A stretch of DNA of 64,000 bases from an uncultured Thermodesulfobacteriota bacterium. GTDB taxonomy: Bacteria > Desulfobacterota > WTBG01 > CAIYCZ01 > CAIRTM01. The position numbers and the translations under genes were made by a program. The notes under the pieces are model-generated. The model saw only the letters and a list, made by a program, of their open reading frames with translations, was not told the DNA's origin and ran no database searches. Shown here in pieces: positions 1 through 64,000 of this stretch. The stretch covers positions 131,619 through 195,618 of the forward strand of contig CAZUMW010000003.1 of the NCBI GenBank assembly GCA_964621615.1, written 5' to 3'. Each line of letters opens with the position of its first letter. Within the stretch, counting starts at the first letter, position 1.

Positions 1-1226
1 GCCACGCAGACACGGTGTTTGAGGTGTTCAGGCAGTCGGTTCGGCAAAGAGCCGCTCTCCACCCCCGCGCATATGTGCCGCTCAGCGGGGGGCTTGACAG
101 CCGGCTTATAGCCGCCTGCATTCCTGAAGGGCAGGATGTGCCGCTGTTTACGTTCAATCCTTCGGTTGCAGACCGGGACACGCCGGAGCTTGCTGCAGCC
201 AGAGAGGTCGCCTTTCTGCTGGGGCGGCAGCACCATGTTGTGAAAACCGCGCCGCCGACACGAATCAGCGATCGCTGCCGGAGGGTGGTGCAGGGCACTG
301 GCGGTCAGAAGGGGCTTCATCATGTTGCCGGAGGCGGCTGGCCGCCGGATGATCTTGTTTGCGACCGGATCCGGCTCAGCGGCGGTCCCGGGGATGTGCT
401 GGCCGGCTCGTACCCGAAATCAATCGATTATATTTATGAAGCAAGCACTGCGCAGTGTGTCGAGCACTTCATGAAAGAGTATGTGCGCGGATCTGCGGTT
501 GGAACGCTCAGGCAGGTAATGCGTACCCCGGCAGCCGATGATCTGTCCGGACAGATCGAGCATCGCCTCCGCGATACCATAAGCGGCATGGAAGGCCCGA
601 CTGCAGCGCATAAAGTCACGGCCTGGTCCATGGTATATCGCCAGCCGTCTTTTACGCTTTTGTCGGGCATGCACCAGTCCCTGTGCCGGGGTGACTGCTG
701 CCCCCATCTGGGCTATGACTATGTTGCGCTGATGCTGCAGCTTCCGGCTGACTGGATTTTCCAGCGCAACTTCTACAAATTCATGATCTATCGGTGCATT
801 CCGGGATTGCGGCACGTGATGTACGCCAATACAGGATCGGTGCTTCCGCCGGCTATGACGGACTACCGCTCTCACCGTCAGCCGCAGGCGTCGCGTTTCA
901 GCGTGCGCAGCATGCTTTCAAAGCCCAAAAGTCTGCTTGCGCGCGGCGCCCGGCGCTTGCGGGCAGCTCCGCCACAGCCTGTTCCGGAGAAGCCGTATCT
1001 GCTTCAGGTGCTGCAGCGCGATCAGGACCTGCACGGGCGTATTCGCCGGTGGTCCACGAGCTCGCCGTCCGCGCGCGAGCTGCTGGACCCTGACAAAACC
1101 GTATCGTTTGTTGACCGGGTGGCACAGGACCGCATCGCGCCGCAGGGATACGGCCCTGCAATGGAATGCTTCGGTGCCCTTGCCACGCTGTGCGTAGCCG
1201 ATGAAATGCTCGGCGCGGGCAGTTGA
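1..1226 (+). CDS. Asparagine synthase-like amidotransferase, C-terminal synthetase domain (5' end outside window)
   Basis: Reading frame is open to position 1. It contains the PP-loop motif YVPLSGGLDSRLIA typical of Asn-synthase C-domains. The N-terminal GATase domain is presumably upstream. Confidence 0.5.
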   Translation, partial: HADTVFEVFRQSVRQRAALHPRAYVPLSGGLDSRLIAACIPEGQDVPLFTFNPSVADRDTPELAAAREVAFLLGRQHHVVKTAPPTRISDRCRRVVQGTGGQKGLHHVAGGGWPPDDLVCDRIRLSGGPGDVLAGSYPKSIDYIYEASTAQCVEHFMKEYVRGSAVGTLRQVMRTPAADDLSGQIEHRLRDTISGMEGPTAAHKVTAWSMVYRQPSFTLLSGMHQSLCRGDCCPHLGYDYVALMLQLPADWIFQRNFYKFMIYRCIPGLRHVMYANTGSVLPPAMTDYRSHRQPQASRFSVRSMLSKPKSLLARGARRLRAAPPQPVPEKPYLLQVLQRDQDLHGRIRRWSTSSPSARELLDPDKTVSFVDRVAQDRIAPQGYGPAMECFGALATLCVADEMLGAGS

Positions 1227-1260
1227 TAACGGGCCGCTGTGTCTATGAGGTGTCTTTGCT

Positions 1261-2103
1261 ATGAAGGAAACCATATATTCATCTGAGCCCGCGCTGCGAA
1301 ACTGCGGGCAGCTGTTTCGGCAGATGGTTTGTGACATCATCACATGCCGTGAGCTTGCCTGGCAGCTTTTCATCCGTGATCTCAAAGCGCGTTACCGACA
1401 GACAATCGGGGGCTTTTTCTGGATTGTCGTGCCGCCCATTGTTACAACGCTTACGTTCGCTTTTTTGAATGCCCAGAAAATTATCAATTTTGCCGAAACG
1501 CCGGTCCCTTACGCACCGTATGCGTTTGTCGGCATGCTGCTGTGGGGCAGCTTCCAGGATTCTGTTTTACACCCGCTCCAATCGCTGGAAAAAAACACGG
1601 CGATTCTGATTAAAATACAATTTCCAAGCGAGGCGGTGCTTCTGAGCAGCATGGGAACCCTTGCATTTAATTTTCTGGTGAGAATGGCTCTGATGCTTCC
1701 TGTTTTCGTGTTTTTTGATATCGATGTGTCTGCGACAATGCTGCTGGCCCCGCTGGGTTTTCTGGCTGTCATTGTGCTCGGGCTTGCAATCAGCATTGTG
1801 CTTGCGCCGCTGGCGATGCTCTATAAAGATATCCAGAAAGGGCTGAGCGTTATTATGGGGTTCTGGATGTTTTTAACACCGGTAATCTACCCGCCGCCCA
1901 AACAGGGAGCCGCTCTGATTCTGGCAAAATATAATCCGGTGAGCCCTCTGCTGGTCACGGCGCGCGATTGGGCCTTCGGGTTTGAGCCGCAGTATCTTCA
2001 GAGCTTTTATGCTGTTGCGCTCATGTCCGCTGCTCTTTTTGCTCTCGGGTGGCTTTTGTATCGCCTTGCAAAACCGCATGTGGTTGCCAGGCTGGGGATG
2101 TAA
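1261..2103 (+). CDS. ABC-2 type polysaccharide exporter permease (Wzm/KpsM/TagG-like)
   Basis: 280 aa polytopic membrane protein. The N-terminal ELAWQLFIRDLKARYRQTIGGFFW is a hallmark of ABC-2 permeases. Immediately followed by an ABC ATPase gene. Confidence 0.75.
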   Translation: MKETIYSSEPALRNCGQLFRQMVCDIITCRELAWQLFIRDLKARYRQTIGGFFWIVVPPIVTTLTFAFLNAQKIINFAETPVPYAPYAFVGMLLWGSFQDSVLHPLQSLEKNTAILIKIQFPSEAVLLSSMGTLAFNFLVRMALMLPVFVFFDIDVSATMLLAPLGFLAVIVLGLAISIVLAPLAMLYKDIQKGLSVIMGFWMFLTPVIYPPPKQGAALILAKYNPVSPLLVTARDWAFGFEPQYLQSFYAVALMSAALFALGWLLYRLAKPHVVARLGM

Positions 2104-2105
2104 CA

Positions 2106-3449
2106 ATGGCCGTTAATGACGATGACAGCCGGCATATTCGGCACCGCAGCTCGCCAGACGAGGTTCTGCTGCGCGTTGAAAATGCCGGAAAGAAATTCTG
2201 CACCGACCTCAAGCGCTCCCTGTGGTACGGGGTAAAGGATATCGCCTCCGAGGTTTTTGCGTTAAACAGCAAAGCCCGGCTGCGCAAACAGGAGTTCTGG
2301 GCAAACAAGAGCATTTCCTTTGAGCTGCGCCGGGGAGAAATTATCGGCATCATCGGGCCAAATGGAGCGGGAAAGACCACCCTGCTCAAAATGATCAACG
2401 GAATTATAAAGCCCGATGAGGGCACAATAACCATTAAGGGGGCTGTCGGGGCGCTTATAGCGCTCGGGGCGGGGTTTAACCCCATACTGACCGCGCGTGA
2501 AAATATTTATATAAACAGCGCGGTACTGGGAGTGCCGAAGCGCAAAATCGATGAATCAATTGAAAAGATCATAGCGTTTGCCGAGCTTGAAGATTTTGTC
2601 GACACGCCGGTACAGAATTACAGCTCGGGCATGCGGGTGCGCCTTGGCTTTTCTGTGGCAATCAACATCGCACCCGATGTCCTGATAATTGATGAAGTCC
2701 TGGCTGTCGGCGATCAGGCGTTCAAGCGGAAAGCACAGGAGCAAATCAGGAATCTGCTTTCTTCAGGCGTTGCCGTATTATTCGTGTCACACAATTTAAC
2801 GCAGGTCGCCCGGCTGTGCTCACGTGTGATACATCTTGAGCACGGGAAAATAAAGTCCTTTGGTGATGCGGGCCGGATCGTAGCATCCTATATTGCCGAA
2901 TCCGAAGAGCAGCCCCTGGGCAGCCCGCTTGATAATGCAGAAGCGATTATGACGCGGGCCGAGGCTGCAGATTGGGATAAGCTGATTGTGCACCGGATTC
3001 AGCTTTTCAATCAGAGCGGTGTGGAAACGGCATGCTTTAATACCTTTGATGATATCATCATTCAGATAACGTTCGAATTGCGGCGGCATTTGAAAAACAT
3101 GGAGTTTCAGATAAAAATCAATACAATGTCAGGCGAGCTGGTGTGCAAGTCGATTGCAAAACAAAATGAAAGCGAGATTTTTGAGCTGCACGTCAGGCAT
3201 GCTGTTCAGTGCCGGTTTATCAAGGCGCCCATAGGCAGAGGCCGCTATTCTATTGACCTTTTTGCCGGTGATGAGCACGGGTATATGTTCAAGTCGACGA
3301 TGGCTGCTGAAATCACATTCGAGACCCGCTATAATAATATAAAAAAAATCGGTGACTCGGTATGGTCGGATGAAGACGCGTACAGCAATCTGAGAGAGGT
3401 GACTGATCCGAGCCTGGTACATGTGAAATCGCAGTGGGAGCGTTGGTAA
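2106..3449 (+). CDS. ABC transporter ATP-binding protein (Wzt/TagH-like) with C-terminal extra domain
   Basis: Walker A GPNGAGKTT, signature YSSGMRVRL, Walker B LIIDEVLAVGD. A ~200 aa C-terminal extension resembles the substrate-binding domains of Wzt proteins. The ATG at 2106 lies 2 nt after the permease stop. Confidence 0.8.
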   Translation: MAVNDDDSRHIRHRSSPDEVLLRVENAGKKFCTDLKRSLWYGVKDIASEVFALNSKARLRKQEFWANKSISFELRRGEIIGIIGPNGAGKTTLLKMINGIIKPDEGTITIKGAVGALIALGAGFNPILTARENIYINSAVLGVPKRKIDESIEKIIAFAELEDFVDTPVQNYSSGMRVRLGFSVAINIAPDVLIIDEVLAVGDQAFKRKAQEQIRNLLSSGVAVLFVSHNLTQVARLCSRVIHLEHGKIKSFGDAGRIVASYIAESEEQPLGSPLDNAEAIMTRAEAADWDKLIVHRIQLFNQSGVETACFNTFDDIIIQITFELRRHLKNMEFQIKINTMSGELVCKSIAKQNESEIFELHVRHAVQCRFIKAPIGRGRYSIDLFAGDEHGYMFKSTMAAEITFETRYNNIKKIGDSVWSDEDAYSNLREVTDPSLVHVKSQWERW

Positions 3450-3474
3450 CCTGCACAGAAATCATACGACTGCA

Positions 3475-4455
3475 ATGCAAAAGCCTCTGGTTTTACATAT
3501 AGGTGTCGGGAAAACAGCGACCACATTGTGGCAGAAAAAAGTCTTTCCCCGGCACGGGGACATAGATTACCTCGGGCATCCGCCGCGCAATACCGCTTTG
3601 TCTGATCGCCATCAGAAAGTACAGCAGCTGACAAAAGCACTCATAAGCCTCGATGCGCTGGCCTTTGATGCATCCTACTGGAAACAGTTTTATGAAAGAG
3701 AAATTCAGCCGCATACCGCAGGCGATAAAACCAGAATATTGTCGGAGGAATGGCTGTCGGGGACGCCGGTTTCCCTGTTTCGAACAGATAGAGCGCTTAT
3801 TGCCGGGCGGTTACGTGATGTGTTCGGGAAATGCTGCATTCTTATTGTTATCAGGGACCAGCTCAGCGTTGTGGAATCGATTTATGAAAAGCATCGCTTT
3901 ATGGTTGAGCAGCTATATGATTGGCGCCGTCAGGACAGGCTTTTCACAGATGATATTTCATTTAGCGCATATATCGATTTGTTAATGAGAACGTCTGAAT
4001 GGGGTATACTCTCATTGTATAAGTATTCCGGGTTGATTAATCTATATACATCGCTGTTCGGAAGGGAAAATGTAAAGGTTATGCTGTATGAAGACTTTGA
4101 TGGTAATAAAGAGCATTTTTGTCAGGAAATAGCTGATTTTCTTCAAATAAATTGTAAAGAATTGTTAATAAAGATGCCAAATAGTAGATTGAAAATGAGG
4201 ATATCTGATATTGATCAAAAAATTTTATTTTTAGAAAAAAACAAAAATATAAAAAATAGTATCTTAAGATTTTATATTAAGTTTTCATTGAAAAAATTAT
4301 TAATAAAACAAAAGTTTTTAAAGCATACCAATCCGTATCGTGACCATTACACTGAGGAGACCAGGCAGAAAATACATGACTTTTTCAAAGAAGACAATCA
4401 CATTATTGCTCGCCGGCTGGGGCTTAATCTGAATAAATACCGGTATCCTTTATAA
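3475..4455 (+). CDS. Sulfotransferase-family protein (putative)
   Basis: N-terminal P-loop-like LHIGVGKTATT resembles the 5'-PSB motif of sulfotransferases. The C-terminal half is very AT-rich and K/N-rich. Confidence 0.45.
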   Translation: MQKPLVLHIGVGKTATTLWQKKVFPRHGDIDYLGHPPRNTALSDRHQKVQQLTKALISLDALAFDASYWKQFYEREIQPHTAGDKTRILSEEWLSGTPVSLFRTDRALIAGRLRDVFGKCCILIVIRDQLSVVESIYEKHRFMVEQLYDWRRQDRLFTDDISFSAYIDLLMRTSEWGILSLYKYSGLINLYTSLFGRENVKVMLYEDFDGNKEHFCQEIADFLQINCKELLIKMPNSRLKMRISDIDQKILFLEKNKNIKNSILRFYIKFSLKKLLIKQKFLKHTNPYRDHYTEETRQKIHDFFKEDNHIIARRLGLNLNKYRYPL

Positions 4456-4465
4456 GAATACACCC

Positions 4466-5290
4466 ATGACCCTGCCGAATTTTATAATAGCAGGCGCTAC
4501 CCGTTCGGGAACGTCATCGCTCCATGTGTACTTACGGAAGCACCCTGACGTATATATGCCTGAAAAAAAAGAATTGAATTATTTTAATAATAACGAGGAA
4601 TACAATAAAGGAATTGATTATTACCGGAAACATTTCGAACAGTATAACGGGGAAACAGCGGTAGGCGAAGCAACACCGATGTATATGGAGAAAGGTATTG
4701 TGTACCATTCATCAGGTCAATACGGCTTTCAGGAGGGAAACGATGCCATTGAACGGATTGCCCATGATTTACACAACTGCCGCATAATTATAAGTGTGAG
4801 AAACCCTGTTGATCGTATTTTTTCCATGTACTGGAAAAATTTTTATCAGGGAAAATTACGCTATACATTACATCATTATTTAAAAATGGAAATACACGGG
4901 AAAACAACATGTCTCTCCTCACCGTTTTGTTTTTTGTATCGAAATAAATATGATATTCATTTAAGCAATATATATAATTATATAAAAAAAGAGAATGTTT
5001 TGATTTTGTTTTTTGAGGAGTGGATTAATAATACAAATGAAACAATGAAGACAATATGTAAATTTTTAAATGTATCATATATTAATAAATTTAATTTTTT
5101 TGAAAAAATTAATAAAATTAATATTTACAAAAATAATGATAAATATTTTAATTTTATAATTTTAAAAATTTTTAACAGGCTCAATCATAGAAAAACAAGA
5201 AATATAATTCTTGAAAACTTAGAAGATAGTATTGTTCATGCTGAGGCTCTGTTAGGGCGCTCTTTTGATCTCTGGAGAGTGAAACGCTAA
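4466..5290 (+). CDS. Sulfotransferase-family protein
   Basis: N-terminal FIIAGATRSGTSSL (PAPS 5'-phosphosulfate-binding loop). The 3' half is extremely AT-rich. Confidence 0.6.
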   Translation: MTLPNFIIAGATRSGTSSLHVYLRKHPDVYMPEKKELNYFNNNEEYNKGIDYYRKHFEQYNGETAVGEATPMYMEKGIVYHSSGQYGFQEGNDAIERIAHDLHNCRIIISVRNPVDRIFSMYWKNFYQGKLRYTLHHYLKMEIHGKTTCLSSPFCFLYRNKYDIHLSNIYNYIKKENVLILFFEEWINNTNETMKTICKFLNVSYINKFNFFEKINKINIYKNNDKYFNFIILKIFNRLNHRKTRNIILENLEDSIVHAEALLGRSFDLWRVKR

Positions 5291-5298
5291 TTGACATC

Positions 5299-6084
5299 AT
5301 GGATAAGAAGGCAATGTATGCGGTTGTGTTAAGCTGTGATGCGTATAGATCGTTAGCCGAGCATATGATCTGCCGGTACAGGACGCTGTGGCCTGATCAT
5401 CCGTTCTGTTTTCGGCTGCCGTATCAGCAATTAAACGGCACCGACACAGCACAGGTGAACTATATCCGGACACCGGCAGGAATAAAAGACACCGTACTTA
5501 CGTTATTGGACGACCTCGGTGATAACGAGTGGATATATTGGTGTATCGATGATAAATATCCTGTTTTTTTAGATACAAAAGTTAAAAAAATAGCTCAGTG
5601 GGTCCGCGAAATTACAGAGATAACTGTCAGCGGTATTTTATTTTCCCGGCCTGAGAAATTATATCAGAAGGGGACCCTGAATAAAGACAGCATCACATCA
5701 CATGGGGGTATAAAACTGCGCGGCCGGACCGGCTATGATGCGATATGGAACCATCAGTTTTTACGAGTCAAGGTTATACGGCATTTATTTAATAATTTTC
5801 CGTCCCCGATTCATTGTGCGAAGAACATGGATCCGCTCAAAAGAAGCGTGACGCTTCCCCCGACGCACCGGTTGTTTGTAACAAAAAAAAGTTATGCTGT
5901 TTTTGGAGAGAGCACGTCCCGCGGTTTATTGACAAAAAATTGTTACGACAGCATCATGAAAAATAATTTGCCGTTACCCCCCTGGTTCAGCCAGACGAAC
6001 GGTGAAATAAAAATTCTCGGTAAAACCGGCTTTCTTACTTCGATGAGAATTTTTTTTGATAAAGTCCGGTCTGCAAAATTATAA
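5299..6084 (+). CDS. Hypothetical protein, possibly a nucleotide-sugar-dependent transferase
   Basis: 261 aa ORF in operon context. Contains a DxD-like CIDDKY. No firm family recognised. Confidence 0.3.
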   Translation: MDKKAMYAVVLSCDAYRSLAEHMICRYRTLWPDHPFCFRLPYQQLNGTDTAQVNYIRTPAGIKDTVLTLLDDLGDNEWIYWCIDDKYPVFLDTKVKKIAQWVREITEITVSGILFSRPEKLYQKGTLNKDSITSHGGIKLRGRTGYDAIWNHQFLRVKVIRHLFNNFPSPIHCAKNMDPLKRSVTLPPTHRLFVTKKSYAVFGESTSRGLLTKNCYDSIMKNNLPLPPWFSQTNGEIKILGKTGFLTSMRIFFDKVRSAKL

Positions 6085-6085
6085 T

Positions 6086-6115
6086 GTACTCCGCTGATTG
6101 GAGTACGTTTGTTCG
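6086..6115 (+). terminator. Weak hairpin terminator candidate
   Basis: GTACTCC-gctgatt-GGAGTAC followed by GTTTGTT, directly after the stop codon of the 5299-6084 gene. Confidence 0.3.
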
Positions 6116-6171
6116 GAATCCGGTAAACAATTTCGATTCTCTATTTTTCGGCGAACCTGTAAGCGTGCGAA

Positions 6172-7077
6172 ATGAATAATTTATTTTTTATATTGTATGA
6201 TTCACGATCCGGCTCTACTTTTCTTGCCAATCATTTGAGCAGATTATCTAATATTATTATACCCCCGGAAAATAATATAATTTCCTTACTTTTAAAAAAA
6301 TATCCTATCGAACAAAAGGTATCATTGGCTGACGTCATGAATTCAATATATGAGGATAGCAAATTTCAGGACTGGAATCTTGAAAGGGAATATATTGCAT
6401 CATATTTTAAAAACAAAAATATTGTAAGCATTAGAGAGTTTCTTGTTGGGTTGTTTTTTGTATATTGCACAAAGCTCGACAGTAAGGATTATCTTTTTGG
6501 AATAAAAAAGGGCAGTTATATCTTTTATTGGCGATCGATTAGAGCATTATTCCCTGAGGCAAAATTTGTGTGCCTCATACGAGACGGCAGAGCCGTATTT
6601 AACTCAAAAAAAAAGAGCATTTATTCAAAGACAGGAGAACCTTTTGAAAAAAGCCCTGTTCATGCTGCCGTTAAATGGAAAAACAAAATTCATGAAATAC
6701 GCAAACTGGAAGAAGAGCTGCCCGATAATACGCTTGTTGTATTATATGAAGACATAATGAAGGATTATGACCAAATGCTTGCTAAGATAAGTGAATTTTT
6801 GGGTGCCTCCCGGAATGCACAATATCATATGTATGCCCTGCCTGATAAGTATTCCAATCTTCACCCTCACATTGACAGCCCTCCCAAACTGGAACATATT
6901 AACAAATGGGAAAACGAGCTGTGTGATAATGAAATTGTAGCGTTTGAGACGATCGCGCACCAGGAATTACAAAAGAATGGATACCGGTTAAAAAGTAATA
7001 AAATTGAAAGGCTTACTATTCGATGCAGGCTGCAGTTAAAAAAATTTTTACGCAATACACGAATTGAGCGTACGTGA
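6172..7077 (+). CDS. Sulfotransferase-family protein (Stf0-like)
   Basis: N-terminal FFILYDSRSGSTFLANHL (PAPS-binding P-loop). AT-rich gene. Confidence 0.55.
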   Translation: MNNLFFILYDSRSGSTFLANHLSRLSNIIIPPENNIISLLLKKYPIEQKVSLADVMNSIYEDSKFQDWNLEREYIASYFKNKNIVSIREFLVGLFFVYCTKLDSKDYLFGIKKGSYIFYWRSIRALFPEAKFVCLIRDGRAVFNSKKKSIYSKTGEPFEKSPVHAAVKWKNKIHEIRKLEEELPDNTLVVLYEDIMKDYDQMLAKISEFLGASRNAQYHMYALPDKYSNLHPHIDSPPKLEHINKWENELCDNEIVAFETIAHQELQKNGYRLKSNKIERLTIRCRLQLKKFLRNTRIERT

Positions 7078-7154
7078 GAAGATGGTGTCGGAAAAGGGAT
7101 CTCACAGGTGAGATAAGCAGCGACGTTTTTTCATGCATGTTCATATGGTAGGCA

Positions 7155-8102
7155 GTGATGTTGATTATATGGAGTAGATTAAAAAAACAAAAGATTGCTA
7201 ATGTGTCATTGCTTTATCATATGGTCGGCTATGATCATAAAAATAATTTTATTAACAATAATATACATGGGATTGATGAAGATACATTCTATAGTCAAAT
7301 AAAATTATTAAAAAATAAATTTAGTTTTATTTATATAGATGAGATGGTCGAGAGAATAAAAAAAAGAAAATCTATAAAAAAACAGGCTTCAGTTACCTTT
7401 GATGACGGATATGTATCAATTTTGAATAAGGCTGTGCCGATTCTTGAGAGCTTAGAGATACCGGCGACACTTTTTTTGACAACAAAGCTTATTACCGGAG
7501 GCTCTTTTTGGCGTGACAAGGTGCGATACATCATTAACACCGGAATGACGCAGGAATTTCTTTCCTACGCGCGTCGGCGGGAACCGCTTTTTCATAATGT
7601 CCGGTCTGAATCTTTTTACCGTGAAACCAAGGACCCGGCTGTTATACACAGCGGGGCTGTTGAAACAATGCTGGACCGCTTTTTCTCGTACAAAGATATT
7701 GAGATCGAGCCGTATGCGAAAAAAACATATTGCAGTAAGAATGACCTTGCCGGCAGGCGGAATCGCTATCTGATGTTCGGCAATCACACGCACAGCCATT
7801 ATGTTTTATCCAGTCTTAACACAGATGAACAATATGAAGAGATTGTGCAGGCTGAAAAAATATTACATTTACTTGGGCTTCCCCTGTCAAAGGTTTTTTC
7901 CATCCCGTTTGGCCGGGATAGAGATTTTACTGCAGAAACACTCGACATACTCAGGCAGCGCGGGTATTCCGGGTATGCCATGTCTTCAGGGAGCACGATT
8001 GAAAATGCCTTTTCACCTGCAGTCGGCATCCGCAAAAATGACCTTGTCAGAATAAACCGGCTTATGCCTGAAAATAAACCAGCGGCATTTGTTCAACAAT
8101 GA
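7155..8102 (+). CDS. Polysaccharide deacetylase (NodB/CE4 family)
   Basis: VTFDDGYVSILNKAVPILESLEIPATLFLTT is the canonical CE4 TFDDG motif region. Conserved His-containing segment later in the protein. Confidence 0.7.
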   Translation: MMLIIWSRLKKQKIANVSLLYHMVGYDHKNNFINNNIHGIDEDTFYSQIKLLKNKFSFIYIDEMVERIKKRKSIKKQASVTFDDGYVSILNKAVPILESLEIPATLFLTTKLITGGSFWRDKVRYIINTGMTQEFLSYARRREPLFHNVRSESFYRETKDPAVIHSGAVETMLDRFFSYKDIEIEPYAKKTYCSKNDLAGRRNRYLMFGNHTHSHYVLSSLNTDEQYEEIVQAEKILHLLGLPLSKVFSIPFGRDRDFTAETLDILRQRGYSGYAMSSGSTIENAFSPAVGIRKNDLVRINRLMPENKPAAFVQQ

Positions 8103-8911
8103 GCAGAATAAACAGAAAACAAACGGGAGTATGCTTTGCTGTCGGGTGCGGGAGATCCGGAACCCATTTCCTCACGCGGATATTTAAAGAGGATCCCGCC
8201 ATTGCTTCTCATCATCTGGACACTATCGGTGAGTCAACCGGTGACAGCTTTCTTGAGTACTGCGAATGGAACCGGCTTCCGGTGGATCACGAAGGGTTTT
8301 TTCTGAATCGAAAAGAGCTGATAGACAGGTCAGCAGCAGCGGGCCGGTTATATTTTGAGGCAAATCCCTATCTTTCATTGAGCATTGTTCCCCTTCGCGA
8401 ACGATTTAATGCACAGGTTATCGCCCTGGTGAGAAACCCCCATGATGTGGTTAACTCTCATTATGTGAAAGGCTGGTATGAATACAATTTTGTGAGGGGA
8501 AGCAGCGCAAAGGCGCCCGGCTATCAATATCAAGCAAAAAGGGCAAACCATTTTTTCGGCAGAATTGTTCCGAGCGGCAATGAGTTCGACCGCTGGCTCC
8601 GGTTGTCAAGAATAGGAAAAATAGCATGGATGTGGAATGCGGTTAACAAAGAAATCATCAGTCAGCTCAGCGCTGTTCCGGAAGAGCATTGCCGGCTGAT
8701 AAAGGTGGAACATATTGATTTCGATATGTATCTGCAGCTGCATTCTTTTATCGGCGGCAAAGCGGCGATGACAAAAAGCGAGTTCAGCAAAATCAAAAAC
8801 AACAGGCCGGGGAAGGGACCTGAGAAGAGGCATATGTCCGATTGGTCGAGTCGGGAAAAAAGGGAATTTATAAAAGAAACAGAAGAAATGTGTTCGATCC
8901 TGAGCTACTGA
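8099..8911 (+). CDS. Sulfotransferase-family protein
   Basis: N-terminal CFAVGCGRSGTHFLTRIF P-loop. Overlaps the deacetylase stop (ATGA). Confidence 0.55.
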   Translation: MSRINRKQTGVCFAVGCGRSGTHFLTRIFKEDPAIASHHLDTIGESTGDSFLEYCEWNRLPVDHEGFFLNRKELIDRSAAAGRLYFEANPYLSLSIVPLRERFNAQVIALVRNPHDVVNSHYVKGWYEYNFVRGSSAKAPGYQYQAKRANHFFGRIVPSGNEFDRWLRLSRIGKIAWMWNAVNKEIISQLSAVPEEHCRLIKVEHIDFDMYLQLHSFIGGKAAMTKSEFSKIKNNRPGKGPEKRHMSDWSSREKREFIKETEEMCSILSY

Positions 8912-8980
8912 ACAGATGCACGCACATTGTATGCAGGACGGCTGTCTTTACTCCGGGACGAACCATCATGATGGTTTTTT

Positions 8981-9940
8981 ATGGATGATCACGATATTAC
9001 CGTGGTAATACGCTCAGCGCAGGACCGTACCGCGGCCGTCTGCAGTTATTTGGTAGGAAAATTATTTTCCGGTGATCGCGTATATAGTATTGAAGAAAGA
9101 CCTTTCTCAGCCGCGGTGCGAGCGGCGCTCGCAATAGGAGCTGAGCGCAGCCGGCCGTGGACGATGGTTGTTGATGCTGATGTGCTGATATCTGCAGGCG
9201 GTGTGGCTGCCCTTTGTAATGCAGCCGAAGCCGCTCCTGATAATTTTTTTGCGGTACAGGGCCTTATTTTGGATAAATTTTTTCCGGTCTTCCGCCCGTC
9301 AGGCATTCATATGTACAGAACGTCTTTAATTGATACGGCTCTCAGGTGCATACCTGCAGAGGGCACTTCTTTGCGCCCTGAATCGGATATGATCGATTCC
9401 ATGGCTCAGATGGGCTGCCCGTGGCTGCAGTGTGACGCCGTGGTCGGGGTTCACGATTTTGAGCAATACTACGCCGATATATTCAGGAAATGTTTTGTGC
9501 ATGCGCACAAGCATCAAAGCGTTATCGGCAGAGCTGAAGCATACTGGCGGGAGCAGCTCGACAGGGATTATGACTTCCAGGTGGCGCTGTGGGGCAGCGC
9601 TCTCGGCAAATCACATACCGGGCCGGTTGCTATAGATAAACAATGTGCCGAAAGACAATTTTGTGAGGTTGCTTCGATTAAGGGGATTGAGGAGAAGCCG
9701 GAGCTGTCCACGGGGGGCGACGATGCTGTTGCGGACAAAATATTGGGCGCCTATGACAGGGACTCTTTTGCTGAGTTACAGGCTGCCTTTTTTCGCAAAG
9801 AGCGGTGGAACATGGTTCATCGGTACGATGCCGAGACAAACGATACGGGGGCTGCAGGGCGGATGCCGTTTGTGAGAAAAGTACTGAGCGCAGCGGGCAA
9901 TGGCCTGATAGCCCTCGGGAAGCGTCTGCGGCATCAGTAA
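8981..9940 (+). CDS. Hypothetical protein, possible GT-A glycosyltransferase
   Basis: 319 aa. Has a VVDADV DxD-like motif. Family not firmly recognised. Confidence 0.3.
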   Translation: MDDHDITVVIRSAQDRTAAVCSYLVGKLFSGDRVYSIEERPFSAAVRAALAIGAERSRPWTMVVDADVLISAGGVAALCNAAEAAPDNFFAVQGLILDKFFPVFRPSGIHMYRTSLIDTALRCIPAEGTSLRPESDMIDSMAQMGCPWLQCDAVVGVHDFEQYYADIFRKCFVHAHKHQSVIGRAEAYWREQLDRDYDFQVALWGSALGKSHTGPVAIDKQCAERQFCEVASIKGIEEKPELSTGGDDAVADKILGAYDRDSFAELQAAFFRKERWNMVHRYDAETNDTGAAGRMPFVRKVLSAAGNGLIALGKRLRHQ

Positions 9941-10054
9941 GCGGCTTCACGGACACCGCAAAGCGTTGTGCAGCGGGTGCAGCACAGCGGTTCGGGGTGC
10001 GGTGTTTTATTCTCACGGATAGAGCCTCATGCCGTGATGGCAGCAACTGTGCGG

Positions 10055-11665
10055 CTACGGAGGGGGAACCGCATAGATGCGCACGCCGCGTTTTCCTCGT
10101 GTAAAATCCCGAACCAGAACAAAGCCCGACCAATCCAGCGAAAAATACCGCTCTGTGACAACAATATAGTCGAACCCCTTCCGGCGGTAATATGCCGGGG
10201 GATGCCCCGGCTTTTCGAGATCCTGCCAGAGGCGGTAGCGCCGGAAGTCATCGGCGCGGAAGCCGGCAGGCTCAAACACATATACGAGGTCATACCACGT
10301 TTCGGGGCGAACCGTGAGGAGCAGCTCGAGGTGCTCGGCTTTCATAAGGTTATGCGCGCGTGCGCGCGCGAGCTGACGGCGGATGTTTGCGGGGTCATTG
10401 CTGAGCTTCGGCCCTTTGTTTCCGGCATTGTCAAGGAGGATTTTCGAGCCCGCCGGAACGTGCTCCTCGATCCACTCCCGCGCCTGGGTGTCGATGCTTT
10501 TTTGAGATCGCAGGATATTCCAGCTGACTGCACAGTACAGGGGGTGTGCGATCAGTATGACAAGCAGCGCTGTCACGGCAGGAGCCTTAAGGCGGGAACA
10601 GGCCAGGGAGAACAAAACCGCGCCGCATACCGCAGTAACGGGCAGCGCATGAAGAATATATTTTGGCTCGACATAGCGGTGCATCGACTTGAACAGCAGG
10701 ACCGCGAGGGCGGCAATCACGACCGGCATCAGCCGCCGCGGGTACCGGAGCGGCGCCAGCACCAGGCCGGCGACACAAAGCGCACCCAGGGGCCTGCCCC
10801 AGTAGTCCACTGCAAGATGTCTGATATAGGCGGGCAGGTTAAAGCCGCTGAATGAGTGCATGGCCCTCAGCGCTGCAGCCTCCTTCAGGGCTGATGCTAT
10901 CTCGATGTAAAAAAACGGGCAGGCGGCAAAGTGTCCCGCCAGCACGCTTGCGCTGGCAAAAAGCAGCCTGGGCGACCATATTTTTTCACCGATTGTTTCA
11001 CCGCTGCTGCGCAGCAGATGTGCACATACAAGAGCAGGATACGCAAAGATCCCGTCAAACTTCGCCGCCGCTGCCAGGCCGACCGCAAAGCCGGCTGCGC
11101 AGTAGCTCGCCATGCTTCCGCTTTTGAACAGCCGGATGCTTAAATACACTGCCAGCGTAAAAAAGAACGTCATGGTGATGTCGACGGTACAGTAGTGTGA
11201 GTGCACGATATGCTGAAAGCAGACCGCAAGAAAAATCGCGGCATATAGCCCGGTGCTTGAGCTTCGTATCTGTGTGCCGATACGGTATGCAAGGTACACG
11301 GCAGCAGTGCCGAAAAGCGCTGAAAGCGTTCTTGCGATGATATAAAAGGCGGACGGGTCGCGGATAAACGCGGCGGCGAACTGCTCTACGGAAGAAACCT
11401 GTCCGGACAGAAAGCATAAAACAAAATAAGCGCCATAGAGAGCAAACAGCAGATACTGCATAAGCGTTCCGTACTGAAACCGGTGGGGGTTCAGGTCGCC
11501 GCTCCCAAAGCGCACCGCATGGTTTACGACCTCGGTTTCGTCGCCGTGGCTCATGGCCGGCAGGCCGTAGGATATCCCCCACACGCGCAGCCCGAGAGCG
11601 CTGATGAGCACGGCTAACAGTATATATCCGGTATGCTTTTTTCCCGAAGGCGGTATGCTCATCAT
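10055..11665 (-). CDS. GT-C fold membrane glycosyltransferase (ArnT / PMT family 39/83-like)
   Basis: 536 aa with ~10 predicted TM helices. N-terminal ILLAVLISALGLRVWGISYGLP...HGDETE is typical of the ArnT/PMT family. C-terminal soluble domain. Confidence 0.6.
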   Translation of the reverse strand: MMSIPPSGKKHTGYILLAVLISALGLRVWGISYGLPAMSHGDETEVVNHAVRFGSGDLNPHRFQYGTLMQYLLFALYGAYFVLCFLSGQVSSVEQFAAAFIRDPSAFYIIARTLSALFGTAAVYLAYRIGTQIRSSSTGLYAAIFLAVCFQHIVHSHYCTVDITMTFFFTLAVYLSIRLFKSGSMASYCAAGFAVGLAAAAKFDGIFAYPALVCAHLLRSSGETIGEKIWSPRLLFASASVLAGHFAACPFFYIEIASALKEAAALRAMHSFSGFNLPAYIRHLAVDYWGRPLGALCVAGLVLAPLRYPRRLMPVVIAALAVLLFKSMHRYVEPKYILHALPVTAVCGAVLFSLACSRLKAPAVTALLVILIAHPLYCAVSWNILRSQKSIDTQAREWIEEHVPAGSKILLDNAGNKGPKLSNDPANIRRQLARARAHNLMKAEHLELLLTVRPETWYDLVYVFEPAGFRADDFRRYRLWQDLEKPGHPPAYYRRKGFDYIVVTERYFSLDWSGFVLVRDFTRGKRGVRIYAVPPP

Positions 11666-11752
11666 ATGCGTGTCCCTTTCCGGGCCTGCATCGTAGCGGT
11701 AATAATTGCTGGTGCTGCAGGCGCGATACCATATGTTTTAAGGAAATGTTCC

Positions 11753-12544
11753 ATGGGCACCAAGCACGATCTGTTGACAGAAGAGCACATGTGCAAAGCG
11801 GCCGTCGACGCCTCGCTTACCAAACAGATTGATCTGTTCATGTCCGGACGCCCGGGCATGAAACCGGCAGACGTAAACATACTTGACTGGGGATGCGGGC
11901 GGGGCCGAACGGTCGCCACGCTTCTTGAAATGGGTTTTAACGCATTGGGCGTTGATGTTGATGATCGCATATTAAAAAACGGATACCGGCTGTTTAAAAG
12001 CCGCGGGTTTGACCCGTCTGAAATTCTTCTGCACCTGAGCAGGATACAAACCTTTCCAGACATGTTTTTTCATATTATTTTTTCCGAGCAGGTCATTGAG
12101 CATGTCGCTGATTTGAAATGGTTTGTGCAAGAGCAGCGGCGGCTGACCGCACCCGGCGGCATGGGGCTTCACACCTTTCCGGGATCGTGCTGGGTGGTTG
12201 AGCCGCATGTAAAAATGCCCTTTGTTCACTGGCTGCCGAAAAACGCATCACGGAAAATAATGATCGCTCTCATGCGCCTTGCCGGGTTCGGGCCTGACGC
12301 TGTATCATGGCCTGAGGCAAAAGAAAAATCCTTTTGGCAGGTTTGTGATATTTTTTTCCGGTACCTTAATGAAAAAACATATTACCGTGATATCAGAACC
12401 GTTCAAAAAGAATATGAAACACAGGGGTTTGCAGTAACGGTACGCCATTCAAAGCCGCCTGAAAACCGCAACAGCTCCTCTTTTCTGATAAGAAACGGCT
12501 TCATGAAAAGTCAAATTCAGCTTTCAGCGTATCGTCCCTCCTGA
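11753..12544 (+). CDS. Class I SAM-dependent methyltransferase
   Basis: Motif I LDWGCGRGRTVATLLEMGFNALGVDVD. The ATG at 11753 was chosen because the longer frame from 11633 overlaps the upstream minus-strand gene. Confidence 0.65.
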   Translation: MGTKHDLLTEEHMCKAAVDASLTKQIDLFMSGRPGMKPADVNILDWGCGRGRTVATLLEMGFNALGVDVDDRILKNGYRLFKSRGFDPSEILLHLSRIQTFPDMFFHIIFSEQVIEHVADLKWFVQEQRRLTAPGGMGLHTFPGSCWVVEPHVKMPFVHWLPKNASRKIMIALMRLAGFGPDAVSWPEAKEKSFWQVCDIFFRYLNEKTYYRDIRTVQKEYETQGFAVTVRHSKPPENRNSSSFLIRNGFMKSQIQLSAYRPS

Positions 12545-12627
12545 TTCATGAGTGCCCTGAATATTTCTTTCGTCAGCACGGCATGCTGTTGATTGGAACA
12601 TACAGCTGCGCTGAGCTGTTCTTCACC

Positions 12628-13863
12628 CTACATCAGCCGCTGCTTTGCTTTGTAATATGAAGGCTTTGAGCCGAAAAGCATGCAGCAGCGGGAGCAGCCG
12701 GGATACATATGTGCCTTTTTCAGGTGCCTTCGCAGATGCCGAAGGCTTTTGCCGTTCCACAGCGCTTTGAACGATTCGGTAAGAACATTGCCCGCAGGCG
12801 CGAAAAAGCACAGCGGGCTCAAAATAACATTGCCGTGAGGGGTTATGGACACATTGCGCCAGGGAGCGGTACACCGGTCATAAAACACAGGGGTGCAGGG
12901 GCTGCTGTAGTACAGTTTGGCTTCCTGCAGGGTGAGCTCAGGCATCTGGTGAATCGGCAGTGCATATTTTTTCCGCAGCGCATGTATCCGCTCCACAATG
13001 AGCGGGGCATCGATTTCCCGAATAGCGATCCCATCGATGTTTTCGGAGCGGATGCGGTATTGTGCGGGGGCATGACTGTTGTGGGCGTCAACAATCTCAC
13101 TGTTTTTAAACCACAGGTGATTGAAGGTGATGCTGTCGATCGGTACGTTCTGGTCGACGAACCACTGCACAAAAGAGTCTATATTGGTATAATTGTACTG
13201 TGAGAGCGTGCAGGTTACATGAATCGAGGGAAACGCCAGGCCCCGCTCCTCACGCGCCGCTGCTGTCGTGCGTATGCCGTCAACAGCCCTGCTGAACGTG
13301 CCGGGGACGCCCCGGATTTCATCGTGCGCCTCGCCGATGTCATCTATCGATACGGTAATGCTTACATCGGCGCTCTTGCGGCACCGGCTGACAAGCCCGG
13401 GGCCGATTCGGGGCAGCAGCGTCCCGTTTGTGGTTATGTGGGCAGGCAGGCCGCAGGCTGTGATCTCAGCAAAAAGCGGCAGCAGCTCATCGTACAGCAG
13501 CGGCTCTGTTCCGGTGAGCAGGATGAGCGGCCGCGGCCGAAACCCGGCAAGCTCGCGGGATACAGAAACCCAGTTATCCAGGCCCATCCATTCCGTCCCT
13601 TCATGAAGGGAGCTGACGAGGTGTGAGCCTTCTGCGCAGCCGCCGGCATTGCGCCGGCCTATATCGCACATTTTGCATTTCAGGTTGCATTTTTCAGTCA
13701 GAATGAAACACACCGACAGCGGCGGAAAGCTGAAGCCGCGCAGCATATGGTAGTCAATGTTACCATAATGAAAGGACCGGGCCAGCGAGCGCACGTAGGA
13801 TCGCCATTTGTGCGGGTCGGAGCGCAGTATGGTAAACAGTTTGCTTAAGCGCATGGGCGTCAC
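12628..13863 (-). CDS. Radical SAM (SPASM-like) protein
   Basis: CNLKCKMC = CxxxCxxC radical-SAM cluster motif near the N-terminus. Additional Cys-rich C-terminal region. Confidence 0.7.
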   Translation of the reverse strand: MTPMRLSKLFTILRSDPHKWRSYVRSLARSFHYGNIDYHMLRGFSFPPLSVCFILTEKCNLKCKMCDIGRRNAGGCAEGSHLVSSLHEGTEWMGLDNWVSVSRELAGFRPRPLILLTGTEPLLYDELLPLFAEITACGLPAHITTNGTLLPRIGPGLVSRCRKSADVSITVSIDDIGEAHDEIRGVPGTFSRAVDGIRTTAAAREERGLAFPSIHVTCTLSQYNYTNIDSFVQWFVDQNVPIDSITFNHLWFKNSEIVDAHNSHAPAQYRIRSENIDGIAIREIDAPLIVERIHALRKKYALPIHQMPELTLQEAKLYYSSPCTPVFYDRCTAPWRNVSITPHGNVILSPLCFFAPAGNVLTESFKALWNGKSLRHLRRHLKKAHMYPGCSRCCMLFGSKPSYYKAKQRLM

Positions 13864-15063
13864 TTATGTGGCGGTGATATGTGCATAGAGATCAGCATAT
13901 CGCTGAACAATATGGTTCAGGGTATACTTTTCTGCGACCAGCGCACGGGCGTTATGCCCGATGCGCTTCGCCGTGTCCGGATTGCCCAGAACAAAGCTGA
14001 GCGCATCGGCAAGGCTTTCTGCATCGCCGGGCTCGGCAAGCATCCCGGTTACGCCGTCTGTGATAAGCTCGCTGTTGCCGGCCGTCCGGGTTGCAACAAC
14101 GCACAGGCCGCTTGCCATCGCTTCGAGTATTGCATTAGACATGCCTTCAAACTGAGACGGCATGACAAAAACGTCGGCTGACCGCAGATAGGGACGCACG
14201 TCGTCTGCTGCAGGAACGAAATGCACGCTGTTTTCAAGGCCGCGGGACGTTACCATGTCTGTCAGCCGGCTGCGCTCCGGCCCGCTGCCGATAATATACA
14301 GGTGTGCCGTCCCCCCTGTGCGAAGGCGTGCGAATGCTTCGATAAGGACGCCAAGGCCCTTTTCCGGTGAGAGGCGCCCGGTATAGACAATAATCTGCCG
14401 GTTTTCAGATACATCGGGCCCCGGCACTTGTTTATGAAAATTATTATCTTTATTATACAGGGTAATATCAACGCCGTTCGGAATTTTAACAATGCCGGTT
14501 CCGGGATGCCCGATTTCTTCCAGCTCTGTGATCATACGATCATTCAGTGCGATAACGCAGGAGGCATATCTGCACAAAAAAAGAAACAGCTTTCCCCATG
14601 GGGTTCTTTTATGCCTGAGCACGTCCCCTCCGTGCCCGCTGCTTGAAAGGCTCAGCAGTGCCGGCAGCCCGCATGCCCTTGCCAGCAGTATCGCTGCCGC
14701 GGAGCTGTATCCAATCTGAAATGCATGAACAAGCCCGGTCGCTTTGCGATTCCTTAAAAGGTACATGGCAAGGGCTGATAAAAAGAATGCCGCACCGATG
14801 CATTTTATGCGTGGAGAAAAAAGCCGCACCACCGGCACCCCCTGCACTGATTCTTTTTTTGCCCAGGAAGGATGAAACCGTGACGTAACGATTTCAACCG
14901 TCACGCCGCGCCGTGTTAACGCGGCGGCAAGGCTGAGCGCCCTTTTTTCAAGCCCGCCGATGAACGGATAAAAATAGCGGATAACAAAGATTATTTTTGT
15001 ATTATTCAATTTTTGAACCTGCGTATGTATGCCTGCTATTCCCTGCTTCCGGTGTATAAGCAC
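13864..15063 (-). CDS. Glycosyltransferase family 4
   Basis: N-terminal YPFIGGLEKRALSLAAAL and C-terminal EGMSNAILEAMASGLCVVAT (the GT4 E-x7-E region). Confidence 0.75.
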   Translation of the reverse strand: MLIHRKQGIAGIHTQVQKLNNTKIIFVIRYFYPFIGGLEKRALSLAAALTRRGVTVEIVTSRFHPSWAKKESVQGVPVVRLFSPRIKCIGAAFFLSALAMYLLRNRKATGLVHAFQIGYSSAAAILLARACGLPALLSLSSSGHGGDVLRHKRTPWGKLFLFLCRYASCVIALNDRMITELEEIGHPGTGIVKIPNGVDITLYNKDNNFHKQVPGPDVSENRQIIVYTGRLSPEKGLGVLIEAFARLRTGGTAHLYIIGSGPERSRLTDMVTSRGLENSVHFVPAADDVRPYLRSADVFVMPSQFEGMSNAILEAMASGLCVVATRTAGNSELITDGVTGMLAEPGDAESLADALSFVLGNPDTAKRIGHNARALVAEKYTLNHIVQRYADLYAHITAT

Positions 15064-15110
15064 CCCCGGAGAAACAGCTCAGCACAAACAGCCAGCCTCC
15101 GGTTTGCAGG

Positions 15111-16445
15111 TTATGGCTGTTTATTTGTGTGTCGGCTCTCCCTCGATACCCTGCCGAAGGCACAGGCCACTCCCATAAGCGACCAGAAGGTCGGCGATAC
15201 CGATACCACGCTGAAAATAAAAAAGTCATTGATGCAATAGCCCAGAAAAAGCGATATGAATCCGCAATATATAATTTTGTGGGACCGGCGTGACGCGCGC
15301 CGCATGCTTTTTATCATTACAATAAACAACGTTATCAGCACGGACAGATATGCCGCAAGCCCGACCATGCCCTGTGCCAGCAGGATATCGATGTAATTGT
15401 TGTGGGCGCGGTCGATAATGACCTGTTCGTTGAAGCTCTGTATGTACTCGCGGTTAAATGTGCCCATGAGCACGACGTGCGTGTCCGGGCCGTACCCGAT
15501 AAGGGGTCTCTGTGCGGCACGCTTCAGCGCCCGCTTCCAGACGAACAGACGGGTTGCCACTCCCTTGCCCCGGGCCATATCAAAAGAGGATAACAGGCGA
15601 TTCCTTTCGCGGAAAAATTTATTTTTATAGGGATTGTCCTCTATCAGCATGGCGCTGGCAACTGTCAGGGTCACAAGAAGCAGCGATGTGCCGGCGATTG
15701 CGGCTGTCCGCCGCAGCACCCGCGCCCCGGCTGCATATGTAGCCAATACCATAAAACACGCAAGGGAGCATGCAAAGCCCAGCCAGCTTGCGCGGGTGAA
15801 GGTAATAAAAAGCGCGGCGGCGCCGATTGCAAAGCCGCATGCATACAGCATTTTTTCCCTTCTGCGACGGCTGATATAAAAATACATAATAAACAGGGGC
15901 AGCGTCAAGACCAGGTATTTGCCCAGAAAATTGGCATTGCCGATGGTCCCGGTAACATGATTGCGGGGGCTTTCACACAGCGAGGGCTGGACCGGGGCTG
16001 CACCGCAATACTGCATAACCGTCCAGGCTGCGATGATGCCGGTCGCAAGCATCAGGCAGGCGGCAAGGCGGTGAAACTGCTGCTCTGTGGTGATGAAGCA
16101 AAAGAATACAATGGGCAGCAGCGCATAGCACAGCAGCGTGCTGCAGTGCTCAAGCCGCCATGGGTCCCCGTATATGCTCAGGCGTGGCGAAATGGAAAAG
16201 ACAGTGGACAGCACAGCCGATGCCGCATACGCACAAAGGGGTACGGTAAGGGGGAAGCGCGTCAGGTGCAGCGGGAGGCGTCCGGAAATGCGGCTGAGCG
16301 CGCCGCAGCAGGTGATAAGAAATACGAATATATACACGTAGTGTATTTTGGGTGTGTAATAGCAGTCTGCAGCAAAGGGGTTTATAACCAGCGGGGGGCC
16401 GGCTAACAGCAAAAAAAGGCTGACTGAGGCAATTTGTTTACACAT
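15111..16445 (-). CDS. O-antigen ligase / Wzy-like polymerase family membrane protein
   Basis: 444 aa, ~11 TM helices with a large periplasmic loop. Topology and context fit the O-antigen ligase family. Confidence 0.55.
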   Translation of the reverse strand: MCKQIASVSLFLLLAGPPLVINPFAADCYYTPKIHYVYIFVFLITCCGALSRISGRLPLHLTRFPLTVPLCAYAASAVLSTVFSISPRLSIYGDPWRLEHCSTLLCYALLPIVFFCFITTEQQFHRLAACLMLATGIIAAWTVMQYCGAAPVQPSLCESPRNHVTGTIGNANFLGKYLVLTLPLFIMYFYISRRRREKMLYACGFAIGAAALFITFTRASWLGFACSLACFMVLATYAAGARVLRRTAAIAGTSLLLVTLTVASAMLIEDNPYKNKFFRERNRLLSSFDMARGKGVATRLFVWKRALKRAAQRPLIGYGPDTHVVLMGTFNREYIQSFNEQVIIDRAHNNYIDILLAQGMVGLAAYLSVLITLFIVMIKSMRRASRRSHKIIYCGFISLFLGYCINDFFIFSVVSVSPTFWSLMGVACAFGRVSRESRHTNKQP

Positions 16446-16496
16446 AGCAGCAGGCGGGAAGTGGCTTTTGTATGGTGTATGACAGCTGTATCTTCT

Positions 16497-16537
16497 GAAA
16501 AAAAGAGGGAGCTGTCAACAGCTCCCTCTTTTTTTTA
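16497..16537. terminator. Bidirectional rho-independent terminator
   Basis: 12-bp perfect palindrome AGAGGGAGCTGT-caa-ACAGCTCCCTCT flanked by an A-run (5') and a T-run (3'). It sits between the convergent pilin gene and the O-antigen-ligase transcript start. Confidence 0.7.
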
Positions 16538-16557
16538 AACACGCTACAGTTTGTATC

Positions 16558-17016
16558 TTAGTAGGTTTGTCTCATCATTCCTGATGAGCGAACCTCGATC
16601 TGTGCGCCCTCGAGCTCCTGCGGTACGCCGGTGCAGCGGAATATAAAATAGTAATCATCACCATAGGCAGGCCCTATGCCATCGGTGTCCCAGGAATCAT
16701 ATTGGACAAGAGAAATACCCTGGTCGTTTGCGGTTGATGCCAATGTGGCGCCGTGCTGATTGAGCGTGTTATACAGGTCGTCCCAATCGCTCAGGTCGGT
16801 ATCGGACGGGAACAGGTTGCCGCTCGAGCTTGCTGCAAAACCGGCAACGGCACCGCGTATGGACTCGGTTGTGCCAACGCCCGATGCAATCCGTGCTTTG
16901 TTCCGGTAGGCGATGAAGTTCGGCACGGCGATGGCCGCAAGAATACCGATGATGGCAACAACGATCATCAGCTCGATCAGGGTAAAACCGTGTGTGTCGT
17001 TTCTAAAACATTTCAT
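16558..17016 (-). CDS. pilA: Type IV pilin (prepilin with N-terminal cleavage/methylation domain)
   Basis: MKCFRNDTHG|FTLIELMIVVAIIGILAAIAVP is the class III signal peptide plus conserved Phe1/Glu5 hydrophobic helix. Strong SD (AGGAGG) 8 nt upstream. Confidence 0.8.
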   Translation of the reverse strand: MKCFRNDTHGFTLIELMIVVAIIGILAAIAVPNFIAYRNKARIASGVGTTESIRGAVAGFAASSSGNLFPSDTDLSDWDDLYNTLNQHGATLASTANDQGISLVQYDSWDTDGIGPAYGDDYYFIFRCTGVPQELEGAQIEVRSSGMMRQTY

Positions 17017-17136
17017 ACCTCGTACCTCCTCTTTTATGAATGGGTTTTTAATGATTTATCGTATGTGCCGCTAAAAACTTCAGTGATTTTTTGCCCCTCC
17101 TTTCTTTTTGGCCTGTATTTTTGCTGTACATACATG

Positions 17137-17152
17137 AGCAAGTGTGATGCCA
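17137..17152 (-). promoter_or_regulatory. Sigma-54 (-24/-12) promoter for the pilin gene
   Basis: Minus-strand sequence TGGCAT-CACAC-TTGCT matches the consensus TGGCAC-N5-TTGCW. It lies ~120 nt upstream of the pilin ATG and is co-located with a σ54 activator gene. Confidence 0.55.
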
Positions 17153-17347
17153 AAACGAATGCAAAATATTTTATAAAGCTATTTCAATAATTTGGGTGAA
17201 ATGATAAATCGAGGAGGAATTTTAAAACCTGCCTTATTGACAAATTTTGTCACTTGCGGTGCTCTAATTTGTTCATGAAGCTGGATGCGGGGCAATTACA
17301 AACAGTGTCCGCGGTGCCGGGACACTCCGGCCGCGTCCGGGAAGCGC

Positions 17348-19117
17348 TCATGCTGACAGCGCCGGAAGAACCACCCTGAATGTCGTCCCGGAGCCCTTCC
17401 GGCTGGTAACCGATATATGGCCCTCATGCTCCTCGATAATGCGCTGGACGATGGACAGTCCGAGGCCGATACCCTCATCGCGTGTTGTAAAAAACGGGTC
17501 GAAAATTTTTTCCATTTCCTGCTCATGCATACCGCATCCGCTGTCCTGCACTTCGATAACAGCCCATGGGTGTGGCGGATCAGCCGGGGTCCCGTTTCGG
17601 GGAGGTGCGATATCGGGCGGGGCTTCTCCTGCGCGCCGGGAGCTGAGGCGTATGGTTCCCTCGGCGCCTGCACCGATTGCCTGGGCGGCGTTGAGCATCA
17701 GGTTCCAGAGAACCTGACGCATTTGATAGTAATGCCCGGTTATGTATACGTCATCCTCCGCCGACTCAACAACACTGAGGGCGCTGCTGCATTCGGTGCT
17801 GTTTTTAAAGACAGATGCGACATCGCGGACAAGCTCCCTGACATTCAGGGGCTTTTTTTCGCTTGCAGCAGGTCGCGCATATTGTGTGAAGTCTGAAATG
17901 AGCGCGCTCAAGTGACCGCTTTCTTTTACGATTATATCCATGAGCCGCTTATCGACGTCGCTGAGCGAAACATTTTTCTGCAGCACCTGAACCGATCCGC
18001 TGATGGAGGCCAGCGGGTTGCGCACCTCATGAGCGATGCCCGCCGCAAGGCGGCCCAGCGAGGCAAGCCGCTCCAGACGCCGCGCGTTGTCCTGCATCTG
18101 CTTGTACTCGGTAAGGTCCTGAAAAACCAGTATATAGCCGGTTTGTTCTTTGTTTTTATCCCGCAGGACCGAAAAAGAGATCCCGACCCAGAGCTCGGTG
18201 CCGTCCGGGCGCGCAAAGGCGCGCTCGATGCGCCGCACCTGATTCCTGTTCGTTTCAGAAGGGGGCTGCACCTGTTCGCTGAGCGGAATGTCGGAAAATA
18301 CCTCATGTGCATGTTTCATAAATACCTGATCCCGTGAAAAGCCGGTAATGCGCTGTGCCGCCCGGTTAAAGGTGATGATTTTCTGATCGTTATTGAGGGT
18401 GACAAGGCCGTCGCTCATGCTTTGTATGATATTTTCATTCAGCACCGCAAGGTTTTCGAAATCCAGCTGCTTTTGCTGCAGCTGGATGCGCGATTTTTTT
18501 GCCTGCTCAGCCACGAAGCTGCTGAGCAGCGCAACAAGATAAAAGGCGGTGATATTTACCGCCAGCGGAAAGAACAGCGGTGAGCGCGAGTACGCCGGCC
18601 CGAGATACACTTCATACTGCGGCGGGCTGATAAGATGTGCTTCCTGCAGCACAACAAGGCTGCAGTAGCACAGGCTTGCCGCGCTTGCAGCGAGCAGCCC
18701 CCCTCCGCGATACAGCAGAATTCCGGCGGCGATGATCACGATGCTGTACATAAAAGAAAAGATGCTGTCTCTGCCGCCGGTTATGTATAAAAGGGCGGTG
18801 ACAAGCACCATATCAGCGCACACCTGCATATGGGCGAACGCGATGTGCCGCTTTATAAACGGCATAACGAAGACATATGCCAGGCTGCACACATACACGC
18901 AGGCGGTAAGCCCGTATATGTTAACCAGATACGGGGCAAGAAACGTGTCGCTTTGCTTAAGATGGGTAACGGCAGCGAGCCCGAGAAAAAAGGAAGCGAT
19001 AATGACCCGGAAAAGCATAAGCCACTGAAGCCGCCTTTTCAGGTCATAGGGGGTAATCATTTCGGTGCCGGAAGCTGACTGCATACGGTCATGTCCCTCG
19101 GGGCAGCTACACGTCAT
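17348..19117 (-). CDS. pilS: Sensor histidine kinase (PilS-like: polytopic membrane domain, PAS, HisKA, HATPase)
   Basis: N-terminal six-TM region and a PAS-like segment. H-box AHEVRNPLASI. G-boxes at the C-terminus. The start is uncertain (M1 or M12). Confidence 0.75.
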   Translation of the reverse strand: MTCSCPEGHDRMQSASGTEMITPYDLKRRLQWLMLFRVIIASFFLGLAAVTHLKQSDTFLAPYLVNIYGLTACVYVCSLAYVFVMPFIKRHIAFAHMQVCADMVLVTALLYITGGRDSIFSFMYSIVIIAAGILLYRGGGLLAASAASLCYCSLVVLQEAHLISPPQYEVYLGPAYSRSPLFFPLAVNITAFYLVALLSSFVAEQAKKSRIQLQQKQLDFENLAVLNENIIQSMSDGLVTLNNDQKIITFNRAAQRITGFSRDQVFMKHAHEVFSDIPLSEQVQPPSETNRNQVRRIERAFARPDGTELWVGISFSVLRDKNKEQTGYILVFQDLTEYKQMQDNARRLERLASLGRLAAGIAHEVRNPLASISGSVQVLQKNVSLSDVDKRLMDIIVKESGHLSALISDFTQYARPAASEKKPLNVRELVRDVASVFKNSTECSSALSVVESAEDDVYITGHYYQMRQVLWNLMLNAAQAIGAGAEGTIRLSSRRAGEAPPDIAPPRNGTPADPPHPWAVIEVQDSGCGMHEQEMEKIFDPFFTTRDEGIGLGLSIVQRIIEEHEGHISVTSRKGSGTTFRVVLPALSA

Positions 19118-20468
19118 GCTTGTCGATGCCCAGCTTTTTGAGCCGGTAGCGCATGGAGCGGAACGATACGCCGAGCAGCTCAGCCGCGCCCTTTACCGAC
19201 CCCCTGCTTATTTTGAGCGCCTCCTGAATATAGCGCTTCTCGCACCCGGCGATGATGTCGTCGAGGCTGACGCCCTCGGGCGGAATAACGCAGGCTGAGG
19301 GCCCGGCCTCCGTTTGCTGGATGGTCTCCGGAAGCAGGATGTTTGTTTTTGACAGGGCAACGCCTTTTTCAACAATATTTTCAAGCTCGCGGACATTGCC
19401 GGGAAAGTGATAATTTTTGAGACAGGTCATGACAAAATCGGAAATTTCGCCCGGCTCCTTTCCCATTTGTTCGGCGTACTCGCGGGAAAAGTGCCTGACA
19501 AGAAGCGGGATATCGTCCGCGCGCTCGCGCAGCGGGGGGATATAGATATTGATGACGTTCAGGCGGTAGAAAAGATCCTCCCGGAACGTGCCCTCCTGAA
19601 CCTTCCGGTGCAGATCTTTGTTGGTGGCGGAAATCAGGCGCAGATCAACGGTTATTTCCTGCGTATCCCCGACCGGGGTAAAGGTCTTTTCCTGCACCGC
19701 GCGCAGCAGCTTGACCTGAAGGGACATCGGAAGCTCCCCCACCTCGTCCAGAAAAAGGGTGCCGCCGTGGGCTGTTTCCAGAAACCCTTTCTTGTCTTTT
19801 GAAGCGCCGGTGAAGGCGCCTTTCCTGTACCCGAAAAGCTCGCTTTCAAGCAGCGTTTCGGGTATGCCGCCGCAGTTGATTGTCACAAAGGGCTTGTCGC
19901 GCTGGGCGCTGTGTGCGTGTATCGCTCTGGCAACAAGCTCCTTGCCCGTTCCGCTCTCCCCGGTAATGAGCACATTGCTTTTGGAGGATGCAGCCCGCGG
20001 AATCAGGTCGAACACCCGCTGCATTGCCGCGCTGCGGCCGATCATGCCGAAGGAGGACTCCTGCCCGCCCCCGGCGTCCTCAGCCGGCTTCATGTCAGCG
20101 GCTTTGGCGCGGTGAGCAAGCGCGCGCTCTATTTTCTGTTTTATATCCTCGACATCGAAGGGCTTTGTTATATAGTCGTATGCCTCCTCGTCCATCGACT
20201 GCTTTGCTGTTTCAAAGGACGCAAAGGCGGTTATCATAATGAATATTGTTTCAGGGGAGCGCGCCCGTACCCGCTTGAGAAGGCTGAGCCCGTCCATGAC
20301 CGGCATTTTAATATCGGCAACCACGACATCGTATGTGCTGTGGCGAAACAGAGCCAGCGCTTTTTCGCCGTTTGCCGCGCAGGTAACCTCATAGCCTTCG
20401 CGGTGCAGATAGATTTCAAGCATTTCGCGAATGCTTTGTTCATCATCGACCACAAGTATCCTGGGCAT
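19107..20468 (-). CDS. pilR: Sigma-54-dependent response regulator (REC-AAA+-Fis; PilR/NtrC family)
   Basis: REC domain ILVVDDEQSIREML. AAA+ GESGTGKELVARAIH. GAFTGA σ54-interaction motif. C-terminal HTH. Start placed at MPRILVV (20468). Confidence 0.85.
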   Translation of the reverse strand: MPRILVVDDEQSIREMLEIYLHREGYEVTCAANGEKALALFRHSTYDVVVADIKMPVMDGLSLLKRVRARSPETIFIMITAFASFETAKQSMDEEAYDYITKPFDVEDIKQKIERALAHRAKAADMKPAEDAGGGQESSFGMIGRSAAMQRVFDLIPRAASSKSNVLITGESGTGKELVARAIHAHSAQRDKPFVTINCGGIPETLLESELFGYRKGAFTGASKDKKGFLETAHGGTLFLDEVGELPMSLQVKLLRAVQEKTFTPVGDTQEITVDLRLISATNKDLHRKVQEGTFREDLFYRLNVINIYIPPLRERADDIPLLVRHFSREYAEQMGKEPGEISDFVMTCLKNYHFPGNVRELENIVEKGVALSKTNILLPETIQQTEAGPSACVIPPEGVSLDDIIAGCEKRYIQEALKISRGSVKGAAELLGVSFRSMRYRLKKLGIDKHDV

Positions 20469-20559
20469 GCCGGGAGCTCCTGTTTGCAGTATGAAAATCA
20501 CATGCATTGAGGCGGCCAAAGGCCGTGCACCGGATGGGAAGCTGCACGCCGCGCCGCCG

Positions 20560-21846
20560 CTATCGCGGCCTGCGGTACACAACGGCGCCGGCAACGATGG
20601 TATAGGCGCAGCGGCCCGTTAGCTGCCAGCCGTGAAAGGGGGTGTTCCTGCTCTTGGATGCAAACTGTTCTTTATCGACAGTAAATTCTTCTGAGGGATC
20701 GATCACGGTTATATCTGCGGCCGCACCCCGGGCGATCCGCCCTCTATCGATTCCGATGACCGCTGCGGGCCGAACCGTCATTTTTTCGATTGCCTGCGCA
20801 AGGGTAAGCACGCTTTCGCGGACAAGCGCGAGCGCAAGCGGAAGCGATGTTTCAAGACCGATAATACCGAACGCTGCCCTGTCGAACTCAACGTCCTTTT
20901 CCAGGCTGGAGTGGGGGGCGTGGTCGCTGGCAATCACATCGATCGTTCCGTCGGCAAGGCCGGCACGGACCGCTGCGACGTCCCCGTCAGTGCGCAGGGG
21001 CGGGTACATTTTTGTCGCGGTGTCGAAGCCGGCAACCGCTTTATCGGTAAGCGTAAAATAATGGGGTGCGGTTTCCGCGGTGACCGGTACGCCGCGCGCC
21101 TTTGCCTCGCGCACCAGCCCGACGGCGCGGGCGGTGCTGACATGGGCGATATGAACCGGATGCCCGGTGAGCTCCGAAAGCATAATATCACGCGCGACAA
21201 CACTGTCTTCAGCAGCTGCGGGGATTCCGCGAAGCCCGAGCATCGTGGAGACGGCGCCTTCGTTCATTACGCCGTCGCCGGAGAGGCTGTAGTCCTGACA
21301 GTGGCACATGACGGGCATGGAAAAGCTTGCCGCATATTCGAGCGACAGCCGCATGATGCGCCCGTCTGCTATGGTTCTGCCGTCATCTGAAAGGGCAACA
21401 GCGCCGGCCTCTTTCAGGTCGCCCATCTCGGTGAGGTCGGCGCCCTTGAGCCCGCGGGTAAGCGCTGCCACGGGCAGCACAGTGACGCAGGCCTGCGCGG
21501 AGGCTCTTTCACAGATAAAGCGGGTGACAGAGGCAGTGTCATTGACCGGGCTGGTATTGGGCATGCAGGCTATGGTGGTAAATCCGCCTGCGGCAGCGGA
21601 CATCGCCCCCGTACGAATGGTTTCCTTATATTCGAACCCCGGCTCCCGAAGGTGGGTGTGTATGTCAATAAGCCCCGGGGCGACAACCATGCCCCCGGCA
21701 TCGATGACCTCACAGGCGCTGTCTGTCCCGGATGAGCCGCACTCGGCAATATCCGATATCCTGCCATCGGTTATTATAACGTCGCGCACTGCATCAAGCC
21801 CTGATGCCGGATCCACAACCCGTCCGTTTTTTATGCAAAGGTCCAT
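20560..21846 (-). CDS. pyrC: Dihydroorotase
   Basis: DIHTHLREPG metal-binding motif and conserved amidohydrolase core. The alternative upstream start at 21870 would overlap pyrB. Confidence 0.8.
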   Translation of the reverse strand: MDLCIKNGRVVDPASGLDAVRDVIITDGRISDIAECGSSGTDSACEVIDAGGMVVAPGLIDIHTHLREPGFEYKETIRTGAMSAAAGGFTTIACMPNTSPVNDTASVTRFICERASAQACVTVLPVAALTRGLKGADLTEMGDLKEAGAVALSDDGRTIADGRIMRLSLEYAASFSMPVMCHCQDYSLSGDGVMNEGAVSTMLGLRGIPAAAEDSVVARDIMLSELTGHPVHIAHVSTARAVGLVREAKARGVPVTAETAPHYFTLTDKAVAGFDTATKMYPPLRTDGDVAAVRAGLADGTIDVIASDHAPHSSLEKDVEFDRAAFGIIGLETSLPLALALVRESVLTLAQAIEKMTVRPAAVIGIDRGRIARGAAADITVIDPSEEFTVDKEQFASKSRNTPFHGWQLTGRCAYTIVAGAVVYRRPR

Positions 21847-21859
21847 ACCGTGATCACCG

Positions 21860-22786
21860 CTATCTTCCAATTAACAGGTACATCAGCGCCATTCTGACCG
21901 CAACCCCCCCAGCGACCTGGTCAAGTATAACCGTATAGGGGCCGGACAAAAGCTCGGGCGATATTTCCACTCCCCGGTTTACCGGCCCGGGGTGCATAAT
22001 GAGCACATCCTGTTTAGCCTGCCGCAGCTTCTCCCTGCTGAGCCCGAAATACCGTGCGTATTCGCGGATCGAGGGGAAGAGATTGCCCTTTTGCCGCTCT
22101 TTCTGTATCCTGAGCATCATAATCACGTCGGCATCCCGAATCGCTTCCTGCATATCGGGCACAAAGCTGCAGCCGAGCTGCTCCACACAGGGGGGGATCA
22201 TTGTTCGCGGCCCGGACACGCATATCCGTGAGCCCATTTTGACAAGAAGCTGAATGTTCGAGCGGGCCACCCGGCTGTGTGTGATATCCCCGATAATGGC
22301 AATATTGAGCCCGTCGAGCCGCTGCTTTTTCTCGCGTATGGTGAAGGCGTCCAGCAGCGCCTGTGTGGGGTGCTCGTGCGCCCCGTCCCCTGCGTTTATT
22401 ATGGCGCACGGAAGGAGCGTGGCCAGTATTTTCGGCGCGCCGGCGCAGCTGTGGCGAAGCACGATAAGATCGGGGTTCATCGCCTGAAGATTCTTTCCGG
22501 TATCCTCGAGCGTTTCGCCCTTGACCACGCTGCTTGTGCTCGTGGAAATGTTGACAACGTCAGCGCTCAGGCGCTTTCCCGCGATTTCAAATGAGGTGCG
22601 GGTTCTGGTGCTGGGCTCGAAAAAGAGATTAATAATGGTTTTGCCGCGCAGGGTCGGAACTTTTTTGATTTCGCGGGAAGAGACCTCTTTCATGGAGGCA
22701 GCGGTATCAAGAATAAGGGAGACTTCTGCGGGAGAAAGATCGCCGACGCCGAGGACGTCTTTATTCTTCAGTTCCATTGTGTGCAC
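21860..22786 (-). CDS. pyrB: Aspartate carbamoyltransferase catalytic subunit
   Basis: STRTRTSFE carbamoyl-phosphate site and HPTQALLD motif. Confidence 0.9.
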
Positions 22787-23315
22787 CCTGCGTTACTATG
22801 ACCTGATCGATCCCGTCATCCTCTTCGAGCAGCACCTCCACAAGCTCATCCTTTGTGGTGGATATGCTTTTGCCTGCATAATTGGGCTGTATCGGGAGCT
22901 CCCGGTGCCCGCGATCGATCAGCACCACCAGCCGGATGGCTTTGGGGCGGCCCATATCAATGATGCTGTCAAGAGCGGCGCGGATTGTCCGTCCGGTGTA
23001 CAGCACGTCGTCGCACAAAAGGATTTTTTTATCGTGAATATCAAAAGGGATTTCAGTCTTTTTGAGAACCGGCTGCGCGGCTATTTCAGAAAGATCGTCG
23101 CGGTAGAGGTTAATGTCCAGCGCACCGACGGGAACCGTCACTCCCGCATACTTGTGCAGCTTTGCGGCAATGCGCTCGGCAATGGTAACCCCGCGCCTCC
23201 TGATGCCGATAAGCACAAAATTGCCGCCCCTGTTGCGCTCCCATATCTCATGGGCCATGCGGTTCAGGGTGATGGCAATGTCCTGTCCGTCAAGAATTAA
23301 GCCGGTTTTCTTCAT
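22761..23315 (-). CDS. pyrR: Bifunctional pyrimidine operon regulator / uracil phosphoribosyltransferase PyrR
   Basis: 184 aa. [28 protein letters not shown] aligns with the PyrR N-terminus. PRTase motif [13 protein letters not shown]. Confidence 0.85.
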
Positions 23316-23318
23316 GTG

Positions 23319-23345
23319 TGCTCATAAAAAAACCTTCCCAACAAA
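23319..23345 (-). promoter_or_regulatory. Leader stem-loop + U-run immediately upstream of pyrR (attenuator/terminator-like)
   Basis: Minus-strand CCTTCC-tgatttgttg-GGAAGG followed by TTTTTTT, ending ~10 nt before the pyrR ATG. Confidence 0.35.
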
Positions 23346-23403
23346 TCAGGAAGGTGTTAGTTATCTTTTCTTACACCGCATAAAATAACATTTATTAACA
23401 CTG

Positions 23404-23674
23404 GTGTCCAAAATAATGTAATGAAGCCGGTTCGGGCGGGGCTCTGCAAAGCCCCCGCAACAAGTGAAGAGGTTATGGAACGGCATGTGCCGTTACATTT
23501 CAGCAGACACACGGTCCGGAGGAAGGTGCTGTTTGGGATAATCCCTGCAAAATGCCTGTTCCTGAGTACAGTGAGCGGTATCGGGCCGTCCATGAAGTGG
23601 GGTTTCATATGGCGGCGGCTGCGCAGGGACCCGCCCGAACCGGTTTTTTTAATGCTTTAATTTATTTTGGACAC
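23404..23674. repeat. ~270-bp element bounded by a bipartite inverted repeat (MITE-like or long-range RNA helix)
   Basis: The 13-bp arm 23404-23416 gtgtccaaaataa is an exact reverse complement of 23662-23674. The 14-bp arm 23427-23440 ccggttcgggcggg is an exact reverse complement of 23630-23643. Located in the pyrR/asnB divergent intergenic region. Confidence 0.45.
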
Positions 23675-23849
23675 GTTTGATTTATTAACATAATTAAATT
23701 ATGCCGTATGTCTGCTTTTTTTTTACGTATCACAGCATACAGTTCCGGTCAAGAAAAAAGCGCGGCAATAACGCGCGGCTCATGTTTTGTGCATATAAAA
23801 CGATATAAAGAGAAAAATACTTTCAGGCAAGCCGGGGAGAGGGAAGGCC

Positions 23850-25775
23850 GTGTGTGGAATTTGCGGAAAGCTGTTTGTCGACGCTGAGCGAAGAGTGGAT
23901 CGGGAGCTGATAGCCCGCATGTGCTCTGTGCTTCATCATCGGGGGCCTGATGATGAAGGCGTGTATTGTAAGGGAGCCGTGGGGCTCGGCCACCGCCGCC
24001 TCAGCATACTTGATCTGAGCCGGGCCGGCCGTCAGCCGATGTCAAATGAGGATGGGACGGTGTGGCTTGTGTGCAACGGGGAAATTTATAATTATCCCCA
24101 GCTCAGGCAGGAGCTGATTGAACGGGGGCACACATTTTCATCGCGCACTGACACCGAAACGATTATTCACTTATATGAGGAGCGGGGCATAGACTGCCTG
24201 GCCGGGCTGCGCGGCATGTTTTCCTTTGCGCTCTGGGACTCCGTAAAGCGGCGCCTTTTGCTTGCGCGCGACCGCGCCGGGCAGAAGCCGCTGGTGTATT
24301 TCTGGGACGGGCGGCAGCTTGTGTTTGCGTCCGAGCTGAAATCCCTGCTGCAGGATGACACCATCGAGCGGTCGATCGACCCTCTGGCAATTCACTATTA
24401 TCTTACCTATCAGTATGTTCCCGCACCGCGGACCATGTTTGGGAATGTCCGCAAGCTGCCGCCCGCCCACTACATGATATATGAAAGCGGACAGGCGGCG
24501 GTCAGGCGGTACTGGGATTTGTCCGCTTCGGAGACGTGCCGGTACGCCGGCGCGCGCGAATACCGCGAGCATTTTTTTCAGGTGTTTGGCGAGGCCGTCC
24601 GCATGCGCCTTCACAGCGACGTGCCCTTTGGCGCTTTTCTAAGCGGGGGGGTTGATTCGAGCCTGGTTGTGTCCCTCATGAGCGGATTTCTCGCAGAGCC
24701 TGTTAAGACTTTCTCGATCGGGTTTAAGGAGCAGCAGTACAATGAGCTGCCCTATGCGCGGATTGTTGCAGATGCATACGGCACGGATCATCATGAATTT
24801 GTTGTGGAGCCCGATGTTGTTTCCATTCTGCCGGGCCTTGTGTGGCAGTATAATGAGCCGTTTGCAGACTCATCGGCAATTCCCACCTATATGCTTTCTC
24901 AGATGACCCGGCGCCATGTAACAATGGCCCTGAGCGGCGACGGCTGCGATGAGTGCTTTGCGGGATATGAGCGCTACCGGCAGGCGCTGCGGCGGCGGGC
25001 CGTTCTCGGCATACCCGCGCCGCTGTGGCGCGCGGCCCGGAAGGCCCTTGGGCGGATCTCCGCCGGCAGGCGCTACCGCTCGCCGTGGCGCCGCCTCCAC
25101 CGGTATGCTGCCCGTGCCGGGTCCGGCCCCGAGAGCCGCTATCTGGAAAGCCTCTACCGGTTCGATCCCTTTTTGCTGCAGGAGCTGTATGCAGGCGGCT
25201 TTGCCGAGCAGTGCGGCGGATGCGATGCGTCTCTGTATATACACGATTTATTTAAGCGGGCCCGCGGGTGCTCCTTTCTGGACAAGCTGCTGTATGTCGA
25301 CAGCATGTCATACCTGCCTGAGGATCTGCTGGTAAAGATCGATATGGCAAGCATGGCCCATTCCCTGGAGGTGCGCTCTCCGTTTGTTGACCATGTCGTC
25401 ATGGAATGCGCTGCCGCTGCGCCCGCTGAAATGAAGATCAAAAACGGGCAGACAAAGTATATCTTAAAGCAGATCGTAAAAGACCGGCTTCCCCGCCCGG
25501 TTGTTTTCAGGAAGAAGAAAGGGTTCGCGATTCCGCTGGAGCACTGGTTCCGCTCAGATCTGCGGGAGATGATGTATGATGTCCTGTGCGACCGGACCGC
25601 GCGCTGCCGCGGCTATTTCGACCCTGAGTGCGTCCGCATGCTTCTTGATGAGCACTGCAGCGCAACCTATGATCACTCATCGCGGATCTGGACCCTTCTG
25701 TGCCTGGAGCTCTGGCATAGAATATTTATTGATAAAAGCGTTACGCCTCCAGAAAGGCCGGCAGGGTATGCATAA
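23850..25775 (+). CDS. asnB: Asparagine synthase (glutamine-hydrolysing), AsnB family
   Basis: GTG start gives MCGICGK, with Cys2 as the Ntn nucleophile of class II GATases. C-domain SGGVDSS PP-loop. SD GGGAAGG upstream. Confidence 0.8.
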   Translation: MCGICGKLFVDAERRVDRELIARMCSVLHHRGPDDEGVYCKGAVGLGHRRLSILDLSRAGRQPMSNEDGTVWLVCNGEIYNYPQLRQELIERGHTFSSRTDTETIIHLYEERGIDCLAGLRGMFSFALWDSVKRRLLLARDRAGQKPLVYFWDGRQLVFASELKSLLQDDTIERSIDPLAIHYYLTYQYVPAPRTMFGNVRKLPPAHYMIYESGQAAVRRYWDLSASETCRYAGAREYREHFFQVFGEAVRMRLHSDVPFGAFLSGGVDSSLVVSLMSGFLAEPVKTFSIGFKEQQYNELPYARIVADAYGTDHHEFVVEPDVVSILPGLVWQYNEPFADSSAIPTYMLSQMTRRHVTMALSGDGCDECFAGYERYRQALRRRAVLGIPAPLWRAARKALGRISAGRRYRSPWRRLHRYAARAGSGPESRYLESLYRFDPFLLQELYAGGFAEQCGGCDASLYIHDLFKRARGCSFLDKLLYVDSMSYLPEDLLVKIDMASMAHSLEVRSPFVDHVVMECAAAAPAEMKIKNGQTKYILKQIVKDRLPRPVVFRKKKGFAIPLEHWFRSDLREMMYDVLCDRTARCRGYFDPECVRMLLDEHCSATYDHSSRIWTLLCLELWHRIFIDKSVTPPERPAGYA

Positions 25776-26898
25776 GCGCGTGCTCATGATAATCTCGCTG
25801 TATTATCCCCATTGCGGCGGCTCTGAGCAGCAGGCGCACCTGCTTGCAAGAAATCTCTTGCAAAAAAGCTGTTCGGTGCGCATCCTCACCAGAAAATTCA
25901 GGGGCCTTCCCGCCCGTGAAACAATCGATGGGGTGCCCGTCGTGCGCGCTATACGCGTTATTCCGGCTAAGGGCTTGTTCGGCATGACGTATATGCTGTC
26001 GGTGCTGATCTTTTTGCTGCGCGCGCGGCAGAGCTTCGACATAATTCACTGTCACGAGTTTTCCGGGTTCCACTGTATTGTTGCGGTTGCTTTCGGAAAA
26101 ATATTCAACAAAAAAGTTGTCGGGCGGGTTGCCTCGAGCGGGGCCGGAAGCGATTTTAAAAAAATAAAAAAAAGCCTGTATGGCCGCCTGTGCATACGGG
26201 CCTATCAAAGCATCGACCGGCTGGTGACGCTGTGCAGCGCCTCGTCCGAGGAGGCCCGCCTGGAGGGGTTTGATGACGCCGCAGTGCGCTGCATTCCAAA
26301 CGGGGTTGACATCGATGTGTTCCGGCCCGCCGGGGGCGCTGATGCGCAGCGGGAAACCGTTGTCTACGTAGGGCGCCTGATAGAGAGCAAGGGGGTTCAG
26401 GTTCTTCTGGAGGCGTTTGAGCTGCTTGCCGAAGAGCGCCCCGGAGCGCGGCTTTCTGTTGTGGGCGATGGGCCGATGAGGCGGCGGCTTCAGCGCTGTG
26501 CTGCGGCGCTGCCCTGCAGGGACAGGATTTCCTTTCACGGCAGCTGCGGCGATGTCCAGCGCTTTTTGAAAACAGCGTCCGTATTTGTGCTTCCCTCCTT
26601 TGTGGAAGGGCTGCCAAACGCGCTGATCGAGGCCATGGCATGCGGGCTGCCGGTTGTGGCCACACGGGTCGGCGGCATACCCGACGTCGTTGATGACGGG
26701 CGCACCGGTATCCTTGTTGCCCCGGGGGATCGCAGCGATGTGGCCGATGCGCTCAAGGTGCTGTGTGGCAGCGCACATATGCGAGCGCAGATGGGCAGCG
26801 CGGCGCGCGAAACGATTGTGCAGCGCTACTCAATCGAAGCTGCCGCACGGCGGTATATCGATCTTTACGACGAGCTGCTTGAGCGCAGGGGCGGGTAA
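25768..26898 (+). CDS. Glycosyltransferase family 4
   Basis: MHKRVLMIISLYYPHCGGSEQQ N-terminus and C-terminal EGLPNALIEAMACGLPVVAT. The start overlaps the asnB stop by 8 nt. Confidence 0.75.
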   Translation: MHKRVLMIISLYYPHCGGSEQQAHLLARNLLQKSCSVRILTRKFRGLPARETIDGVPVVRAIRVIPAKGLFGMTYMLSVLIFLLRARQSFDIIHCHEFSGFHCIVAVAFGKIFNKKVVGRVASSGAGSDFKKIKKSLYGRLCIRAYQSIDRLVTLCSASSEEARLEGFDDAAVRCIPNGVDIDVFRPAGGADAQRETVVYVGRLIESKGVQVLLEAFELLAEERPGARLSVVGDGPMRRRLQRCAAALPCRDRISFHGSCGDVQRFLKTASVFVLPSFVEGLPNALIEAMACGLPVVATRVGGIPDVVDDGRTGILVAPGDRSDVADALKVLCGSAHMRAQMGSAARETIVQRYSIEAAARRYIDLYDELLERRGG

Positions 26899-26951
26899 TG
26901 CAGCGGGTTCGGCCCGGCCAACTTCTCCGGGGCGTATGCGGGAACGGGGGC

Positions 26952-28790
26952 TCAGTTGATATACCCAAGCGCTTCAAGCTGCTTTTTAGTGTTTTTGTCG
27001 ATTACGGCTCGCGTGATCTGCTCGGCGCACACCGGTGGCATCTGCAGGAATGTATCAAGAGCCGCTGTCAGGTTCGTGTTTTCAGCACAGTGCGGCGCGC
27101 GGTTCACCGATTCCGAGGGGTCTGTGTCTAAATTGTAGCACTCAGCCGCATCCGTGCTGGTGTAGCCGATGAGCTTCCACTTGTGCCTGCTGCGCTCAGT
27201 GTTGCGAATGTATTTATGGCCGTTCTGAATGACGCACATCTTTTCTGTCCCGTACAGCGTGGCTGTTGCAAAAACGGCCCTGTTTGCGGGGGGTGCAGCA
27301 CCCCCCGGCGGGGAAAGCAGGTTTCTGCCCTGCATGGGGGCGCCGCACGGCTCGGTGCGCGTTAATGCAAGGATCGTCGGGTGAATATCAATCAGCTGCA
27401 CGGGGGCTGAAACAGCGTTTGATGAAACGGCGCGCCCGGCAATGATAAGCGGGACGTGCAGCAGTTCGTTATAGAGGGTGTGCCCGTGCTCAAAGTTGCG
27501 GTGGTCCCAGAATTCCTCTCCGTGATCAGCGGTTATGATCAATATCGTATTGTCCAGCAGGCTGCTGTTTTTTAGCTGCAGGAGTATGTTTTTTATATTT
27601 TCATCTATATACCGGATCTGCCCGTCATACAGATCGACAATCCGCTGCTTTTCCTCCGGGGAAAGCTGCCCCTTTTTCGTCATCAGGCGTATTTTTTTCA
27701 ATACGCTGCCCCGGCCGCTGTGCGTACGCAGGGGCTTTTTGCCAATAAACGTATTGGTAAACATATTGGCCTTGTATGGCGTGTGGGCATCCATGTAATG
27801 AATATAGGCAAAAAACGGCGTGTTGTTTGTGTTTTGAATATAGCGCAAAAAGTCATGGGTTATGGCCTCTCCCGCACGCTTGGCGTAGGGGCGGTACAGA
27901 TAGCGGGAAAAGCCCTGGTCCACATTGAAGTCCTTTTTAACAAACAGGTTCCCGCCGTTGAAAAACGCGGTATGGTAGCCGCTGTTTTTCAGCGCTTCGG
28001 CGGTGGTGACCAGCGTGTCTGGCATGGTGCTGCCCGGGCTTATTATGTTGTGGACATGCGGATACAGCGATGTAAAAAGCGATGCAACAGAGGGCTTGGT
28101 CCAGGGGGCCTGTGCGTATGCCCGGCTGAATACGGTGCCCGCGCCCGCCAGAGCGTCGATGGCGGGGGAGGTGTTCCGCCCGTATCCGTAACACCCAAGA
28201 TGGTCGGCGCGCAGGCAGTCTATAACGATAAGGACGATGTTCGGGCGGCCCGCGGCGGTAAGCGATGTTGCCGCCGGGACAGCATACAGGATGAAAATGA
28301 AAATCAGCGCCACAAGGGCCAGGCATTTGACGGCCGCAGCGGCTCTGCTGAGAAGCCGGCCCTTTGGCAGAGAAACAATTATCCATGCAGCTGCAAAAAC
28401 GGCAGCTGCAGCGATAATCCGGGCGGGGCTGCTGAAAAAAGCGGTGCGTGCTGAAGCTGCGGCGGCTGTCAGAACGCATATGCCGGCAATGACAGCTGCG
28501 GCAGCACAAAGCGCTTTTTGTCTTCGGCCCGAGTGGCTGAAGCAGAGCTGTTTTGTGTAAATGGCCGCTGCGCCGGCGAAGGCCCCTGCCGCCCCGCCGG
28601 CGCATGCGGCGATAAGATGGCCGGGCAGGTTTTTTTGCAGAATCAGGCATATGAGAGTATAGAGGCCGTAAAGCTGATAGCCCTGCCGAATGATTTCCGG
28701 CAGCGCGCTGCCGAACCCTGCAGCGCTGCCGGCGATTATGCTCACTCCGGCAATCATGAACAATTGATTTTTAATCCTGTCGGGGGGCAT
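26952..28790 (-). CDS. Membrane-anchored sulfatase (alkaline-phosphatase superfamily, LTA-synthase-like architecture)
   Basis: N-terminal ~5 TM helices followed by the sulfatase core PNIVLIVIDCLRADHLGCYGY (the C-x-x-R / Ser catalytic motif region). Start taken at MPPDRIK. Confidence 0.7.
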   Translation of the reverse strand: MPPDRIKNQLFMIAGVSIIAGSAAGFGSALPEIIRQGYQLYGLYTLICLILQKNLPGHLIAACAGGAAGAFAGAAAIYTKQLCFSHSGRRQKALCAAAAVIAGICVLTAAAASARTAFFSSPARIIAAAAVFAAAWIIVSLPKGRLLSRAAAAVKCLALVALIFIFILYAVPAATSLTAAGRPNIVLIVIDCLRADHLGCYGYGRNTSPAIDALAGAGTVFSRAYAQAPWTKPSVASLFTSLYPHVHNIISPGSTMPDTLVTTAEALKNSGYHTAFFNGGNLFVKKDFNVDQGFSRYLYRPYAKRAGEAITHDFLRYIQNTNNTPFFAYIHYMDAHTPYKANMFTNTFIGKKPLRTHSGRGSVLKKIRLMTKKGQLSPEEKQRIVDLYDGQIRYIDENIKNILLQLKNSSLLDNTILIITADHGEEFWDHRNFEHGHTLYNELLHVPLIIAGRAVSSNAVSAPVQLIDIHPTILALTRTEPCGAPMQGRNLLSPPGGAAPPANRAVFATATLYGTEKMCVIQNGHKYIRNTERSRHKWKLIGYTSTDAAECYNLDTDPSESVNRAPHCAENTNLTAALDTFLQMPPVCAEQITRAVIDKNTKKQLEALGYIN

Positions 28791-28868
28791 GATATACTGA
28801 TCACCTTTTGTTTCACCATATAAGCGGTTAGCTCCTACCATATGTATCAGAAGCGCGAAGATAATTCA

Positions 28869-30620
28869 ATGTGCCAAAGCACACGCGACAGCCGCTCCCG
28901 CATGCGCGCCGGGCTGCTGCTCGTTCTGGCGGCGGTGCTCGTGTATGCAAATACCCTGGCAAACGATTTTGTGGCCGGCGACCGGCAGTTTCTCCTCCGC
29001 AATCCGGCCCTGGGCTCGCACAAAGCGGTGCTGCATTCGTTTGCCGCCGATTACTGGGCGGTGCTCGGCGCCGAGTCGTATGCCTATTACCGCCCTGTTG
29101 TTGTGCTGAGCCACTATGTTGACTGGGTGCTGTTCGGCAAAGCGCCGGCAGGGCATCATCTGTCCAATATCGTATACCACTGCATTGCGGTTCTGCTGGT
29201 GTTCAGGCTGTTTGTGATGCTGCTGGCACACACCGGGGCGGCCGCGGCAGGGGCCCTTCTGTTTGCCATGCACCCGGTGCACACGCATTCAGTCAGCTAT
29301 GTGGTCGGGCGGACCGATGTTCTCGCCGCGATTTTTTTCCTTGCGGCGCTTGTGCTGTGGCTTGACAAAAAAGGGGGAGCGATAAAGACGGCCCTGTGCT
29401 GCGTGTGTTATCTTGCAGCGATGCTGTGTAAGGAAATCGCCGTCACGCTTCCCGCGGCTGTTTTGCTGCACCGGTACCTGTGGCCTGAGGCCCGAAGCGC
29501 ACCTGCCCTTTACTGGCGGGTGCGCTTCGGGTGCCTGGTAGCCCCCGCGGTGATATACGGCTTTTTGAGATGGTATGCGGTCGGGCTGTCTGCGCCTTCT
29601 GCGGCGGAGCCTGAGTGGTACAGCCTGTGGCAGCAGTGCGCAATGGTGCCGATCACCCTTGGGTTTTACGCTGCAAAGCTCATGTTTCCCGTCACGCTGT
29701 GTTATTACAGCAATTTAATTGTCCCCGAAACATATATGCACATGCTGATGTCACCCTATTTCATCACAGGCTGTACCGTGATGATTATCGCGGCGTTCAG
29801 TGTCCGGCGTTTGCCGCGATATGCCTTTGGCGCGTGCTTTGTGATTATAACCCTTATGCCGGTGCTTAACATTATTCCCCTGCCTGAATGTGCAAAGGAA
29901 AATTACCTGTATCTTCCCTCGATCGGCTTTTGCCTGGTGGTTTCGCTCCCCGCTGCGCGGGCTGCGGCACAGAGGCGGCGGAAATATATTTATGCCTGCA
30001 TAGGAATCGTGTGTCTGCTCTATGGTGTGAAAACAGTGCAGAGAAATCTCGATTATCGCTCTCCTGTGCGCTTTCTGCAGGCAACCCTTGAGGATATGGA
30101 CGCGGTGGAGCCGAAAAACCGCGGGAATGTCTGTTACTTTTCCGCGGTGAAAAACCATTTTATTACCTACCGGAATCTGGGGCGGATATATTTCAAGCAG
30201 GGGGAAATGGAAAAGGCCGCCCGGGCCTTTGAGCAGGCGCTCCGGTATGCGCCGCCCTATTTCTCGCCGCGCTATGCCGACGATGCCGCTGTTTCCCTTG
30301 GGCGCGCGTATGAAAAACTGGGCCGGTATGAGCGCGCTGCCGCGGTGCTCACCGACATTCTCCCTGTGACCGGGCGCCCTGCGCAGGTGCACAACCTGCT
30401 GGGCGTTATTTCAATACGGCAAGCTGATTACAGCGCTGCGCAGCGGCATTTTGAAGAGGCTGTCCGCCTGAATCCCGGATATGCATCGGCACACTATAAT
30501 CTGGGGCTTTTATATCTGCACAGAGGAGACCGGGCGCGGGCGCTGTCCCGGCTGCGCACAGCAGCACGGCTCGACACCCGGTACCGGGTTCCGGAGAGGC
30601 TCCGGGGCGGTGGTGAATGA
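28869..30620 (+). CDS. GT-C-like polytopic membrane protein with C-terminal TPR repeats (TMTC/PMT_2-like)
   Basis: N-terminal YANTLANDFVAGDRQFLLRNP...YYRPVVVLSHYVDW is the typical DUF1736/PMT_2 region. ~9 TM helices. Three or four C-terminal TPR motifs. Confidence 0.6.
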   Translation: MCQSTRDSRSRMRAGLLLVLAAVLVYANTLANDFVAGDRQFLLRNPALGSHKAVLHSFAADYWAVLGAESYAYYRPVVVLSHYVDWVLFGKAPAGHHLSNIVYHCIAVLLVFRLFVMLLAHTGAAAAGALLFAMHPVHTHSVSYVVGRTDVLAAIFFLAALVLWLDKKGGAIKTALCCVCYLAAMLCKEIAVTLPAAVLLHRYLWPEARSAPALYWRVRFGCLVAPAVIYGFLRWYAVGLSAPSAAEPEWYSLWQQCAMVPITLGFYAAKLMFPVTLCYYSNLIVPETYMHMLMSPYFITGCTVMIIAAFSVRRLPRYAFGACFVIITLMPVLNIIPLPECAKENYLYLPSIGFCLVVSLPAARAAAQRRRKYIYACIGIVCLLYGVKTVQRNLDYRSPVRFLQATLEDMDAVEPKNRGNVCYFSAVKNHFITYRNLGRIYFKQGEMEKAARAFEQALRYAPPYFSPRYADDAAVSLGRAYEKLGRYERAAAVLTDILPVTGRPAQVHNLLGVISIRQADYSAAQRHFEEAVRLNPGYASAHYNLGLLYLHRGDRARALSRLRTAARLDTRYRVPERLRGGGE

Positions 30621-30682
30621 TTCAGAAGCACAGCGGCTCCCGGATGGGCAGCGGTTGCGGCAGCGACGGTGACCGGAAGCGG

Positions 30683-33600
30683 CTAGTCAATGTCAAGCCG
30701 CAGGGTGCTGCGCTTTTTTTTGTCTTTTCCGCTCCGGCCGGCCGGCGGGGCGTCCCGGCTTTCAGGCGGCTGGCTGCTGTCAGGTGTGTGCCCATGATGG
30801 CATGCATGACCGGCGAGGGCTTTCAGGTGTGATTCAACGGCCGATGGGGGTATCCACCCGTATCCGGCACAGGCAAGGCGGTCGAGCAGCGCTGCAAATT
30901 CACTGCTGTCCCGCGGCGGAGCGGTGATTTCTCCCCGGGGGCGCTCCGGCTGCGGGCTGCACGTGCCCCCTGAGGCGCGCATGGTTAGAAATGCCCTCAG
31001 ATAGGCGGCGGCCCCCTCATCCCAGGTCTCTGCTGCCGGGGAGGCAAGCTCCCAGTCGAGCAGCCACAGCCGGACTGCAGCGTCTTTGCCGCCTGATATG
31101 AGCCGGTGACCCGGCGGAGCGAGGTCAATCCCGCTCACCCCGTATTCGTGCCCCTCAAACACTCTCAGCGCGCTGCCGGTGCCGGGATCCCAGAGGCGCA
31201 CCGTGCCGTCATCGCTGCCGGATGCAGCACAATGCCGATCGCAGCTCATGGCGACTGCGGTGATCCGCCCCGTATGCCCCTTCATGGCGGACAGGCAGCT
31301 GCCGGTTTCAATCTCCCAGATCCGTATGCTGCAGTCCGCGTGGCCGGTAATCACCCGCATCCCGTCGCTGCTTACATCAAGGCAGGTGACGGGTGAGCTT
31401 CTCTCATCGAATATGCGCACGCACGTGCCCGTTGCCGTGTCCCAGAGGCGCACCGTGCTGTCCCCGCTGCCTGACACAATAAACCGGCCGTCAGGGGTGA
31501 CGCCGAGCGAGGTTACCGGACCGGCGTGCCCGCTCAGCGTGGCGCGGCACGCGCCGGTTTTCACATCCCAGAGCTTTATCAATGCATCTGCGAACCCCGA
31601 TGCGAACAGCCTGCTGTCAGGAGCGGCTGCGAGAGCGTATACGCTTTGCCGGTGGGCTTTCAGGGTGTGCGCGCACGACGGGTCAGCTGTGGCCCATATT
31701 TTTATGCTTCCGTCACCCGCTCCGGAGAGCAGCCGCTCCCCGGCCGGGCAGAGGGCATAGATCGGGCCGCTGTGCGCCTCGAGGGCTGCCAGGCACTGGA
31801 AGGAATTCATATCCCAGAGCCGCAGCTCTCCCTGCTCGCTGCCCGATGCGGCAGCGCGGCCGCCGCTGCACATGCACACGGCTGTTACTGCATCTTCGTG
31901 TCCCTGCAGCAGATGCTCTGCCCAGGCTCCCCGCAGGCCCTGCTTGGGCAGCTTCCGATAAAGCTGAAGCCACAGGGAGAGCGCTTCCGGGCTGCGCTCG
32001 TATCCTTTTTGTGCCCGCGCCCGCATGAGATGATTTCGTGCCTCCCCCGGCATATGCGCGCTGAGCGCGTCATGTGCTTTGCCCACATGATGCTCATAGG
32101 CGCTGTGCGCCCTGAGTGCGTCCTCGCTTGCGCTGAGCTGCGACAGGCTCATCGGTGCGGGAAGGGCGGGGGAGGTTATGGAAACGCACCACTGCTTAAT
32201 GGTTGCGTCTTCGCTGCCCGAGAAGGCATGCAGCCCGTCCGGCGCAAAGCAGGCCGACGTTACGGCGCCGGTATGGCCGGTGAAGGTATACAGGCACCGC
32301 CCCCGCTCGGTTTCCCAGAGCTTAAGGGCCCGCTCCTTGCCGAAAAAGCTGCCCCCGCCGGACAGGAAGTACTGTCCTGTGGGGCTCAGGCAGACCGCGG
32401 TTACCGCTTCCGCATGACCGGCGAACGTTTTCAGGCAGCAGCCGTCCTGAAGCGACCACAGCCTCACGGTTGTATCGCTGCTGCCGGACAAAATGTGGCC
32501 GGCGCCGCTGCTGATGCTCAGCGTCGTAACAGGGCCGCTGTGTCCGGTCAGGGTGCGCATGCATGCGCCTGACCGGGTATCCCATATGCTGATAGCCGCA
32601 TCGCGCCCCGCTGATATAATGCGGGAGCCGTCGGGCGTCCAGCACAGGGCGGCGACCGCATCCTCATGCGCGCGTATTGAAGTAATGCAGCGGCCTGTGT
32701 GTACGTCCCACACAAAAACAGCGCCGTTGCGCCCGCCGGATGCGGCGCGGGAGCCGTCATCGGACATGCAGGCGCATTCGACCGGCGCCTCATGCCCGGC
32801 AAGCGTGCGCAGGCATGTGCCGGAGACCGTGTCCCACAGTTTCAGGGTCCCGTCGACGCTGGCCGACAGGAGCAGGGTGCCGGTATGGTCGCAGCATACC
32901 GAGGTTATTTTGCCCCCGTGGCCGGTATATGCGCTGATGAGGGATCCTGTTTCTATATCCCACATCCGGATGCTGAAATCCTTTTCCCGCGCAAAGGCAA
33001 CGGGTGAGCCGCTCCCGGAAAAAAGCACCTTTCCCTGCGGGTGCAGGCACAGCGCGTTGACAGCATTGCTGTGCCCCTCAAGCGTTTTAACGCACCGGCG
33101 CGTCAGGTTCCGGCGGCTCCGGGCGGCATCCATCACATCGCGTGCATCCTGCAGCGCGGGGCTTTCAGGCGAAAGGGGCTCGCAGCGCTCAAGGGCGCTT
33201 TCGTAATTGCCGCGCTCGAGCTCAAGGCGTGCCAGAAGCGCCTCGCTTTTATCGTCGTCGGGGTGTGCGTGCAGCATTTCCTCGACCGAGCGGATCGCTG
33301 CGGCGTCGCTGATGCTGCCGGAGCGCCACAGCATCAGCGCCCTGTTGTATGTTGCATCAGGATGGCCGGGATGCAGGGCAAGCGCCCTGTTGAAGCACTC
33401 GGCCGCTTCGGGAATGTGGTCGAGGTCGATGAGCGAAACGCCGCGGTTGTTCAGGCTGTCTGCCAGAGCCTGCGCCGATTGCGGGTCGGGGCGCGGATAC
33501 AGGGATCCCGCAGCCGTGCGGTATATGTCCTGAAGCAGGCCGATAGCCTGGTCGAGAAAAGGGCGCTCTGCGGGGTTGTGTGTGAGGCACCGGCCGATAA

Positions 33601-34627
33601 GGGCAAAGAGCTTTTCGGGCAGCGGGGGAAGCCCGGCACGCAGCGGCCGCCCCGGCGTCAGTGCGTGCAAAGCATCGGCGGCCTGCTCGCCGCTCTGCCA
33701 CGTAACAGCGCCGGTAAACATTTCGAGAATAGAGACCCCCCAGGACCAGATATCGGTTGCGGGCGTCAGTTTCTCGCGCTTGTGCTGCGGCATTCCCTGC
33801 TGAGCCTGCGCCACGATCGCGGCCTGCTCCGGGGAGCAGTATGCCGGCGTCATTCCCCCGCAGGTTGCAACAATATTGTCACCGTAGCCTCTGGGCAGCG
33901 CGCCGATCAGCGCGCTGGCTTTGGCAAGCCCGAAATCGGTGACCTTTGCGGTTCCCGCCCCCGTTGTCATAATATTTGCCGGCTTGACATCCTGATGTAT
34001 CAGGCCCTGCTGATGGGCAAACTGAAGGCCCCATGCAGCCTGAATCGCTATGTCGAGGATTCGCTTGAGCGATTCGGCTTCGCCTCCCTGATACAGTGCC
34101 CGGGACTGTATCAGATCAAAAAGGCTTCCGCCGTCTATAAACTCCGAGAATACGAACGGGGTGCCGCCAAGAACGCGGACATAATAGCAGCTGACGATGT
34201 GGGGGTGGAGCCCCAGGTTTACCCAGGTTTCGGCTTCGCTCACAAAGTTTTCACGCCCGGCGGACGTTTCCAGAAGGCCGGGCTTCGGCGTTTTCACGGC
34301 CAGGTCCCTGCCCCAGGCTCTGTGTCGGACGCGGTAGACGGTTGCAGTGCCTCCGGTAACAAAAATGTCTTTGACTTCATAGAGGTCAAGGATGATATCG
34401 CCGACGGACCAGCGTGCGGGTGCGCGATGGTGCGCCTCCGCTTCAGCCCCGGTCATGTGTATCGTGCCGGTGCGCAGCTGCCGGGTGACGGATGAGGATA
34501 CGGCGGGCTGTGTTGAAGAGCCGGAACCTGCCGGGCCGGCGCTCTCCGGTGATTCCGGAAGGCCTGCGGTGTCCCCGCTGCTGTTGCGAGGTGCCGGTTT
34601 GTCGGTGCCGGAATGGTTTGAATTCAT
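30683..34627 (-). CDS. Ser/Thr protein kinase fused to TPR repeats and ~14 WD40 repeats
   Basis: Hanks kinase motifs: VAVK-like lysine region, HQDVKPANIM catalytic loop, DFGLA. TPR region follows, then many xxGHxxxVxxVxxSPDGxxxxSGSxDxTxRLWD repeats. Confidence 0.85.
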   Translation of the reverse strand: MNSNHSGTDKPAPRNSSGDTAGLPESPESAGPAGSGSSTQPAVSSSVTRQLRTGTIHMTGAEAEAHHRAPARWSVGDIILDLYEVKDIFVTGGTATVYRVRHRAWGRDLAVKTPKPGLLETSAGRENFVSEAETWVNLGLHPHIVSCYYVRVLGGTPFVFSEFIDGGSLFDLIQSRALYQGGEAESLKRILDIAIQAAWGLQFAHQQGLIHQDVKPANIMTTGAGTAKVTDFGLAKASALIGALPRGYGDNIVATCGGMTPAYCSPEQAAIVAQAQQGMPQHKREKLTPATDIWSWGVSILEMFTGAVTWQSGEQAADALHALTPGRPLRAGLPPLPEKLFALIGRCLTHNPAERPFLDQAIGLLQDIYRTAAGSLYPRPDPQSAQALADSLNNRGVSLIDLDHIPEAAECFNRALALHPGHPDATYNRALMLWRSGSISDAAAIRSVEEMLHAHPDDDKSEALLARLELERGNYESALERCEPLSPESPALQDARDVMDAARSRRNLTRRCVKTLEGHSNAVNALCLHPQGKVLFSGSGSPVAFAREKDFSIRMWDIETGSLISAYTGHGGKITSVCCDHTGTLLLSASVDGTLKLWDTVSGTCLRTLAGHEAPVECACMSDDGSRAASGGRNGAVFVWDVHTGRCITSIRAHEDAVAALCWTPDGSRIISAGRDAAISIWDTRSGACMRTLTGHSGPVTTLSISSGAGHILSGSSDTTVRLWSLQDGCCLKTFAGHAEAVTAVCLSPTGQYFLSGGGSFFGKERALKLWETERGRCLYTFTGHTGAVTSACFAPDGLHAFSGSEDATIKQWCVSITSPALPAPMSLSQLSASEDALRAHSAYEHHVGKAHDALSAHMPGEARNHLMRARAQKGYERSPEALSLWLQLYRKLPKQGLRGAWAEHLLQGHEDAVTAVCMCSGGRAAASGSEQGELRLWDMNSFQCLAALEAHSGPIYALCPAGERLLSGAGDGSIKIWATADPSCAHTLKAHRQSVYALAAAPDSRLFASGFADALIKLWDVKTGACRATLSGHAGPVTSLGVTPDGRFIVSGSGDSTVRLWDTATGTCVRIFDERSSPVTCLDVSSDGMRVITGHADCSIRIWEIETGSCLSAMKGHTGRITAVAMSCDRHCAASGSDDGTVRLWDPGTGSALRVFEGHEYGVSGIDLAPPGHRLISGGKDAAVRLWLLDWELASPAAETWDEGAAAYLRAFLTMRASGGTCSPQPERPRGEITAPPRDSSEFAALLDRLACAGYGWIPPSAVESHLKALAGHACHHGHTPDSSQPPESRDAPPAGRSGKDKKKRSTLRLDID

Positions 34628-34657
34628 ACGCTGTACGCGAGCGCGTATGTGCCGGTT

Positions 34658-36340
34658 CTATGCGCTGCCGAGCACTTCATATGTCATGACGGCCGTGCTT
34701 TTGCCCTTGACTTTTTTCGGGCCGATTTTTCTTATGGAAAATCTGTCCTGCACAAGCCGATAGGTGTCCTCCCCGATGAGGATCTGATTTTCGCCGGCTA
34801 TTGACTCAAGGCGCGATGCGGTGTTGACCACATCGCCGATAACCGTGTACTCGAGCCTCCTGAGCGAGCCGATATTGCCGGCAACAACGGGGCCGGTGTT
34901 AATGCCGATGCGTATGTTGAATGAGCTTGTGAGCTCGGACTCGTCTTTCATTGCGGCAAGCTGCGCTCTCATATCTATTGCGGCTCTGATTGCCCGCTCT
35001 GCATCGTCGTCCTTTTGCATCGGCGCGCCGAAAACCGCCATCATTCCGTCGCCGATATATTTGTCAAGCGTGCCGTCATAGGTGAATACTATATCGGTCA
35101 TCCGGGAGAAATACCTGTTCAGAAGCATGGTTGTTTCCCGCGGCGGCATCTTTTCAGCAAGGCCGGTAAAGCCGATTATATCGGTAAACAGAATCGTTGC
35201 GGTCACCTCCTTGGGCTCCATGAGGCTTTCCTTTGTTTCCTGCGTGCCCTGCAGAATCATTTCGATGACCTGCGGTGAGTGGAACCGCTCAAGCCTGCTG
35301 CGCATTGCCTCCTCGGCCCGGATCTGCTCATTCAGGCTTGCCTGCTCGATGACCATGGCCATCTGGCTGCCGATCGCCTTGAGCAGCTCCAGATCGTCTT
35401 TGGTGAAATGGTTGTCAGGCCGCACGCTGTCGAGCTGTATGACGCCGATTATGGTGTCTTTTTTCCACAGCGGTACGCACATCGCAGAGCGTATCTGCTG
35501 GATGAACACGCTTTTGGCGCTGTCAAGGCGGGAATCATCCATGGCGTTGGAGGTCAGCAGGGCCACTTTGTCGTTTATCACACGCTTGATAATTGTCCTG
35601 CTTGCTTTCAGGGGCTCGCTGCTTTTGTGCTGCTCGTCCTTGTGTTTAACGACAACGGGCACAAGGTCGTCATCGCCGTTCCCCTCGGTCAGTATGAGGA
35701 AGCCGTAGTCGGCATCGACAACCATGAATATCAGATCCATTATTTTTTTCAGCAGCTCATCGAAATCCTGAATATAATTCAGCTGCCGGCTTATTTCATA
35801 CAGCACGAAAAGAACTTTGTTGGTGCGCTCCAGCGATGAAATATCGACAGCGCTGTACCCGGAGCCGGAACCCGCTGAGCTGCGGGCGCTGAAATGCCCG
35901 CTGGATAATTTTTGGGGTGCGGGGGTGACCAGAAGATTTTCGGACGCCACGTAGCTGGCCTGCGGGCTGCTGTCTACAACCTTTTGATCCTCAATCTCCC
36001 TGTCTCCCTCAGGCGCCAGGATGACCGAATCCGTGTGCAGGCGGGACCTGCTGTGGTCGCCGCTGAATATCAGCTTAGTTTCCCCGAGCCGTATTTCGTC
36101 CTGATTGCGCAGCCGGCAGCTCCGGACCGGCTTGCCGTTAACTTTCGTTCCGTTGAAGCTCTCCAGATCCTCAATCATATGTCCCTCTGCGGACGTGCGT
36201 ATTACGGCATGATTGCGGGAGGCGGTATTATCGGCAACCACAATGTCGTTGTCTTTGCTGCGGCCGATCGATAGTGTGTCGCCCGTGAGGGGATGTTCCG
36301 TGGTGGTGCCGTCTTTGTGGATAACGGTGATAGTTGCCAT
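34658..36340 (-). CDS. FHA-GAF-class III adenylate/guanylate cyclase
   Basis: N-terminal FHA LSIGRSKDNDIVVADNTASRNHAVI. Central GAF. C-terminal cyclase ILFTDIIGFTGLAE ... GDGMMAVFG. Sits 30 nt upstream of the kinase gene on the same strand. Confidence 0.8.
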   Translation of the reverse strand: MATITVIHKDGTTTEHPLTGDTLSIGRSKDNDIVVADNTASRNHAVIRTSAEGHMIEDLESFNGTKVNGKPVRSCRLRNQDEIRLGETKLIFSGDHSRSRLHTDSVILAPEGDREIEDQKVVDSSPQASYVASENLLVTPAPQKLSSGHFSARSSAGSGSGYSAVDISSLERTNKVLFVLYEISRQLNYIQDFDELLKKIMDLIFMVVDADYGFLILTEGNGDDDLVPVVVKHKDEQHKSSEPLKASRTIIKRVINDKVALLTSNAMDDSRLDSAKSVFIQQIRSAMCVPLWKKDTIIGVIQLDSVRPDNHFTKDDLELLKAIGSQMAMVIEQASLNEQIRAEEAMRSRLERFHSPQVIEMILQGTQETKESLMEPKEVTATILFTDIIGFTGLAEKMPPRETTMLLNRYFSRMTDIVFTYDGTLDKYIGDGMMAVFGAPMQKDDDAERAIRAAIDMRAQLAAMKDESELTSSFNIRIGINTGPVVAGNIGSLRRLEYTVIGDVVNTASRLESIAGENQILIGEDTYRLVQDRFSIRKIGPKKVKGKSTAVMTYEVLGSA

Positions 36341-36850
36341 GCTGTGTGTTTTCTAACGGCTGTTATGGCTGATATGGTGAAATCTGCTCCCGGCCTCACG
36401 CCTGCGAGGGCGACCGGAGCAGCGCCTGGCCGCCGCTTGTCATATTTATTCTGATTCACTGTTAAATGTATCACTGCGGCATGATTTGGTCAAACAGGAA
36501 AAAAACAGTTTTTTTTCATTGTATATCGCATGCCGCTTTATGCATTGCGTGCAGGCGGTACATGGTGGTGCTTGTGAGCAGCGGCAGTGCCGCTGTTTTT
36601 TTAACTTTTAGATGAAACCATGGTTCTTTATATGTGTTAAACATAATAGAGCCGGTAAAAACCGAAAAGGTGCTCAGAAATGAAGTGGATAACAACACAA
36701 CTGTTTGAAAGAGAAGATGTAATCATTGTGTGGCTGAGTATCCTGCTGTGGATATTCAGTCTTGGCGGTATTTATATGTTTTGCCGCTTGTTCCTGTACT
36801 GAAAGACTTTTTATCTCATAAAATGACTGCAGCACCACTGCGGTCTGCCC

Positions 36851-36885
36851 AAACGATTACAAAGCCTGCGTTATGCAGGCTTTTT
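36851..36885 (+). terminator. Rho-independent terminator-like hairpin in the cobD leader
   Basis: AAAGCCTGC-gttat-GCAGGCTTTTTTT located ~200 nt upstream of the cobD start. Confidence 0.45.
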
Positions 36886-37086
36886 TTGTCTGCTGTTATG
36901 CCGGTGCATGTGTGTAAAAATGAAAGTATTTTTAGTCATTTAAACATTATTTATAATGTTTTTGTCCTGTGGGTCCATTTTCCTGATTGACAAAATGATG
37001 AAAATACAATAAGTTAGATGAAGCAAAAAAAGCCTGCTGCACCGCCGGCCCAACATATCACCCCTTGCAAGAAAAAGGAGATTCTC

Positions 37087-38169
37087 GTGTTAAAAAAACA
37101 TGGTGGCAATGTTTATGAAATTGCACGGCAGCTTGGTGTTGACGTTGACGCCATTACTGATTTCAGCGCAAATATAAATCCGCTTGGCTACTCGGGGCGG
37201 GTGAAAAAAATGCTGACAGCCATGGATCGGGATATACTGAACTACCCTGATCAGAGCGCCCGGGCATTTGTTGACGCGCTTGCCGAGTATCACGGTATTC
37301 CGGCGGACAATATTCTGGCAGGAAACGGCTCGACGGAGTTTATTCATTTTTTCCCCGGTATCATACGGCCCAAAAGTGTATTGATTGTGTCACCTGCATT
37401 TACCGAGTATGAGCACAGCTTTCACCGGGCCAAAGGCGTTGTGTTTCATTTTATGACACATGAAAAGGACGGCTTCAAAATACAGGAAAAAAAGCTGATC
37501 GATGAGCTCAGGCGGGGATACAGCGCCCTGTACCTGTGCAACCCGTCGTGTCCGGCAGGCGTGGTTATCCCGGCAAAGACAATGAAGGACATCATCACTG
37601 CCGCTCATAAAAAAGGCTCCACGATCATCGTGGATGAGACATTTATGGACTATACCGAGGAGCATTCCGTAAAAGCGCTGGCCGGATCCATGGACAATGT
37701 CTATATACTCAGATCGATGAGTAAATTTTTCGGCATGCCGGGGCTGCGCTGCGGCTACATTATCGCACACCCGAAGGCTGTTGAGCGCCTCAGGGAAAAG
37801 CTGCCGTCCTGGAGCGTCAATGCCGTGGCGCAGCATGCAGGTGCTGAAAGCGTAAAAGACGGCTCATTTATTCAAAAAACCGTTTCCTACAACCAGGACG
37901 CCCGGAGAGCCTTTGTCAAGGAGCTCAAAAAGCTCCCGGGGCTCTCCGTGTTTGAAGGCGCTGCAAATTATCTGCTGGTAAAATGTGACGAGTCTGCTCC
38001 GGTTGCGGCCCCCGGCCTGCATGAAATACTTTTGGAAAAGCACATGCTCATAAGAATATGCGATGACTTTCATGGCCTTGATGAGTCCTGGTTCCGGGTG
38101 GCCGTCAAGAAGAAAAACGACAATAAAAAGCTGGTATCGGAGCTGAAAAAAATCCTCAGCCAGCAATGA
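37087..38169 (+). CDS. cobD: Threonine-phosphate decarboxylase / aminotransferase class I-II (CobD/CobC-like)
   Basis: LKKHGGNVYEIARQLGVDVDAITDFSANINPLG matches the CobD N-terminus. GTG at 37087 is preceded by AAGGAG at -6. The longer ATG frame from 37018 lacks an SD. Confidence 0.65.
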   Translation: MLKKHGGNVYEIARQLGVDVDAITDFSANINPLGYSGRVKKMLTAMDRDILNYPDQSARAFVDALAEYHGIPADNILAGNGSTEFIHFFPGIIRPKSVLIVSPAFTEYEHSFHRAKGVVFHFMTHEKDGFKIQEKKLIDELRRGYSALYLCNPSCPAGVVIPAKTMKDIITAAHKKGSTIIVDETFMDYTEEHSVKALAGSMDNVYILRSMSKFFGMPGLRCGYIIAHPKAVERLREKLPSWSVNAVAQHAGAESVKDGSFIQKTVSYNQDARRAFVKELKKLPGLSVFEGAANYLLVKCDESAPVAAPGLHEILLEKHMLIRICDDFHGLDESWFRVAVKKKNDNKKLVSELKKILSQQ

Positions 38170-38268
38170 GGGCCTATGCGCGGGCCCTGTATCCGATGCG
38201 GCGACGCGCGCCTGCCGCCGCTGCCCCGCCCGCACGGGAATCCGTAAAGCCTGAAATGGAGAGCAGAC

Positions 38269-39087
38269 ATGAATGTGAGCCTCAAATGGTGGGTGCTGAT
38301 TGTGCTGTGCGCGGTTTTAGCCCAGCGGCCGCTGCACGCCTCAGGGTCGGAATCGCTGATTAAAATCGCACATGTCTCCGATTCGGTGCTGGATGATTTT
38401 GCCGGCTGGAAGGGATTCCTGGGGCGCGGGAATCGCTGCTTCCCGCACCTGCATAGAGCGCTGAGCGCCGGAGTCAGAGCCGGCAGGCCAACCGATGCCG
38501 ACAATGCCACCATAAAGGCATCTGATAGCTTACGGAAGTCGTGCGCGCCGTCTCCTGACGGGCTGAGCCGCATTTCCGGCGCGACAGGGCGGCTTGCGGG
38601 CACACAGCCTCCCGGCAACGGCTCCGGCTGGGATAAATTCATTGTGAATTTTCCGAAAGACCATCCCGGCGCCTCGTTTTTTTTCGAGATATCAGGAGGG
38701 CGGGACCGCTGCAGTGCAGTTGCCGCATATAATGAAAAGGGCGTGCTTGAGCAGATGCCCCTGGTCGGCCCCGGCGATGCGCCCGGCTCAGGCGTCAGCG
38801 TTGTTTCGCTTCAGGAGTTCCGGCGGCGCTGTGCATCCGCTCAGGCTGGCGCCTGGCTTGACAGCGTGCTCCCCGCCAATGACCATATCGGCGTGCTGCT
38901 TGTGCGCGGCAATGAAAGCCCGGCTGGAGAGCAGTCGGACAAAGTGATTATCAGGATACAAAACCGCCCGTCACAGGATTCCGGCCACCTGTTTAACAAA
39001 GAAAGCATTGTCATTTCATGGTCTCCGCCGGAGACGAGCGCACCTCCTCCCGGGAGGAAGCACAGCATATGGCCCTGGGGCGATTGA
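38269..39087 (+). CDS. Hypothetical secreted protein
   Basis: N-terminal signal peptide MNVSLKWWVLIVLCAVLAQRPLHASGS. No recognised domain. Confidence 0.4.
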   Translation: MNVSLKWWVLIVLCAVLAQRPLHASGSESLIKIAHVSDSVLDDFAGWKGFLGRGNRCFPHLHRALSAGVRAGRPTDADNATIKASDSLRKSCAPSPDGLSRISGATGRLAGTQPPGNGSGWDKFIVNFPKDHPGASFFFEISGGRDRCSAVAAYNEKGVLEQMPLVGPGDAPGSGVSVVSLQEFRRRCASAQAGAWLDSVLPANDHIGVLLVRGNESPAGEQSDKVIIRIQNRPSQDSGHLFNKESIVISWSPPETSAPPPGRKHSIWPWGD

Positions 39088-39160
39088 TGTGGCGGCACCC
39101 GTGTCGGATGCCGGCACAATCCAGCGCCCGGCTTCCCCGGTGCCAATCCCATAAATATCT

Positions 39161-40561
39161 ATGACAGAAAAAACGATACAAGGATGTGTTATCGCGGGTG
39201 AGCGCAGCGGCGTGGGCAAAACGGTTCTGACGCTGGCTCTTGCCCGGTCGCTCATGAATCGCGGCATGCGGGTCCGGTGCTTCAAGGTGGGGCCTGATTT
39301 CATCGATCCCGGATTTCACACAGCTGTCACCGGCTGTGACTGCATTAACCTGGACGGCTGGATGATGGGCCGGCAGGCCTGCATAGACACGGTTGCGCGC
39401 CATTGTGCTGATACGGACATTGTTCTTGTGGAGGGCGTCATGGGCCTGTATGACGGTTTTGACGGCACAGGCGAGGATGGCTCCACGGCTCAGATTGCAA
39501 AATGGCTGGATCTTCCTGCCGTGCTTGTTATCGACGGCCAGTCTCTTGCGCGCACTGCTGGGGCGATCGCGCTGGGGCTGCAGGCCTTTGATCGTGAGCT
39601 GGCGGTTGCCGGGGTGCTGTTCAACCGGGTGGCAGGGCCGCGGCATTTTGACTACGTGCGTGACGGGGTGCGATGTGGTGGCGCTCTCCCGGTGTTCGGA
39701 TACGTTTCCTCGGATGAGCAGTGGCAGGTTCCTGAGCGGCACCTGGGGCTGGTGACGGCCGGGGAAATTGCGTCGCTTCTCAGCAGGGTTTCAGCGTGGT
39801 GCGGCCGCTTTGAGAAAACCGTATCCGTGGAGGCGATTCTCGACGCATGCGGCGTGATTGCCTGCCCGTCTGCTGCTGCGCCCGGCGGACCTGCAGGCGG
39901 GCGCGTAAAGGCGCGGATCGGCATAGCCCGGGATGCGGCATTCTGTTTTTATTATCCCGACAATCTTGATCTGCTTGAGCGCTTCGGCGCCGAGCTGGTG
40001 TTCTTCAGCCCGCTTGACGAGCAGGATCTGCCGCCGGATCTTGACGGCCTCTACCTGGGTGGCGGGTATCCGGAGCTCCATATGAAGCGGCTTTCCGAAA
40101 ACGAGCCGATGCGCTCCGCTATCAGCAGGTTCTGCGGCTCGGGAAGGCCCGTGTATGCCGAGTGCGGGGGCTTTCTGTATCTGCTTGAGTCGATTCGCGA
40201 CACCCACGGTACCGCCTATCCGCTTGCAGGCGTGTTCCCTGCCCGCGCGGTGATGCAGGACCGCCGGGTGAGGCTCGGCTATGTCGAAGTGCGCACCGGG
40301 CCGGGCTGCCCGTTTGCTGACGAGGGAGCTCTTCTGCGGGGGCATGAATTTCACTATTCAGATATCACGGAGATGCCCGCAAGCGTAGAGCGGTGTTACG
40401 GCATATATAGACGAAAATCCGGCGTCCGGGTGGCTGAAGGCTACTGCAGCGGCGCGGTGCTGGCAAGCTATGTGCATCTGCACTTTGCATCGTGCCCTGA
40501 TTTTGCCCGCAGGTTTGTGGAGCGCTGCGCGCAAGAGGGCCGGTCCGTCCGGAGCGAATAG
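39161..40561 (+). CDS. cbiA: Cobyrinate a,c-diamide synthase
   Basis: N-terminal GCVIAGERSGVGKTVLTLALARSL P-loop and C-terminal GATase domain with the conserved Cys (AECGGFLYL). Confidence 0.85.
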   Translation: MTEKTIQGCVIAGERSGVGKTVLTLALARSLMNRGMRVRCFKVGPDFIDPGFHTAVTGCDCINLDGWMMGRQACIDTVARHCADTDIVLVEGVMGLYDGFDGTGEDGSTAQIAKWLDLPAVLVIDGQSLARTAGAIALGLQAFDRELAVAGVLFNRVAGPRHFDYVRDGVRCGGALPVFGYVSSDEQWQVPERHLGLVTAGEIASLLSRVSAWCGRFEKTVSVEAILDACGVIACPSAAAPGGPAGGRVKARIGIARDAAFCFYYPDNLDLLERFGAELVFFSPLDEQDLPPDLDGLYLGGGYPELHMKRLSENEPMRSAISRFCGSGRPVYAECGGFLYLLESIRDTHGTAYPLAGVFPARAVMQDRRVRLGYVEVRTGPGCPFADEGALLRGHEFHYSDITEMPASVERCYGIYRRKSGVRVAEGYCSGAVLASYVHLHFASCPDFARRFVERCAQEGRSVRSE

Positions 40562-40761
40562 ATAATGAGGAGTTTTTTTGTGTTTTGTGTCCAAACTTTT
40601 ACGGATTTCCGGAATGACGAGGCTGTGTCATTGTTCATAGATAACCCGGTAGCCGCAGGCGTTAGCCTGCGCACCATCGTGCTTGACAAAGGGGTTATGC
40701 TGGTATATCGTATGTCGCTGTTTTAATGGCAGGCAGCGATTGCTGCATATGAGGGAGTGAC

Positions 40762-42096
40762 ATGAAAAAAGTACGCATCGGCATTATCGGCTTCGGCACT
40801 GTGGGAACCGGCACCGTCCGCATATTGCAGAAAAACGCCTCTCACATACAGGAGCGCCTCGGCTGCGGGCTGGAGATCAAAACAATTGCCGATCTGGATA
40901 CGGTGACGGACCGCGGCGCCGATTTGAAAAAAATCGAGCTCACTGCCGATGCAACAGCTGTTACCGACGATCCCGGGATTGATATCGCAGTCGAGCTGAT
41001 CGGCGGCGTTGAGCCTGCCCGTTCGCTTATTCTCCGCGCCGTGCGGAACGGCAAGCCTGTTGTCACCGCAAACAAGGCGCTGCTGTGCGATCACGGGTTT
41101 GAGATTTTCAGCGCTGCGGCGGAGCGCGGGGTCGGGGTCGGCTTTGAGGCAAGCGTGGGCGGCGGCATACCCATAATCCGTGCGGTAAAGGATGCCTTTG
41201 CCTCTGACCGCATTGTCAGCATGTTCGGCATTCTCAACGGCACCGCAAATTATATCCTGAGCCGAATGACCAGCGAGGCGGCGCCGTTCAAAGAGGTTCT
41301 GCGCGATGCGCAGCAGCAGGGCTATGCAGAGGCGGATCCGACATTTGATATCGAGGGCATCGATACGCTGCATAAGCTGTGCGTGCTCATAAGCCTCGCG
41401 GCCCGGCGAAGGATCAGCGCAAAAAAGGTCTATACCGAGGGAATTACCAACATAACGCCGCTTGACATAGAATTTGCCCGCGAGCTTGGCTACCGCATAA
41501 AGCTTCTCGCAATCTGCCGCAGCACAAAGCGCGAAGTCGACGCACGCGTGCATCCCGCGCTGGTCCCGGAAAGCCATATGCTTTCGCGGGTGAACGGCAC
41601 GTACAATGCGGTTTTTCTGCACAACCGGGATGCGGGCCCCACTATGCTCTACGGGCAGGGCGCAGGCATGATGCCTACCGGCAGCGCGGTTGTTGCAGAC
41701 ATCATGGAGTGCGCACGCAGCATCAGGGACGGCGTATCGCCGCAGGAGCCGCTTTATTCCGGCGCGAGAAAAAGGGCCAGGGAAATAACGCTCAAGCCGT
41801 TCAGGGAAGTTGCCACCCGGTATTATGTGCGCTTTACCGCTGCCGACAAGACCGGCGTGCTGTCAAGAATATCCGGCATTCTGGGGCGGTGCGGCATCAG
41901 CATTCACTCGGTTGTGCAGAAGGGCAGGCGGGCGCGCGGCGGGACCGTCTCTATATTTATGCTTACGCATCAGGCCCGGGAAGCCGATATGCAGCGGGCC
42001 ATTAAGCAGATAGACCGGCTTGATTTACTGCGCCAGAAAACTGTGGTGATTCGCATAGAGGACGGCATTCTGAACGACGAAGCGGCCTCCGCCTGA
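40762..42096 (+). CDS. hom: Homoserine dehydrogenase (with C-terminal ACT domain)
   Basis: VRIGIIGFGTVGTGTV Rossmann motif, conserved catalytic core, C-terminal ACT. Confidence 0.85.
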   Translation: MKKVRIGIIGFGTVGTGTVRILQKNASHIQERLGCGLEIKTIADLDTVTDRGADLKKIELTADATAVTDDPGIDIAVELIGGVEPARSLILRAVRNGKPVVTANKALLCDHGFEIFSAAAERGVGVGFEASVGGGIPIIRAVKDAFASDRIVSMFGILNGTANYILSRMTSEAAPFKEVLRDAQQQGYAEADPTFDIEGIDTLHKLCVLISLAARRRISAKKVYTEGITNITPLDIEFARELGYRIKLLAICRSTKREVDARVHPALVPESHMLSRVNGTYNAVFLHNRDAGPTMLYGQGAGMMPTGSAVVADIMECARSIRDGVSPQEPLYSGARKRAREITLKPFREVATRYYVRFTAADKTGVLSRISGILGRCGISIHSVVQKGRRARGGTVSIFMLTHQAREADMQRAIKQIDRLDLLRQKTVVIRIEDGILNDEAASA

Positions 42097-42137
42097 CGGA
42101 TCATCCCGCATCCAGCACTGCTGTCACCCCCGCTGAT

Positions 42138-43085
42138 TCATGCAGGCCCCCGGGCGCGATCCGGCGCTCCCTTTGTGAAAAGCAGGCACACCCACTCGTC
42201 TTCCTGCATGCTGCGATACAGATTCAGCTCCCCTGAAAACGCATCCGCCACCTCAGAGGCTTTTTCTGTGATAATCCCCGACAGAATAAGAAAGCCCGGG
42301 CTCTGAACGCGTGCGGCAAGCGCCTCCTTCATCGCGATAAGCACATGAGGCAGAATATTGGCCGCGACGATTGGAAATGATTCGCTGATTTGCGCCGCGG
42401 GAGCAGTGCTCAGAACAATGCGGCTCCCGACGCCGTTTTTTCGGGCGTTTTCCTGAGCGCTTTTCACCGCCAGCGGGTCATTGTCGACGCCGGCCGCGCT
42501 GGGGATGCCAAGGAGAACGGCAGCTATAGCCAGTATGCCGGAGCCGGTTCCCACGTCAAGCAGGCTTAAGCCCTTTGTCGACCCGAATGCGCCGATGCAG
42601 TGCTCGATCGCCCGTAAGCACAAACGCGTCGTCTGATGGGTGCCGGTGCCGAATGCCATGCCGGGGTCAAGCTCGATAACGATCTCACCTTCCAGAGGCT
42701 CGTAGGGCTGCCACGACGGCTTGACCACCAGGCGGTCTGATATTTTTGTGGGGCTGTAATAGGATTTCCATACCGCGTTCCAGTCTCTGTCGGGAATGAG
42801 GGAGGCTTTTGTTTGGAAATGCTGTGCCGCTTCGGGCGACGAGGCGGCAATCAGGTCGCGGAATGCCGATACCTTTTTGAGCAGCGAAGCCCGGTCGGCG
42901 CTTCCCGGAAAATAGGCCGTTACTTCGCGCAGGCCCGGCGCTCCGGCAGCGCTCTGCTCTGAGGTGCCTCTGCTTCCCAGCTCGATGAGATGCGCGGAGA
43001 GAGCATCTGCATAGTCTGCAGGAAGCGTTACCGTGAGCTCGAGCCAGGACTGTTTGCCGTGTTTTGAAAAGGATGCGCCGGGCAT
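42138..43085 (-). CDS. prmA: Ribosomal protein L11 methyltransferase
   Basis: SWQPYEPLEGEIVIELDPGMAFGTGTHQTT and LDVGTGSGILAIAA motifs. Confidence 0.85.
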   Translation of the reverse strand: MPGASFSKHGKQSWLELTVTLPADYADALSAHLIELGSRGTSEQSAAGAPGLREVTAYFPGSADRASLLKKVSAFRDLIAASSPEAAQHFQTKASLIPDRDWNAVWKSYYSPTKISDRLVVKPSWQPYEPLEGEIVIELDPGMAFGTGTHQTTRLCLRAIEHCIGAFGSTKGLSLLDVGTGSGILAIAAVLLGIPSAAGVDNDPLAVKSAQENARKNGVGSRIVLSTAPAAQISESFPIVAANILPHVLIAMKEALAARVQSPGFLILSGIITEKASEVADAFSGELNLYRSMQEDEWVCLLFTKGAPDRARGPA

Positions 43086-43115
43086 TGGTTTTCCGCGCTC
43101 ATTAATGGATTGCTG

Positions 43116-43958
43116 TCATGAGGAAAGAAGCCAGAGAGCCAGCGCGCCCGCGCCGGCAAGGCAGCAGTACGGCGCAAACAGATAGAAGGCGCCTTTTTTT
43201 ATCACTTTCAGGAGAAATACAAGCGATATGTAGCCGGTCACGATTGCAGCCGCCGTTCCCGCGCACAGGGTCAGCGCCTCGGCGCCGCTCAGGCGTGCAT
43301 CGGAAAGGTTGAGCAGGGTCGCGCCGGTAATGGCGGGCATCGACAGCAGAAAAGAAAACCGGCCGCTTGTTTCCCGCTCAACTCCGAGAAACAGGGCCAC
43401 GGCAATCGTTGCGCCGGAGCGGGAGATGCCCGGTGTTATGGCAAGCCCCTGCGCAAGCCCGATAACGAGGGCGCTGAGAAGCGACATCTGGAGCACCCTG
43501 CGCGTGGTGTTCTGGAAATATTTGGTGAGCCATAAAACAGCGGCCGTTACAAGCAGTGTGAAACCCACCACCTGTATAGAAGCAAACAGCGACTCGAACA
43601 GGTCCTTAAAGAGCAGGCCGAGGCACACGGTGGGAATGGTTCCGGCCAGAATCAGCAGCAGCATCCGCGTATCCTCATCGCTGGTGTACAGCTGTCCGAT
43701 CCGGGTAATATTCCGTGGCTGCGCAAGCCTGCCGCAGGATGCGCAGAGCCTGACAACGTCTGCGCGGAAGACGGCAAACAGCGCAATGAGCGTGCCGAAA
43801 TGAAGGGCCGTGTCAAATACGAGCGCCGGTTCGCGGAGCCCGAACAGGTGCTGAAAAATTACCAGGTGCCCTGAGCTGCTTATGGGCAGAAATTCGGTCA
43901 TTCCCTGAACGGCGCCGAGTATGATGGCCTGCGTGAGCGTCATGGTACCTGTAGGCAA
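43116..43958 (-). CDS. uppP: Undecaprenyl-diphosphatase
   Basis: GAVQGMTEFLPISSSGHL and PGISRSGATI motifs. 8 TM helices. Confidence 0.85.
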   Translation of the reverse strand: MPTGTMTLTQAIILGAVQGMTEFLPISSSGHLVIFQHLFGLREPALVFDTALHFGTLIALFAVFRADVVRLCASCGRLAQPRNITRIGQLYTSDEDTRMLLLILAGTIPTVCLGLLFKDLFESLFASIQVVGFTLLVTAAVLWLTKYFQNTTRRVLQMSLLSALVIGLAQGLAITPGISRSGATIAVALFLGVERETSGRFSFLLSMPAITGATLLNLSDARLSGAEALTLCAGTAAAIVTGYISLVFLLKVIKKGAFYLFAPYCCLAGAGALALWLLSS

Positions 43959-44081
43959 TAACAGATATTGCAGGGTAACGCAAGCGAATTCAGGCAGCAG
44001 GCAGTTGACAAACAGCCTGCTGTCACGTATTATTCAATAATTTTGATGCACGCATACCGTGGTTATGTAAAAGGGCAGGTT

Positions 44082-45293
44082 ATGAAATATATAGTGCTTC
44101 TCGGGGACGGTATGGCGGATTACCCGCTTGAAGAACGTAATGGGAAAACGCCTTTGGAGATAAGCAGCACGCCGGCTATGGACGGGCTGGCCGCACGCGG
44201 CGCGATCGGCATGGCAAAGACGGTTCCGGACGGGATGCCGCCGGGAAGCGACGTGGCGAACCTGTCGGTTATGGGCTATGACCCGAAGCGGTATTATACG
44301 GGCAGGGCACCGATTGAAGCGGCAAGCATCGGCGTGCAGCTTGACGAGCGCGATGTGGCATTTCGCTGCAACCTGGTAACCATCGGGGAGCGCGGCGGCA
44401 GCCGCTATATGCATGACTACAGCGCCGGGCACATATCGACCCCTGAGGCCCGCGAGCTTATCGGAATCCTCAAAGAGCAGCTTGATTCGGAGGAAATCAC
44501 GTTTTATCCCGGCGTGAGCTACCGGCACCTGATGGTCTGGCGCGGCGGCAGCGCCGCAGTCTGCGCCGTGCCGCCGCATGATATATCAGACCGGGACATC
44601 GAGCCGCATATGCCCTCGGGCGAGGGCGCGCCGTTTGTGACGCACATCATGGAGCGGAGCCGCGGCCTGCTGGATGCTGCCGGGGTAAACCGCACACGGA
44701 TGCAGAACGGGCAGAACCCGGCAAATGCTATCTGGCTGTGGGGGCAGGGCACCGCCCTGAGGATCCCGTCGTTTATGGACCTGTACGGCGTCGGCGGCGG
44801 GGTTGTGTCCGCGGTCGATCTCATTAAGGGCCTCGGCATTTCGGCCGGGCTCACCAGCATTGACGTTCCCGGCGCAACCGGCTATCTTGATACCAATTAT
44901 GAGGGGAAGGTGTCCGCTGCGATGCAGGCGCTTGACAGCGGGGATTTTGTCTATGTGCATGTTGAGGCGCCTGATGAAACCTCGCACAAGGGCTGCCTGG
45001 ATGAAAAAATCAAAGCGATCGAGGATTTTGACCGGAAAATCGTTCAGCCGGTGCTTGACGGATGCCGCCGGCGGGGAGAGCCGTTCAGAATTCTGGTGCT
45101 TCCGGATCACCCGACCCCGCTGTCGCTGAAAACGCACACGGCCGATCCGGTGCCCTTTATCATCTATTCATCGGAGAACGAGCAGGCTCCCGGCCCGGCC
45201 CGCTATTGTGAAAAGGATGCGCGCATGAAAGGGCTGTTTGTCGGTGAGGGCTGGCAGCTTATGGGGATATTCATTAAAGGAGAGGGGATCTGA
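44082..45293 (+). CDS. apgM: Cofactor-independent phosphoglycerate mutase, archaeal-type (ApgM family)
   Basis: MKYIVLLGDGMADYP N-terminus characteristic of the ApgM/PhnP-like metalloenzyme family. Start placed at M39 of the long ORF. Confidence 0.7.
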   Translation: MKYIVLLGDGMADYPLEERNGKTPLEISSTPAMDGLAARGAIGMAKTVPDGMPPGSDVANLSVMGYDPKRYYTGRAPIEAASIGVQLDERDVAFRCNLVTIGERGGSRYMHDYSAGHISTPEARELIGILKEQLDSEEITFYPGVSYRHLMVWRGGSAAVCAVPPHDISDRDIEPHMPSGEGAPFVTHIMERSRGLLDAAGVNRTRMQNGQNPANAIWLWGQGTALRIPSFMDLYGVGGGVVSAVDLIKGLGISAGLTSIDVPGATGYLDTNYEGKVSAAMQALDSGDFVYVHVEAPDETSHKGCLDEKIKAIEDFDRKIVQPVLDGCRRRGEPFRILVLPDHPTPLSLKTHTADPVPFIIYSSENEQAPGPARYCEKDARMKGLFVGEGWQLMGIFIKGEGI

Positions 45294-45718
45294 TGGAGCC
45301 GCATGTTACCGAGTACCGCGTTATTTACGGGGACAGCGACCCGTTTGATGTGGTCTATTATGCAAACTATTTTGATTTTTTCGAGCGCGGCCGGACCGAG
45401 CTGTTCCGGGATCTGGGCTATACCTATCGGGATATCTCCGATAAGGGGATTTATCTGCCGGTGTCGGAAACCTATTGCAAATACCACAGCTCGGCCACCT
45501 ATGACGATCTTATTGCAATTGAAACGACCATAGACTGGGTAAAGCGCGTCAGCATCAAATTTGTGTATAATGTATACCGCAAGGAGCCCCGCACCCTGCT
45601 TGCTGAAGGCTACACGGTTCACGCATTTGTTAACGGCCAGGGAAAGATTCAGCGCGCCCCTGCGGAAGTGATCGATGCGGTAAATGATCTTCTGGCGGAA
45701 CAGAACCCGCCGGAATAA
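45293..45718 (+). CDS. Acyl-CoA thioesterase (hotdog fold, YbgC/4HBT family)
   Basis: VIYGDSDPFDVVYYANYFDFFERGRTELF is the canonical 4HBT N-terminus. Confidence 0.7.
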   Translation: MEPHVTEYRVIYGDSDPFDVVYYANYFDFFERGRTELFRDLGYTYRDISDKGIYLPVSETYCKYHSSATYDDLIAIETTIDWVKRVSIKFVYNVYRKEPRTLLAEGYTVHAFVNGQGKIQRAPAEVIDAVNDLLAEQNPPE

Positions 45719-45792
45719 ATAAAATGGTAATATGCCTTGACATGAAAAACCGCTGCTTGTATACTTAATAAGTTATTCACAAATAGACATGA

Positions 45793-45869
<77 letters not shown>

Positions 45870-45874
45870 AAGCA

Positions 45875-45912
45875 AAAAAAGGCACTTAGGAGCGATCCCG
45901 AGTGCCTTTTTT
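45875..45912 (+). terminator. Rho-independent terminator after tRNA-Met
   Basis: GGCACT-(14 nt loop)-AGTGCC followed by TTTTTTG. Confidence 0.6.
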
Positions 45913-45987
45913 GTTGTCTGGAGAGGTCTCAGGGGTGGTTTTTGCCCAAATTTTGCCCAAATTCGATTTAACCATCGCTACTTCCTT

Positions 45988-47457
45988 TTACTTTTCACTG
46001 TCTGCCGGAGAAAATATCCTGTCCAGAGCGTGCAGTTCAGCATTGTTGCTGTTGTTTTCGACATATTTGCTGTAGACATTGATAATCATCTCCGTGTTCC
46101 GGTGACCCATCATATGTGCTATGTACAACGGGTTGACACCGTTACTGAAGGCGGTTGTGGCAAATGAATGCCGTGTCTGCCGCAAGTCACGGTACGCTAC
46201 ACCGGCATCCTCAAGGGCTGTTGCCCATACCCTTTTTCTGAAGTTGTCGATGTCGATTCGCTTACCTTCAGGGGTGCAGAAAAAATATTCACTGCCGAGT
46301 GTGTTATGAATTTTTTTCTGTTGTGTCAGTATTTCAATCATACCTGGCGTCAGTTTTATGGTTCTTCTGCTGAAGGCATTTTTTGTTCTGCCTTCAATGA
46401 TTTTGCCTTGCGCATCACGAGTCATAGCACGCCTGATATGCAGAAGACCTTTCTGCCAGTCAATGTCCCCCGGCTTTATTGCCGTTTGTTCTCCATGCCT
46501 CATGCCGCAGCAAAATGCGAACCTGATATACGGTTTCCAGTGGGTGGGGGTATGATGCACTATTTCCTGCTGCTCCTGTAGTGTGCACGGGTTGATTTTT
46601 TCATACGAGTTATCCTCTTTCAGTTTCTTGAAGCCGAAGAACGGATTGTATACTGCACCCCAGTTGTACTCTATAGCTGCGTCTTTACAGATCAGTTTCA
46701 GCGGAATGAAAATATTATTGATAGTCTTATTACCGATCACCTTGTTTTTGAGTTGCCGGTTACGGGACCAGGCCACGAACCGTTCAAAAACAGTTTTGTT
46801 CAGATGTGCAAATGTATAATTTTCAAAGAATGGTTTAATGTAATTGTTGAGATAGCTTTTGTAATCACGAAGCGTCCTTCCGGTCATACGTCCCGTTGCT
46901 TCAACCGTTTCAATCCACCGTTGCGCATAATCTGCAACGGAAACCTCACCGGGCGGTTTAGGCATTCCCAGAAGCCGTTCTTCTTTCTGCGTAAAATAGT
47001 CCTTCTTTCTGCTTTCAGGAAAAACCTCTGCGAATCTGAACTCACCGGACTTGATGGCAAGGATTATTTTGTCAAGCTGCTGCCTGACGGTCTTCACATT
47101 TTTTTCATTCCACCTGAGCCCGGCACTCTCACGGACCCGCTCGCCCATGTACCGGAAATCGACATATATGGTGCCGTTCATGTTACGTATGGAGCCCTCA
47201 CGGTTTCTGTTCAGGCCCTGCTTTCTGCCTTTACGGTTTGTCCTGGGCAGTCGGATAACCTCGGCAGACATACCACTGTTGTGTGACATATCTATCCTCC
47301 AGTCATCGGCATCCCTCCTTTCTGCTGATTTTCCCTTGTCATAGATTATCATAGCCGACTGCCTGTTCAAACCAAAATTATATGTTGATAGAGCTCTTTG
47401 CCGGGGACTTTTTTGTGCCTTTTTCGGCAGTATCCCTGCACACTTCTGTACCGTCAT
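45988..47457 (-). CDS. int: Tyrosine-type site-specific integrase
   Basis: C-terminal catalytic domain with R...HxxR...Y residues (HSFATTAFSNGVNPLYIAHMMGH...NVYSKY). The start is uncertain: internal Met at 47352 or 47286 would remove the overlap with the excisionase gene. Confidence 0.8.
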   Translation of the reverse strand: MTVQKCAGILPKKAQKSPRQRALSTYNFGLNRQSAMIIYDKGKSAERRDADDWRIDMSHNSGMSAEVIRLPRTNRKGRKQGLNRNREGSIRNMNGTIYVDFRYMGERVRESAGLRWNEKNVKTVRQQLDKIILAIKSGEFRFAEVFPESRKKDYFTQKEERLLGMPKPPGEVSVADYAQRWIETVEATGRMTGRTLRDYKSYLNNYIKPFFENYTFAHLNKTVFERFVAWSRNRQLKNKVIGNKTINNIFIPLKLICKDAAIEYNWGAVYNPFFGFKKLKEDNSYEKINPCTLQEQQEIVHHTPTHWKPYIRFAFCCGMRHGEQTAIKPGDIDWQKGLLHIRRAMTRDAQGKIIEGRTKNAFSRRTIKLTPGMIEILTQQKKIHNTLGSEYFFCTPEGKRIDIDNFRKRVWATALEDAGVAYRDLRQTRHSFATTAFSNGVNPLYIAHMMGHRNTEMIINVYSKYVENNSNNAELHALDRIFSPADSEK

Positions 47458-47629
47458 CCCCCAGCCATTGTTTAATAGCGGACCATTTGAAAAGCAGCTT
47501 TCGCGGGGAGGGCTTCAGGTAATGTATACCGCGTATGAAGGTTCCCCGGCAGATCATATTGTATATGGTTTGGGGTTTGTACTTAATTGTGGCACACAGC
47601 TCTTTGAGTGTCAGATATTGTTCCTGCAT
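47378..47629 (-). CDS. AlpA/excisionase-family HTH DNA-binding protein
   Basis: 83 aa. YLTLKELCATIKYKPQTIYNMICRGTFIRGIHYL resembles the AlpA/Xis HTH_17 family. Confidence 0.55.
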   Translation of the reverse strand: MQEQYLTLKELCATIKYKPQTIYNMICRGTFIRGIHYLKPSPRKLLFKWSAIKQWLGDDGTEVCRDTAEKGTKKSPAKSSINI

Positions 47630-48196
47630 GGGAATATCTCCTGTAAAATATTCCTGTTATGCATGCCGGGTTGACGCGGCAGTATAACGATTATGAAGCG
47701 GGAACTCACCGCCGGTTCAGGTTTTGCCGATGACGCTGCCAATACCGTCACGTCGTTTTATTAACCGTGTCGAATAAATACACGGTTAAATACTGGGTTC
47801 CCCGGCGGCTTCTGTTTTTGTACATTTTCCCGACAGGTCTGCGCGATTCTTTTCTCTTTTGCCGGACATTACTTTCCGTTTGCTCTGTATCGCTTTCATC
47901 CTGTTTCCTGGGGTAGATCCAATAATCAGGATCCTGTTTGTGGCGTTTGTTTCTGTTCTTTGATGCATAGAAGACCTGCATAACACCTCCTTTGTGCTGT
48001 AAGCACGTTATTAATTCACTCTTCTATAAGGTAGAACGATAAAGGTCTGCAAAAATTAATACCCGGCGGCCGTTTTTTTTCAATAGAGCGGACATCTTTT
48101 GTGACGGCCTTTCTCTAATATGTCTGCACATGATGGCGCTTCTTTCAAAAAAAATGACAATCTTTATATACGGGGGCTGCTGGTGGGAAATATACA

Positions 48197-48604
48197 ATGA
48201 CAAAGGAACGCCGGTACCGGTTCCTCAACTTCTGCACAGGCAACAGATGGTACAAACCCATTGCGACTGCAGCAGCACTGTACCGTATGCCCGATGAAAG
48301 GCTCAGCGGACGGCAACGGCTGCGCAAACTGCGGCTGCTGCGGTACCTGCTCAGTATACTGGTAATCGTGAGTGTGATGTGGTCTGTGCTTATGGTTCTT
48401 ATCTACTTACAGGTGCAAAGCGGAATACATATTGAAAATGCACCATATGTCCATACCGGCAAAACGTCGGTAAATTGTTACCGCAGTTTTCACGGCGGGC
48501 TGATCTGTTGCGCCGAAAAACCGATGTTCAAAAGGCAATATCTTAACAGCACCAGAAAACCGGTTGCCGGATATGAGTGCTACAAATACCAGGAAATCGA
48601 TTAG
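48197..48604 (+). CDS. Hypothetical membrane protein
   Basis: 135 aa with one strong TM helix (LLRYLLSILVIVSVMWSVLMVLIYL). Island cargo. Confidence 0.3.
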   Translation: MTKERRYRFLNFCTGNRWYKPIATAAALYRMPDERLSGRQRLRKLRLLRYLLSILVIVSVMWSVLMVLIYLQVQSGIHIENAPYVHTGKTSVNCYRSFHGGLICCAEKPMFKRQYLNSTRKPVAGYECYKYQEID

Positions 48605-48691
48605 CAAAAGACAATGATGATCCTGCCTGCAATGACCCCTCAACAGCATTGAGAGGGGTCATGAAGAAGACTTCTTTCGGAGGTATCTACA

Positions 48692-49066
48692 ATGCAAATG
48701 CTGGAAACCAGACAGACACAGGAACCCGAAAGGGAAAAGCAGAAAGCGACCGCAAAACAGATAAACTATATCAACATGCTGGCAAAACAGCTGGGCTTTC
48801 ATGTAAATGCCGGCGAGTTGAGTAAGCGGACAGCGGCACAAAAAATAGAGCTGTTCAGAAAGATACGGTTGTCCGAGCTTCAACAAAAATCAAAAGAGCA
48901 GGAGGTGCGGATGGCCATGGTGAAAAAGCTTATCTACAAAAAGTGGCTCATGCACAACAAGGAAATCAGCAGGCAGACCGAAAAGGCCTTCATGCAGGAG
49001 GTGTGCTATATCCATCGGTTGTTCAACAAAATCGACAGAGTGGCTGCAGCCAATGAAGCGGCATAG
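48692..49066 (+). CDS. Hypothetical protein
   Basis: 124 aa, charged/helical. Good SD (GGAGGT) upstream. Confidence 0.35.
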   Translation: MQMLETRQTQEPEREKQKATAKQINYINMLAKQLGFHVNAGELSKRTAAQKIELFRKIRLSELQQKSKEQEVRMAMVKKLIYKKWLMHNKEISRQTEKAFMQEVCYIHRLFNKIDRVAAANEAA

Positions 49067-49421
49067 GGCCGCTTTTTTTTCTATATCGTAACATCAATCC
49101 TGACGGCTATTTATGAAAACACGCCTTGCAGCGCTTATAAAGTTGTTTTGTTTTGATTTGGCTTTACGAAACGGCTGATGAACGTCGCAATTAAGCACGA
49201 TTATGTTGAAATGCTCATCTGTAATATTAATGGGGGGTAATTGTAGCAACGTGGAAGAGTTGGACAAACAAAGCAAACGCAATGGCCCTTTTGAAATAAA
49301 CGCAGGAAATATGATAGAAATTTTTGATAGTGAGGGATGTGGAGGTTACAAGAAAACTTGGTTGACCGTTGAGAGCAAGGGCTTTATAGTATGCTTATAA
49401 AATATAGAGAAAGGAACAATA

Positions 49422-50156
49422 ATGAATCACCGAAAGCGCATAAAAGATTCTGAAACTCCTTGGAAAACCAATGGTTGGGTTCCATTTGCGTTAGTTGAAA
49501 ATGAGGCAGAATTTGAAACGCTGCACAAATACCTACTGCTAGTTGAAGATCATATCAGAGACAAAACTGTGGCATTCGCGAGCAATATAAAGAAGACGAT
49601 AGAAAGACTAGGCCTAAGCGGACAAGATGCTGACTATTACTACGAGTCACATGAAAATGAATATGGCAGATTGCATGAAGCGTATCCCAACATTGCCCGT
49701 GCCACTGTGCTCTCAATGGCTTGTTCAGTTTTTGAAAGTGGACTTACAGAGATTTGCAAGGAGTTCGAAAGGACGGATGATGTGCAAACGACCCGAATCA
49801 AGTGGGATAAAATAAATAATGCAACCGGAATAATCAGAGCAAAAAAATACATCAAAAAAAATTTTGATATTCATTTTAATGAACATCAAGAGTGGCAGGC
49901 AATCCGAGATTATTATAAGGTGCGAGACTGCTTTGTACATGCGAACGGCGATGTATCTCTCATGAAAGAGAAGCAAAGTAAAGATATCGAATCGATTACC
50001 CGAAGAGTACCAGGGGTCACCATAGAATATAAACGTTTAAGGCTAGATAGCCGAAGATTTTTCGACGGTGTCTTTGGGACCATGAGTAGATTTTGGTCAG
50101 ACTTGAGGATAGCATTTCGAGAAAACGAAATTGTTGGTCCCGTTTACTGGGAGTAA
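49422..50156 (+). CDS. Hypothetical protein with HEPN-like Rx4H motif
   Basis: 244 aa, AT-rich codon usage. C-terminal region YYKVRDCFVHANG (K-x-R-D-x-F-V-H). Confidence 0.45.
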   Translation: MNHRKRIKDSETPWKTNGWVPFALVENEAEFETLHKYLLLVEDHIRDKTVAFASNIKKTIERLGLSGQDADYYYESHENEYGRLHEAYPNIARATVLSMACSVFESGLTEICKEFERTDDVQTTRIKWDKINNATGIIRAKKYIKKNFDIHFNEHQEWQAIRDYYKVRDCFVHANGDVSLMKEKQSKDIESITRRVPGVTIEYKRLRLDSRRFFDGVFGTMSRFWSDLRIAFRENEIVGPVYWE

Positions 50157-50250
50157 GAACAGATTTCATAGTCATCATGGAAAAAGAAATAGTCTATCAC
50201 ATTGTTCAGCAGATTGGTGCTTTGTGACTGCAGCTAAGCAACTACGCTAG

Positions 50251-51279
50251 TTGTACAAACAGATTATTATGATCGCAAGAATTTACATACAACTCCCATT
50301 CGCTTTAACAATTCCGGAAAAAGAATCTTATCCAGTTTATGCCTATAAATTAGGTGCTTACAATATCTACTATTTCTTTCCGAAGAGAAGCGAGATGGCA
50401 AATAGATATTCCAGCGCTGACAGCATGAAAATGGACGGTAAGCCCGCAATGAGTGCAGATGTCTTACATATTGATTTCCAGACAAAAAGATTTAACCGAA
50501 AAGTCGATGCACAGGTTGATCCTCCGCCTGAATTGATAGAAGAAATTGCAAACGATTTTTTAGCAAGATTGAGATATGTTACCAATGCAAGCAAAATTAA
50601 ATTGATAAAATTATCTAATTTAAATTGGTCTTGTACATATCTGAAAGATGACGGCACTGAGTTAAGGAAAAATAAGCGCTATATTTGTGGCAGAGGAGTG
50701 AGAAAGTTCGTTTTTTCTTATGTGGCGTTGGATAAACAAATTTGGGAGGATATTCACTCTATTCCTCCGGGTTATGAATTTCCGGTTTGGAAAACGCTAT
50801 TACTTGATGCTGCTTCAATATTACCGGAAACTGGTCCAGCAATCATTTTGACCTTTACAGCATTAGAGGTGTTCATTTCAAAAATATTAGATAGTGTAGC
50901 CAAATATAATAAAATTGATCGGGATTTTTGGGGATGGGTCAATAGCCGAGGTTATTTAAAAGAACCAAGCATTGAGGAGAAATATAATTTTTTATCGCTA
51001 CATATAATTGGGAAATCAATAAAAGAGAATAATGATCTTTGGGAGGCTTTTAAACATCTCCGTAAGGCAAGAAATTCGTTCGCACACACTGGTGTAGCAA
51101 TGATTGGTGATGAACTTGTTACAGAAGAGAAAACCCGTTTTTTTATACGCAAAGCCAAAGAAATAATAGATTTTATAAAAAAAGAAATTCCAGAAGAATT
51201 GCGATGGCTTGAGTTTAAGCATGGAGTACAAATGGAAATTATCCAGGCGTTAAGACAGTCTATGGAAGAAGAGCAGTAA
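50251..51279 (+). CDS. Hypothetical protein with HEPN-like RNx3H motif (Abi-like)
   Basis: 342 aa, AT-rich. C-terminal region HLRKARNSFAHTG (K-x-R-N-x-F-A-H). Size and motif are reminiscent of the Abi_2 (AbiD/AbiF) family. Confidence 0.45.
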   Translation: MYKQIIMIARIYIQLPFALTIPEKESYPVYAYKLGAYNIYYFFPKRSEMANRYSSADSMKMDGKPAMSADVLHIDFQTKRFNRKVDAQVDPPPELIEEIANDFLARLRYVTNASKIKLIKLSNLNWSCTYLKDDGTELRKNKRYICGRGVRKFVFSYVALDKQIWEDIHSIPPGYEFPVWKTLLLDAASILPETGPAIILTFTALEVFISKILDSVAKYNKIDRDFWGWVNSRGYLKEPSIEEKYNFLSLHIIGKSIKENNDLWEAFKHLRKARNSFAHTGVAMIGDELVTEEKTRFFIRKAKEIIDFIKKEIPEELRWLEFKHGVQMEIIQALRQSMEEEQ

Positions 51280-51353
51280 CGTCGCTGCATTTGGGGTTTC
51301 CCCAAGAACAATTCATCACGCCCCGCTTCTCCGGTGAAACGGAGCGTGATAAA

Positions 51354-51575
51354 ATGTCTCGAAAAGATAAAAAATTATGTGAGGTTTGCTGTCGTCTGCG
51401 GAATGATGTGCCTGTGGACAGGTATCACGTTTGTGAAGCCTGTCGCAGAGGCGGCAGCGGCATGCCGCGAAGGCTTTCGGTAGTTACACTGAGCAGGGGC
51501 AAACACTATTTCATCGATAAGCGGCTTAAAGAACTGCGCAATGTCGAAAATCCGCTTGACAAAATTGACCTGTAA
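51354..51575 (+). CDS. Small zinc-ribbon protein
   Basis: 73 aa with CEVCCRL...CEACRRG (CxxC-x13-CxxC). GGAG-cgTGATAAA-ATG leader. The longer ORF from 51291 lacks an SD. Confidence 0.4.
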   Translation: MSRKDKKLCEVCCRLRNDVPVDRYHVCEACRRGGSGMPRRLSVVTLSRGKHYFIDKRLKELRNVENPLDKIDL

Positions 51576-51604
51576 GCCGATTCCTGCCACACAGTCAATA
51601 GTGC

Positions 51605-52132
51605 CTAACGTATCGTGAAATAACAGCCATCCGGGCGCTGAATTTTATCGATCGCGTACACTGATTCCTGCGTCAGTTTCCTGTTCAGCCGTGAAAGCTG
51701 GACCCGCAAAGCAGGTATATCGCGAACATCAAGCCTGCTGTTGTGTGCCGATTCGAGGATTTGTGTGTAATTTTTTTCACCCTGACTCAATATTTTAAAA
51801 AGCCCGAGCTGCTTGGGGTTGAGTATGGTATGGATGTTTTCACTCTGGCGCTTTTTCCTGTCAGCTTCAAGCTTTGCCGGTGCATTTAATGTTATCTCGG
51901 TGAGTTCTTTTTTGAGCTCTGCTATGGTATTTTCCTTTTGCCTGATTTCCGTTTCCCGGTCGTTGAGAAGGCGCTGTGTATATCGCAATTCGGATTCCTT
52001 TTCAATTCTCAATGATATGATTTCCTGTTCCAGCTTCTGTATATTTTCGAACAGATCGCGCGGTGCCAGAAAATAACGGATACTGTTCAGGATGCCCTGT
52101 CTCTTTTCCATCGGTATCACCTTTCGTAACAC
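51605..52132 (-). CDS. Hypothetical coiled-coil protein
   Basis: 175 aa, heptad-rich (EQEIISLRIEKESELRYTQRLLNDRETEIRQKENTIAELKKEL). Confidence 0.4.
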   Translation of the reverse strand: MLRKVIPMEKRQGILNSIRYFLAPRDLFENIQKLEQEIISLRIEKESELRYTQRLLNDRETEIRQKENTIAELKKELTEITLNAPAKLEADRKKRQSENIHTILNPKQLGLFKILSQGEKNYTQILESAHNSRLDVRDIPALRVQLSRLNRKLTQESVYAIDKIQRPDGCYFTIR

Positions 52133-52401
52133 ATGATATCATACATAACGGTACCGCCTGTTTATAAATCTTTTGGTATGTCTCCGGTCGTATCGATGGG
52201 TATTACCTGTGTTGATATGCTGATATATTGTTTTTCATCACGGCTAAAGATTTATTGTCCGGTTCGCTCATCGCGAGCCGGAACATAAATCGTTCCCCCT
52301 GCGGGGTCGCCTGAAAAAGTATATGATCGACTGCACAATACGGGGTTTGTTCAGGGAGCAGCTGTTTTGTGTTTGATGTGATTTCGTGATCGTTTTAACC
52401 C

Positions 52402-52432
52402 CCAAATCTTTTCTCAGGACAGAAAGATTTGG
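52402..52432 (+). promoter_or_regulatory. SD-sequestering leader hairpin (copy A)
   Basis: CCAAATCTTT-tctcaggacag-AAAGATTTGG (10-bp perfect stem). The 3' arm overlaps GGAGG, then ctgataacc-GTG. Confidence 0.5.
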
Positions 52433-52444
52433 AGGCTGATAACC

Positions 52445-52903
52445 GTGAAACAAACCGACATACAATCCGTGCGGATACACAATATGGTGGAATATATAAG
52501 AAACAGCGGCAGGTTCTTATGCGATCTGTATGAGCTTGCAGAGCGGGGGATACAAAACATTCTCAGGGAGGATTTTGATATATACGGGTCCTTCACCGAT
52601 GAGGAGATGGCGGTACTGAAAGAGGATCTTTACAGGATGGCCTTTGACAATGAAATGCGTGAGGCACAGTATCTGTATAGAAGACTGATTCCGTATGATG
52701 AGGGTGAGGATTTGCTTCATTCGTCTCCTGACAACATATATGGAAAGGTTACTACGTACCGGGCCGGTTACAGCTATCCGGTGCAGAGAAGTATCAGAAT
52801 GCTGCCGGTGGTTAGATATCCGTTAAAGGCAGTAAACGGTAAAGAGATGAGTCATTTGGAGCAGACAAATAAGGTGTTAAATGAGCAGCTTGTGGGGGAT
52901 TAG
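52445..52903 (+). CDS. Hypothetical protein
   Basis: 152 aa, GTG start 9 nt after GGAGG. No recognised domain. Confidence 0.4.
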   Translation: MKQTDIQSVRIHNMVEYIRNSGRFLCDLYELAERGIQNILREDFDIYGSFTDEEMAVLKEDLYRMAFDNEMREAQYLYRRLIPYDEGEDLLHSSPDNIYGKVTTYRAGYSYPVQRSIRMLPVVRYPLKAVNGKEMSHLEQTNKVLNEQLVGD

Positions 52904-53095
52904 GATCAGCAGGCTGATGATTGTTTGTTGAGGGAAGGGGTGCCCGGGGAAAATTTTATTGTCCTGAAAAACAAAAAAGTTTTTCAGAATCATAAATTTT
53001 TCCCCTTGGTTTGGGTGGTTGCAACAGAGTGTTTTTTTTAAGGCGGCTGATGATTGTTGTTTGGTGCGTGCGCTTTTGCAGCGGGGTATCAACCC

Positions 53096-53125
53096 CCAAT
53101 TTTTTTATCAAACAGAAAAAATTGG
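53096..53125 (+). promoter_or_regulatory. SD-sequestering leader hairpin (copy B, paralogous to copy A)
   Basis: CCAATTTTTT-tatcaaacag-AAAAAATTGG (10-bp stem). Differs from copy A by compensatory changes. The 3' arm overlaps GGAGG, then ttgataaa-ATG. Confidence 0.5.
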
Positions 53126-53136
53126 AGGTTGATAAA

Positions 53137-53268
53137 ATGGATTATGAAATGCATACAGTTTGTCTTTTTTGCGGGAAATGGCTTGAACCCGAAGAGGAGA
53201 AATCAGGTATTGCTTTTTGTTCTTCCTGTTATGAGATGTACCGGGAAGTTGCCTGGAAGGTTCATTAA
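53137..53268 (+). CDS. Small zinc-ribbon protein
   Basis: 43 aa, MDYEMHTVCLFCGKW...CSSCYEMY (CxxC-x18-CxxC). SD GGAGG 8 nt upstream. Confidence 0.4.
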   Translation: MDYEMHTVCLFCGKWLEPEEEKSGIAFCSSCYEMYREVAWKVH

Positions 53269-53682
53269 GTGGGGAGCAGCTCCCCCCCTTCACCCCCTCA
53301 GGGGGAAATTTCCGCTCCTTTTAGTCGCGCTATTGATATCGCTCGCTTTTTTTATTTTTTGGCTGGTTGTAAAAATAAAAGAGAATCGCGACCGTACGGT
53401 CGTGGTTCGAGCATGAGCGTGAGAAAGAAAGAGATAATATGAATAATACAGAGATATGTTTAAATCGAAGCGGGAAAGCTCCTTGAATTTGATCATAATG
53501 ATCAAATAATTAAATAATTAAAATAGAGATAATAATAATAACTTCTGAATTTGGTTGCCGGTCCTGTATTGTTTGGGGAAGGGCTCATCATGGTGCCCGG
53601 TTTTACCGGGTGCACATGTGAAGGCAATGAAAAGAGGAAAAGGGCCGGATTGCCGCACTTGGCAGGGTCCGGCCCGGCAGGA

Positions 53683-54405
53683 TTAATCACAGATACTGCA
53701 CCCCTTTTTTCTTTCAACCGTACTGCAGAATTCCGGGATAGTCCCGTCAAGAAACATCTCCTTATAGTTCCACACCCGCATCCTGTCCATAAAGAGGGTG
53801 TCGACCGCATACAGTACGATGCCTCCAACCACTTTGAGTATATCCTTTATGGCCGGCGTACCCGGGCAGGGGTTTTTACCGTCATTGATTGCATCGGGCC
53901 TGAAGCAGCCGAAACAGGCTTTGCCCGGCTCCTGCACATACACGTAGCCGGCATTGCCGAGTTCATTCACGGCAGTGAATATGACCGGTATGTTCCGGCG
54001 GTAATAGTAGTCGGAGACAAACACCCTGGCCGCATCATTGTCAACGCCGCATACCGCAACATCACAGCCAATGTCATGGGAGTCGAACCCGGCGGCATCC
54101 TGAAACTTCCAGGGAAAACCATTAAGACGGGTATCTCCAATACCGTCATGAACCAGGTTTTGTGCAAGCTGCACGGCCTTGTTTTTGTACAGATCTTTTT
54201 TGTAGAACCGTTGCCGGTTAAGGTTTGAAAGCTCCACCGTATCGTCATCAAAGATGCTAAGGGAGCCGACCCCCTTCCGGACAAGTCCCTCGCCGATCTC
54301 GCTACCCAGTCCACCGGCACCGATGAGGTTCAGTCTCAGCTTCCTGAATGTGTTCTGGCTGAACCCTTTGATCTTCTCCTGCCGATCGGTTGCCGGGGCC
54401 TCCAT
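53683..54405 (-). CDS. E1-like ubiquitin-activating / ThiF-MoeB family adenylyltransferase
   Basis: LNLIGAGGLGSEIGEGLVRKGVGSLSIFDDDTVELSNLNRQ nucleotide-binding fold. Two CxxC pairs (ACFGCF, GCSICD). Start placed at MEAPATD (54405). The longer frame to 54690 would run antisense-free but overlaps the JAB gene. Confidence 0.7.
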   Translation of the reverse strand: MEAPATDRQEKIKGFSQNTFRKLRLNLIGAGGLGSEIGEGLVRKGVGSLSIFDDDTVELSNLNRQRFYKKDLYKNKAVQLAQNLVHDGIGDTRLNGFPWKFQDAAGFDSHDIGCDVAVCGVDNDAARVFVSDYYYRRNIPVIFTAVNELGNAGYVYVQEPGKACFGCFRPDAINDGKNPCPGTPAIKDILKVVGGIVLYAVDTLFMDRMRVWNYKEMFLDGTIPEFCSTVERKKGCSICD

Positions 54406-54952
54406 CCTGTGCGTTTTCTGCAGCGGCGTTACGGTTAAAAAAACCGGCTGTTGTGAATCTGAAATGTGTGTCGTCAATTTGCTCAACCCCCTTTCCGTAG
54501 ACGTGAATAATAAAGGGTAGATTGTGTGAAAAAAATCTGATCTGCCCGTCTCTGGTAAATATGCCGCCGATGGCATTGTATCCTCCCGCCTCAATCCGTG
54601 CCTGGTAGTCGAGGTCGATACCCGATGGCGATGAGAAATTTCCGGGATGGCTGTGAAAGTGTGCGTGAAGGCGATGGCCGAACATTTCATCCATTGTTAT
54701 AAGGGTTTTTGCCACCGAATTGATATCGGTTTTGACCTGTACGGGGCTCTGAGTTTGCATCTTTACCTGCTGCATATAGTCAAAGGTCCGCATCCAGCCC
54801 ACCCTGATACCGGTGACAAAATGAAAGACTTCATTAGGACCCATTGAGGTTAGGTACCGGTAACACCGGTACAGAAAAAGCGAGCCGGTCATGAAACACA
54901 GAGGCGTTGCAAGCTCATTCTTGCCTTTCTGAAAAACGTTCGGAAAAAACAT
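54302..54952 (-). CDS. JAB/JAMM (MPN+) family metallopeptidase
   Basis: JAMM motif E...HAHFHSHPGNFSSPSGID (H-x-H-x7-S-x2-D). The 3' end overlaps the E1-like gene by ~100 nt in another frame. Confidence 0.7.
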   Translation of the reverse strand: MFFPNVFQKGKNELATPLCFMTGSLFLYRCYRYLTSMGPNEVFHFVTGIRVGWMRTFDYMQQVKMQTQSPVQVKTDINSVAKTLITMDEMFGHRLHAHFHSHPGNFSSPSGIDLDYQARIEAGGYNAIGGIFTRDGQIRFFSHNLPFIIHVYGKGVEQIDDTHFRFTTAGFFNRNAAAENAQDGGPGNRSAGEDQRVQPEHIQEAETEPHRCRWTG

Positions 54953-54973
54953 GGCATACCTCCCCTGGCAGAT

Positions 54974-55354
54974 TTAAAATCCAAAATATATTTCATGTAT
55001 GATTCGTTCTATGTGAATTATCCCCGAATCGATATCCCGCGGCTGCCGGCTGAAGTGAATAAAGAATTTTCCACCGCCTTTATGGTTGTTGAAACATGCA
55101 CCATGTTCGGGATGATCCAGGATTTTTCCGGTTGGTTCATAAATATAGAACCTGAGTTCGGTCGGAAGACGATATTCTTCGATAAGGCCTTGAAAGTCGG
55201 TAAGCAAGGAGATTTTATATCGGCCGTGATAGGAAAACCCCAAACCTCTGGGGCTTCGTATCCAGCCGTTTTCCTCCCAGTAGGGTTTCAGGGACCGCTT
55301 TATCCGCAGCGGTCCGGTCCTGAAAGCCGGGTCGGATTTGATGCGGATGGTCAT
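54974..55354 (-). CDS. Putative E2-like (UBC-fold) protein
   Basis: 127 aa from MTIRIK (strong SD AGGAGG 8 nt upstream). Contains a DHPEHGAC segment resembling the E2 HPN-x-Cys active-site region. Positioned between the Ubl and JAB genes. Confidence 0.4.
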   Translation of the reverse strand: MTIRIKSDPAFRTGPLRIKRSLKPYWEENGWIRSPRGLGFSYHGRYKISLLTDFQGLIEEYRLPTELRFYIYEPTGKILDHPEHGACFNNHKGGGKFFIHFSRQPRDIDSGIIHIERIIHEIYFGF

Positions 55355-55418
55355 AGGGTATCCTCCTTTCAAAAAAAAAGAGGACAGCAGGATGTCGGCA
55401 CTGCTGCCCTCCCATAGA

Positions 55419-55646
55419 TCAGCCGACCATAGCATTGGTGATTGCAAAGAGTTTGGCACCGTCATTAACATGCGGGTACACCACCTCGGTATCGGCAAAC
55501 GGAGGATGTGAGGGACCGAGTGAGAGTTTGTAGCCATAGAGGTTAAGCTGGTGGCAAATATCATATGCTGTTGTGCCGGGTTCTATAGTGATGTCATGGG
55601 GTTCCCCGTCGGTGCTTGCTACCTTGACTGCAAGTCTTTTTGCCAT
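55419..55646 (-). CDS. Putative ubiquitin-like (beta-grasp) protein ending in Gly
   Basis: 75 aa (MAKRLAVKV...AITNAMVG-stop). The size, a Gly immediately before the stop, and the position at the head of the E2-JAB-E1 genes support a Ubl. SD GAGGAG 9 nt upstream. Confidence 0.45.
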   Translation of the reverse strand: MAKRLAVKVASTDGEPHDITIEPGTTAYDICHQLNLYGYKLSLGPSHPPFADTEVVYPHVNDGAKLFAITNAMVG

Positions 55647-55659
55647 GATATGTGTCTCC

Positions 55660-55917
55660 TCAGGATATGGTTTTTTTGATGTTTTCATCCGGTTTGCTGC
55701 CGGTGGAATTGACCAGACCCTGCATTACTTCAGGCCGTTCACCGGTGATCAGATCCTCAAGATCGGTAAGGCTTTTCCACTTCATGGCCTTCAATATCGT
55801 CAGAATCTCAAGCAGTGTCCTGCAGGTTTTCAGATCAATTCCCTTCACTTTTTCCTGCACGATATTTTTGAGAACGATATCGCACAGGTCCTGCTTTTTT
55901 TCATTTTTGCCGGACAT
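55660..55917 (-). CDS. Small hypothetical protein heading the Ubl-E2-JAB-E1 operon
   Basis: 85 aa, Lys-rich and helical. Very strong SD (AGGAGGTG). Its stop is 13 nt before the Ubl start. Confidence 0.4.
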   Translation of the reverse strand: MSGKNEKKQDLCDIVLKNIVQEKVKGIDLKTCRTLLEILTILKAMKWKSLTDLEDLITGERPEVMQGLVNSTGSKPDENIKKTIS

Positions 55918-56338
55918 TTTTCACCTCCTTTCCTTGGCATCGGTTAGGGTTTGTTTTTTATCTGCACACTCATATATTTGTCATGTGCAGGCCCCGATTA
56001 TTTACAAATTTTTTTCATTGGGTCCCGTATGCCGTTGGTTTTACCCGTTAATGTGAAACATGAGCCTGCTGCTTTTACCCTTAGTCCGGTGGCGGATTGA
56101 AAAATTTTCGATTTTTTTGCACAGTAATGATGATTGTCTTTCATATTGATAAACGGGAAGATCTACAGGAAATTTACCGCCAGGATGAAAAAAATATTTT
56201 TTTGTGGTGCCAATGAGGCGCGAATGAGTGAAAACATCTGGGTAGACAGACAGATGCGGGGGCAAAACCGAAAGGTTTATATAGTAGTTGTGTTTTATGG
56301 TTACTATTTCCAGGTAATAAAATAAGCGGGGTGATTAT

Positions 56339-56848
56339 ATGAGTCTGACACCGGAAACCATGCTTTCATACTTTGATGTGAAATACGTATATACCGGGAC
56401 ATACACACCGATAAAGGCGCAGTACGGGTCACCACTCGGCCCGGACCGGTATGCCGGCGGTTATGCCGGATCCGTGTCGGCCGCTGCGGACCCCCTGGAG
56501 CAGATCATGGGCGAAAAGAAGCAGCTTCTGCAGTCAAAAATCGAGATGCTTCTTGCCGGTATTGAGCAGCGAAGGAAGATCAAACAGGACAATATGTACC
56601 GCATCGATCTTGATTCCTGCGATGTTAACACCATGATCTTTCAGCTGCCGCCTTACCGGAAATACGGCATTGACCGGGAACGCTTGACGCTTGAGCGAAT
56701 GAAAAAGGATCTTGAAAAACAAAGAAGGGCGGAAGAAGTAAATTATTTTCGGGATCTGTCATTTATGCAAAAAGATCTGATCGAGACCGCCATACAGTAC
56801 CTTGGCGAGCAGAACAAACAACGGATACTGTCGGCGTCGGAGGAATAA
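56339..56848 (+). CDS. Hypothetical protein (first gene of the nuclease/ATPase operon)
   Basis: 169 aa, no recognised domain. Followed 2 nt later by the next gene. Confidence 0.4.
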   Translation: MSLTPETMLSYFDVKYVYTGTYTPIKAQYGSPLGPDRYAGGYAGSVSAAADPLEQIMGEKKQLLQSKIEMLLAGIEQRRKIKQDNMYRIDLDSCDVNTMIFQLPPYRKYGIDRERLTLERMKKDLEKQRRAEEVNYFRDLSFMQKDLIETAIQYLGEQNKQRILSASEE

Positions 56849-56850
56849 CC

Positions 56851-57039
56851 ATGTATGTAACAGAAGATGATATAAAAAAACTTTTATATGAACCGCTTGA
56901 ATTTGCAAGCAGAATGGAAACCGCTGAGATTGATTACGTACTGGAGAAATTTTTGGACGTACGCACTGTAAAATATAAATACCAGGAGGACTTTATGAAA
57001 TCAAAATGGCAAAAAGAATACAATCCCCTTCATCGATAA
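56851..57039 (+). CDS. Small hypothetical protein
   Basis: 62 aa, acidic N-terminus. Overlaps the start of the nuclease gene. Confidence 0.35.
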   Translation: MYVTEDDIKKLLYEPLEFASRMETAEIDYVLEKFLDVRTVKYKYQEDFMKSKWQKEYNPLHR

Positions 57040-57749
57040 ACATGTACAATCGATGTCCCCGTAAGTATTTCCTGCACTACATATTAAAAAATCCCATCAA
57101 ACCGAACATCCATCTGTACCGCGGCTCAATCGTACACAGCACCCTGCATCTGTTCGAACAGCTCAAGCTCAGCAACATTACCCGGAAGGACCACCCGCAG
57201 CTCAGAACACAGCTGCTGGATATCTTTTATGCAGAGTGGAAAAGGCATGCAGAAGACATTGCCGGGCTGTGGCTGCCCGATGATGTCGTAAACGGGTTCC
57301 GGGAGGAAAGCATCATGATGCTTGACAATTTTCTTGCTCATTACATTGAGGAACAGATACGCGGTCCGCCGGAGAAAAAGACCGAGCTCAAGCTGTTCTC
57401 CGGTGACGAATACTCGGTGATGGGTATCGTTGACCTCATAAAGGAAAAGGACGGAACCGTTGAGATCATCGACTACAAAACCGCAAAAAAAGCGGACATG
57501 ACAGCAGAATACCGGCTGCAGCTTGCAATCTATGCGCTGCTGTATGAAGAAAAATTTAACCGGCTGCCTTCCCGTGTCGGGATTCATTTCCTGAAGTACA
57601 AAGACGGTGTCAGGATGATTGAGGTCGACGAGCAGCTTGTCAACCTTGCCAAACGCGAGGCAAAGCTGATTCATGTCAATACCGCCTCGGACAATCCTGC
57701 CGATTATCCCTGCAGGTGCGGGGGATGGTGCGAGAGGGATTTTGCATGA
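57006..57749 (+). CDS. Cas4-like / RecB-family PD-(D/E)xK nuclease with Fe-S cluster cysteines (DUF83-like)
   Basis: N-terminal SPSSINMYNRCPRKYFLHY (Cas4 motif with first Cys). VMGIVDLIKE...EIIDYKTAKK (D...E-x-D-Y-K catalytic motif). C-terminal CRCGGWC (Cx1Cx3C), giving a 4-Cys cluster. Confidence 0.65.
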   Translation: MAKRIQSPSSINMYNRCPRKYFLHYILKNPIKPNIHLYRGSIVHSTLHLFEQLKLSNITRKDHPQLRTQLLDIFYAEWKRHAEDIAGLWLPDDVVNGFREESIMMLDNFLAHYIEEQIRGPPEKKTELKLFSGDEYSVMGIVDLIKEKDGTVEIIDYKTAKKADMTAEYRLQLAIYALLYEEKFNRLPSRVGIHFLKYKDGVRMIEVDEQLVNLAKREAKLIHVNTASDNPADYPCRCGGWCERDFA

Positions 57750-59701
57750 GAAACGATATCAGAGAAACGTTGCAGAAGCTGAAACCGCTTATCGGTAAAA
57801 AGGCCGATGCCCTGTGGCTGTTGTACCAGTCTGCAGATTACCGGGAACGGGGGGATGTTGAAATAAAGATCAACCTTATTGCCGAAAAATATCTCAGAAG
57901 TTTTGAGGATAAAATCGAGCTGCCGCCGTTAACAAGTGCGGATGCAGCAGGAGAGTTGGAAGTCGGCCGGGTAAACTATGCAGACAAAAATCTCTACGGT
58001 TTCGGGCTCAGAAAGCAGGAGCTTCTGAAACATATCGGCATATTCGGTCAAACAGGAAGCGGCAAAACCGTTGCAACGTTGAACCTTTTAAAAGAACTTT
58101 GCAGTCAGAAGGTGCCGTTTCTGGTGTTTGACTATAAGCGTAATTACCGGGACATAATCGACCACCCGGATTTTACAGATGAAGAGATTCTTATCTTTAC
58201 CGTGGGCCGTGACATATCCCCGTTTTATTTCAACCCGAAAAACAAACCGCCCGGAGTTGAGCCGCACGTATGGAACAAAAAATTGTGCAACGTTATCGAG
58301 AAAGCCTATTACCTGGGCTATGGTGCCATGGATGTTATTATGGAAGCATTCGGCAGCAAAACCTTCAAGGAAATGGAGGGCTATCTTAAAAAGCAGCGCA
58401 AGCGTGCCAGGGAGCTTTTGTGGTATATGAGCGCAAAAAGGACTTTGAATGCGATTAATTTCCCGGGGCTCTCAGAGGTCGTAAACTGTGAGAAAGGATA
58501 CCCGATTGAAGAACTCCTGAAGAAGAAAGTCATCCTGGAACTCGACGGACTTTCCGATACCGACAAGGCGTTTTTTACCGGCAGCCTGCTTTTGTGGATC
58601 TATTACTTTCGTTTATGCGAACAGCAAAGAGAGACGGTGAAACATGCGGTCATAATCGAAGAGGCACATAATCTTTTCTACAAAACAAAACACGATGCCG
58701 AAGATATCACCGACATTATTATGCGTGAGATAAGAGAGCTGGGTGAGAGTATCACCGTAATCGACCAGCTTCCTCACCGTATTTCGCTCACTGCACTGGG
58801 AAACATCTTTACAAAAATCTGCCTCAGCCTGTCGCTGACCCAGGATATCATTGCCATGAGCAATGCTCTGTTGCTTGACAACCATCAGAAGCGATACCTC
58901 GGCATGCTGACACTCGGCAGGGCTATTGTAAAGACGGGAAGACATCCGTTTCCCTTTCTTGTCACCATCCCTGCGTTTAATTTGCGCAAGGGCTCGATCA
59001 GCGACAGCGGTGTAAAACAGCATATGCGTCCGTATTTGAAGCATTTAGGCCGTGAAATGCCTCCGATGCCGAAAACGGCAGATGTTCAGGGTGTTCAAAA
59101 ACCTGATTCCCTGTCCCCCATTGCGAAGATTTTGCTTAGCGATATCTGCATGAATCCCTTTGCCGGTATCGTCAAACGGTATAAAACACTGGGGCTGGGC
59201 ACGGCGGAAGGAACTGCGGCACAGCAGGAACTTATGGACAGGCACCTGATTAGAGCCGTAACCGTCGAGGGTACAAAGATCCTTGATTTGACCGATACCG
59301 GAAAAGAACTGGTGAAATCTATGGGTATACAGGGGTCTTTTAAAAAGCCCCGCGGCGGGACAATCCACAATTATTACATACACCGCATAAAAAAAGAGCT
59401 GATAAAAGCAGGCCGGTTTACATTCATTGAACATGACCGGATTGATATCGTTACGCAAAGCGGAAACCTTCACCAGACCATTGCAATAGAGGTTGAGACC
59501 GGCACGTCCACCATTGAAGGAAATCTGTGGAAACTTGCAAAACATACCGCTGACCGGAAGTATATGATAGCAACAAACAAAGAAGCGCTGAAACATATTG
59601 AGCAGATATACGCTCCTTTGTTAATACCTGATAAGGAAAAGATAAAGATATATTATGTCAAAGATTTCCTTGCAGACCTTCCCCACATCCTTTCATGCTG
59701 A
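57746..59701 (+). CDS. HerA/FtsK-like (DUF87-type) P-loop ATPase with C-terminal wHTH/endonuclease-like region
   Basis: Walker A GIFGQTGSGKTVATLNLL followed by LVFDYKRNY (HerA-type). Walker B VIIEEAHNLF. C-terminal ~200 aa with HTH-like and IEHDRIDIV...IAIEVETG segments. ATGA start/stop overlap with the nuclease gene. Confidence 0.6.
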   Translation: MRNDIRETLQKLKPLIGKKADALWLLYQSADYRERGDVEIKINLIAEKYLRSFEDKIELPPLTSADAAGELEVGRVNYADKNLYGFGLRKQELLKHIGIFGQTGSGKTVATLNLLKELCSQKVPFLVFDYKRNYRDIIDHPDFTDEEILIFTVGRDISPFYFNPKNKPPGVEPHVWNKKLCNVIEKAYYLGYGAMDVIMEAFGSKTFKEMEGYLKKQRKRARELLWYMSAKRTLNAINFPGLSEVVNCEKGYPIEELLKKKVILELDGLSDTDKAFFTGSLLLWIYYFRLCEQQRETVKHAVIIEEAHNLFYKTKHDAEDITDIIMREIRELGESITVIDQLPHRISLTALGNIFTKICLSLSLTQDIIAMSNALLLDNHQKRYLGMLTLGRAIVKTGRHPFPFLVTIPAFNLRKGSISDSGVKQHMRPYLKHLGREMPPMPKTADVQGVQKPDSLSPIAKILLSDICMNPFAGIVKRYKTLGLGTAEGTAAQQELMDRHLIRAVTVEGTKILDLTDTGKELVKSMGIQGSFKKPRGGTIHNYYIHRIKKELIKAGRFTFIEHDRIDIVTQSGNLHQTIAIEVETGTSTIEGNLWKLAKHTADRKYMIATNKEALKHIEQIYAPLLIPDKEKIKIYYVKDFLADLPHILSC

Positions 59702-60057
59702 CCCCGCAATGTATCCGTTACCGGGATACACATCACACACAGGCAGATAACTTATAAAGCGATTTTGGTGCCTGACGGCTCGATAACGTAAAGCGACAGG
59801 TGAGCCATTGTATGAAACGGAATCTCCCGACGAGAACGCCGGGGGAGCCGTGATTTATACAGCTGCAGCACTATTTTTGGAGAAAGGGGGTGTTACCGAA
59901 AAATTATACCATTTGTAACCGGCTTATTCTTAACCGAAAGGAGGTGGACGGCACGCAGTAAAACACATTTTTTTACATTGTCACATCATCTTGAAGGGGG
60001 CGGGCGGCACAGTACAGTGCAGCTTGTCCCCTTTTTTTTCAAGAAAGGAGACAAGCT

Positions 60058-60999
60058 ATGATGAAAACAAAAAGCAACAAATCAGAAAATGGGTTCAATC
60101 TCTATCAGCACATCACTGATAAAATCATTGAAGCGCTTGAAAAAGGTGTCGGACCGTGGGTGCGGCCATGGGACGATTCCGGAGTGCAGTTCATCTGGCC
60201 GAGAAACGCGTTATCGGCCAGACCGTACAACGGGATAAATGTCCTGCTTTTGAACATGGTTGCCCTTGAAAAAGGCTATACGGACCCGCGCTGGGTGACC
60301 TTCACCGATGTAAAAAAGCGCGGCGGACACATAAACAAAGGTGAACGCCATACAAAAATCGTTTTCTGGAAATTCCTGGAGCGCCGGGACCGACAGGAAG
60401 ACGACGACACGCACAGAGACGAGCATACCGGTAAAAAGGTTATACCGCTTCTGCGCTATTACCGTGTTTTTAATGTGCAGCAGTGCAAGGGTTTAAAATT
60501 AAAAGAGCTTCAGAAGCCCGAGCCGGAAACTGCTGCAGGCGGGGAAAACATCCGGGCGGAAAAAATCCTGTCACTGCCCGACATACGAACCGGCGGGAAC
60601 CGTGCCGTCTATCATCCTGGACAGGATATCATACAGCTGCCGCCGAAAACATCTTTTAAAAACCTGCAGCATTATTACGCCACCGGCTTCCATGAAACGG
60701 TTCACTGGTCAGGTCACGGTACACGGCTTACCCGCAGTTTCGGTAAACGATTCGGTGACGACACATACGCAATGGAAGAGTTGGTTGCCGAGATCGGATC
60801 GGCATTCCTGGGCGGTCATGTCGGTCTGCCGTTTACGGAGATGCGTCATCCTGAATACATACAGTCCTGGATTACATCCCTGAAAAACGACAACAGGGCA
60901 ATATTCACCGCATGCCGGATGGCGCAGGCTGCAAGTGATTACATTTTGAAAAACGCCGGCATTGACCGGCCTGAGGACCAAACAGCGGCTGTCCTCTGA
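60058..60999 (+). CDS. ardC: ArdC-like antirestriction protein (N-terminal ssDNA-binding domain + zincin metalloprotease domain)
   Basis: N-terminal NLYQHITDKIIEALEKGVGPWVRPWD...PYNGINVLLL (DUF1738/ArdC-N). C-terminal HETVHWSGH (HExxH). Confidence 0.75.
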   Translation: MMKTKSNKSENGFNLYQHITDKIIEALEKGVGPWVRPWDDSGVQFIWPRNALSARPYNGINVLLLNMVALEKGYTDPRWVTFTDVKKRGGHINKGERHTKIVFWKFLERRDRQEDDDTHRDEHTGKKVIPLLRYYRVFNVQQCKGLKLKELQKPEPETAAGGENIRAEKILSLPDIRTGGNRAVYHPGQDIIQLPPKTSFKNLQHYYATGFHETVHWSGHGTRLTRSFGKRFGDDTYAMEELVAEIGSAFLGGHVGLPFTEMRHPEYIQSWITSLKNDNRAIFTACRMAQAASDYILKNAGIDRPEDQTAAVL

Positions 61000-61086
61000 A
61001 GTGCTTTTCTGTTACGGCACTTCCCGCATTTCCTTCATCAATACGAAATCCCATAACCGACATACAGCAAAAAGGAGGTACATGCC

Positions 61087-61260
61087 ATGGACCCGATCCA
61101 TGAAAAGGTGAACTGCGTCCTGCGGATACCGCTTTTAAAAAGACAACTGCGGGCATGCATTATCCTGCGGGCTGTCTCGGTGAGCACCGACCACGAACGC
61201 GAACAATTAAACACGGTCCTTGATAGCGTTATCGAGGACAGCAAAAAGAAAGGCAGGTAG
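61087..61260 (+). CDS. Small hypothetical protein
   Basis: 57 aa ORF (below the 60-aa track cutoff) with a strong SD AAAGGAGGT 6 nt upstream. Confidence 0.35.
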   Translation: MDPIHEKVNCVLRIPLLKRQLRACIILRAVSVSTDHEREQLNTVLDSVIEDSKKKGR

Positions 61261-61264
61261 CAAT

Positions 61265-61522
61265 ATGGCATATACACCGCAACTGACATATCAGTATTCG
61301 GCAATCCTCAGGCGGCTTGCCTGGGCGGCGGACCTTCCCATGACAAAAACGATCGAATTGATACTTGATTCCGCTGTGGAGCGCACAGACACGTCTTTTG
61401 TCTGTGAAAAATGCAGGGACAGGAGCAGGTGCAGCGGCTGTCCGTTTTACCATAAGAAAGGAGATAGTGCAGATGGAAACAATAGTGCTTTTACAGTGGA
61501 AGCTCAAAGAGGAGTTTCTTGA
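61265..61522 (+). CDS. Small Cys-rich protein
   Basis: 85 aa from MAYTPQ. CEKCRDRSRCSGCPF cluster. SD AAAGGCAGG upstream. Confidence 0.35.
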   Translation: MAYTPQLTYQYSAILRRLAWAADLPMTKTIELILDSAVERTDTSFVCEKCRDRSRCSGCPFYHKKGDSADGNNSAFTVEAQRGVS

Positions 61523-61655
61523 TGAAGGCGGCACACTGGCACGGTGCCCGGTGTGTCAGGCGGAAACAAAGTTGGGTACCGACGAGGAGATCATGGCCGG
61601 GCTTTTTGTCTATCACTGCTGGAACTGTACGACACACATTATACATGAATCCTGA
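61473..61655 (+). CDS. Small zinc-ribbon protein
   Basis: 60 aa METIVLLQ...CPVCQ...CWNC. SD AAAGGAG 10 nt upstream. Overlaps the previous gene in another frame. Confidence 0.35.
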   Translation: METIVLLQWKLKEEFLDEGGTLARCPVCQAETKLGTDEEIMAGLFVYHCWNCTTHIIHES

Positions 61656-61672
61656 AAAGAAAGGAGCCTTAT

Positions 61673-61885
61673 ATGGAAATCACCACCATCATTAAATCAA
61701 AGGGCTTTGAGTGCCTGGACATTGACGAGCGTTCGGATGCCTTTGAAGAGTACCTGGAAAAATGCGGCAGACTGCAGCACACCGGTGAAATGTTGGCGCT
61801 GCTTGACGGACGTGTCTGGGTTATTACCAACGAATACGATGTCGGCGAACTGACGGCAACCTTTCTGCTGCCGTCTGAATACTGA
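61673..61885 (+). CDS. Small hypothetical protein
   Basis: 70 aa, SD AAAGGAG upstream. Confidence 0.4.
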   Translation: MEITTIIKSKGFECLDIDERSDAFEEYLEKCGRLQHTGEMLALLDGRVWVITNEYDVGELTATFLLPSEY

Positions 61886-61900
61886 AAGGAGGCATGTGCT

Positions 61901-62119
61901 ATGAAACCGAGAGTAATTGTGGAAGTAAGAAAGGGCATCGCCCATGTTACAACAGACAGCCGGGATATCGCGGTAACGGTCATTGATTATGATGTGGAAG
62001 GCTGCCCGGTTCCGCAGTCTATCTGCAAGGCAGCCGCAGACGGCAACCACCGGGCAGCCGTAACACAGGTTGAAAACACTGATCTGGCTTATGTCGACCG
62101 GATGTTTCTGCAGATTTAA
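61901..62119 (+). CDS. Small hypothetical protein
   Basis: 72 aa, SD AAAGGAGG upstream. Confidence 0.4.
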   Translation: MKPRVIVEVRKGIAHVTTDSRDIAVTVIDYDVEGCPVPQSICKAAADGNHRAAVTQVENTDLAYVDRMFLQI

Positions 62120-62149
62120 TTACGGTAACAACAGTGAAAGGATATCGTG

Positions 62150-62314
62150 ATGAGCACAAAGAGGAAAAATACATACCGGGTCGATTGCTATATGTACATC
62201 GAACCCGATGAAACTGAAACCTATGACAGCCGTGATGAGGCCCGGAAAGCACAGGAACACCTGGAATGCGTACATCCGGAAAACATCTACCTGATACGGA
62301 AAACAGAAGAGTAG
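62150..62314 (+). CDS. Small hypothetical protein
   Basis: 54 aa MSTKRKNTYRVDCYMYIEPDE..., SD GAAAGGA upstream. Followed by a terminator. Confidence 0.3.
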   Translation: MSTKRKNTYRVDCYMYIEPDETETYDSRDEARKAQEHLECVHPENIYLIRKTEE

Positions 62315-62339
62315 AAGATAAGAAGAAATAAAGCAGACC

Positions 62340-62388
62340 CAAAACAGACAAGCCTCCGGGTCACACTCCCGGGGGCTTTTTTATTATA
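62340..62388 (+). terminator. Rho-independent terminator
   Basis: AAGCCTCCGGG-tcacact-CCCGGGGGCTT followed by TTTTTATT. Confidence 0.55.
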
Positions 62389-62400
62389 AGGAGAAAGCCG

Positions 62401-62847
62401 ATGAAGCGGATAAACATAGTCAGGATAATGCAGGTTCGGGAGGGCAATCTTTCCTATGATACATCGACTGTGTCATGCAATGGTGATGCGGCACATATCG
62501 TCGAAAAATTCCTGGAAGGCGTCGACCGTGAACACTTCGGCGTGCTGTGTCTGAACGCAAAAAACAGGATCAATGCCATCAATACTGTTTCCATCGGAGC
62601 GGTTGACCAGTGTATGGTAACCCCGCGTGAATGCTATAAGGCAGCCATTCTCAGCAACAGCGTATCAGTAATATTTTTTCACAACCACCCCAGCGGCGAT
62701 CCTGCGCCCAGCCGACATGATACGCATTTGACCGGAATCCTGGTTGAAAGCGGAAAGATCCTGGGCATAACGGTTCACGACCACATCATCACAGCCGGCA
62801 ACGGCAGATACATCAGCATGCGGGATGAAAATCCCGACATGTTCTGA
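62401..62847 (+). CDS. radC: RadC-like JAB-domain protein (UPF0758)
   Basis: VIFFHNHPSGDPAPSRHDTHLT is the RadC/JAMM signature. Common on conjugative elements. Confidence 0.8.
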   Translation: MKRINIVRIMQVREGNLSYDTSTVSCNGDAAHIVEKFLEGVDREHFGVLCLNAKNRINAINTVSIGAVDQCMVTPRECYKAAILSNSVSVIFFHNHPSGDPAPSRHDTHLTGILVESGKILGITVHDHIITAGNGRYISMRDENPDMF

Positions 62848-63052
62848 TAACCGCTTTTGCAGAAGCAAAAAAAACATAATTCAGACGGGTTTGTGAAATG
62901 CTTCAGATGCACGACGCACGAAATCTTGTGGAATAAAGAGTGATACATGATGAGCGCCCAGCCGCAGATGGACTTTTTGCCAATCCGTCATTCTTCCTCA
63001 AAGAAGAGGTCCGCACGTGGCCTCTTCTTGTGAGGCATGGAGGTGATAGACA

Positions 63053-63451
63053 ATGGATACCATGAAAGAACTTTTTGGTGATGTAATACACGTATATACC
63101 CGCACACAGGCAATCGAAGACGGTGTGCTTATTGATGTCACGCAAACCGCCCGGGAAGCAGGCATCCGTTTCCCGGTAGCATTGACGGCGGCAGTATGGC
63201 AGGAATATGTCGTTCCGGATGAAGCATTAAAAAATCACGGCCAGTCAACGGAAGGCAGGCTCTGGGATGTATTGTGGATGTTCCGGTTCAGTGCCGGTTT
63301 GAGTTCTGAAGCTGTCATATGCTATCAGGTGTTCTTTACCATGCTTGTAAACCAAACACCGGAGCAGCGGCTTGTAACCCTCAAAGCTGTTTGCGGTCCC
63401 GGCGATCATGGCGAGCCGGTGATAACCATCATGAAGTCTGATGAGGACTAA
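63053..63451 (+). CDS. Hypothetical protein
   Basis: 132 aa, SD GGAGGTG upstream. No recognised family. Confidence 0.35.
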   Translation: MDTMKELFGDVIHVYTRTQAIEDGVLIDVTQTAREAGIRFPVALTAAVWQEYVVPDEALKNHGQSTEGRLWDVLWMFRFSAGLSSEAVICYQVFFTMLVNQTPEQRLVTLKAVCGPGDHGEPVITIMKSDED

Positions 63452-63469
63452 ATGGGTGAAGGGCAGGGC

Positions 63470-63775
63470 TCACTTCGGGATAGTCCTGCCCTTTTTCTTT
63501 ATTGAATTCAACAAACCATGGCGGTTTGGATCGAGATTGTCCCGATAAATATCCGACCTGATTTGTTTATTACTTGAAAATTTTTCAGGTTTAATGGCCG
63601 TCTTCTTTTTAGTCGAAAATATGCGATTATAAATATCCTGTTTGTTTGGGAAAAAGACTGCCCCGCCGACTTTCATTCCGCCAAGCAATTCTTTATTCTT
63701 GTATACCCAGCTCAAAATTTTGTTAAGATAGCGAGCTACTTCCTCCGGTGTCATTATTTCTTTTTCTTGCCTCAT
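63470..63775 (-). CDS. Excisionase/HTH_17-family DNA-binding protein
   Basis: MTPEEVARYLNKILSWVYKNKELLGGMKVGGAVFF fits the Xis/MerR-like helix-turn-helix pattern (LT.EEvA.YL...T.Y.....G.lP..KvGg...F). Confidence 0.5.
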   Translation of the reverse strand: MRQEKEIMTPEEVARYLNKILSWVYKNKELLGGMKVGGAVFFPNKQDIYNRIFSTKKKTAIKPEKFSSNKQIRSDIYRDNLDPNRHGLLNSIKKKGRTIPK

Positions 63776-63949
63776 GTTTTATTATCTACTCACAAAGTGG
63801 CTTTTTTATGATCTTATTTGGAAAATTTATATGCTAAAAAAAATAAAAAATAAAGTAATTTTGTGCAATTGACACTTTTTGAGTCATTTGATAAGCTGAC
63901 GAATATTTCCTTTCTTAAACAAAACAATAAAAAAATCAAAAGGTTTAGT

Positions 63950-63990
63950 TATGAATGCGTTTGAGCTTCGTAACAAACTCATCTCGGCCT
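63950..63990 (+). CDS. Start of an ORF truncated by the window end
   Basis: ATG at 63950 gives MNAFELRNKLISAYQN... after a very AT-rich promoter-like region. Identity not determinable. Confidence 0.2.
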
Positions 63991-64000
63991 ACCAAAATTA

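What the first reader, a model, noticed from the sequence alone, without database searches (positions are those of the whole stretch)
3475..8911. Four sulfotransferase-family genes in an ABC-transporter-dependent polysaccharide locus: candidate sulfated glycan pathway
The Wzm/Wzt exporter is followed by four ORFs with PAPS-binding P-loop-like N-termini (GVGKTATT, ATRSGTSS, SRSGSTF, CGRSGTHF) and interleaved with a CE4 deacetylase. The wider locus adds GT4/GT2-like/GT-C transferases, a radical-SAM enzyme, a methyltransferase, a Wzy/ligase-like protein and, at 26952-28790, a membrane-anchored sulfatase. Multiple sulfotransferases plus a dedicated sulfatase in one EPS/LPS locus is unusual for bacteria. 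It implies a multiply sulfated, possibly N-deacetylated/N-sulfated (heparan-like) polymer, with the sulfatase performing remodelling or editing.
Basis: partly seen in the sequence, partly recalled or inferred. Interest (0 to 1): 0.6.

Follow-up and report, generated by a model that had tools for sequence, protein, structure and literature searches.

The report
Four-sulfotransferase glycan export operon
An uncultured bacterium carries one tightly packed operon that joins a sugar-polymer exporter to four unrelated sulfate-adding enzymes and a deacetylase; it very likely makes a heavily sulfated surface glycan, and it contains a conserved deacetylase-sulfotransferase gene pair that may be how bacteria put sulfate on sugar amino groups.

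Summary
Window 3475-8911 encodes four sulfotransferase-superfamily proteins directly after wzm/wzt, with a CE4 deacetylase among them. ST2 and ST3 pass Pfam cut-offs. ST1 and ST4 are borderline alone, but conserved PAPS-binding motifs, family-level profile hits and confident models that match only sulfotransferases secure them. The four share no BLASTP similarity and all look cytoplasmic. Three independent assemblies span the low-GC block.

The 'sulfatase' at 26952-28841 has the fold but reads T-K-P-S-V where the formylglycine motif C/S-x-P-x-R should be. Pilin, pilSR, pyrimidine and asnB genes separate it from the glycan genes. 'Heparan-like' is unproven, and PAPS supply cannot be checked.

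New here: CE4, ST4 and the unannotated downstream gene U319 form a conserved module. In the window's ST4 clade 11 of 13 loci have an adjacent CE4, against 3 of 65 outside it. ST4-U319 fusions exist. The whole layout recurs in Verrucomicrobia, Planctomycetes and Bacteroidota genomes.

Best reading: a multiply sulfated glycan exported by an ABC transporter, with CE4+ST4 possibly acting as a split N-deacetylase/N-sulfotransferase. It is a new variant of a known kind, of moderate interest.

The parts
15..1226 (+). 3' part of an AsnB-like amidotransferase gene. The full gene encodes 627 aa and starts upstream of the window, preceded by a GT8 gene.
   Evidence: Asn_synthase at 33 bits. The full gene and the GT8 are seen on independent contig L004.
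1261..2103 (+). wzm, the ABC-2 permease of the glycan exporter
   Evidence: ABC2_membrane at 40 bits; best NCBIfam hit is Wzm/RfbD. Five TM-like segments.
2106..3449 (+). wzt, the ATPase of the exporter, with a C-terminal carbohydrate-binding Wzt_C domain
   Evidence: ABC_tran at 85 bits and Wzt_C at 35.1 bits, cut-off 30.4. The 447-aa gene call comes from L004.
3475..4455 (+). ST1, a divergent sulfotransferase with PKxATT-type 5'-PSB and RxxxxxxxS 3'-PB motifs. Its nearest structures are bacterial 3rnl, the heparan-sulfate 3-OSTs and the NDST1 sulfotransferase domain.
4466..5290 (+). ST2, a clear sulfotransferase. By sequence it is closest to 3rnl, HS 3-O-sulfotransferases 5 and 1, and the NDST1 sulfotransferase domain.
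   Evidence: Pfam at 55 and 53 bits. PDB phmmer E-values from 3e-17 to 2e-7.
5299..6084 (+). U261, a soluble protein of unknown function with homologues in cyanobacterial sulfotransferase loci
   Evidence: No Pfam, NCBIfam or PDB hit. Homologues in L019 and L020.
6172..7077 (+). ST3, a clear sulfotransferase nearest to the CurM and olefin-synthase sulfotransferase domains and to TPST
   Evidence: Sulfotransfer_3 at 82 bits. PDB hits.
7155..8102 (+). Cytoplasmic CE4 polysaccharide deacetylase with an intact Asp-His-His metal site. Its stop codon overlaps the ST4 start by 4 nt.
   Evidence: Polysacc_deac_1 at 60 bits. TFDDG, H211 and H215 are invariant in 8 partner proteins, and there is no signal peptide or TM segment.
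8099..8911 (+). ST4, a TPST-like sulfotransferase (GxGRSGT 5'-PSB motif) belonging to a CE4-linked clade
8981..9940 (+). U319, a member of an unmodelled family (at least 378 proteins, invariant D65-x-D67). It is a conserved neighbour of ST4 and is sometimes fused to it.
   Evidence: No PDB or Pfam hit.
10055..11665 (-). GT-C (PMT_2/ArnT-like) membrane glycosyltransferase, convergent with the operon
   Evidence: PMT_2 at 46 bits. Seven TM-like segments.
11633..12544 (+). SAM-dependent methyltransferase with an N-terminal TM segment
   Evidence: Methyltransf_11 at 46 bits; TM segment
12628..13863 (-). Radical-SAM/SPASM enzyme, not identifiable as a sulfatase maturase
   Evidence: Radical_SAM and SPASM. 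The best NCBIfam hits are twitch/NirJ-like and far below their cut-offs.
13864..15063 (-). GT4 glycosyltransferase
   Evidence: Glycos_transf_1 at 143 bits
15111..16445 (-). Wzy_C-family membrane protein (O-antigen ligase or O-oligosaccharyltransferase type), 112 bp downstream of a pilin gene
   Evidence: Wzy_C at 67 bits. Twelve TM-like segments.
26952..28841 (-). Membrane-anchored sulfatase-fold protein that lacks the formylglycine motif (T-K-P-S-V). Judged NOT to be part of the sulfation pathway; listed because the finding invoked it.
   Evidence: PF00884 at 169 bits. Alignments to 7oz8, 7stt and 4upi. TM segments.

Best explanation
Window 1-9940 is one co-directional operon, tightly packed from wzm to U319: (GT8)-asnB-like-wzm-wzt-ST1-ST2-U261-ST3-CE4-ST4-U319. 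It belongs to an ABC-transporter-dependent glycan pathway.

Proposed mechanism. The glycan is built on a lipid carrier at the cytoplasmic face by glycosyltransferases (GT8 upstream, the nearby GT4, and possibly U319). While still cytoplasmic, it is decorated by four soluble PAPS-dependent sulfotransferases from four unrelated lineages, which implies several chemically distinct sulfation sites. Within this set, CE4 and ST4 act as a coupled pair: CE4 removes an N-acetyl group from a hexosamine, and ST4 sulfates the exposed amine. That makes them a split functional counterpart of animal NDST. U319 works on the same residue. The finished polymer is exported by Wzm/Wzt, whose C-terminal domain recognises a chain-end modification. 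A Wzy_C-family enzyme then attaches it to lipid A-core or to a protein.

Shown: the gene identities, the motifs, the predicted cytoplasmic location, the operon packing, and the conserved CE4-ST4-U319 linkage. Inferred: the substrate, N- versus O-sulfation, the acceptor, and the PAPS supply.

The 35-40% GC core of the cassette, set in a roughly 57% GC genome, together with its scattered distribution across phyla, indicates horizontal spread. The sulfatase-fold gene at 26952-28841 is not part of this pathway.
For: - Operon: gaps of 2-87 nt between genes from wzm to U319, plus the 4-nt CE4/ST4 overlap.
- Sulfotransferase identity of all four.
- Four distinct lineages: pairwise BLASTP E > 0.1.
- No TM-like segments in the sulfotransferases, CE4 or U261.
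- ST1 and ST2 are nearest to carbohydrate (heparan-sulfate) sulfotransferases.
- Wzm, and Wzt with Wzt_C.
- CE4 catalytic residues are invariant in the partner proteins.
- CE4-ST4 adjacency in Desulfonema magnum and two metagenome loci, one with the same 4-nt overlap.
- 10 of the 12 CE4 genes detected lie within 500 bp of the ST4 homologue, in both orders.
- 11 of 13 members of the window's ST4 clade have an adjacent CE4, against 3 of 65 outside it; Fisher p = 3e-9.
- ST4-U319 fusion proteins: L020, P0225, P0227.
- The same overall layout occurs in L033, L070, L025, L030, L015 and L009.
- Three independent assemblies are 100% identical across both GC junctions.
- Precedents: sulfated bacterial polysaccharide clusters with sulfotransferases (PMC8205485, PMC11641403); N-sulfated bacterial EPS with no known enzyme (PMC7356697); NDST1 couples a His-His-Asp (beta/alpha)7 deacetylase to a sulfotransferase (PMC10864358).
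Against: - No biochemical data exist for any of these proteins.
- No PAPS-synthesis genes (cysC, cysDN) are in the window or in the comparator loci, whereas the Vibrio sulfated-CPS cluster carries its own cysNDC (PMC11641403).
- ST4's closest structures are tyrosylprotein and polyketide sulfotransferases, not the NDST sulfotransferase domain.
- CE4 enzymes also include O-deacetylases.
- No initiating phosphoglycosyltransferase (WecA or WbaP type) was found in the window.
- The clade statistic is post hoc. It comes from an unbootstrapped neighbour-joining tree and ignores shared ancestry.
- The host organism is unknown.
Confidence: 0.55

Rival explanations
1. Chain-terminator model. ST4, or another of the sulfotransferases, adds a single sulfate to the non-reducing end of the glycan. 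This cap stops elongation and is the signal read by the Wzt C-terminal domain for export, in the way methyl-phosphate (WbdD) works in E. coli O9a or beta-Kdo works in Klebsiella O12. Sulfation by that enzyme would then be one group per chain and not along the chain. This can coexist with the main model if the cap is an N-sulfo-hexosamine made by U319, CE4 and ST4.
For: The window's Wzt carries Wzt_C. Nine of ten Wzt proteins encoded next to ST4 homologues hit Wzt_C, seven at or above the cut-off, and L008 and L009 do as well. In L036, L041, L042, L045, L049, L071 and L078 the ST4 homologue follows wzm-wzt, directly in most of them and without a CE4 gene. That is the position of wbdD in E. coli O9a (established knowledge). 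Aeromonas salmonicida has a sulfotransferase-domain ORF right after wzt although no sulfate was seen in its O-antigen (PMC4483657), which fits a sub-stoichiometric cap.
Against: Four sulfotransferases are more than a cap needs. The Wzt-adjacent cyanobacterial ST4 homologues form a clade separate from the window's CE4-linked clade. The background frequency of Wzt_C among Wzt proteins was not measured. A methyltransferase at 11633-12544 is an equally good terminator candidate. No sulfate cap has ever been reported, as far as the searches here show.
Confidence: 0.2
2. Non-polysaccharide substrate. The sulfotransferases act on something other than a polymer. One option is a lipo-oligosaccharide or glycolipid made in the manner of a Nod factor (CE4 in the role of NodB, an ABC-2 exporter in the role of NodIJ, a sulfotransferase in the role of NodH). 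Another is tyrosines of a secreted or surface protein.
For: Wzt scores 110-112 bits against the NodI models, and Wzm/Wzt are ABC-2 proteins like NodIJ. ST3 and ST4 are structurally closest to tyrosylprotein and polyketide sulfotransferases. NodS-like methyltransferases sit in the Desulfonema and L070 loci. No initiating transferase or chain-length regulator is in the window.
Against: The NodI scores are far below the model cut-offs (about 420-550) and lower than the TagH and Wzt scores. There is no NodC-like chitin synthase and no NodA. Wzt_C, Wzy_C, GT4, GT8 and GT-C all point to a polymer or lipid-linked glycan. ST1 and ST2 are nearest to polysaccharide sulfotransferases.
Confidence: 0.12
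3. One reading: a heparan-like, N- and O-sulfated polymer whose sulfation pattern is edited by the dedicated membrane-anchored sulfatase at 26952-28841.
For: The PF00884 fold scores 169 bits, and the best NCBIfam and PDB relatives are sulfatases. ST1 and ST2 resemble heparan-sulfate sulfotransferases.
Against: The formylglycine motif is replaced by T-K-P-S-V in all three best structural alignments. The radical-SAM enzyme does not match a sulfatase maturase among its best hits. About 10 kb of pilin, two-component-system and pyrimidine genes separate this gene from the operon. The sulfatase-like gene co-occurs with ST4 homologues in only 1 of 79 loci, and there at 6.4 kb distance. No heparosan-type synthase is present.
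Confidence: 0.05

Closest known systems
Synechan (xss) cluster of Synechocystis PCC 6803 and related cyanobacterial sulfated-EPS clusters (PMC8205485)
   Same: Sulfotransferase genes are embedded in a bacterial polysaccharide biosynthesis cluster together with glycosyltransferases. [quoted passage not shown]
   Different: xss is Wzx/Wzy-dependent and has two sulfotransferases. It has no CE4 and no U319, and it is regulated by XssQ/R/S. The window is ABC-type, has four sulfotransferases, carries the CE4-ST4-U319 module, and shows no cyanobacterial features.
Sulfated capsular polysaccharide cluster of Vibrio sp. KMM 8419 (PMC11641403)
   Same: A non-cyanobacterial locus with ABC-transporter export and several sulfotransferases, with evidence of horizontal acquisition.
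   Different: It uses a Kps-type capsule exporter. Its three sulfotransferases are spread over about 80 genes. The cluster has its own cysNDC for PAPS and no deacetylase-sulfotransferase pair. In the window no PAPS genes are nearby.
Animal heparan sulfate N-deacetylase/N-sulfotransferase NDST1 (PMC10864358)
   Same: A metal-dependent deacetylase (His-His-Asp site on a beta/alpha barrel) is coupled to a PAPS-dependent sulfotransferase. Here the coupling shows as a 4-nt gene overlap and conserved adjacency.
   Different: NDST is one Golgi membrane polypeptide. Here there are two soluble cytoplasmic proteins. ST4 is closer in structure to TPST and CurM than to the NDST sulfotransferase domain, and N-sulfation is not demonstrated.
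E. coli O9a / Klebsiella O12 ABC-transporter O-antigen pathways with Wzt carbohydrate-binding domains (established knowledge)
   Same: Wzm plus a Wzt with a C-terminal binding domain, cytoplasmic completion of the polymer, and modification genes next to wzm-wzt.
   Different: The known caps are methyl, methyl-phosphate or beta-Kdo. No sulfotransferase is known in those systems.
Rhizobial Nod-factor pathway (NodB CE4 deacetylase, NodH sulfotransferase, NodIJ ABC-2 exporter; established knowledge)
   Same: It combines a cytoplasmic CE4 de-N-acetylase, a PAPS sulfotransferase and an ABC-2 exporter.
   Different: There is no NodC or NodA here. NodH O-sulfates the reducing end. The product is an oligosaccharide and not a polymer.

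Membership tests
PAPS-dependent sulfotransferase superfamily (PF00685 / PF13469) | Profile match at or above the curated cut-off | tested here: met
   ST2 scores 55 and 53 bits and ST3 scores 82 bits, both clear. ST1 scores 22.2 against a cut-off of 22. ST4 scores 23.2 against 27 and fails alone. However, 36 of 50 ST1 relatives, and many ST4 relatives, pass on their own.
PAPS-dependent sulfotransferase superfamily (PF00685 / PF13469) | 5'-phosphosulfate-binding loop (PKxGTT or xRSGT[ST]) directly after the first beta-strand | tested here: met
   GVGKTATT, ATRSGTSS, SRSGSTF and CGRSGTHF sit at residues 10-25. K13 is nearly invariant in the ST1 family. G16, R19, G21 and T22 are invariant in the ST4 family.
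PAPS-dependent sulfotransferase superfamily (PF00685 / PF13469) | 3'-phosphate-binding motif (R-x7-S after a beta-strand) | tested here: met
   RDQLSVVES at 127, RNPVDRIFS at 112, RDGRAVFNS at 137 and RNPHDVVNS at 112. R127 and S135 are invariant in the ST1 family. R112 and S120 are nearly invariant in the ST4 family.
PAPS-dependent sulfotransferase superfamily (PF00685 / PF13469) | Sulfotransferase fold | tested here: met
   For the ST4 model (pLDDT 93), all 23 PDB hits at E <= 0.001 are sulfotransferases. For the ST1 model (pLDDT 85), all 50 listed hits are sulfotransferases. ST2 and ST3 were not modelled but hit solved sulfotransferases by sequence.
PAPS-dependent sulfotransferase superfamily (PF00685 / PF13469) | Sulfuryl transfer from PAPS to an acceptor | not testable with these tools
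   This needs an enzyme assay.
ABC-transporter-dependent (Wzm/Wzt) glycan pathway | ABC-2 permease plus a Wzt ATPase | tested here: met
ABC-transporter-dependent (Wzm/Wzt) glycan pathway | Wzt C-terminal carbohydrate-binding domain, which implies a chain-end cap | tested here: met
   Wzt_C at 35.1 bits, cut-off 30.4. The capping enzyme is not identified.
ABC-transporter-dependent (Wzm/Wzt) glycan pathway | Initiating phosphoglycosyltransferase and absence of a Wzx flippase | tested here: inconclusive
   No WecA- or WbaP-type protein and no Wzx appeared among the ORFs scanned. The initiator may be encoded elsewhere.
S1 formylglycine-dependent sulfatases | Sulfatase (alkaline-phosphatase-like) fold | tested here: met
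   PF00884 at 169 bits. 72 PDB sequences match at E <= 1e-5, nearly all named sulfatases.
S1 formylglycine-dependent sulfatases | C/S-x-P-x-R motif that is converted to catalytic formylglycine | tested here: not met
   The aligned positions read T-K-P-S-V against 7oz8 (S-T-P-A-R), 7stt (A-S-P-T-R) and 4upi (A-G-P-S-R).
S1 formylglycine-dependent sulfatases | A cognate maturase (FGE or anaerobic sulfatase-maturing radical-SAM enzyme) | tested here: inconclusive
   The only radical-SAM/SPASM protein in the window (12628-13863) best matches twitch/NirJ-type models far below their cut-offs. No sulfatase maturase is among the 25 hits shown.
NDST-type N-deacetylase/N-sulfotransferase | Deacetylase with an Asp-His-His metal site coupled to a sulfotransferase | tested here: met
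   CE4 has TFDDG, H211 and H215 invariant. There is a 4-nt overlap with ST4 and adjacency is conserved.
NDST-type N-deacetylase/N-sulfotransferase | Both activities on one polypeptide homologous to NDST | tested here: not met
   The two are separate genes. ST4's best structural matches are TPST and CurM, not NDST.
NDST-type N-deacetylase/N-sulfotransferase | N-sulfation of glucosamine in a polymer | not testable with these tools
   This needs an enzyme assay or glycan analysis.
Synechan-type xss cluster | Wzx/Wzy-dependent assembly with PCP and OPX proteins | tested here: not met
   The window uses Wzm/Wzt. No Wzx, PCP or OPX protein was detected.

The most novel reading that the evidence does not exclude
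CE4 + ST4 (+ U319) is a widespread, horizontally mobile prokaryotic module that installs N-sulfo-hexosamine residues, working as a split bacterial equivalent of animal NDST. It would be the missing enzymology behind the N-sulfated 'glycosaminoglycan-like' exopolymers reported from Pontiella and from granular and anammox sludge. In this operon the N-sulfated residue may additionally serve as the chain-end cap read by the Wzt binding domain, which would be a new class of O-polysaccharide terminator.
Probability: 0.3. Interest if true: 0.8.

Novelty: new variant of a known kind. Interest (0 to 1): 0.55.

Why it matters
Sulfated polysaccharides are common in animals and algae but rarely documented in bacteria, and very few bacterial polysaccharide sulfotransferases have been characterised. 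N-sulfated bacterial exopolymers have been measured (PMC7356697), yet no prokaryotic enzyme for that step is known.

Making N-sulfated heparosan in bacteria is a stated bottleneck for animal-free heparin, and it is currently addressed with artificial deacetylase-sulfotransferase fusions (PMC13353177).

A naturally coupled, soluble, cytoplasmic deacetylase-sulfotransferase pair is a directly testable candidate for that chemistry. The pair is conserved across phyla, and a cultured carrier exists (Desulfonema magnum).

The operon also supplies four unrelated soluble sulfotransferases in one glycan pathway, which is a compact toolbox for regiospecific glycan sulfation. If sulfate turns out to be a chain-end signal for a Wzt exporter, that would extend the known logic of O-antigen chain-length control.

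Tried and rejected
- Source organism. Exact look-ups returned only short contigs from three Logan runs (SRR7048224, SRR7048225, SRR7048228). The 208-kb NCBI contig could not be retrieved and has no name on record. It is not among the GTDB species representatives, where the best ST4 match is 50%. No paper cites the runs. Taxonomy and the genome-wide PAPS check therefore remain open.
- ST1 looked like an orphan in the word-indexed search, with only itself returned. The exhaustive HMMER search overturned this.
- U319 as a GT-A glycosyltransferase. A profile search of the PDB was empty. hhalign against a GT2 and a GT8 gave probabilities of 1% or less. No Pfam domain appears in any of the 120 relatives listed.
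- U261 has no informative hit anywhere.
- Wzy_C protein as WaaL-type versus PglL/TfpO-type. There is no PDB hit, and the NCBIfam hits are weak and mixed. The acceptor is undecided.
- A tblastn test for the Wzt C-terminal domain in related loci found nothing because the domain is too divergent. A Pfam scan replaced it.
- Promoter and terminator scans around the convergent junction did not exceed the shuffled background.
- Radical-SAM enzyme as a sulfatase maturase: not supported.
- Assembly chimera as the cause of the low-GC block: rejected.
- Recent tandem duplication as the origin of the four sulfotransferases: rejected.

Full report
THE OBSERVATION

On the + strand the window opens inside an AsnB-like amidotransferase gene (15-1226). 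The following genes come next: wzm (1261-2103), wzt (2106-3449), ST1 (3475-4455), ST2 (4466-5290), an unannotated ORF U261 (5299-6084), ST3 (6172-7077), a CE4 deacetylase (7155-8102), ST4 (8099-8911) and a second unannotated ORF U319 (8981-9940).

Gaps from wzm to U319 are 2-87 nt, and CE4 and ST4 overlap by 4 nt, so this reads as one operon. An independent contig shows that a GT8 gene and the full 627-aa AsnB-like gene lie just upstream of the window. Wzm is an ABC-2 permease. Wzt carries both the ATPase domain and the C-terminal Wzt_C carbohydrate-binding domain, at 35.1 bits against a cut-off of 30.4.

ARE ALL FOUR REALLY SULFOTRANSFERASES?

ST2 and ST3 pass Pfam's curated cut-offs comfortably. 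ST1 sits exactly at the cut-off, matched only on its C-terminal half. ST4 falls below the cut-off. I tested those two at family level.

- ST1. The word-indexed search returned only the window's own protein. An exhaustive HMMER search found 2,280 relatives, 474 of them at E <= 1e-10. In an alignment of 50, the family consensus is IHIGxPKTATT...ITIRNQxxxxxSxY, with K13, R127 and S135 invariant or nearly so. Of the 50 members, 36 hit PF00685 and 35 hit PF13469 on their own. An AlphaFold2 model (pLDDT 85) matches only sulfotransferases among the 50 listed PDB hits. The list is led by bacterial 3rnl, followed by heparan-sulfate 3-O-sulfotransferases and the NDST1 sulfotransferase domain.
- ST4. It has more than 60 relatives, many annotated PF13469. 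G16, R19, G21 and T22 are invariant, and R112, P114 and S120 are nearly invariant. In its model (pLDDT 93), all 23 PDB hits at E <= 0.001 are sulfotransferases: TPST1/2, the CurM and olefin-synthase domains, and cytosolic SULTs.
- ST2 and ST3. By sequence alone ST2 is closest to 3rnl, HS 3-OST-5 and 3-OST-1, and the NDST1 sulfotransferase domain. ST3 is closest to CurM/OLS and TPST.

All four carry both PAPS-binding motifs. They share no BLASTP-detectable similarity with each other (all E > 0.1), so they represent four lineages and not recent duplicates. None has a TM-like segment, so they should work in the cytoplasm, where PAPS is available. CE4 is also soluble and has an intact TFDDG...HxxxH catalytic core.

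IS THE LOW-GC BLOCK REAL?

Genes from ST1 to CE4 have 31-43% GC, against roughly 50-60% on either side. Contigs assembled independently from three sequencing runs are 100% identical to the window. They span both junctions: wzt into ST1, and ST4 into U319. The block is therefore a genuine part of this genome, most likely acquired horizontally, and not an assembly chimera.

THE WIDER 'LOCUS' AND THE 'SULFATASE'

The region convergent with the operon and beyond it holds these genes: a GT-C/PMT_2 protein, a methyltransferase, a radical-SAM/SPASM enzyme, a GT4, and a Wzy_C-family protein. All are confirmed.

After those, the gene content changes to a type IVa pilin, pilS/pilR, pyrC, pyrB, pyrR and an asnB-type amidotransferase. 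Only then comes the sulfatase-fold gene at 26952-28841.

That protein has about five N-terminal TM segments and a strong PF00884 domain. In the alignments to its three best structural relatives, the catalytic formylglycine position and the motif arginine align with Thr and Val. It reads T-K-P-S-V against S-T-P-A-R, A-S-P-T-R and A-G-P-S-R. Without C/S-x-P-x-R it cannot be matured to formylglycine. A Thr nucleophile is the hallmark of the phosphoryl-transfer members of this fold, such as LtaS, EptA/MCR and NPP (established knowledge).

The radical-SAM enzyme does not resemble a sulfatase maturase among its best hits. A homologue of the sulfatase-like gene accompanies ST4 homologues in only 1 of 79 loci, and there it lies 6.4 kb away. 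I therefore reject the 'dedicated editing sulfatase' part of the interpretation.

No cysC or cysDN gene is in the window.

WHAT COMPARATIVE GENOMICS ADDS

Context look-ups for three ST4 homologues each showed a CE4 gene immediately adjacent:
- Desulfonema magnum: ST4-CE4-Wzy_C-Wzx-GT4.
- A JGI metagenome contig: Wzt(Wzt_C)-MT-MT-AsnB-CE4-ST4-ST-GT4.
- An ENA contig: wzm-wzt(Wzt_C)-AsnB-like-CE4-ST4, with the same 4-nt overlap.

A scan of GTDB species representatives returned 79 loci from many phyla. By tblastn, every detectable CE4 homologue (10 of 10 loci) and every U319 homologue (11 of 11 loci) lay within 1.5 kb of the ST4 homologue. With purpose-built HMMs, 10 of the 12 CE4 genes detected were within 500 bp, and both gene orders occur.

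A neighbour-joining tree of 78 ST4 homologues puts the window's protein in a 13-member clade. The clade spans Bacteroidota, Desulfobacterota, Bipolaricaulota, Fraserbacteria, Acidobacteria and unclassified MAGs. Eleven of its members have an adjacent CE4, against 3 of 65 outside the clade. Fisher's exact p is 3e-9, with the caveats that the clade was defined after seeing the tree and that lineages are not independent. The CE4 partners keep D83, D84, H211 and H215 invariant and lack signal peptides.

U319 belongs to a family of at least 378 proteins with no Pfam model. Its invariant residues include D65-x-D67. In L020, P0225 and P0227 it is fused to a full ST4-like domain, and in P0305 to a methyltransferase.

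The window's overall layout also recurs:
- L033 (Verrucomicrobia): GT4-Wzm-ST-ST-ST-ST-AsnB-ST4-CE4-U319.
- L070 (Planctomycetales): ST-Wzm-Wzt(Wzt_C)-ST-ST-MT-AsnB-ST4-CE4-GT4x3.
- L025, L030 and L015 (Bacteroidota): reduced versions of the same arrangement.

Most loci are simpler. Of the 79, 54 have one sulfotransferase ORF and 18 have two. Four sulfotransferases is the high end of a recurrent design.

MECHANISM

The most economical reading is an ABC-transporter-dependent glycan pathway.
1. Glycosyltransferases build the polymer on a lipid carrier in the cytoplasm.
2. Four soluble sulfotransferases of different lineages sulfate it at different positions.
3. CE4 removes an N-acetyl group and ST4 acts on the product. 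U319 works on the same residue.
4. Wzm/Wzt export the polymer after the Wzt_C domain recognises a chain-end feature.
5. A Wzy_C-type enzyme attaches it to lipid A-core or to a protein.

Step 3 is inferred from translational coupling, conserved adjacency in both orders, clade-specific co-inheritance and gene fusion. It is not inferred from any activity. It parallels NDST1, whose deacetylase domain is a (beta/alpha)7 barrel with a His-His-Asp site joined to a sulfotransferase domain (PMC10864358). ST4's nearest structures are TPST and CurM and not NDST, which weakens any claim of homology to NDST. It does not exclude the chemistry.

I put about 0.7 on 'sulfated glycan exported by Wzm/Wzt' and about 0.35 on 'ST4 is an N-sulfotransferase acting on the CE4 product'.

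RIVALS

(a) Chain-terminator model. The Wzt partner of ST4 homologues hits Wzt_C in 9 of 10 cases tested (7 of them at or above the cut-off), as do the window's own Wzt and those in L008 and L009. In seven mostly cyanobacterial loci the ST4 homologue follows wzm-wzt, directly in most of them and without CE4. That is where wbdD sits in E. coli O9a. Aeromonas salmonicida has an unexplained sulfotransferase-domain ORF right after wzt, and no sulfate was seen in its O-antigen (PMC4483657). However, those cyanobacterial genes form a different clade from the window's ST4, and four sulfotransferases exceed what a cap needs.

(b) A non-polymer substrate, either Nod-factor-like or protein tyrosine. This is possible, but Wzt_C, Wzy_C, GT4, GT8, GT-C and the polysaccharide-type relatives of ST1 and ST2 all argue against it.

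COMPARISON WITH WHAT IS KNOWN

Sulfotransferase-bearing polysaccharide clusters are established in two cases. One is synechan in Synechocystis, which has two sulfotransferases and is Wzx/Wzy-dependent. The authors also note ABC-type clusters with sulfotransferases in other cyanobacteria (PMC8205485). The other is a Vibrio sulfated capsule with three sulfotransferases, a Kps ABC exporter and cysNDC within the cluster (PMC11641403).

Pontiella makes EPS that is 75-80% N-sulfated, and its authors state that no prokaryotic glycosaminoglycan sulfotransferase is known (PMC7356697). My literature searches found no description of a native bacterial deacetylase/N-sulfotransferase pair. They found only an engineered fusion made for heparin production (PMC13353177).

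The window is therefore a new variant of a known kind. The class is known. New here are the four-lineage sulfotransferase set on a Wzm/Wzt(Wzt_C) exporter outside the cyanobacteria, and above all the conserved CE4-ST4-U319 module.

VERDICT

Interest is 0.55. A specialist would find it moderately surprising, and it turns an open question (which enzymes N-sulfate bacterial glycans) into a directly testable one. It rests entirely on sequence, predicted structure and genomic context.

Noticed in passing
window 45793-64000: A tRNA-Met gene (45793-45869) is followed at once by a tyrosine integrase (45988-47457, minus strand) and a lower-GC stretch. That stretch encodes ArdC-like antirestriction/metallopeptidase, HerA/TrwB-like ATPase and ThiF-family proteins. 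It is probably an integrative, possibly conjugative, element inserted at the tRNA, and it runs to the end of the window.
   Followed up: partly
window 15111-17016 (minus strand): A type IVa prepilin gene (G|FTLIE cleavage site, 152 aa) lies 112 bp upstream of the Wzy_C-family gene, with pilS/pilR just before it. This resembles the pilA-tfpO/pilO arrangement of Pseudomonas aeruginosa (from memory). The sulfated glycan might therefore be attached to pilin and not to lipid A-core. No tool result separated the two options.
   Followed up: partly
window 8981-9940; L020 7992-9848; P0225, P0227, P0305: U319 belongs to a family of at least 378 proteins of about 320 aa with no Pfam model and no solved relative. 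It has 27 invariant residues, including R11, R16, D65, D67, H158, D159 and K170. It occurs fused to an ST4-like sulfotransferase or to a methyltransferase domain, which makes it a candidate for a new family definition.
   Followed up: partly
window 5299-6084; L019 8987-9757; L020 5411-6232: U261 is a soluble 261-aa protein with no database match. It has 37-42% identical homologues next to sulfotransferase genes in two cyanobacterial MAGs, so it may be another conserved accessory of these cassettes.
   Followed up: partly
window 23850-30620: A second envelope-related gene group surrounds the sulfatase-fold gene. It includes an asnB whose best match is the XrtA/PEP-CTERM-system amidotransferase model (633 bits, below the cut-off of 817), an unannotated 345-aa ORF, and a 592-aa protein with C-terminal TPR repeats and an uncharacterised N-terminal 440 aa. 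The GT4 and Wzy_C proteins also best match exosortase-associated models, which hints at a PEP-CTERM/exosortase EPS system in this organism.
   Followed up: no
window 30683-36340 (minus strand): There is a 1,314-aa Ser/Thr protein kinase fused to about 14 WD40 repeats. Next to it is an FHA-GAF-adenylate/guanylate cyclase. This signalling pair is typical of developmentally complex bacteria.
   Followed up: no
L048 8001-8768: An ST4 homologue (38% identity) sits on a 208-kb contig of an Asgard archaeon MAG (Candidatus Borrarchaeum yapensis). This is either inter-domain transfer or a binning artefact.
   Followed up: no
L070 13625-14839: The Planctomycetales comparator locus carries a gene that matches the alpha-2,8-polysialyltransferase family (PF07388, 60 bits) downstream of the sulfotransferase/CE4 cassette. 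This suggests a glycan that is both sialylated or otherwise ulosonic-acid-bearing and sulfated.
   Followed up: no
L007 8837-9457; L070 5284-6015: Methyltransferases that match the NodS family lie beside the ST4/CE4 genes in Desulfonema magnum and in the Planctomycetales locus. NodS N-methylates the amine exposed by the CE4 enzyme NodB. The amine produced by CE4 may thus be a shared target for methylation and sulfation. The Pfam scores are low, so this could simply be a generic methyltransferase signal.
   Followed up: no

Follow-up and report, generated by a model that had tools for sequence, protein, structure and literature searches.

Two adjacent and probably independent solo HEPN genes on an integrase-bearing genomic island

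Solo HEPN proteins have recently become models of how one polypeptide can both sense infection and execute abortive infection by cutting tRNA. ApeA was reportedly described as a single-protein HEPN defence by Gao et al. in 2020. Its gene stands alone, often among restriction-modification (R-M) genes, and the ApeA/BMEI1217 family was included in a survey of HEPN proteins (PMC3710099), while the non-HEPN part of ApeA forms a ligand pocket that activates the RNase (10.64898/2026.01.26.701840). HepS ('HEPN Solo'), from prophage Gifsy-1, is an abortive-infection protein; it is produced constitutively as a homo-oligomer that stays auto-inhibited until a phage protein activates it, whereupon it cuts tRNA anticodon loops (PMC13043305). 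Together with DARNA (10.64898/2026.02.22.705581), these two proteins provide precedents for HEPN immunity by a single protein without an antitoxin. Other HEPN proteins have partners: RTasHEPN takes its definition from the reverse transcriptase with which it is paired (Mestre et al. 2022, PMC9226505), and some operons contain two HEPN genes, as in the case of Bxe_C0808 and AbiU2 (PMC3710099). The HEPN motif has the form Rx4-6H, and its arginine is usually followed by N, D or H (PMC3710099).

Two neighbouring genes, ORF1 and ORF2, in the 64,000-nucleotide stretch of DNA analysed here (the window), add two uncharacterised families to this solo class. The families are different from one another and are distantly related through the HEPN domain only. 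HEPN genes are common in defence islands and the finding is therefore ordinary in kind; moreover, two similar defence genes that lie next to one another in one island need not constitute a system.

The island and its low-GC cargo

The features of the island and of the two genes are as follows.

45793..45869, plus strand: tRNA-Met (CAT), found by ARAGORN (Rfam tRNA, 64.5 bits)
45988..47457, minus strand: tyrosine integrase (Pfam Arm-DNA-bind_2 and Phage_integrase, 1.1e-17 and 4.6e-16)
47378-47629, minus strand: excisionase-like HTH_17 gene that follows the integrase (Pfam HTH_17, 3.6e-5)
49055..49075, plus strand: terminator-like hairpin and T-run which closes the preceding gene and borders the lowest-GC segment on its upstream side
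49362..49390, plus strand: σ70-like promoter candidate TTGACC-17-TATAGT upstream of ORF1, from a consensus scan
49422..50156, plus strand: ORF1, 244 aa, a stand-alone, almost all-alpha HEPN-like protein
50269..51279, plus strand: ORF2, 336 aa, starting at ATG 50269, with a β-rich N-terminal domain and a C-terminal HEPN domain

The two plus-strand ORFs of the preliminary description, each with an R-[ND]-x3-H motif, were confirmed from the sequence. Its choice of TTG 50251 as the start of ORF2, yielding 342 aa, was wrong; all homologues begin with MIAR or MLAR and the NCBI annotation of the source contig gives 336 aa, and the start was therefore set at ATG 50269. The start of ORF1 is preceded, 8 nt on its 5' side, by a Shine-Dalgarno-like aGGA.

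A local drop in GC content and a recent acquisition had also been proposed, and both are borne out. The GC contents of ORF1 and ORF2 (0.404 and 0.356) lie below those of the rest of the island (about 0.465) and of the chromosome (0.567), and the two genes form low-GC cargo within the variable part of a mobile element that bears an integrase. This island, which also carries ArdC and RadC, has the tRNA-Met (CAT) gene as its probable integration site. The 3' end of the tRNA is not repeated as an att site anywhere in the window, and the right end of the island therefore lies beyond position 64000.

The promoter upstream of ORF1 is only a candidate, because such sites are no more numerous in the region than in shuffled sequences. 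A 65-aa ORF at 49203-49400, directly before ORF1, was weighed as a possible antitoxin and found to be unsupported: on the identical contig the gene caller passes it over, it overlaps the promoter candidate, and at the locus of the closest relative other genes precede ORF1.

Motif conservation and HEPN assignment

The motifs and domains of the two proteins are located as follows.

49923..49940, plus strand: ORF1 catalytic-type motif R168-D-C-F-V-H173 (family consensus IRNCIVHAxG)
50269..50703, plus strand: conserved β-rich N-terminal domain of ORF2, about residues 1-145
About residues 156-304 of ORF2: C-terminal HEPN domain, supported by AF2 secondary structure and by HEPN profile and Foldseek matches
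51070..51087, plus strand: ORF2 catalytic-type motif R268-N-S-F-A-H273 (family consensus ARNSFAHxG)

The C-terminus lies 77 residues beyond the RDCFVH of ORF1 (residues 168-173) and 69 residues beyond the RNSFAH of ORF2 (residues 268-273). Taken on its own the loose R-[ND]-x3-H pattern is weak evidence because it is common by chance; of the 94 ORFs in the window that are 150 aa or longer, 11 contain it, a sulfotransferase among them, and it arises in 7.6% and 3.1% of protein shuffles of ORF1 and ORF2, respectively. The stricter form R-[ND]-x-F-[AV]-H is found in the window in ORF1 and ORF2 only, and in about 6e-4 of the shuffles of each.

At the level of sequence, the decisive evidence that the motif is real is the conservation of its Arg and His within each family. 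A word-indexed search returned ORF1 alone, and its family was revealed by an exhaustive phmmer search which gave at least 611 cluster representatives at E<=1e-3, about 210-250 aa in size and with identities down to about 20%, and 27 matches at E<=1e-30. In the alignment of 66 members, Arg168 is present in 66/66 and His173 in 65/66, the residue after the Arg being N in 48, D in 12 and H in 6, and H173, G176, E105 and W158 are each at least 90% conserved. For ORF2, 70 homologues were found with 33-84% identity, and the family was not found in viral contigs. R268, N269, H273, G275, W258 and F261 are present in all 41 aligned members of this family, which extends down to 32% identity, and E200 is at least 90% conserved. 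Non-conservation of the motif R and H among homologues, which the preliminary description had named as evidence against its proposal, is thus the opposite of what was observed. Both families show the HEPN Rx4H pattern, including N, D or H after the Arg.

The families also share a Trp exactly 10 residues before the motif Arg and a conserved upstream Glu (E105 and E200), and the layout W-x9-R-[ND]-x3-H-x(1-2)-G is common to the HEPN domains of ORF1 and ORF2. The two Glu residues align with one another, and the Ex3[KR] form that the upstream acidic residue of HEPN proteins typically takes is not retained. The claim that the proteins are otherwise unrelated in sequence holds for a direct BLASTP comparison, which aligns the motif region only (E=0.026), and fails for the family profiles, which align over 77 columns across the catalytic helix (hhalign E=3.7e-5, probability 71%).

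In the AF2 models the motif lies at a helix end where a loop begins, as judged from secondary structure only, and this matches the placement of HEPN helix 3. For ORF1 (pLDDT 96.4, pTM 0.92), R168-H173 closes helix 158-174 at its C-terminal end and enters a loop; for ORF2 (pLDDT 85.2), helix 255-274 ends with R268-H273, after which comes a β-hairpin. Solved HEPN domains are four-helix up-down bundles. The best-probability matches of the ORF2 model in the PDB, although weak, are HEPN domains (Foldseek: 2q00/2jpu, prob 0.97, TM 0.63 on target; Csm6 5fsh, prob 0.85; and HI0074), and they concern its C-terminal part, whereas the N-terminus is β-rich. The ORF1 model is almost all-alpha and yielded generic helical bundles only when searched against PDB and BFVD.

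Neither protein reaches the gathering score of a curated HEPN profile in Pfam, searching the PDB sequences with both family profiles produced no significant match, NCBIfam and PHROGs gave nothing useful for ORF1 or ORF2, and neither family is named in any of the profile libraries searched. Support for the HEPN assignment comes instead from sub-threshold matches which are consistent across family members, and from the PADLOC RTasHEPN matches of the ORF1 family. RTasHEPN (PDLC03820), a profile associated with UG22-type defence reverse transcriptases, lies closer to ORF1 than any other sequence profile (E=3.9e-7, residues 140-211), the match covering the HEPN core only (profile positions 56-125 of 148); it is matched by 47/66 family members, at best with 6.9e-10, and 9/66 match Pfam HEPN_RiboL-PSP. 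Among the larger annotated island ORFs in the window there is no reverse transcriptase. ORF2 matches the Pfam families HEPN_RiboL-PSP, HEPN_Apea and HEPN_Cthe2314, all below cut-off, and these are matched at E<=0.01 by 22/41, 16/41 and 4/41 of its family, respectively. HEPN_RiboL-PSP (PF18735), the most frequent match of the ORF2 family, aligns its positions 35-189 (of 191) with residues 192-307 of ORF2, nearly the entire HEPN domain, with 18.7 bits against a gathering score of 28.4, and all other family matches also fall below that score.

Could the motif nevertheless be fortuitous, with one or both proteins being, for example, structural helical proteins rather than HEPN nucleases? The frequency of the loose pattern by chance, the sub-threshold scores of every curated HEPN match and the generic bundles retrieved with ORF1 would all allow for this. 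Against it stand the near-invariance of R and H in deep alignments, the N, D or H after the Arg, the conserved upstream Glu, the position of the motif at a helix end, the alignment of the two families at the motif and the likeness of the ORF2 model to solved HEPN domains. Moreover, only HEPN profiles were matched repeatedly and no non-HEPN profile family recurs among the members of either family. We attach a very small probability to a chance motif, and conclude that ORF1 and ORF2 both belong, very probably, to the RNases of the HEPN superfamily, their Rx4H site being intact and conserved. The earlier proposal of HEPN RNases with a defence or toxin role is supported.

The more specific suggestion, that ORF2 or both proteins belong to Abi_2 (AbiD/AbiF), rested on a similar size (~340 aa) and an RNx3H near the C-terminus. 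It did not survive the profile searches, which found no PF07751 match at E<=1 for ORF1 or ORF2, nor at E<=0.01 for 41 and 66 relatives, and no matching PADLOC Abi model; the N-terminal half of ORF2 is, in addition, β-rich and resembles nothing found. The probability of Abi_2 membership is, in our estimate, close to negligible.

Comparison with described systems

HepS appears to be the best functional model for ORF1, by analogy. Both are small single-domain Rx4H HEPN proteins encoded by a lone gene on a mobile element, without an antitoxin. They differ in that ORF1, unlike HepS, is extended N-terminally by a long helical stretch (in the AF2 model, helices 19-62 and 78-117), and HepS gave no PDB-sequence match to the ORF1-family profile at E<=10 and lay outside the Foldseek top 50, although its structure may be absent from the libraries.

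For ORF2 a parallel is offered by ApeA, which similarly joins a non-catalytic N-terminal region to a C-terminal HEPN domain, there of Apea type, and whose ligand pocket may serve as a model for the N-terminal domain of ORF2. The characterised ApeA homologue Ec2ApeA is, however, much larger and mostly helical, with N-terminal, Mid and split-HEPN domains and a HEPN region at 335-583, whereas ORF2 has 336 aa and a β-rich N-terminus of ~145 aa. The HEPN_Apea profile (PF18739) scores ORF2 at 18.1 bits against a cut-off of 24.4, the best value among the 16/41 matching relatives being 1.9e-5, and the PADLOC ApeA models do not match ORF2.

The N-terminal domain of ORF2 has no match in Pfam, NCBIfam, PHROG, PADLOC or PDB. 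It carries the invariant residues R77, P85 and Y124 and the near-invariant residues F70, K72, F75, D84, R102, D127 and D128, is presumably a sensor or regulatory domain and, having no detectable relatives, is a candidate for a new type of sensor. We regard the chances as about even that the ORF2 family constitutes a new single-protein immune sensor whose β-rich domain recognises an infection signal.

The logic of a sensor domain joined to a HEPN effector is also that of Csm6/Csx1 and of DARNA (10.64898/2026.02.22.705581). Csm6 HEPN domains are among the structural matches of ORF2, and the Csm6 'LRNKVAH' was the top PDB sequence match of the ORF1 profile (E=0.079, not significant), with the catalytic R372/H377 aligned. 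Unlike Csm6/Csx1, ORF1 and ORF2 have neither a CARF domain nor a CRISPR or cyclic-oligoadenylate context. They differ also from HEPN-MNT toxin-antitoxin modules, since no MNT nucleotidyltransferase was matched among the ORFs flanking the two genes and neither family has a recurrent neighbour, and from the type III systems (AbiF/ToxIN) with their tandem-repeat RNA antitoxin, no tandem repeats being present at 48600-51800. The tRNA was the sole Rfam match.

Genomic neighbourhoods and proposed function

The preliminary description favoured a paired HEPN system with a composite site. In such a two-component system the proteins would form a hetero-oligomer with a composite R/H site, or one would gate or neutralise the other. 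Several properties of the locus agree with this: the genes are adjacent and co-oriented, with a gap of 112 bp in which no terminator was found, so that co-transcription is possible, a single promoter candidate lies upstream, both genes fall within the lowest-GC segment, their HEPN domains are distantly homologous and share one motif layout, and the Bxe_C0808 operon with AbiU2 is a known two-HEPN case. The neighbourhoods of relatives, for which further loci were gathered with a hand-made degenerate DNA pattern, tell against it. Outside this element, the ORF1 family is absent from about 15 ORF2-family loci, and the ORF2 family from a further 81 loci of the ORF1 family, whose loci number 60 in total once redundancy is removed. 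Among these, the closest relatives whose contigs are of sufficient length to reveal neighbours, with 41% identity to ORF1 and 64% to ORF2, are likewise unpaired. In addition, the genes differ in both GC and GC3 (the latter 0.384 for ORF1 and 0.309 for ORF2), and characterised HEPN nucleases act as homodimers. We therefore consider a two-component system improbable. The absence of co-occurrence outside this element suggests that each gene is self-sufficient. That two solo genes have newly joined in this one element as a cooperating pair, through a mixed-site hetero-oligomer or gating, as a two-gene system being born, seems about as improbable; the proposal that the ORF2 family is a sensor is the more probable of the two.

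Nor does either family have any other recurrent partner; none of the 25 top Pfam families listed recurs in more than 2 of the 123 immediate neighbours of ORF1-family genes at the 60 non-redundant loci. Members of each family stand singly, often close to R-M, Gabija or Shedu genes, integrases or prophage genes, and their neighbours include Type ISP and MmeI R-M genes, Gabija-like OLD-TOPRIM with UvrD, Shedu SduA_C, HNH, TIR, Schlafen/AlbA_2, integrases and P2 tail genes. The mobile side of this context bears on a further possibility, namely that the proteins are HEPN RNases which serve maintenance of or competition between mobile elements, as addiction-type toxins or by exclusion of rivals, or RNA processing, rather than anti-phage defence. 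The integrative element in which the two genes reside also carries ArdC and RadC, some family members adjoin integrases or transposases or stand in a cassette-like array, and many ORF1-family neighbours are non-defence genes. An antitoxin candidate, whether MNT, a conserved small partner or a tandem-repeat RNA, is nevertheless absent from the vicinity, R-M, Gabija-like, Shedu-like and TIR genes recur as neighbours, and the antitoxin-free solo HEPN proteins cited above all act in abortive infection. To a role outside anti-phage defence we accord a modest chance.

We consider it probable that ORF1 and ORF2 are independent single-gene HEPN modules which act as abortive-infection RNases. Each protein would be a metal-independent endoribonuclease and, by analogy with HepS, ApeA and DARNA, would assemble into homodimers or larger homo-oligomers whose active site is built from two Rx4H motifs. 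Synthesised in an auto-inhibited form, each would be switched on by an infection cue, with the β-rich N-terminal domain of ORF2 acting as sensor or gate, and the long N-terminal helices of ORF1 contributing to oligomerisation and gating. Once active, the enzyme would cleave RNA of the host, with tRNA anticodon loops as the most plausible target, and thereby abort the replication of a phage or rival element. The clear catalytic residues of both proteins make these proposals easy to test.

Two further candidates were set aside. A same-strand neighbour of ~350 aa in three loci of close ORF1 relatives, considered as an ORF2 analogue, matches neither family HMM and is without RxxxxH; it carries a PD-(D/E)XK-type motif. 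An ORF with the motif 'RNAQYH' in the low-GC patch at 4-8 kb of the window, considered as a third HEPN gene, encodes a sulfotransferase.

Gene models, base composition and the shared motif

The two putative HEPN genes are carried by an integrase-bearing mobile element, here termed the island, and share a short motif:

49422-50156, +, ORF1, 244 aa, with a Shine-Dalgarno-like aGGA 8 nt upstream
49923-49940, +, motif RDCFVH, ORF1 residues 168-173, 77 residues from the C-terminus
50269-51279, +, ORF2, ATG start, 336 aa
51070-51087, +, motif RNSFAH, ORF2 residues 268-273, 69 residues from the C-terminus

ORF2 had earlier been read from a TTG at 50251 as a 342-aa protein; this start is too early, because the MIAR/MLAR N-termini of 40/40 aligned homologues coincide with the ATG at 50269 and NCBI, in annotating the 208-kb source contig, likewise gives a 336-aa product. 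The GC content falls stepwise from 0.567 in the chromosome, through about 0.465 in the island, to 0.404 in ORF1 and 0.356 in ORF2, in agreement with the local decrease reported previously, and genes of both families have a lower GC content than their own flanks in most sampled loci. Another low-GC patch in the window, at 2049-9940 (0.35-0.375 at 4-8 kb), is a polysaccharide/O-antigen-type cluster unrelated to ORF1 and ORF2, encoding a Wzt-like ABC transporter, four sulfotransferase-like proteins and a polysaccharide deacetylase.

In its loose form, R-[ND]-x3-H, the motif is no rarity: 11 of the 94 window ORFs of at least 150 aa contain it, including, as a chance instance, a sulfotransferase of the polysaccharide cluster (RNAQYH), and so do 7.6% of shuffled ORF1 proteins and 3.1% of shuffled ORF2 proteins. 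The strict common form, R-[ND]-x-F-[AV]-H, is limited to ORF1 and ORF2 among the window ORFs and arises in about 6e-4 of the shuffles of each. To judge from the alignments, it is conservation across homologues that makes the HEPN-type motif real. For ORF2, 70 homologues were found, and an alignment of 41 sequences, extending down to 32% identity, shows no substitution at R268, N269, H273, G275, W258 or F261. ORF1 appeared to be an orphan, with no relatives in a word-indexed search; exhaustive HMMER searching yielded at least 611 relatives at E<=1e-3, 27 of them at E<=1e-30, with full-length matches to proteins of about 210-250 aa. Among 66 aligned relatives, down to about 20% identity, R168 is conserved in 66/66 and H173 in 65/66, the arginine is followed by N in 48, D in 12 and H in 6 sequences, and conservation reaches at least 90% at G176, W158 and E105.

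Probable assignment to the HEPN superfamily

HEPN proteins are characterised by a four-helix bundle, by an Rx4-6H motif ending helix 3, by a polar residue (N/D/H) after the arginine and, often, by an acidic residue further upstream (PMC3710099). Going by their alignments, both families show the motif and the polar residue of that survey; each also has a conserved upstream glutamate (E105 in ORF1, E200 in ORF2), though not in the typical Ex3[KR] form. In the AlphaFold models of both proteins (ORF2, pLDDT 85.2; ORF1, pLDDT 96.4, pTM 0.92) the motif lies at the end of a helix, where the chain passes into a loop.

The profile matches agree with one another but stay below threshold. ORF2 matches HEPN_RiboL-PSP, HEPN_Apea and HEPN_Cthe2314, all below the Pfam cut-offs, and these were the only families matched by its 41 aligned members (22, 16 and 4, respectively). 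ORF1 matches the PADLOC 'RT-associated HEPN' profile (E=3.9e-7), as do 47/66 relatives (best 6.9e-10), while RiboL-PSP-HEPN is matched by 9/66. The two proteins had been described as otherwise unrelated-looking, and BLASTP aligned their motif regions alone (E=0.026); the family profiles, when compared by hhalign, align over 77 columns (E=3.7e-5, probability 71%), pairing E105 with E200, W158 with W258 and the R and H of each motif, which makes ORF1 and ORF2 distant homologues within the HEPN core.

Structure searches with the predicted models gave mixed support. The best-probability Foldseek matches of ORF2 in the PDB were HEPN domains, namely 2q00/2jpu (probability 0.97, TM 0.63 on the target), Csm6 (5fsh, probability 0.85) and HI0074, all with weak E-values of at least 0.16. 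The ORF1 model retrieved generic long-helix bundles only, and the top PDB sequence match of its profile, the Csm6 HEPN domain, was non-significant (E=0.079), with RNxxxH placed on the catalytic motif. Both are very probably HEPN proteins, ORF2 slightly more so than ORF1. The central proposal of the preliminary description, HEPN Rx4H proteins on acquired DNA, is upheld. The suggested Abi_2 kinship is not supported: PF07751 matched neither protein at E<=1 nor any of their 41 and 66 aligned relatives at E<=0.01.

Independent occurrence and possible mode of action

The two genes had been considered a tandem pair forming a composite active site. Loci of the ORF2 family were collected from 11 genomes (Nitrospirota, Omnitrophota, Bacteroidia, Acidobacteriota, Planctomycetota, Gemmatimonadota and Proteobacteria) and four metagenomic contexts. 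Those of the ORF1 family came from three contexts with usable flanks and from 84 stretches retrieved with a degenerate DNA pattern (W-x8-[IV]R[DNH][CA][FIV][VA]HAxG[DN]), 81 of which encode a family member; dereplication at 90% identity left 60 non-redundant ORF1-family loci, of which 38 span 3 kb or more. When HMMs of both families were run against all ORFs in all loci, no co-occurrence was detected in the sampled loci beyond the window element and two nearly identical copies of it from metagenomes (L001 and L002). Neither family has a recurrent partner gene in these loci: around ORF1-family genes the most extensive neighbour clusters reach 5/90 loci, mostly duplicate contigs, and among 123 immediate neighbours no Pfam family is seen more than twice. 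Elsewhere each gene is self-sufficient, and a composite heteromeric site is therefore without support from the sampled loci. A search for antitoxins beside ORF1 and ORF2 revealed no nucleotidyltransferase, tandem-repeat RNA or Rfam match.

Characterised antitoxin-free HEPN immunity proteins share a common logic, in which an infection cue activates a constitutively made, auto-inhibited homo-oligomer: a phage tail-tip peptide for HepS (PMC13043305), 5'-phosphorylated deoxydinucleotides for ApeA (10.64898/2026.01.26.701840) and ssDNA presented on phage SSB for DARNA (10.64898/2026.02.22.705581). The two Rx4H motifs of the dimer then cleave tRNA anticodon loops, leading to growth arrest (same three sources). 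By analogy, we infer that ORF1 and ORF2 would each separately follow this logic, from auto-inhibited homo-oligomer through infection cue to anticodon-loop cleavage. The conserved β-rich N-terminal domain of ORF2, in which R77, P85 and Y124 are invariant and D84, D127 and D128 near-invariant, and which has no detectable relatives in sequence and structure searches, may be the sensor, and the long N-terminal helices of ORF1 could serve in oligomerisation and gating. Neither family is named in Pfam, NCBIfam, PHROGs or PADLOC, except for the partial match of ORF1 to RT-associated HEPN, from which it differs in that none of the larger annotated island ORFs here is an RT. By the same analogy, both appear to belong to a well-known kind, the solo HEPN abortive-infection/toxin proteins of mobile elements.

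The island and the family neighbourhoods

The lower-GC island extends to the window end; no attR was found within the window, and the right end lies beyond it. Local features, signals and cargo are:

45793-45869, tRNA-Met, adjoining the integrase
45988-47457, tyrosine integrase, with an HTH_17 excisionase-like gene
49055-49075, terminator-like hairpin preceding the lowest-GC segment
49362-49390, promoter candidate upstream of ORF1
53683-55564, -, region with a ThiF/E1-like gene, matched by Pfam (3.5e-27) and by many PADLOC 'E1-E2' models (down to 2e-16)
54302-54952, -, weak JAB-like ORF adjoining the ThiF/E1-like gene
54974-55564, -, unknown 196-aa ORF beside the ThiF/E1-JAB genes
57006-59701, +, PD-(D/E)XK nuclease (Pfam 6.5e-26, also Cas4-like), then directly a 661-aa HerA/DUF87-like ATPase
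60058-63451, ArdC-type anti-restriction protein (ArdcN and zincin metallopeptidase, 1e-41), RadC-like JAB (2.4e-36) and DUF6573

The last three genes suggest an integrative conjugative or mobilisable element. The region 53683-55564 may be a ubiquitin-like conjugation defence module (Bil-type or CBASS-accessory-like), and the nuclease-ATPase pair could be a further defence or DNA-processing module. No terminator was found between ORF1 and ORF2, and their co-transcription is possible from the sequence. A 65-aa ORF ending 22 nt before ORF1 (49203-49400, +) is probably no gene: the promoter candidate overlaps it, it was not called on the identical contig L001, and different genes lie upstream in the locus of the closest ORF1 relative. 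Directly downstream of ORF2, where the GC content rises, a small ORF (51291/51355-51575, +, 73-94 aa) encodes a zinc-ribbon-like CxxC...CxxC protein, for which no family match was found; an inverted repeat with an 18-bp stem (51312-51353) lies between the two.

Genes beside members of the two families are often of defence or mobile-element type: Type ISP and MmeI restriction-modification, HNH, Gabija-like OLD-TOPRIM and UvrD, Shedu SduA_C, TIR, Schlafen/AlbA_2, SNF2, integrases, transposases and P2 tail genes. In several independent contigs, close ORF1 relatives adjoin proteins, about 350-400 aa long, that carry a PD-(D/E)XK-type motif (RIDLLGIDK..IIEIKR) and are similar to NucS or Shedu nucleases:

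L047, 3149-4264
L056, 239-1303
L102, 5580-6635
L028, 3701-4915, with SduA_C and a small TIR protein near the ORF1 relative

This may reflect a loose association or mere clustering in defence islands. Six viral or prophage contigs (IMG/VR, L110-L115) also carry ORF1-family genes, and the scanned neighbours, taken together, include P2-type tail genes (P2_Phage_GpR, Phage_tail_S); no ORF2-family gene was detected in the viral contig collection searched. An ORF2 homologue with 64% identity (P0008) lies in a one-directional run of small genes (L030, 1-7850) encoding 67, 336, 176, 167, 198 and 173 aa. Spacers of about 80-150 bp separate these genes, a DUF6763 ORF stands at either end, and the run looks like an integron-type cassette array.

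Follow-up and report, generated by a model that had tools for sequence, protein, structure and literature searches.

The hairpins in the plus-strand mRNA 5' leaders of a mobile island integrated at a tRNA gene are, in our reading and with slightly better than even confidence, cis-acting translational locks. The SD of every leader would pair with a pyrimidine-rich anti-SD (CCCCC or CUCC), and the helix, reaching to within 0-9 nt of the start codon, would keep the 30S subunit out until the helix opens or its 5' arm is absent. A cassette of ~235 nt appears to have been duplicated and to stand now before two unrelated orphan genes, here called genes 2 and 3. The likely role of the locks would be to silence cargo genes or to let only a trickle of expression through. 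From the modelled folds we infer that the structure forms in the mRNA and represses translation. In favour of a lock, both hairpins of the duplicated cassette keep their complementarity despite sequence change, hairpin B with two compensated pairs and hairpin A with a swapped inner stem; against it, all four hairpins fold better as minus-strand RNA.

Positions refer to the window, i.e., the whole 64,000-nt stretch of DNA that was analysed. The genes and the island boundary are as follows.

45793..45866, plus strand: tRNA gene at the island boundary (Rfam tRNA, 64.5 bits)
45988..47457, minus strand: tyrosine integrase of the island (Pfam Arm-DNA-bind_2, 1.1e-17; Phage_integrase, 4.6e-16)
51354..51575, plus strand: gene 1, a 73-aa CxxC...CxxC orphan protein, given the same start by an independent gene caller
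52445..52903, plus strand: gene 2, a 152-aa orphan protein with a GTG start, from the gene caller
53137..53268, plus strand: gene 3, a 43-aa CxxC...CxxC protein, or 72/79 aa with an upstream start
60058..60999, plus strand: ArdC-like anti-restriction gene (Pfam ArdcN and MPTase-PolyVal, 6.1e-39 and 1e-41)

Past the tRNA gene the GC content drops from 54.4% to 45.6%. The putative leading-region genes all lie on the plus strand, and HEPN proteins and an E1/JAB module adjoin the locked genes. Gene 3 matches phrog_10532 (4e-5), a family without known function, and its start is ambiguous, as gene callers choose ATG 53050 or 53029 versus 53137.

Directly upstream of genes 1-3 lie the following three hairpins.

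51312..51353, plus strand: copy 1, an RBS-occluding hairpin with an 18-position helix and three C.A mismatches, abutting ATG 51354
52393..52444, plus strand: copy 2, i.e., hairpin B of leader cassette L2, with a 13-bp core at 52399-52435, one C.A mismatch and a weak outer helix
53087..53134, plus strand: copy 3, i.e., hairpin B of leader cassette L3, with a 19-bp stem and one C.A mismatch

The sequence-only reading had quoted these leaders exactly as they stand: CTCCG-gtgaaa-CGGAG-cgTGATAAA-ATG before 51354, CCAAATCTTT-tctcaggacag-AAAGATTTGG-AGGcTGATAAcc-GTG before 52445 and CCAATTTTTT-tatcaaacag-AAAAAATTGG-AGGtTGATAAa-ATG before 53137. The flanks AACCCCCAA and TTGGAGGYTGATAA are, as it said, common to copies 2 and 3, and the loops of these two copies are similar (TCTCAGGACAG and TATCAAACAG). 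Each stem extends further than had been described. TGATAA, read earlier as a separate signal, is for that reason no independent element, since TGATA(A) forms the 3' strand of the outer stem together with the spacer between SD and start. The core arms of copy 2 are CCCCCAAATCTTT/AAAGATTTGGAGG. The SD is GGAG at 51341-51344 in copy 1, within the 3' arm, and GGAGG at 52431-52435 in copy 2 and at 53124-53128 in copy 3; it lies 7-9 nt from the start codon, and the hairpins finish 0-9 nt short of the independently called starts at 51354, 52445 and 53137. Predicted folding energies are -18.1 kcal/mol for copy 1 (z -3.4 versus shuffles), -15.4 for copy 2 (z -1.4, which alone is not significantly stabler than shuffled sequence) and about -21.5 to -22.4 for copy 3 (z -4.4).

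Two other kinds of element were considered for these hairpins and rejected. The plus strand of copies 1-3 has no GC-rich stem directly before a U-tract, as an intrinsic terminator would; on this strand only a mini-hairpin of 5 bp, part of the 5' arm of copy 3 (GGGGTATCAACCCC+CAATTTTTTT), is terminator-like, and copy 1 qualifies on the minus strand. Integron attC sites have R''/R' core sites (RYYYAAC ... GTTRRRY), extrahelical bases and IntI nearby, and are longer than 37-48 nt. The elements here measure 37-48 nt and are without bulged bases, only copy 3 has AAC...GTT (by inspection), and the sole integrase is of the Arm-DNA-bind_2/Phage_integrase type, not IntI.

The earlier placement of the SD inside or next to the 3' arm of each hairpin is borne out, and the SD is base-paired in all three leaders with every upstream context included. 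In contexts of 60-180 nt the SD of copies 1-3 is predicted to be about 80% paired (P(unpaired) ~0.2), the single unpaired base being an A that faces a C. The predicted cost of opening the RBS is 16.4, 12.4 and 13.1 kcal/mol in the three leaders. For 30 chromosomal genes the median cost is 8.1 kcal/mol, the 90th percentile lies at 12.1 and the highest value is 16.6. The proposal that these genes are translationally off by default is plausible, with costs at or above the 90th percentile, but these costs are not extreme and stay within the ordinary chromosomal range.

Copies 1-3 have, according to the models, no built-in alternative fold. As three-part riboregulators (anti-anti-SD / anti-SD / SD) they were rejected, because 141/300, 143/300 and 54/300 shuffles, respectively, compete as well for the anti-SD arm. 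Neither an upstream competitor, nor a promoter inside the hairpin, nor a consistent upstream ORF was found when sought as a means of releasing these copies. Release would therefore need loss of the 5' arm, through processing or an internal transcription start, or a 30S subunit bound in standby to the U-rich spacer, or a factor acting in trans. In the T4 gene e, soc and I-TevI leaders, as in that of the MS2 maturation gene, the RBS is buried by a hairpin or a long-range pairing. The T4 genes are translated only from transcripts that start inside the hairpin, at late promoters. Similarly, for RNA that starts within the hairpin (at -40) the SD of copies 1-3 is predicted to be 60-76% unpaired, but unlike the T4 leaders they hold no promoter-like site there. 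In MS2 translation occurs only while the nascent RNA has yet to settle into its final fold, a kinetic trap; copies 1-3 are without such an alternative fold, while the ArdC leader has one.

Similarity between copies 2 and 3 extends beyond the hairpin over ~235 nt upstream of both genes, and the two leaders are paralogous cassettes with the order r-box, long hairpin A, U/G-rich spacer and RBS hairpin B.

52214..52444, plus strand: leader cassette L2, upstream of gene 2, paralogous to L3 by global and local alignment with 52904-53136
52904..53136, plus strand: leader cassette L3, upstream of gene 3, starting directly 3' of the gene 2 stop
52249..52291, plus strand: hairpin A of L2, outer stem GATTTAT/ATAAATC, inner stem TCCGGTTCGC/GCGAGCCGGA
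52946..53005, plus strand: hairpin A of L3, outer stem GGGGAAAATTTTAT/ATAAATTTTTCCCC, inner stem TCCTGAAAAAC/GTTTTTCAGAA
52912..52929, plus strand: r-box, first L3 copy, GGCTGATGATTGTTTGTT
53045..53062, plus strand: r-box, second L3 copy, GGCTGATGATTGTTGTTT, containing ATG 53050

The upstream-only alignment of L2 and L3 scores 76, against 56.6 +/- 6.2 in shuffles, a score matched by 1/300 of them. Hairpin B is the best-conserved part of the cassette, with 88% identity against ~60-65% in the remaining leader. In hairpin A the flanks are conserved, and the inner stem is entirely different in L2 and L3 yet complementary in both; its predicted energy is -30.8 kcal/mol in L2 (z -3.65) and -28.3 kcal/mol in L3 (z -5.9), and no proper U-tract follows it on either strand. 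The 18-nt r-box pattern GGCTGATGATTGTTKKTT has two exact matches (0.19 expected by chance, up to three mismatches), and the GGCTGAT core is common to the r-box at 52912..52929 and to the SD plus TGATAA of copy 2.

Changes in the stems of copies 2 and 3 had been read as covariation typical of a selected RNA structure. Two pairs of the 13-bp cores do change, from A-T to T-A and from C-G to T-A, each with compensation. In all, 2 pairs are compensated, 14 invariant and 2 broken, and because only two sequences are compared and 138/500 shuffles equal this result, it is statistically uninformative. Templated correction of a DNA palindrome would yield the same picture.

A covariance model trained on copies 2 and 3 only, R1, gave as its next plus-strand matches copy 1 (20.5 bits, E about 0.002) and the leader of the ArdC-like gene (18.9 bits), both ending on the start codon; in a scan of 162 kb it found nothing beyond these and the training copies. 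Since copy 1 is found in register, the view that the three leaders share an architecture is borne out, with copy 1 as a looser analogue of copies 2 and 3. The sequence-only reading had also looked to further copies elsewhere and to covariation in homologous islands. For copies 1-3 no additional copies were found in genomes, metagenomes or viral contigs, where motif scans gave only chance-level matches without the hairpin. Genes 1 and 2 were orphans among 5.8 billion proteins, gene 1 matching only itself. Conservation and covariation in homologous islands were found for the related leader of the ArdC-like gene, which can apparently take up two folds.

60021..60057, plus strand: copy 4, an SD-occluding hairpin, AGCTTGTCCCCTTT/AAAGGAGACAAGCT, abutting the ArdC ATG (R1 18.9 bits)
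59993..60039, plus strand: alternative fold of the ArdC leader, in which the pseudo-SD arm GAAGGGGGCGGGC pairs with GCTTGTCCCCTT, followed by T8 (terminator-like)

Of 8 ArdC lineages (56-100% protein identity), 7 keep a stem that occludes the SD and abuts the ATG. Pairing reaches 85% in the occluded fold, where 6 pairs are compensated (3-8/500 shuffles), and 92% in the competing fold, where 7 are compensated across 5 lineages (1/500 shuffles). In the alternative fold the SD is predicted to be free (P(unpaired) 0.70), and the competing duplex reaches -22.9 kcal/mol versus -10.7 +/- 2.7 in shuffles (0/300). The segment competing for the anti-SD arm, a feature of three-part riboregulators, is thus present in the ArdC leader, which is apparently bistable. 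Because the competing fold is rich in plus-strand G.U (~17 G.U cells), the plus-strand RNA is identified as the structured ArdC molecule. The C facing the A of the SD covaries with the competing arm in the ArdC family (A-U twice, G-C twice, G.U once), and the C.A mismatch is explained by the pairing of that C in the competing plus-strand fold. On a related island (L026) an ArdC-type leader stands before three unrelated genes, each with its own re-paired stem.

The ArdC leader constitutes a separate, conserved family, with the same lock plus a competing fold, which is absent from Rfam. With Rfam 15 at gathering thresholds the tRNA was the sole match, and with E up to 5 the island and 7 ArdC loci gave only noise (miRNA, snoRNA and similar models), in a test that includes radC-type and antirestriction-associated motifs. 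Like copies 1-3, leaders of this family have an anti-SD/SD stem abutting the ATG and a second hairpin upstream, and occur in several copies per island before unrelated genes. Membership of copies 1-3 in the family was nevertheless rejected. With a covariance model from 5 ArdC leaders, R2, copy 4 scores 28.6 bits (E about 1.6e-7 to 1.5e-6), unlike copy 1 with 5.8 bits (E 2.6) and copy 3 with 5.2 bits (E 4.3), copy 2 being unlisted, and copies 1-3 have no competing pseudo-SD arm.

Two other leaders on the island are weaker cases of SD-pairing hairpins.

48630..48691, plus strand: leader of a 124-aa gene, with a 10-bp hairpin at 48630-48660 and then a short SD-pairing hairpin before ATG 48692
62343..62403, plus strand: RadC leader, with a terminator hairpin at 62350-62378 that is able to pair with the radC SD (start 62401) through its 3' arm and U-tract

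In the former the SD has a P(unpaired) of ~0.26. The latter is matched by R2 in register with 10.1 bits (E 0.12), and the radC SD is mostly free in context.

The better folding of the minus strand may mean that the palindromes were selected there or as DNA, i.e., as a cis-antisense sRNA like art200, as a terminator of convergent transcription, or as hairpins of the single-stranded transferred strand in conjugation, to which together we give a small but real chance. Minus-strand RNA of copies 1-4 folds at -28.9/-22.1/-22.7/-21.0 kcal/mol against -18.1/-15.4/-21.5/-19.3 for the plus strand, and the core mismatches of the plus strand, all C.A, are G.U on the minus strand. Copy 1 lies downstream of a convergent 168-aa gene, the two stop codons being 30 nt apart, and its minus strand forms a mismatch-free 18-bp stem with G.U wobbles followed by T-rich TTGTTCTTGG, flagged as terminator-like. 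An antisense sRNA faces the SD-sequestering hairpin of IS200 (PMC4513863), and with the putative leading-region genes on the plus strand, the minus strand would, going by leading-region biology, be the template or transferred strand. Such a role predicts, however, neither that the hairpins end at start codons (four independent cases) nor a correctly spaced SD, and copies 2 and 3 have no minus-strand U-tract. With hairpin A and the outer stems counted in, a hand count over every helix gives ~8-9 C.A versus 3 G.U, which is not significant, and in the ArdC family the C facing the A of the SD is explained by the G.U-rich plus-strand fold. As to a terminator, the ThiF operon appears to have its own, a terminator-like hairpin with a U-rich tail near 53600-53650 (by inspection). 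It is distinctly unlikely, in our judgement, that the structures have no regulatory function at all and are duplication palindromes kept by templated (quasipalindrome) correction, with SD pairing as a by-product of pyrimidine- and U-tracts. The module is confined to one island and its downstream genes are orphans, just two compensated pairs separate copies 2 and 3, in related islands many gene starts have an SD that pairs with the U-tract of an upstream terminator, and the opening costs overlap the chromosomal distribution. These points stand against the high identity of hairpin B within a less conserved leader, the helix end at the start codon in four leaders, and an ArdC lock that is conserved with covariation at 56-66% protein identity and re-created before the three L026 genes.

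How a lock would be opened has further candidate answers. In phage Mu the zinc-finger protein Com binds a hairpin next to the inhibitory structure of mom and exposes the start signals (PMC6483171), and two of the three locked genes encode, as noted in the earlier reading, CxxC...CxxC mini-proteins. That the zinc-ribbon protein of gene 1 or 3 binds the leader and melts the hairpin in the same way is very unlikely, although the similar loops of copies 2 and 3 count in its favour. The two proteins have no similarity to each other, and against Pfam (E <= 5) neither gave a Mu Com match or any other informative family, so that a link between the leaders and zinc-ribbon proteins finds no support here. 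It is the zinc-ribbon genes that are locked, neither of them being an upstream activator, and no separate Com-type binding hairpin adjoins hairpin B. The likeness to Mu mom lies in a stem-loop occluding the translation start of an anti-restriction or defence gene and in a small zinc-finger protein within the system. We give hardly any credence to translational coupling or leader-peptide attenuation, in which an upstream ORF ending at the TGA of TGATAA unwinds the hairpin, nor to RNA thermometers. ORFs crossing the hairpin do end at that TGA, with 37 codons in copy 3 (TTG 53019) and 17 codons in copy 2 (GTG 52386), and ATG 53050, in frame with gene 3, reads across hairpin B. Copy 1, however, has no such ORF, a stop lying 3 codons upstream in frame, no SD precedes the upstream ORFs, and the frame in which they cross the motif varies among copies (by our own reading). 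The central stems are AU-rich, as in a thermometer, but temperature, earlier proposed as a possible trigger, is rejected together with ROSE and fourU elements because in the predictions the SD helix does not melt below 65-75 C, the SD having a P(unpaired) of 0.20-0.25 across 10 to 65 C, and the anti-SD is CCCCC, not UUUU.

Among known systems, the left end of IS200 resembles the cis-acting lock most. The tnpA leader of IS200 has two inverted repeats, of which the first, a terminator hairpin, blocks impinging transcription and the second, a 5'UTR stem-loop, sequesters a near-consensus SD and stops 30S binding, and a single-stranded tract upstream of the SD has been proposed as an S1/standby site (PMC4513863). 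Copies 1-3 share the 5'UTR inverted repeat sequestering the SD (here ~80% paired), and in both cases a mobile element would silence its own gene. They differ in that no Y1/HUH transposase lies downstream (genes 1-3 gave no Pfam Y1_Tnp or transposase match), in that hairpin A, unlike the IS200 terminator, has no U-tract, so that an insulating role for it would be only an analogy, and in that the module is duplicated before unrelated cargo genes. A start-codon repeat is also known from Cluster K mycobacteriophages, where SAS, a repeated SD-containing sequence, stands directly before the starts of some non-structural genes, about half of them being extended (ESAS) by an imperfect 17-bp inverted repeat pair whose halves are 4-13 bp apart, and SAS is suspected of acting in translation (PMC3203893). 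The island has a comparable repeat, TTGGAGGYTGATAA twice and GGAGCGTGATAAAATG once. In ESAS, however, the inverted repeats lie upstream of the SD repeat, are conserved in sequence and occur in 11-19 copies per genome, whereas on the island the SD is inside the stem, the stems differ and there are 2-4 copies; host and element type differ as well.

Hairpins that sequester an RBS are textbook, and the three leaders alone would be unsurprising. Beyond them, the analysis brought to light a conserved, covarying and apparently bistable ardC leader which is not in Rfam. We regard it as possible, though doubtful, that portable two-hairpin lock leaders are the general expression control of this family of integrative, probably conjugative, elements, with each cargo or leading-region gene owning a copy. 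Leaders of the ArdC type, with the SD accessible in the fold that forms first and buried in a later or alternative one, would then give a short, self-limiting burst of translation on entry into a new host and silence when the element is resident, and copies 1-3 would be stripped-down, permanently locked versions needing processing or a trans-acting factor. The timing of leading-region and anti-defence genes after DNA transfer is an active question, and an analysis of leading regions has indicated that a finer study of hairpins there might reveal more (PMC13478746). The lock is modular: one ~235-nt cassette is copied before orphan genes, and a different cassette with the same logic stands before three genes of L026. 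The pattern suggests that cargo on mobile elements is equipped with reusable "silencing leaders", which would help to explain how toxic or defence cargo, such as the adjacent HEPN proteins and E1/JAB module, is tolerated.

The hairpins preceding gene 1 (start 51354, a 73-aa CxxC...CxxC protein), gene 2 (start 52445, 152 aa) and gene 3 (start 53137, a 43-aa CxxC...CxxC protein), here termed copies 1, 2 and 3, are located in an integrated mobile island, where the GC content is 45.6%, down from 54.4% before the island.

Features of the island (window coordinates)
45793-45866, tRNA gene at the island edge, followed by the tyrosine integrase
45988-47457, minus strand, tyrosine integrase
49422-50156 and 50395-51279, two HEPN-type proteins (PADLOC RTasHEPN 3.9e-7, weak HEPN Pfam matches)

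The cargo also comprises a ThiF/E1 gene with a weak JAB neighbour, a PD-(D/E)XK nuclease, a HerA/TrwB-like ATPase, ArdC, RadC and DUF6573, a gene content typical of integrative, probably conjugative, elements. One of the retrieved loci, L007, is a syntenic relative of the island, and the closest named relatives of ArdC come from Thermodesulfatator and from Deltaproteobacteria and Desulfobulbaceae MAGs. Cargo adjoining the locked genes (49422-51279 and 53683-55688) is defence-related in appearance; the E1 (ThiF) gene lies on the opposite strand, overlapped by the weak JAB ORF and with small ORFs upstream. The DNA from gene 3 to the ThiF operon includes a very AT-rich stretch, 53420-53550, which carries the internal repeats AAGAAAGAGATAATATGAATAA and AAAATAGAGATAATAATAATAA and in which all four of the region's promoter-like matches fall. 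This stretch may serve in regulation or mark the junction of two modules.

All three leader sequences quoted in the sequence-only reading were found exactly as written. Folding and an explicit hairpin scan bore out the hairpins, but the stems were longer than had been described: copy 1 forms a helix of 18 positions with three C.A mismatches, copy 2 a 13-bp core (CCCCCAAATCTTT/AAAGATTTGGAGG) with one C.A mismatch and an added weak outer helix, and copy 3 a 19-bp stem (TATCAACCCCCAATTTTTT/AAAAAATTGGAGGTTGATA) with one C.A mismatch. Because the stems extend this far, TGATAA, previously listed as an element of its own, is not an independent signal; TGATA(A) is the 3' strand of the outer stem together with the spacer between the Shine-Dalgarno sequence (SD) and the start codon. 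Predicted folding energies were -18.1 (z -3.4), -15.4 (z -1.4) and -22.4 kcal/mol (z -4.4) for copies 1, 2 and 3, respectively. The SD was approximately 80% paired in all three with either 60 or 180 nt of upstream context, and mostly unpaired only when the RNA start fell within the hairpin. Exposure of the ribosome-binding site (RBS) was predicted to cost 16.4, 12.4 and 13.1 kcal/mol, respectively, against a median of 8.1, a 90th percentile of 12.1 and a maximum of 16.6 for 30 chromosomal genes from the same window, so the modelled opening cost is in the top decile but not off scale. A fourth case was found by the hairpin scan at 60021-60057 (AGCTTGTCCCCTTT/AAAGGAGACAAGCT), immediately adjoining the ATG of the ArdC gene, and weaker SD pairing was seen for the starts at 48692 and 62401 (RadC). 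A covariance model made from copies 2 and 3 alone (R1) was used to search 162 kb. Leaving aside the two training copies and the matches to their reverse complements, it ranked copy 1 highest on the plus strand (20.5 bits, E about 0.002), followed by the ArdC leader (18.9 bits). Each of these two matches ends at the start codon, and no other match was found in the 162 kb.

The likeness of copies 2 and 3 extends past the hairpin, as 52214-52444 upstream of gene 2 aligns with 52904-53136 upstream of gene 3. With the hairpin left out, the upstream alignment scored 76 against 56.6 +/- 6.2 for shuffled sequences, a value reached by one shuffle in 300. The unit is thus a leader cassette that was duplicated and stands before two unrelated genes. 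The RBS hairpin, hairpin B, is its best-conserved segment (88% identity); the elements of the cassette are, in order, an r-box, a long upstream hairpin A, and a U/G-rich spacer between hairpins A and B.

Occurrences of the r-box, a T/G-rich repeat (window coordinates)
52912-52929 and 53045-53062, r-box
52218 and 52354-52380, weaker r-box

The r-box, GGCTGATGATTGTT(T)GTT, has two exact matches to its 18-nt pattern, with 0.19 expected by chance when up to three mismatches are allowed. Each of its copies contains an ATG, and its GGCTGAT core reappears as the SD and TGATAA of copy 2; possible readings of the repeat are a start site that has decayed, a binding site for a regulator, or a standby tract for ribosomes. 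The divergent 168-aa gene was considered as an OmpR-type regulator that might bind the r-box, an impression by eye that was dropped, as the protein has no Pfam match and its PDB matches are an armadillo-repeat artefact. Hairpin A is predicted at 52249-52291 (-30.8 kcal/mol, z -3.7) and at 52946-53005 (-28.3 kcal/mol, z -5.9); its flanks are conserved between the two cassettes, while the inner stem is wholly different yet still complementary. Copy 1 shares GGAG..TGATAAAATG and the general layout with copy 3, and otherwise the two do not align. The start of gene 3 is ambiguous: ATG 53137, with GGAGG 8 nt upstream, gives 43 aa, and an independent gene caller gave 72 or 79 aa, by arithmetic from ATG 53050 or GTG 53029, which would mean translation straight across hairpin B. 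A 120-aa ORF in a different frame (53054-53416) overlaps the gene.

Between copies 2 and 3, two base pairs are compensated, 14 are invariant and two, in the outer stem, are broken. This had been taken as covariation typical of a selected RNA structure; with two sequences, the pattern is indistinguishable from chance by column shuffling (138 of 500). The probability that four random substitutions would give two compensating pairs was estimated at < 1e-3, which indicates that the complementarity is maintained. Selection at the RNA level would yield this pattern, and so would templated correction of a DNA palindrome. The search for further copies, proposed as a check in the sequence-only reading, was negative for copies 1-3. 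The 152-aa and 73-aa proteins matched only themselves among 5.8 billion proteins, no similar DNA was found in plasmids, and Rfam contained no matching family for the leaders. Motif scans in which the flanks were fixed and the stem left free gave one match in genomes of 185,579 species, five in metagenomes and four in viral contigs, counts that by our own estimate are at chance level. None of these matches had the same self-complementary hairpin, the genome match sits inside coding-like sequence, and only two (L020 and L021) had a start codon and a long ORF close behind.

The leader of ArdC can be compared across lineages. ArdC homologues number in thousands, and leaders were compared from eight lineages with 56-100% protein identity; the SD-occluding stem adjoining the ATG is kept in seven of these and lost in L007.

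ArdC-type two-hairpin leaders (coordinates of the window or of the retrieved locus)
59993-60057, window
464-521, L010
8-99, L023
4161-4243, L011
1351-1431, L024
1163-1244, L025
348-439, 1339-1423 and 2020-2102, L026

The core of the lock is an anti-SD, GCUUGUCYCC, opposite the SD arm GGAGACAAGC, with outer extensions that are variable and re-paired. In an alignment of five sequences, the occluded fold, consisting of an upstream hairpin A' and the SD stem, was 85% paired with 6 compensated pairs (3-8 of 500 shuffles). In an alternative fold, which excludes the occluded one, the anti-SD is instead paired with a pseudo-SD arm lying upstream, GGGAGCAAG, so that the true SD is free. The same alignment was 92% paired in this fold, with 7 compensated pairs and a covariation score of 0.50 against 0.32 +/- 0.05 (one of 500 shuffles); the SD-free fold is even better supported than the occluded one. 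The alternative hairpin is followed by a U-run, terminator-like, in the window, L010 and L026. A covariance model of five ArdC leaders (R2) found L010 and, with 28.6 bits, the window copy, which was not in its training set. It also found two more copies within L026, directly 5' of unrelated genes (187 and 224 aa), and each of these copies has a re-paired lock of its own. Copies 1 and 3 scored 5-6 bits (E > 2) with R2 and copy 2 was not listed; copies 1-3 are not members of the ArdC-leader family. A scan of a viral collection for the ArdC lock gave three matches, all unrelated. An upstream competitor for the anti-SD arm as good as that of the ArdC leader arose in none of 300 shuffles, whereas a riboswitch-like competitor in copies 1, 2 and 3 was equalled in 141, 143 and 54 of 300, respectively, and was rejected for these. 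A recurrent layout, found at radC (62350-62403) and at numerous gene starts of L007 and L010, is a terminator hairpin with a U-tract immediately 5' of the SD. The U-tract is able to pair with the SD by A-U and G.U; in context the SD is mostly free, and close packing of the genes, as opposed to a lock, may account for the layout.

The best-supported reading of copies 1-3 is a cis-acting translational lock in the plus-strand mRNA. Direct observation covers the leader sequences, their position at the start codon, the paralogy and the fact that the ArdC analogue is conserved, and we infer that the hairpins repress translation. The organisation resembles that of the left end of IS200, where a hairpin further upstream gives protection from incoming transcription, the SD is sequestered by a second inverted repeat, and a single-stranded tract is a possible standby site (PMC4513863). 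Copies 1-3 may, as also in IS200, have a role as antisense RNA, or one at the DNA level. The minus-strand RNA is more stable than the plus strand in all four hairpins, whose plus-strand core mismatches are exclusively C.A, which is G.U on the minus strand, and the minus strand of copy 1 resembles a terminator for the convergent 168-aa gene. However, the strand asymmetry is not significant once every helix is counted, and for the ArdC family the C.A asymmetry has a plus-strand explanation: the base opposite the A of the SD alternates between U and C and covaries with the pseudo-SD (A-U, G-C), which accounts for the C.A mismatch that recurs in this helix. We therefore did not accept the asymmetry as proof of minus-strand function. 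Moreover, about 17 plus-strand G.U cells occur in the alternative ArdC fold, which there marks the plus-strand RNA as the structured molecule. Read on the minus strand, copy 1 (51312-51353) gives an 18-bp hairpin that has G.U wobbles but no mismatch (-28.9 kcal/mol), with TTGTTCTTGG after it, terminator-like in appearance. The 168-aa gene converges on gene 1, and the approximately 30 nt that separate the two stop codons (51575-51605) contain no terminator. Their transcripts probably overlap fully, so that antisense regulation would be allowed.

For a translational lock in copies 1-3, release could occur by processing, by an unrecognised internal transcription start or by 30S standby on the U-rich spacer, or else the hairpins could act as constitutive strong damping. 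Of the triggers proposed earlier, temperature (an RNA thermometer) was rejected, and sequence support for a protein factor in the form of a Com-like zinc-finger activator was not found. A start inside the hairpin, after the T4 model, was set aside, as no suitably placed sigma-70 promoter was found; TGATAAAAT in copies 1 and 3 resembles an extended -10, but the start would fall after the ATG, and the motif is missing from copy 2. Coupling to an upstream ORF through the TGA of TGATAA was inconsistent among copies. By inspection, none of integron attC, oriT or rolling-circle nick site, Fur box, CsrA site and sigma-54 promoter suits all copies.

The sequence-only observation is thus confirmed and extended, and support was obtained for part of its interpretation. 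Copies 1-3 are RBS-sequestering leader hairpins of a well-known kind, private to the island and not demonstrably under selection at the RNA level. More interesting is the by-product of the analysis, the leader of ardC and neighbouring genes, which is conserved, covarying, apparently bistable and portable. This ardC-type leader of the island family is without an Rfam entry, and is a candidate for a new family of cis-regulatory RNAs in integrative elements.
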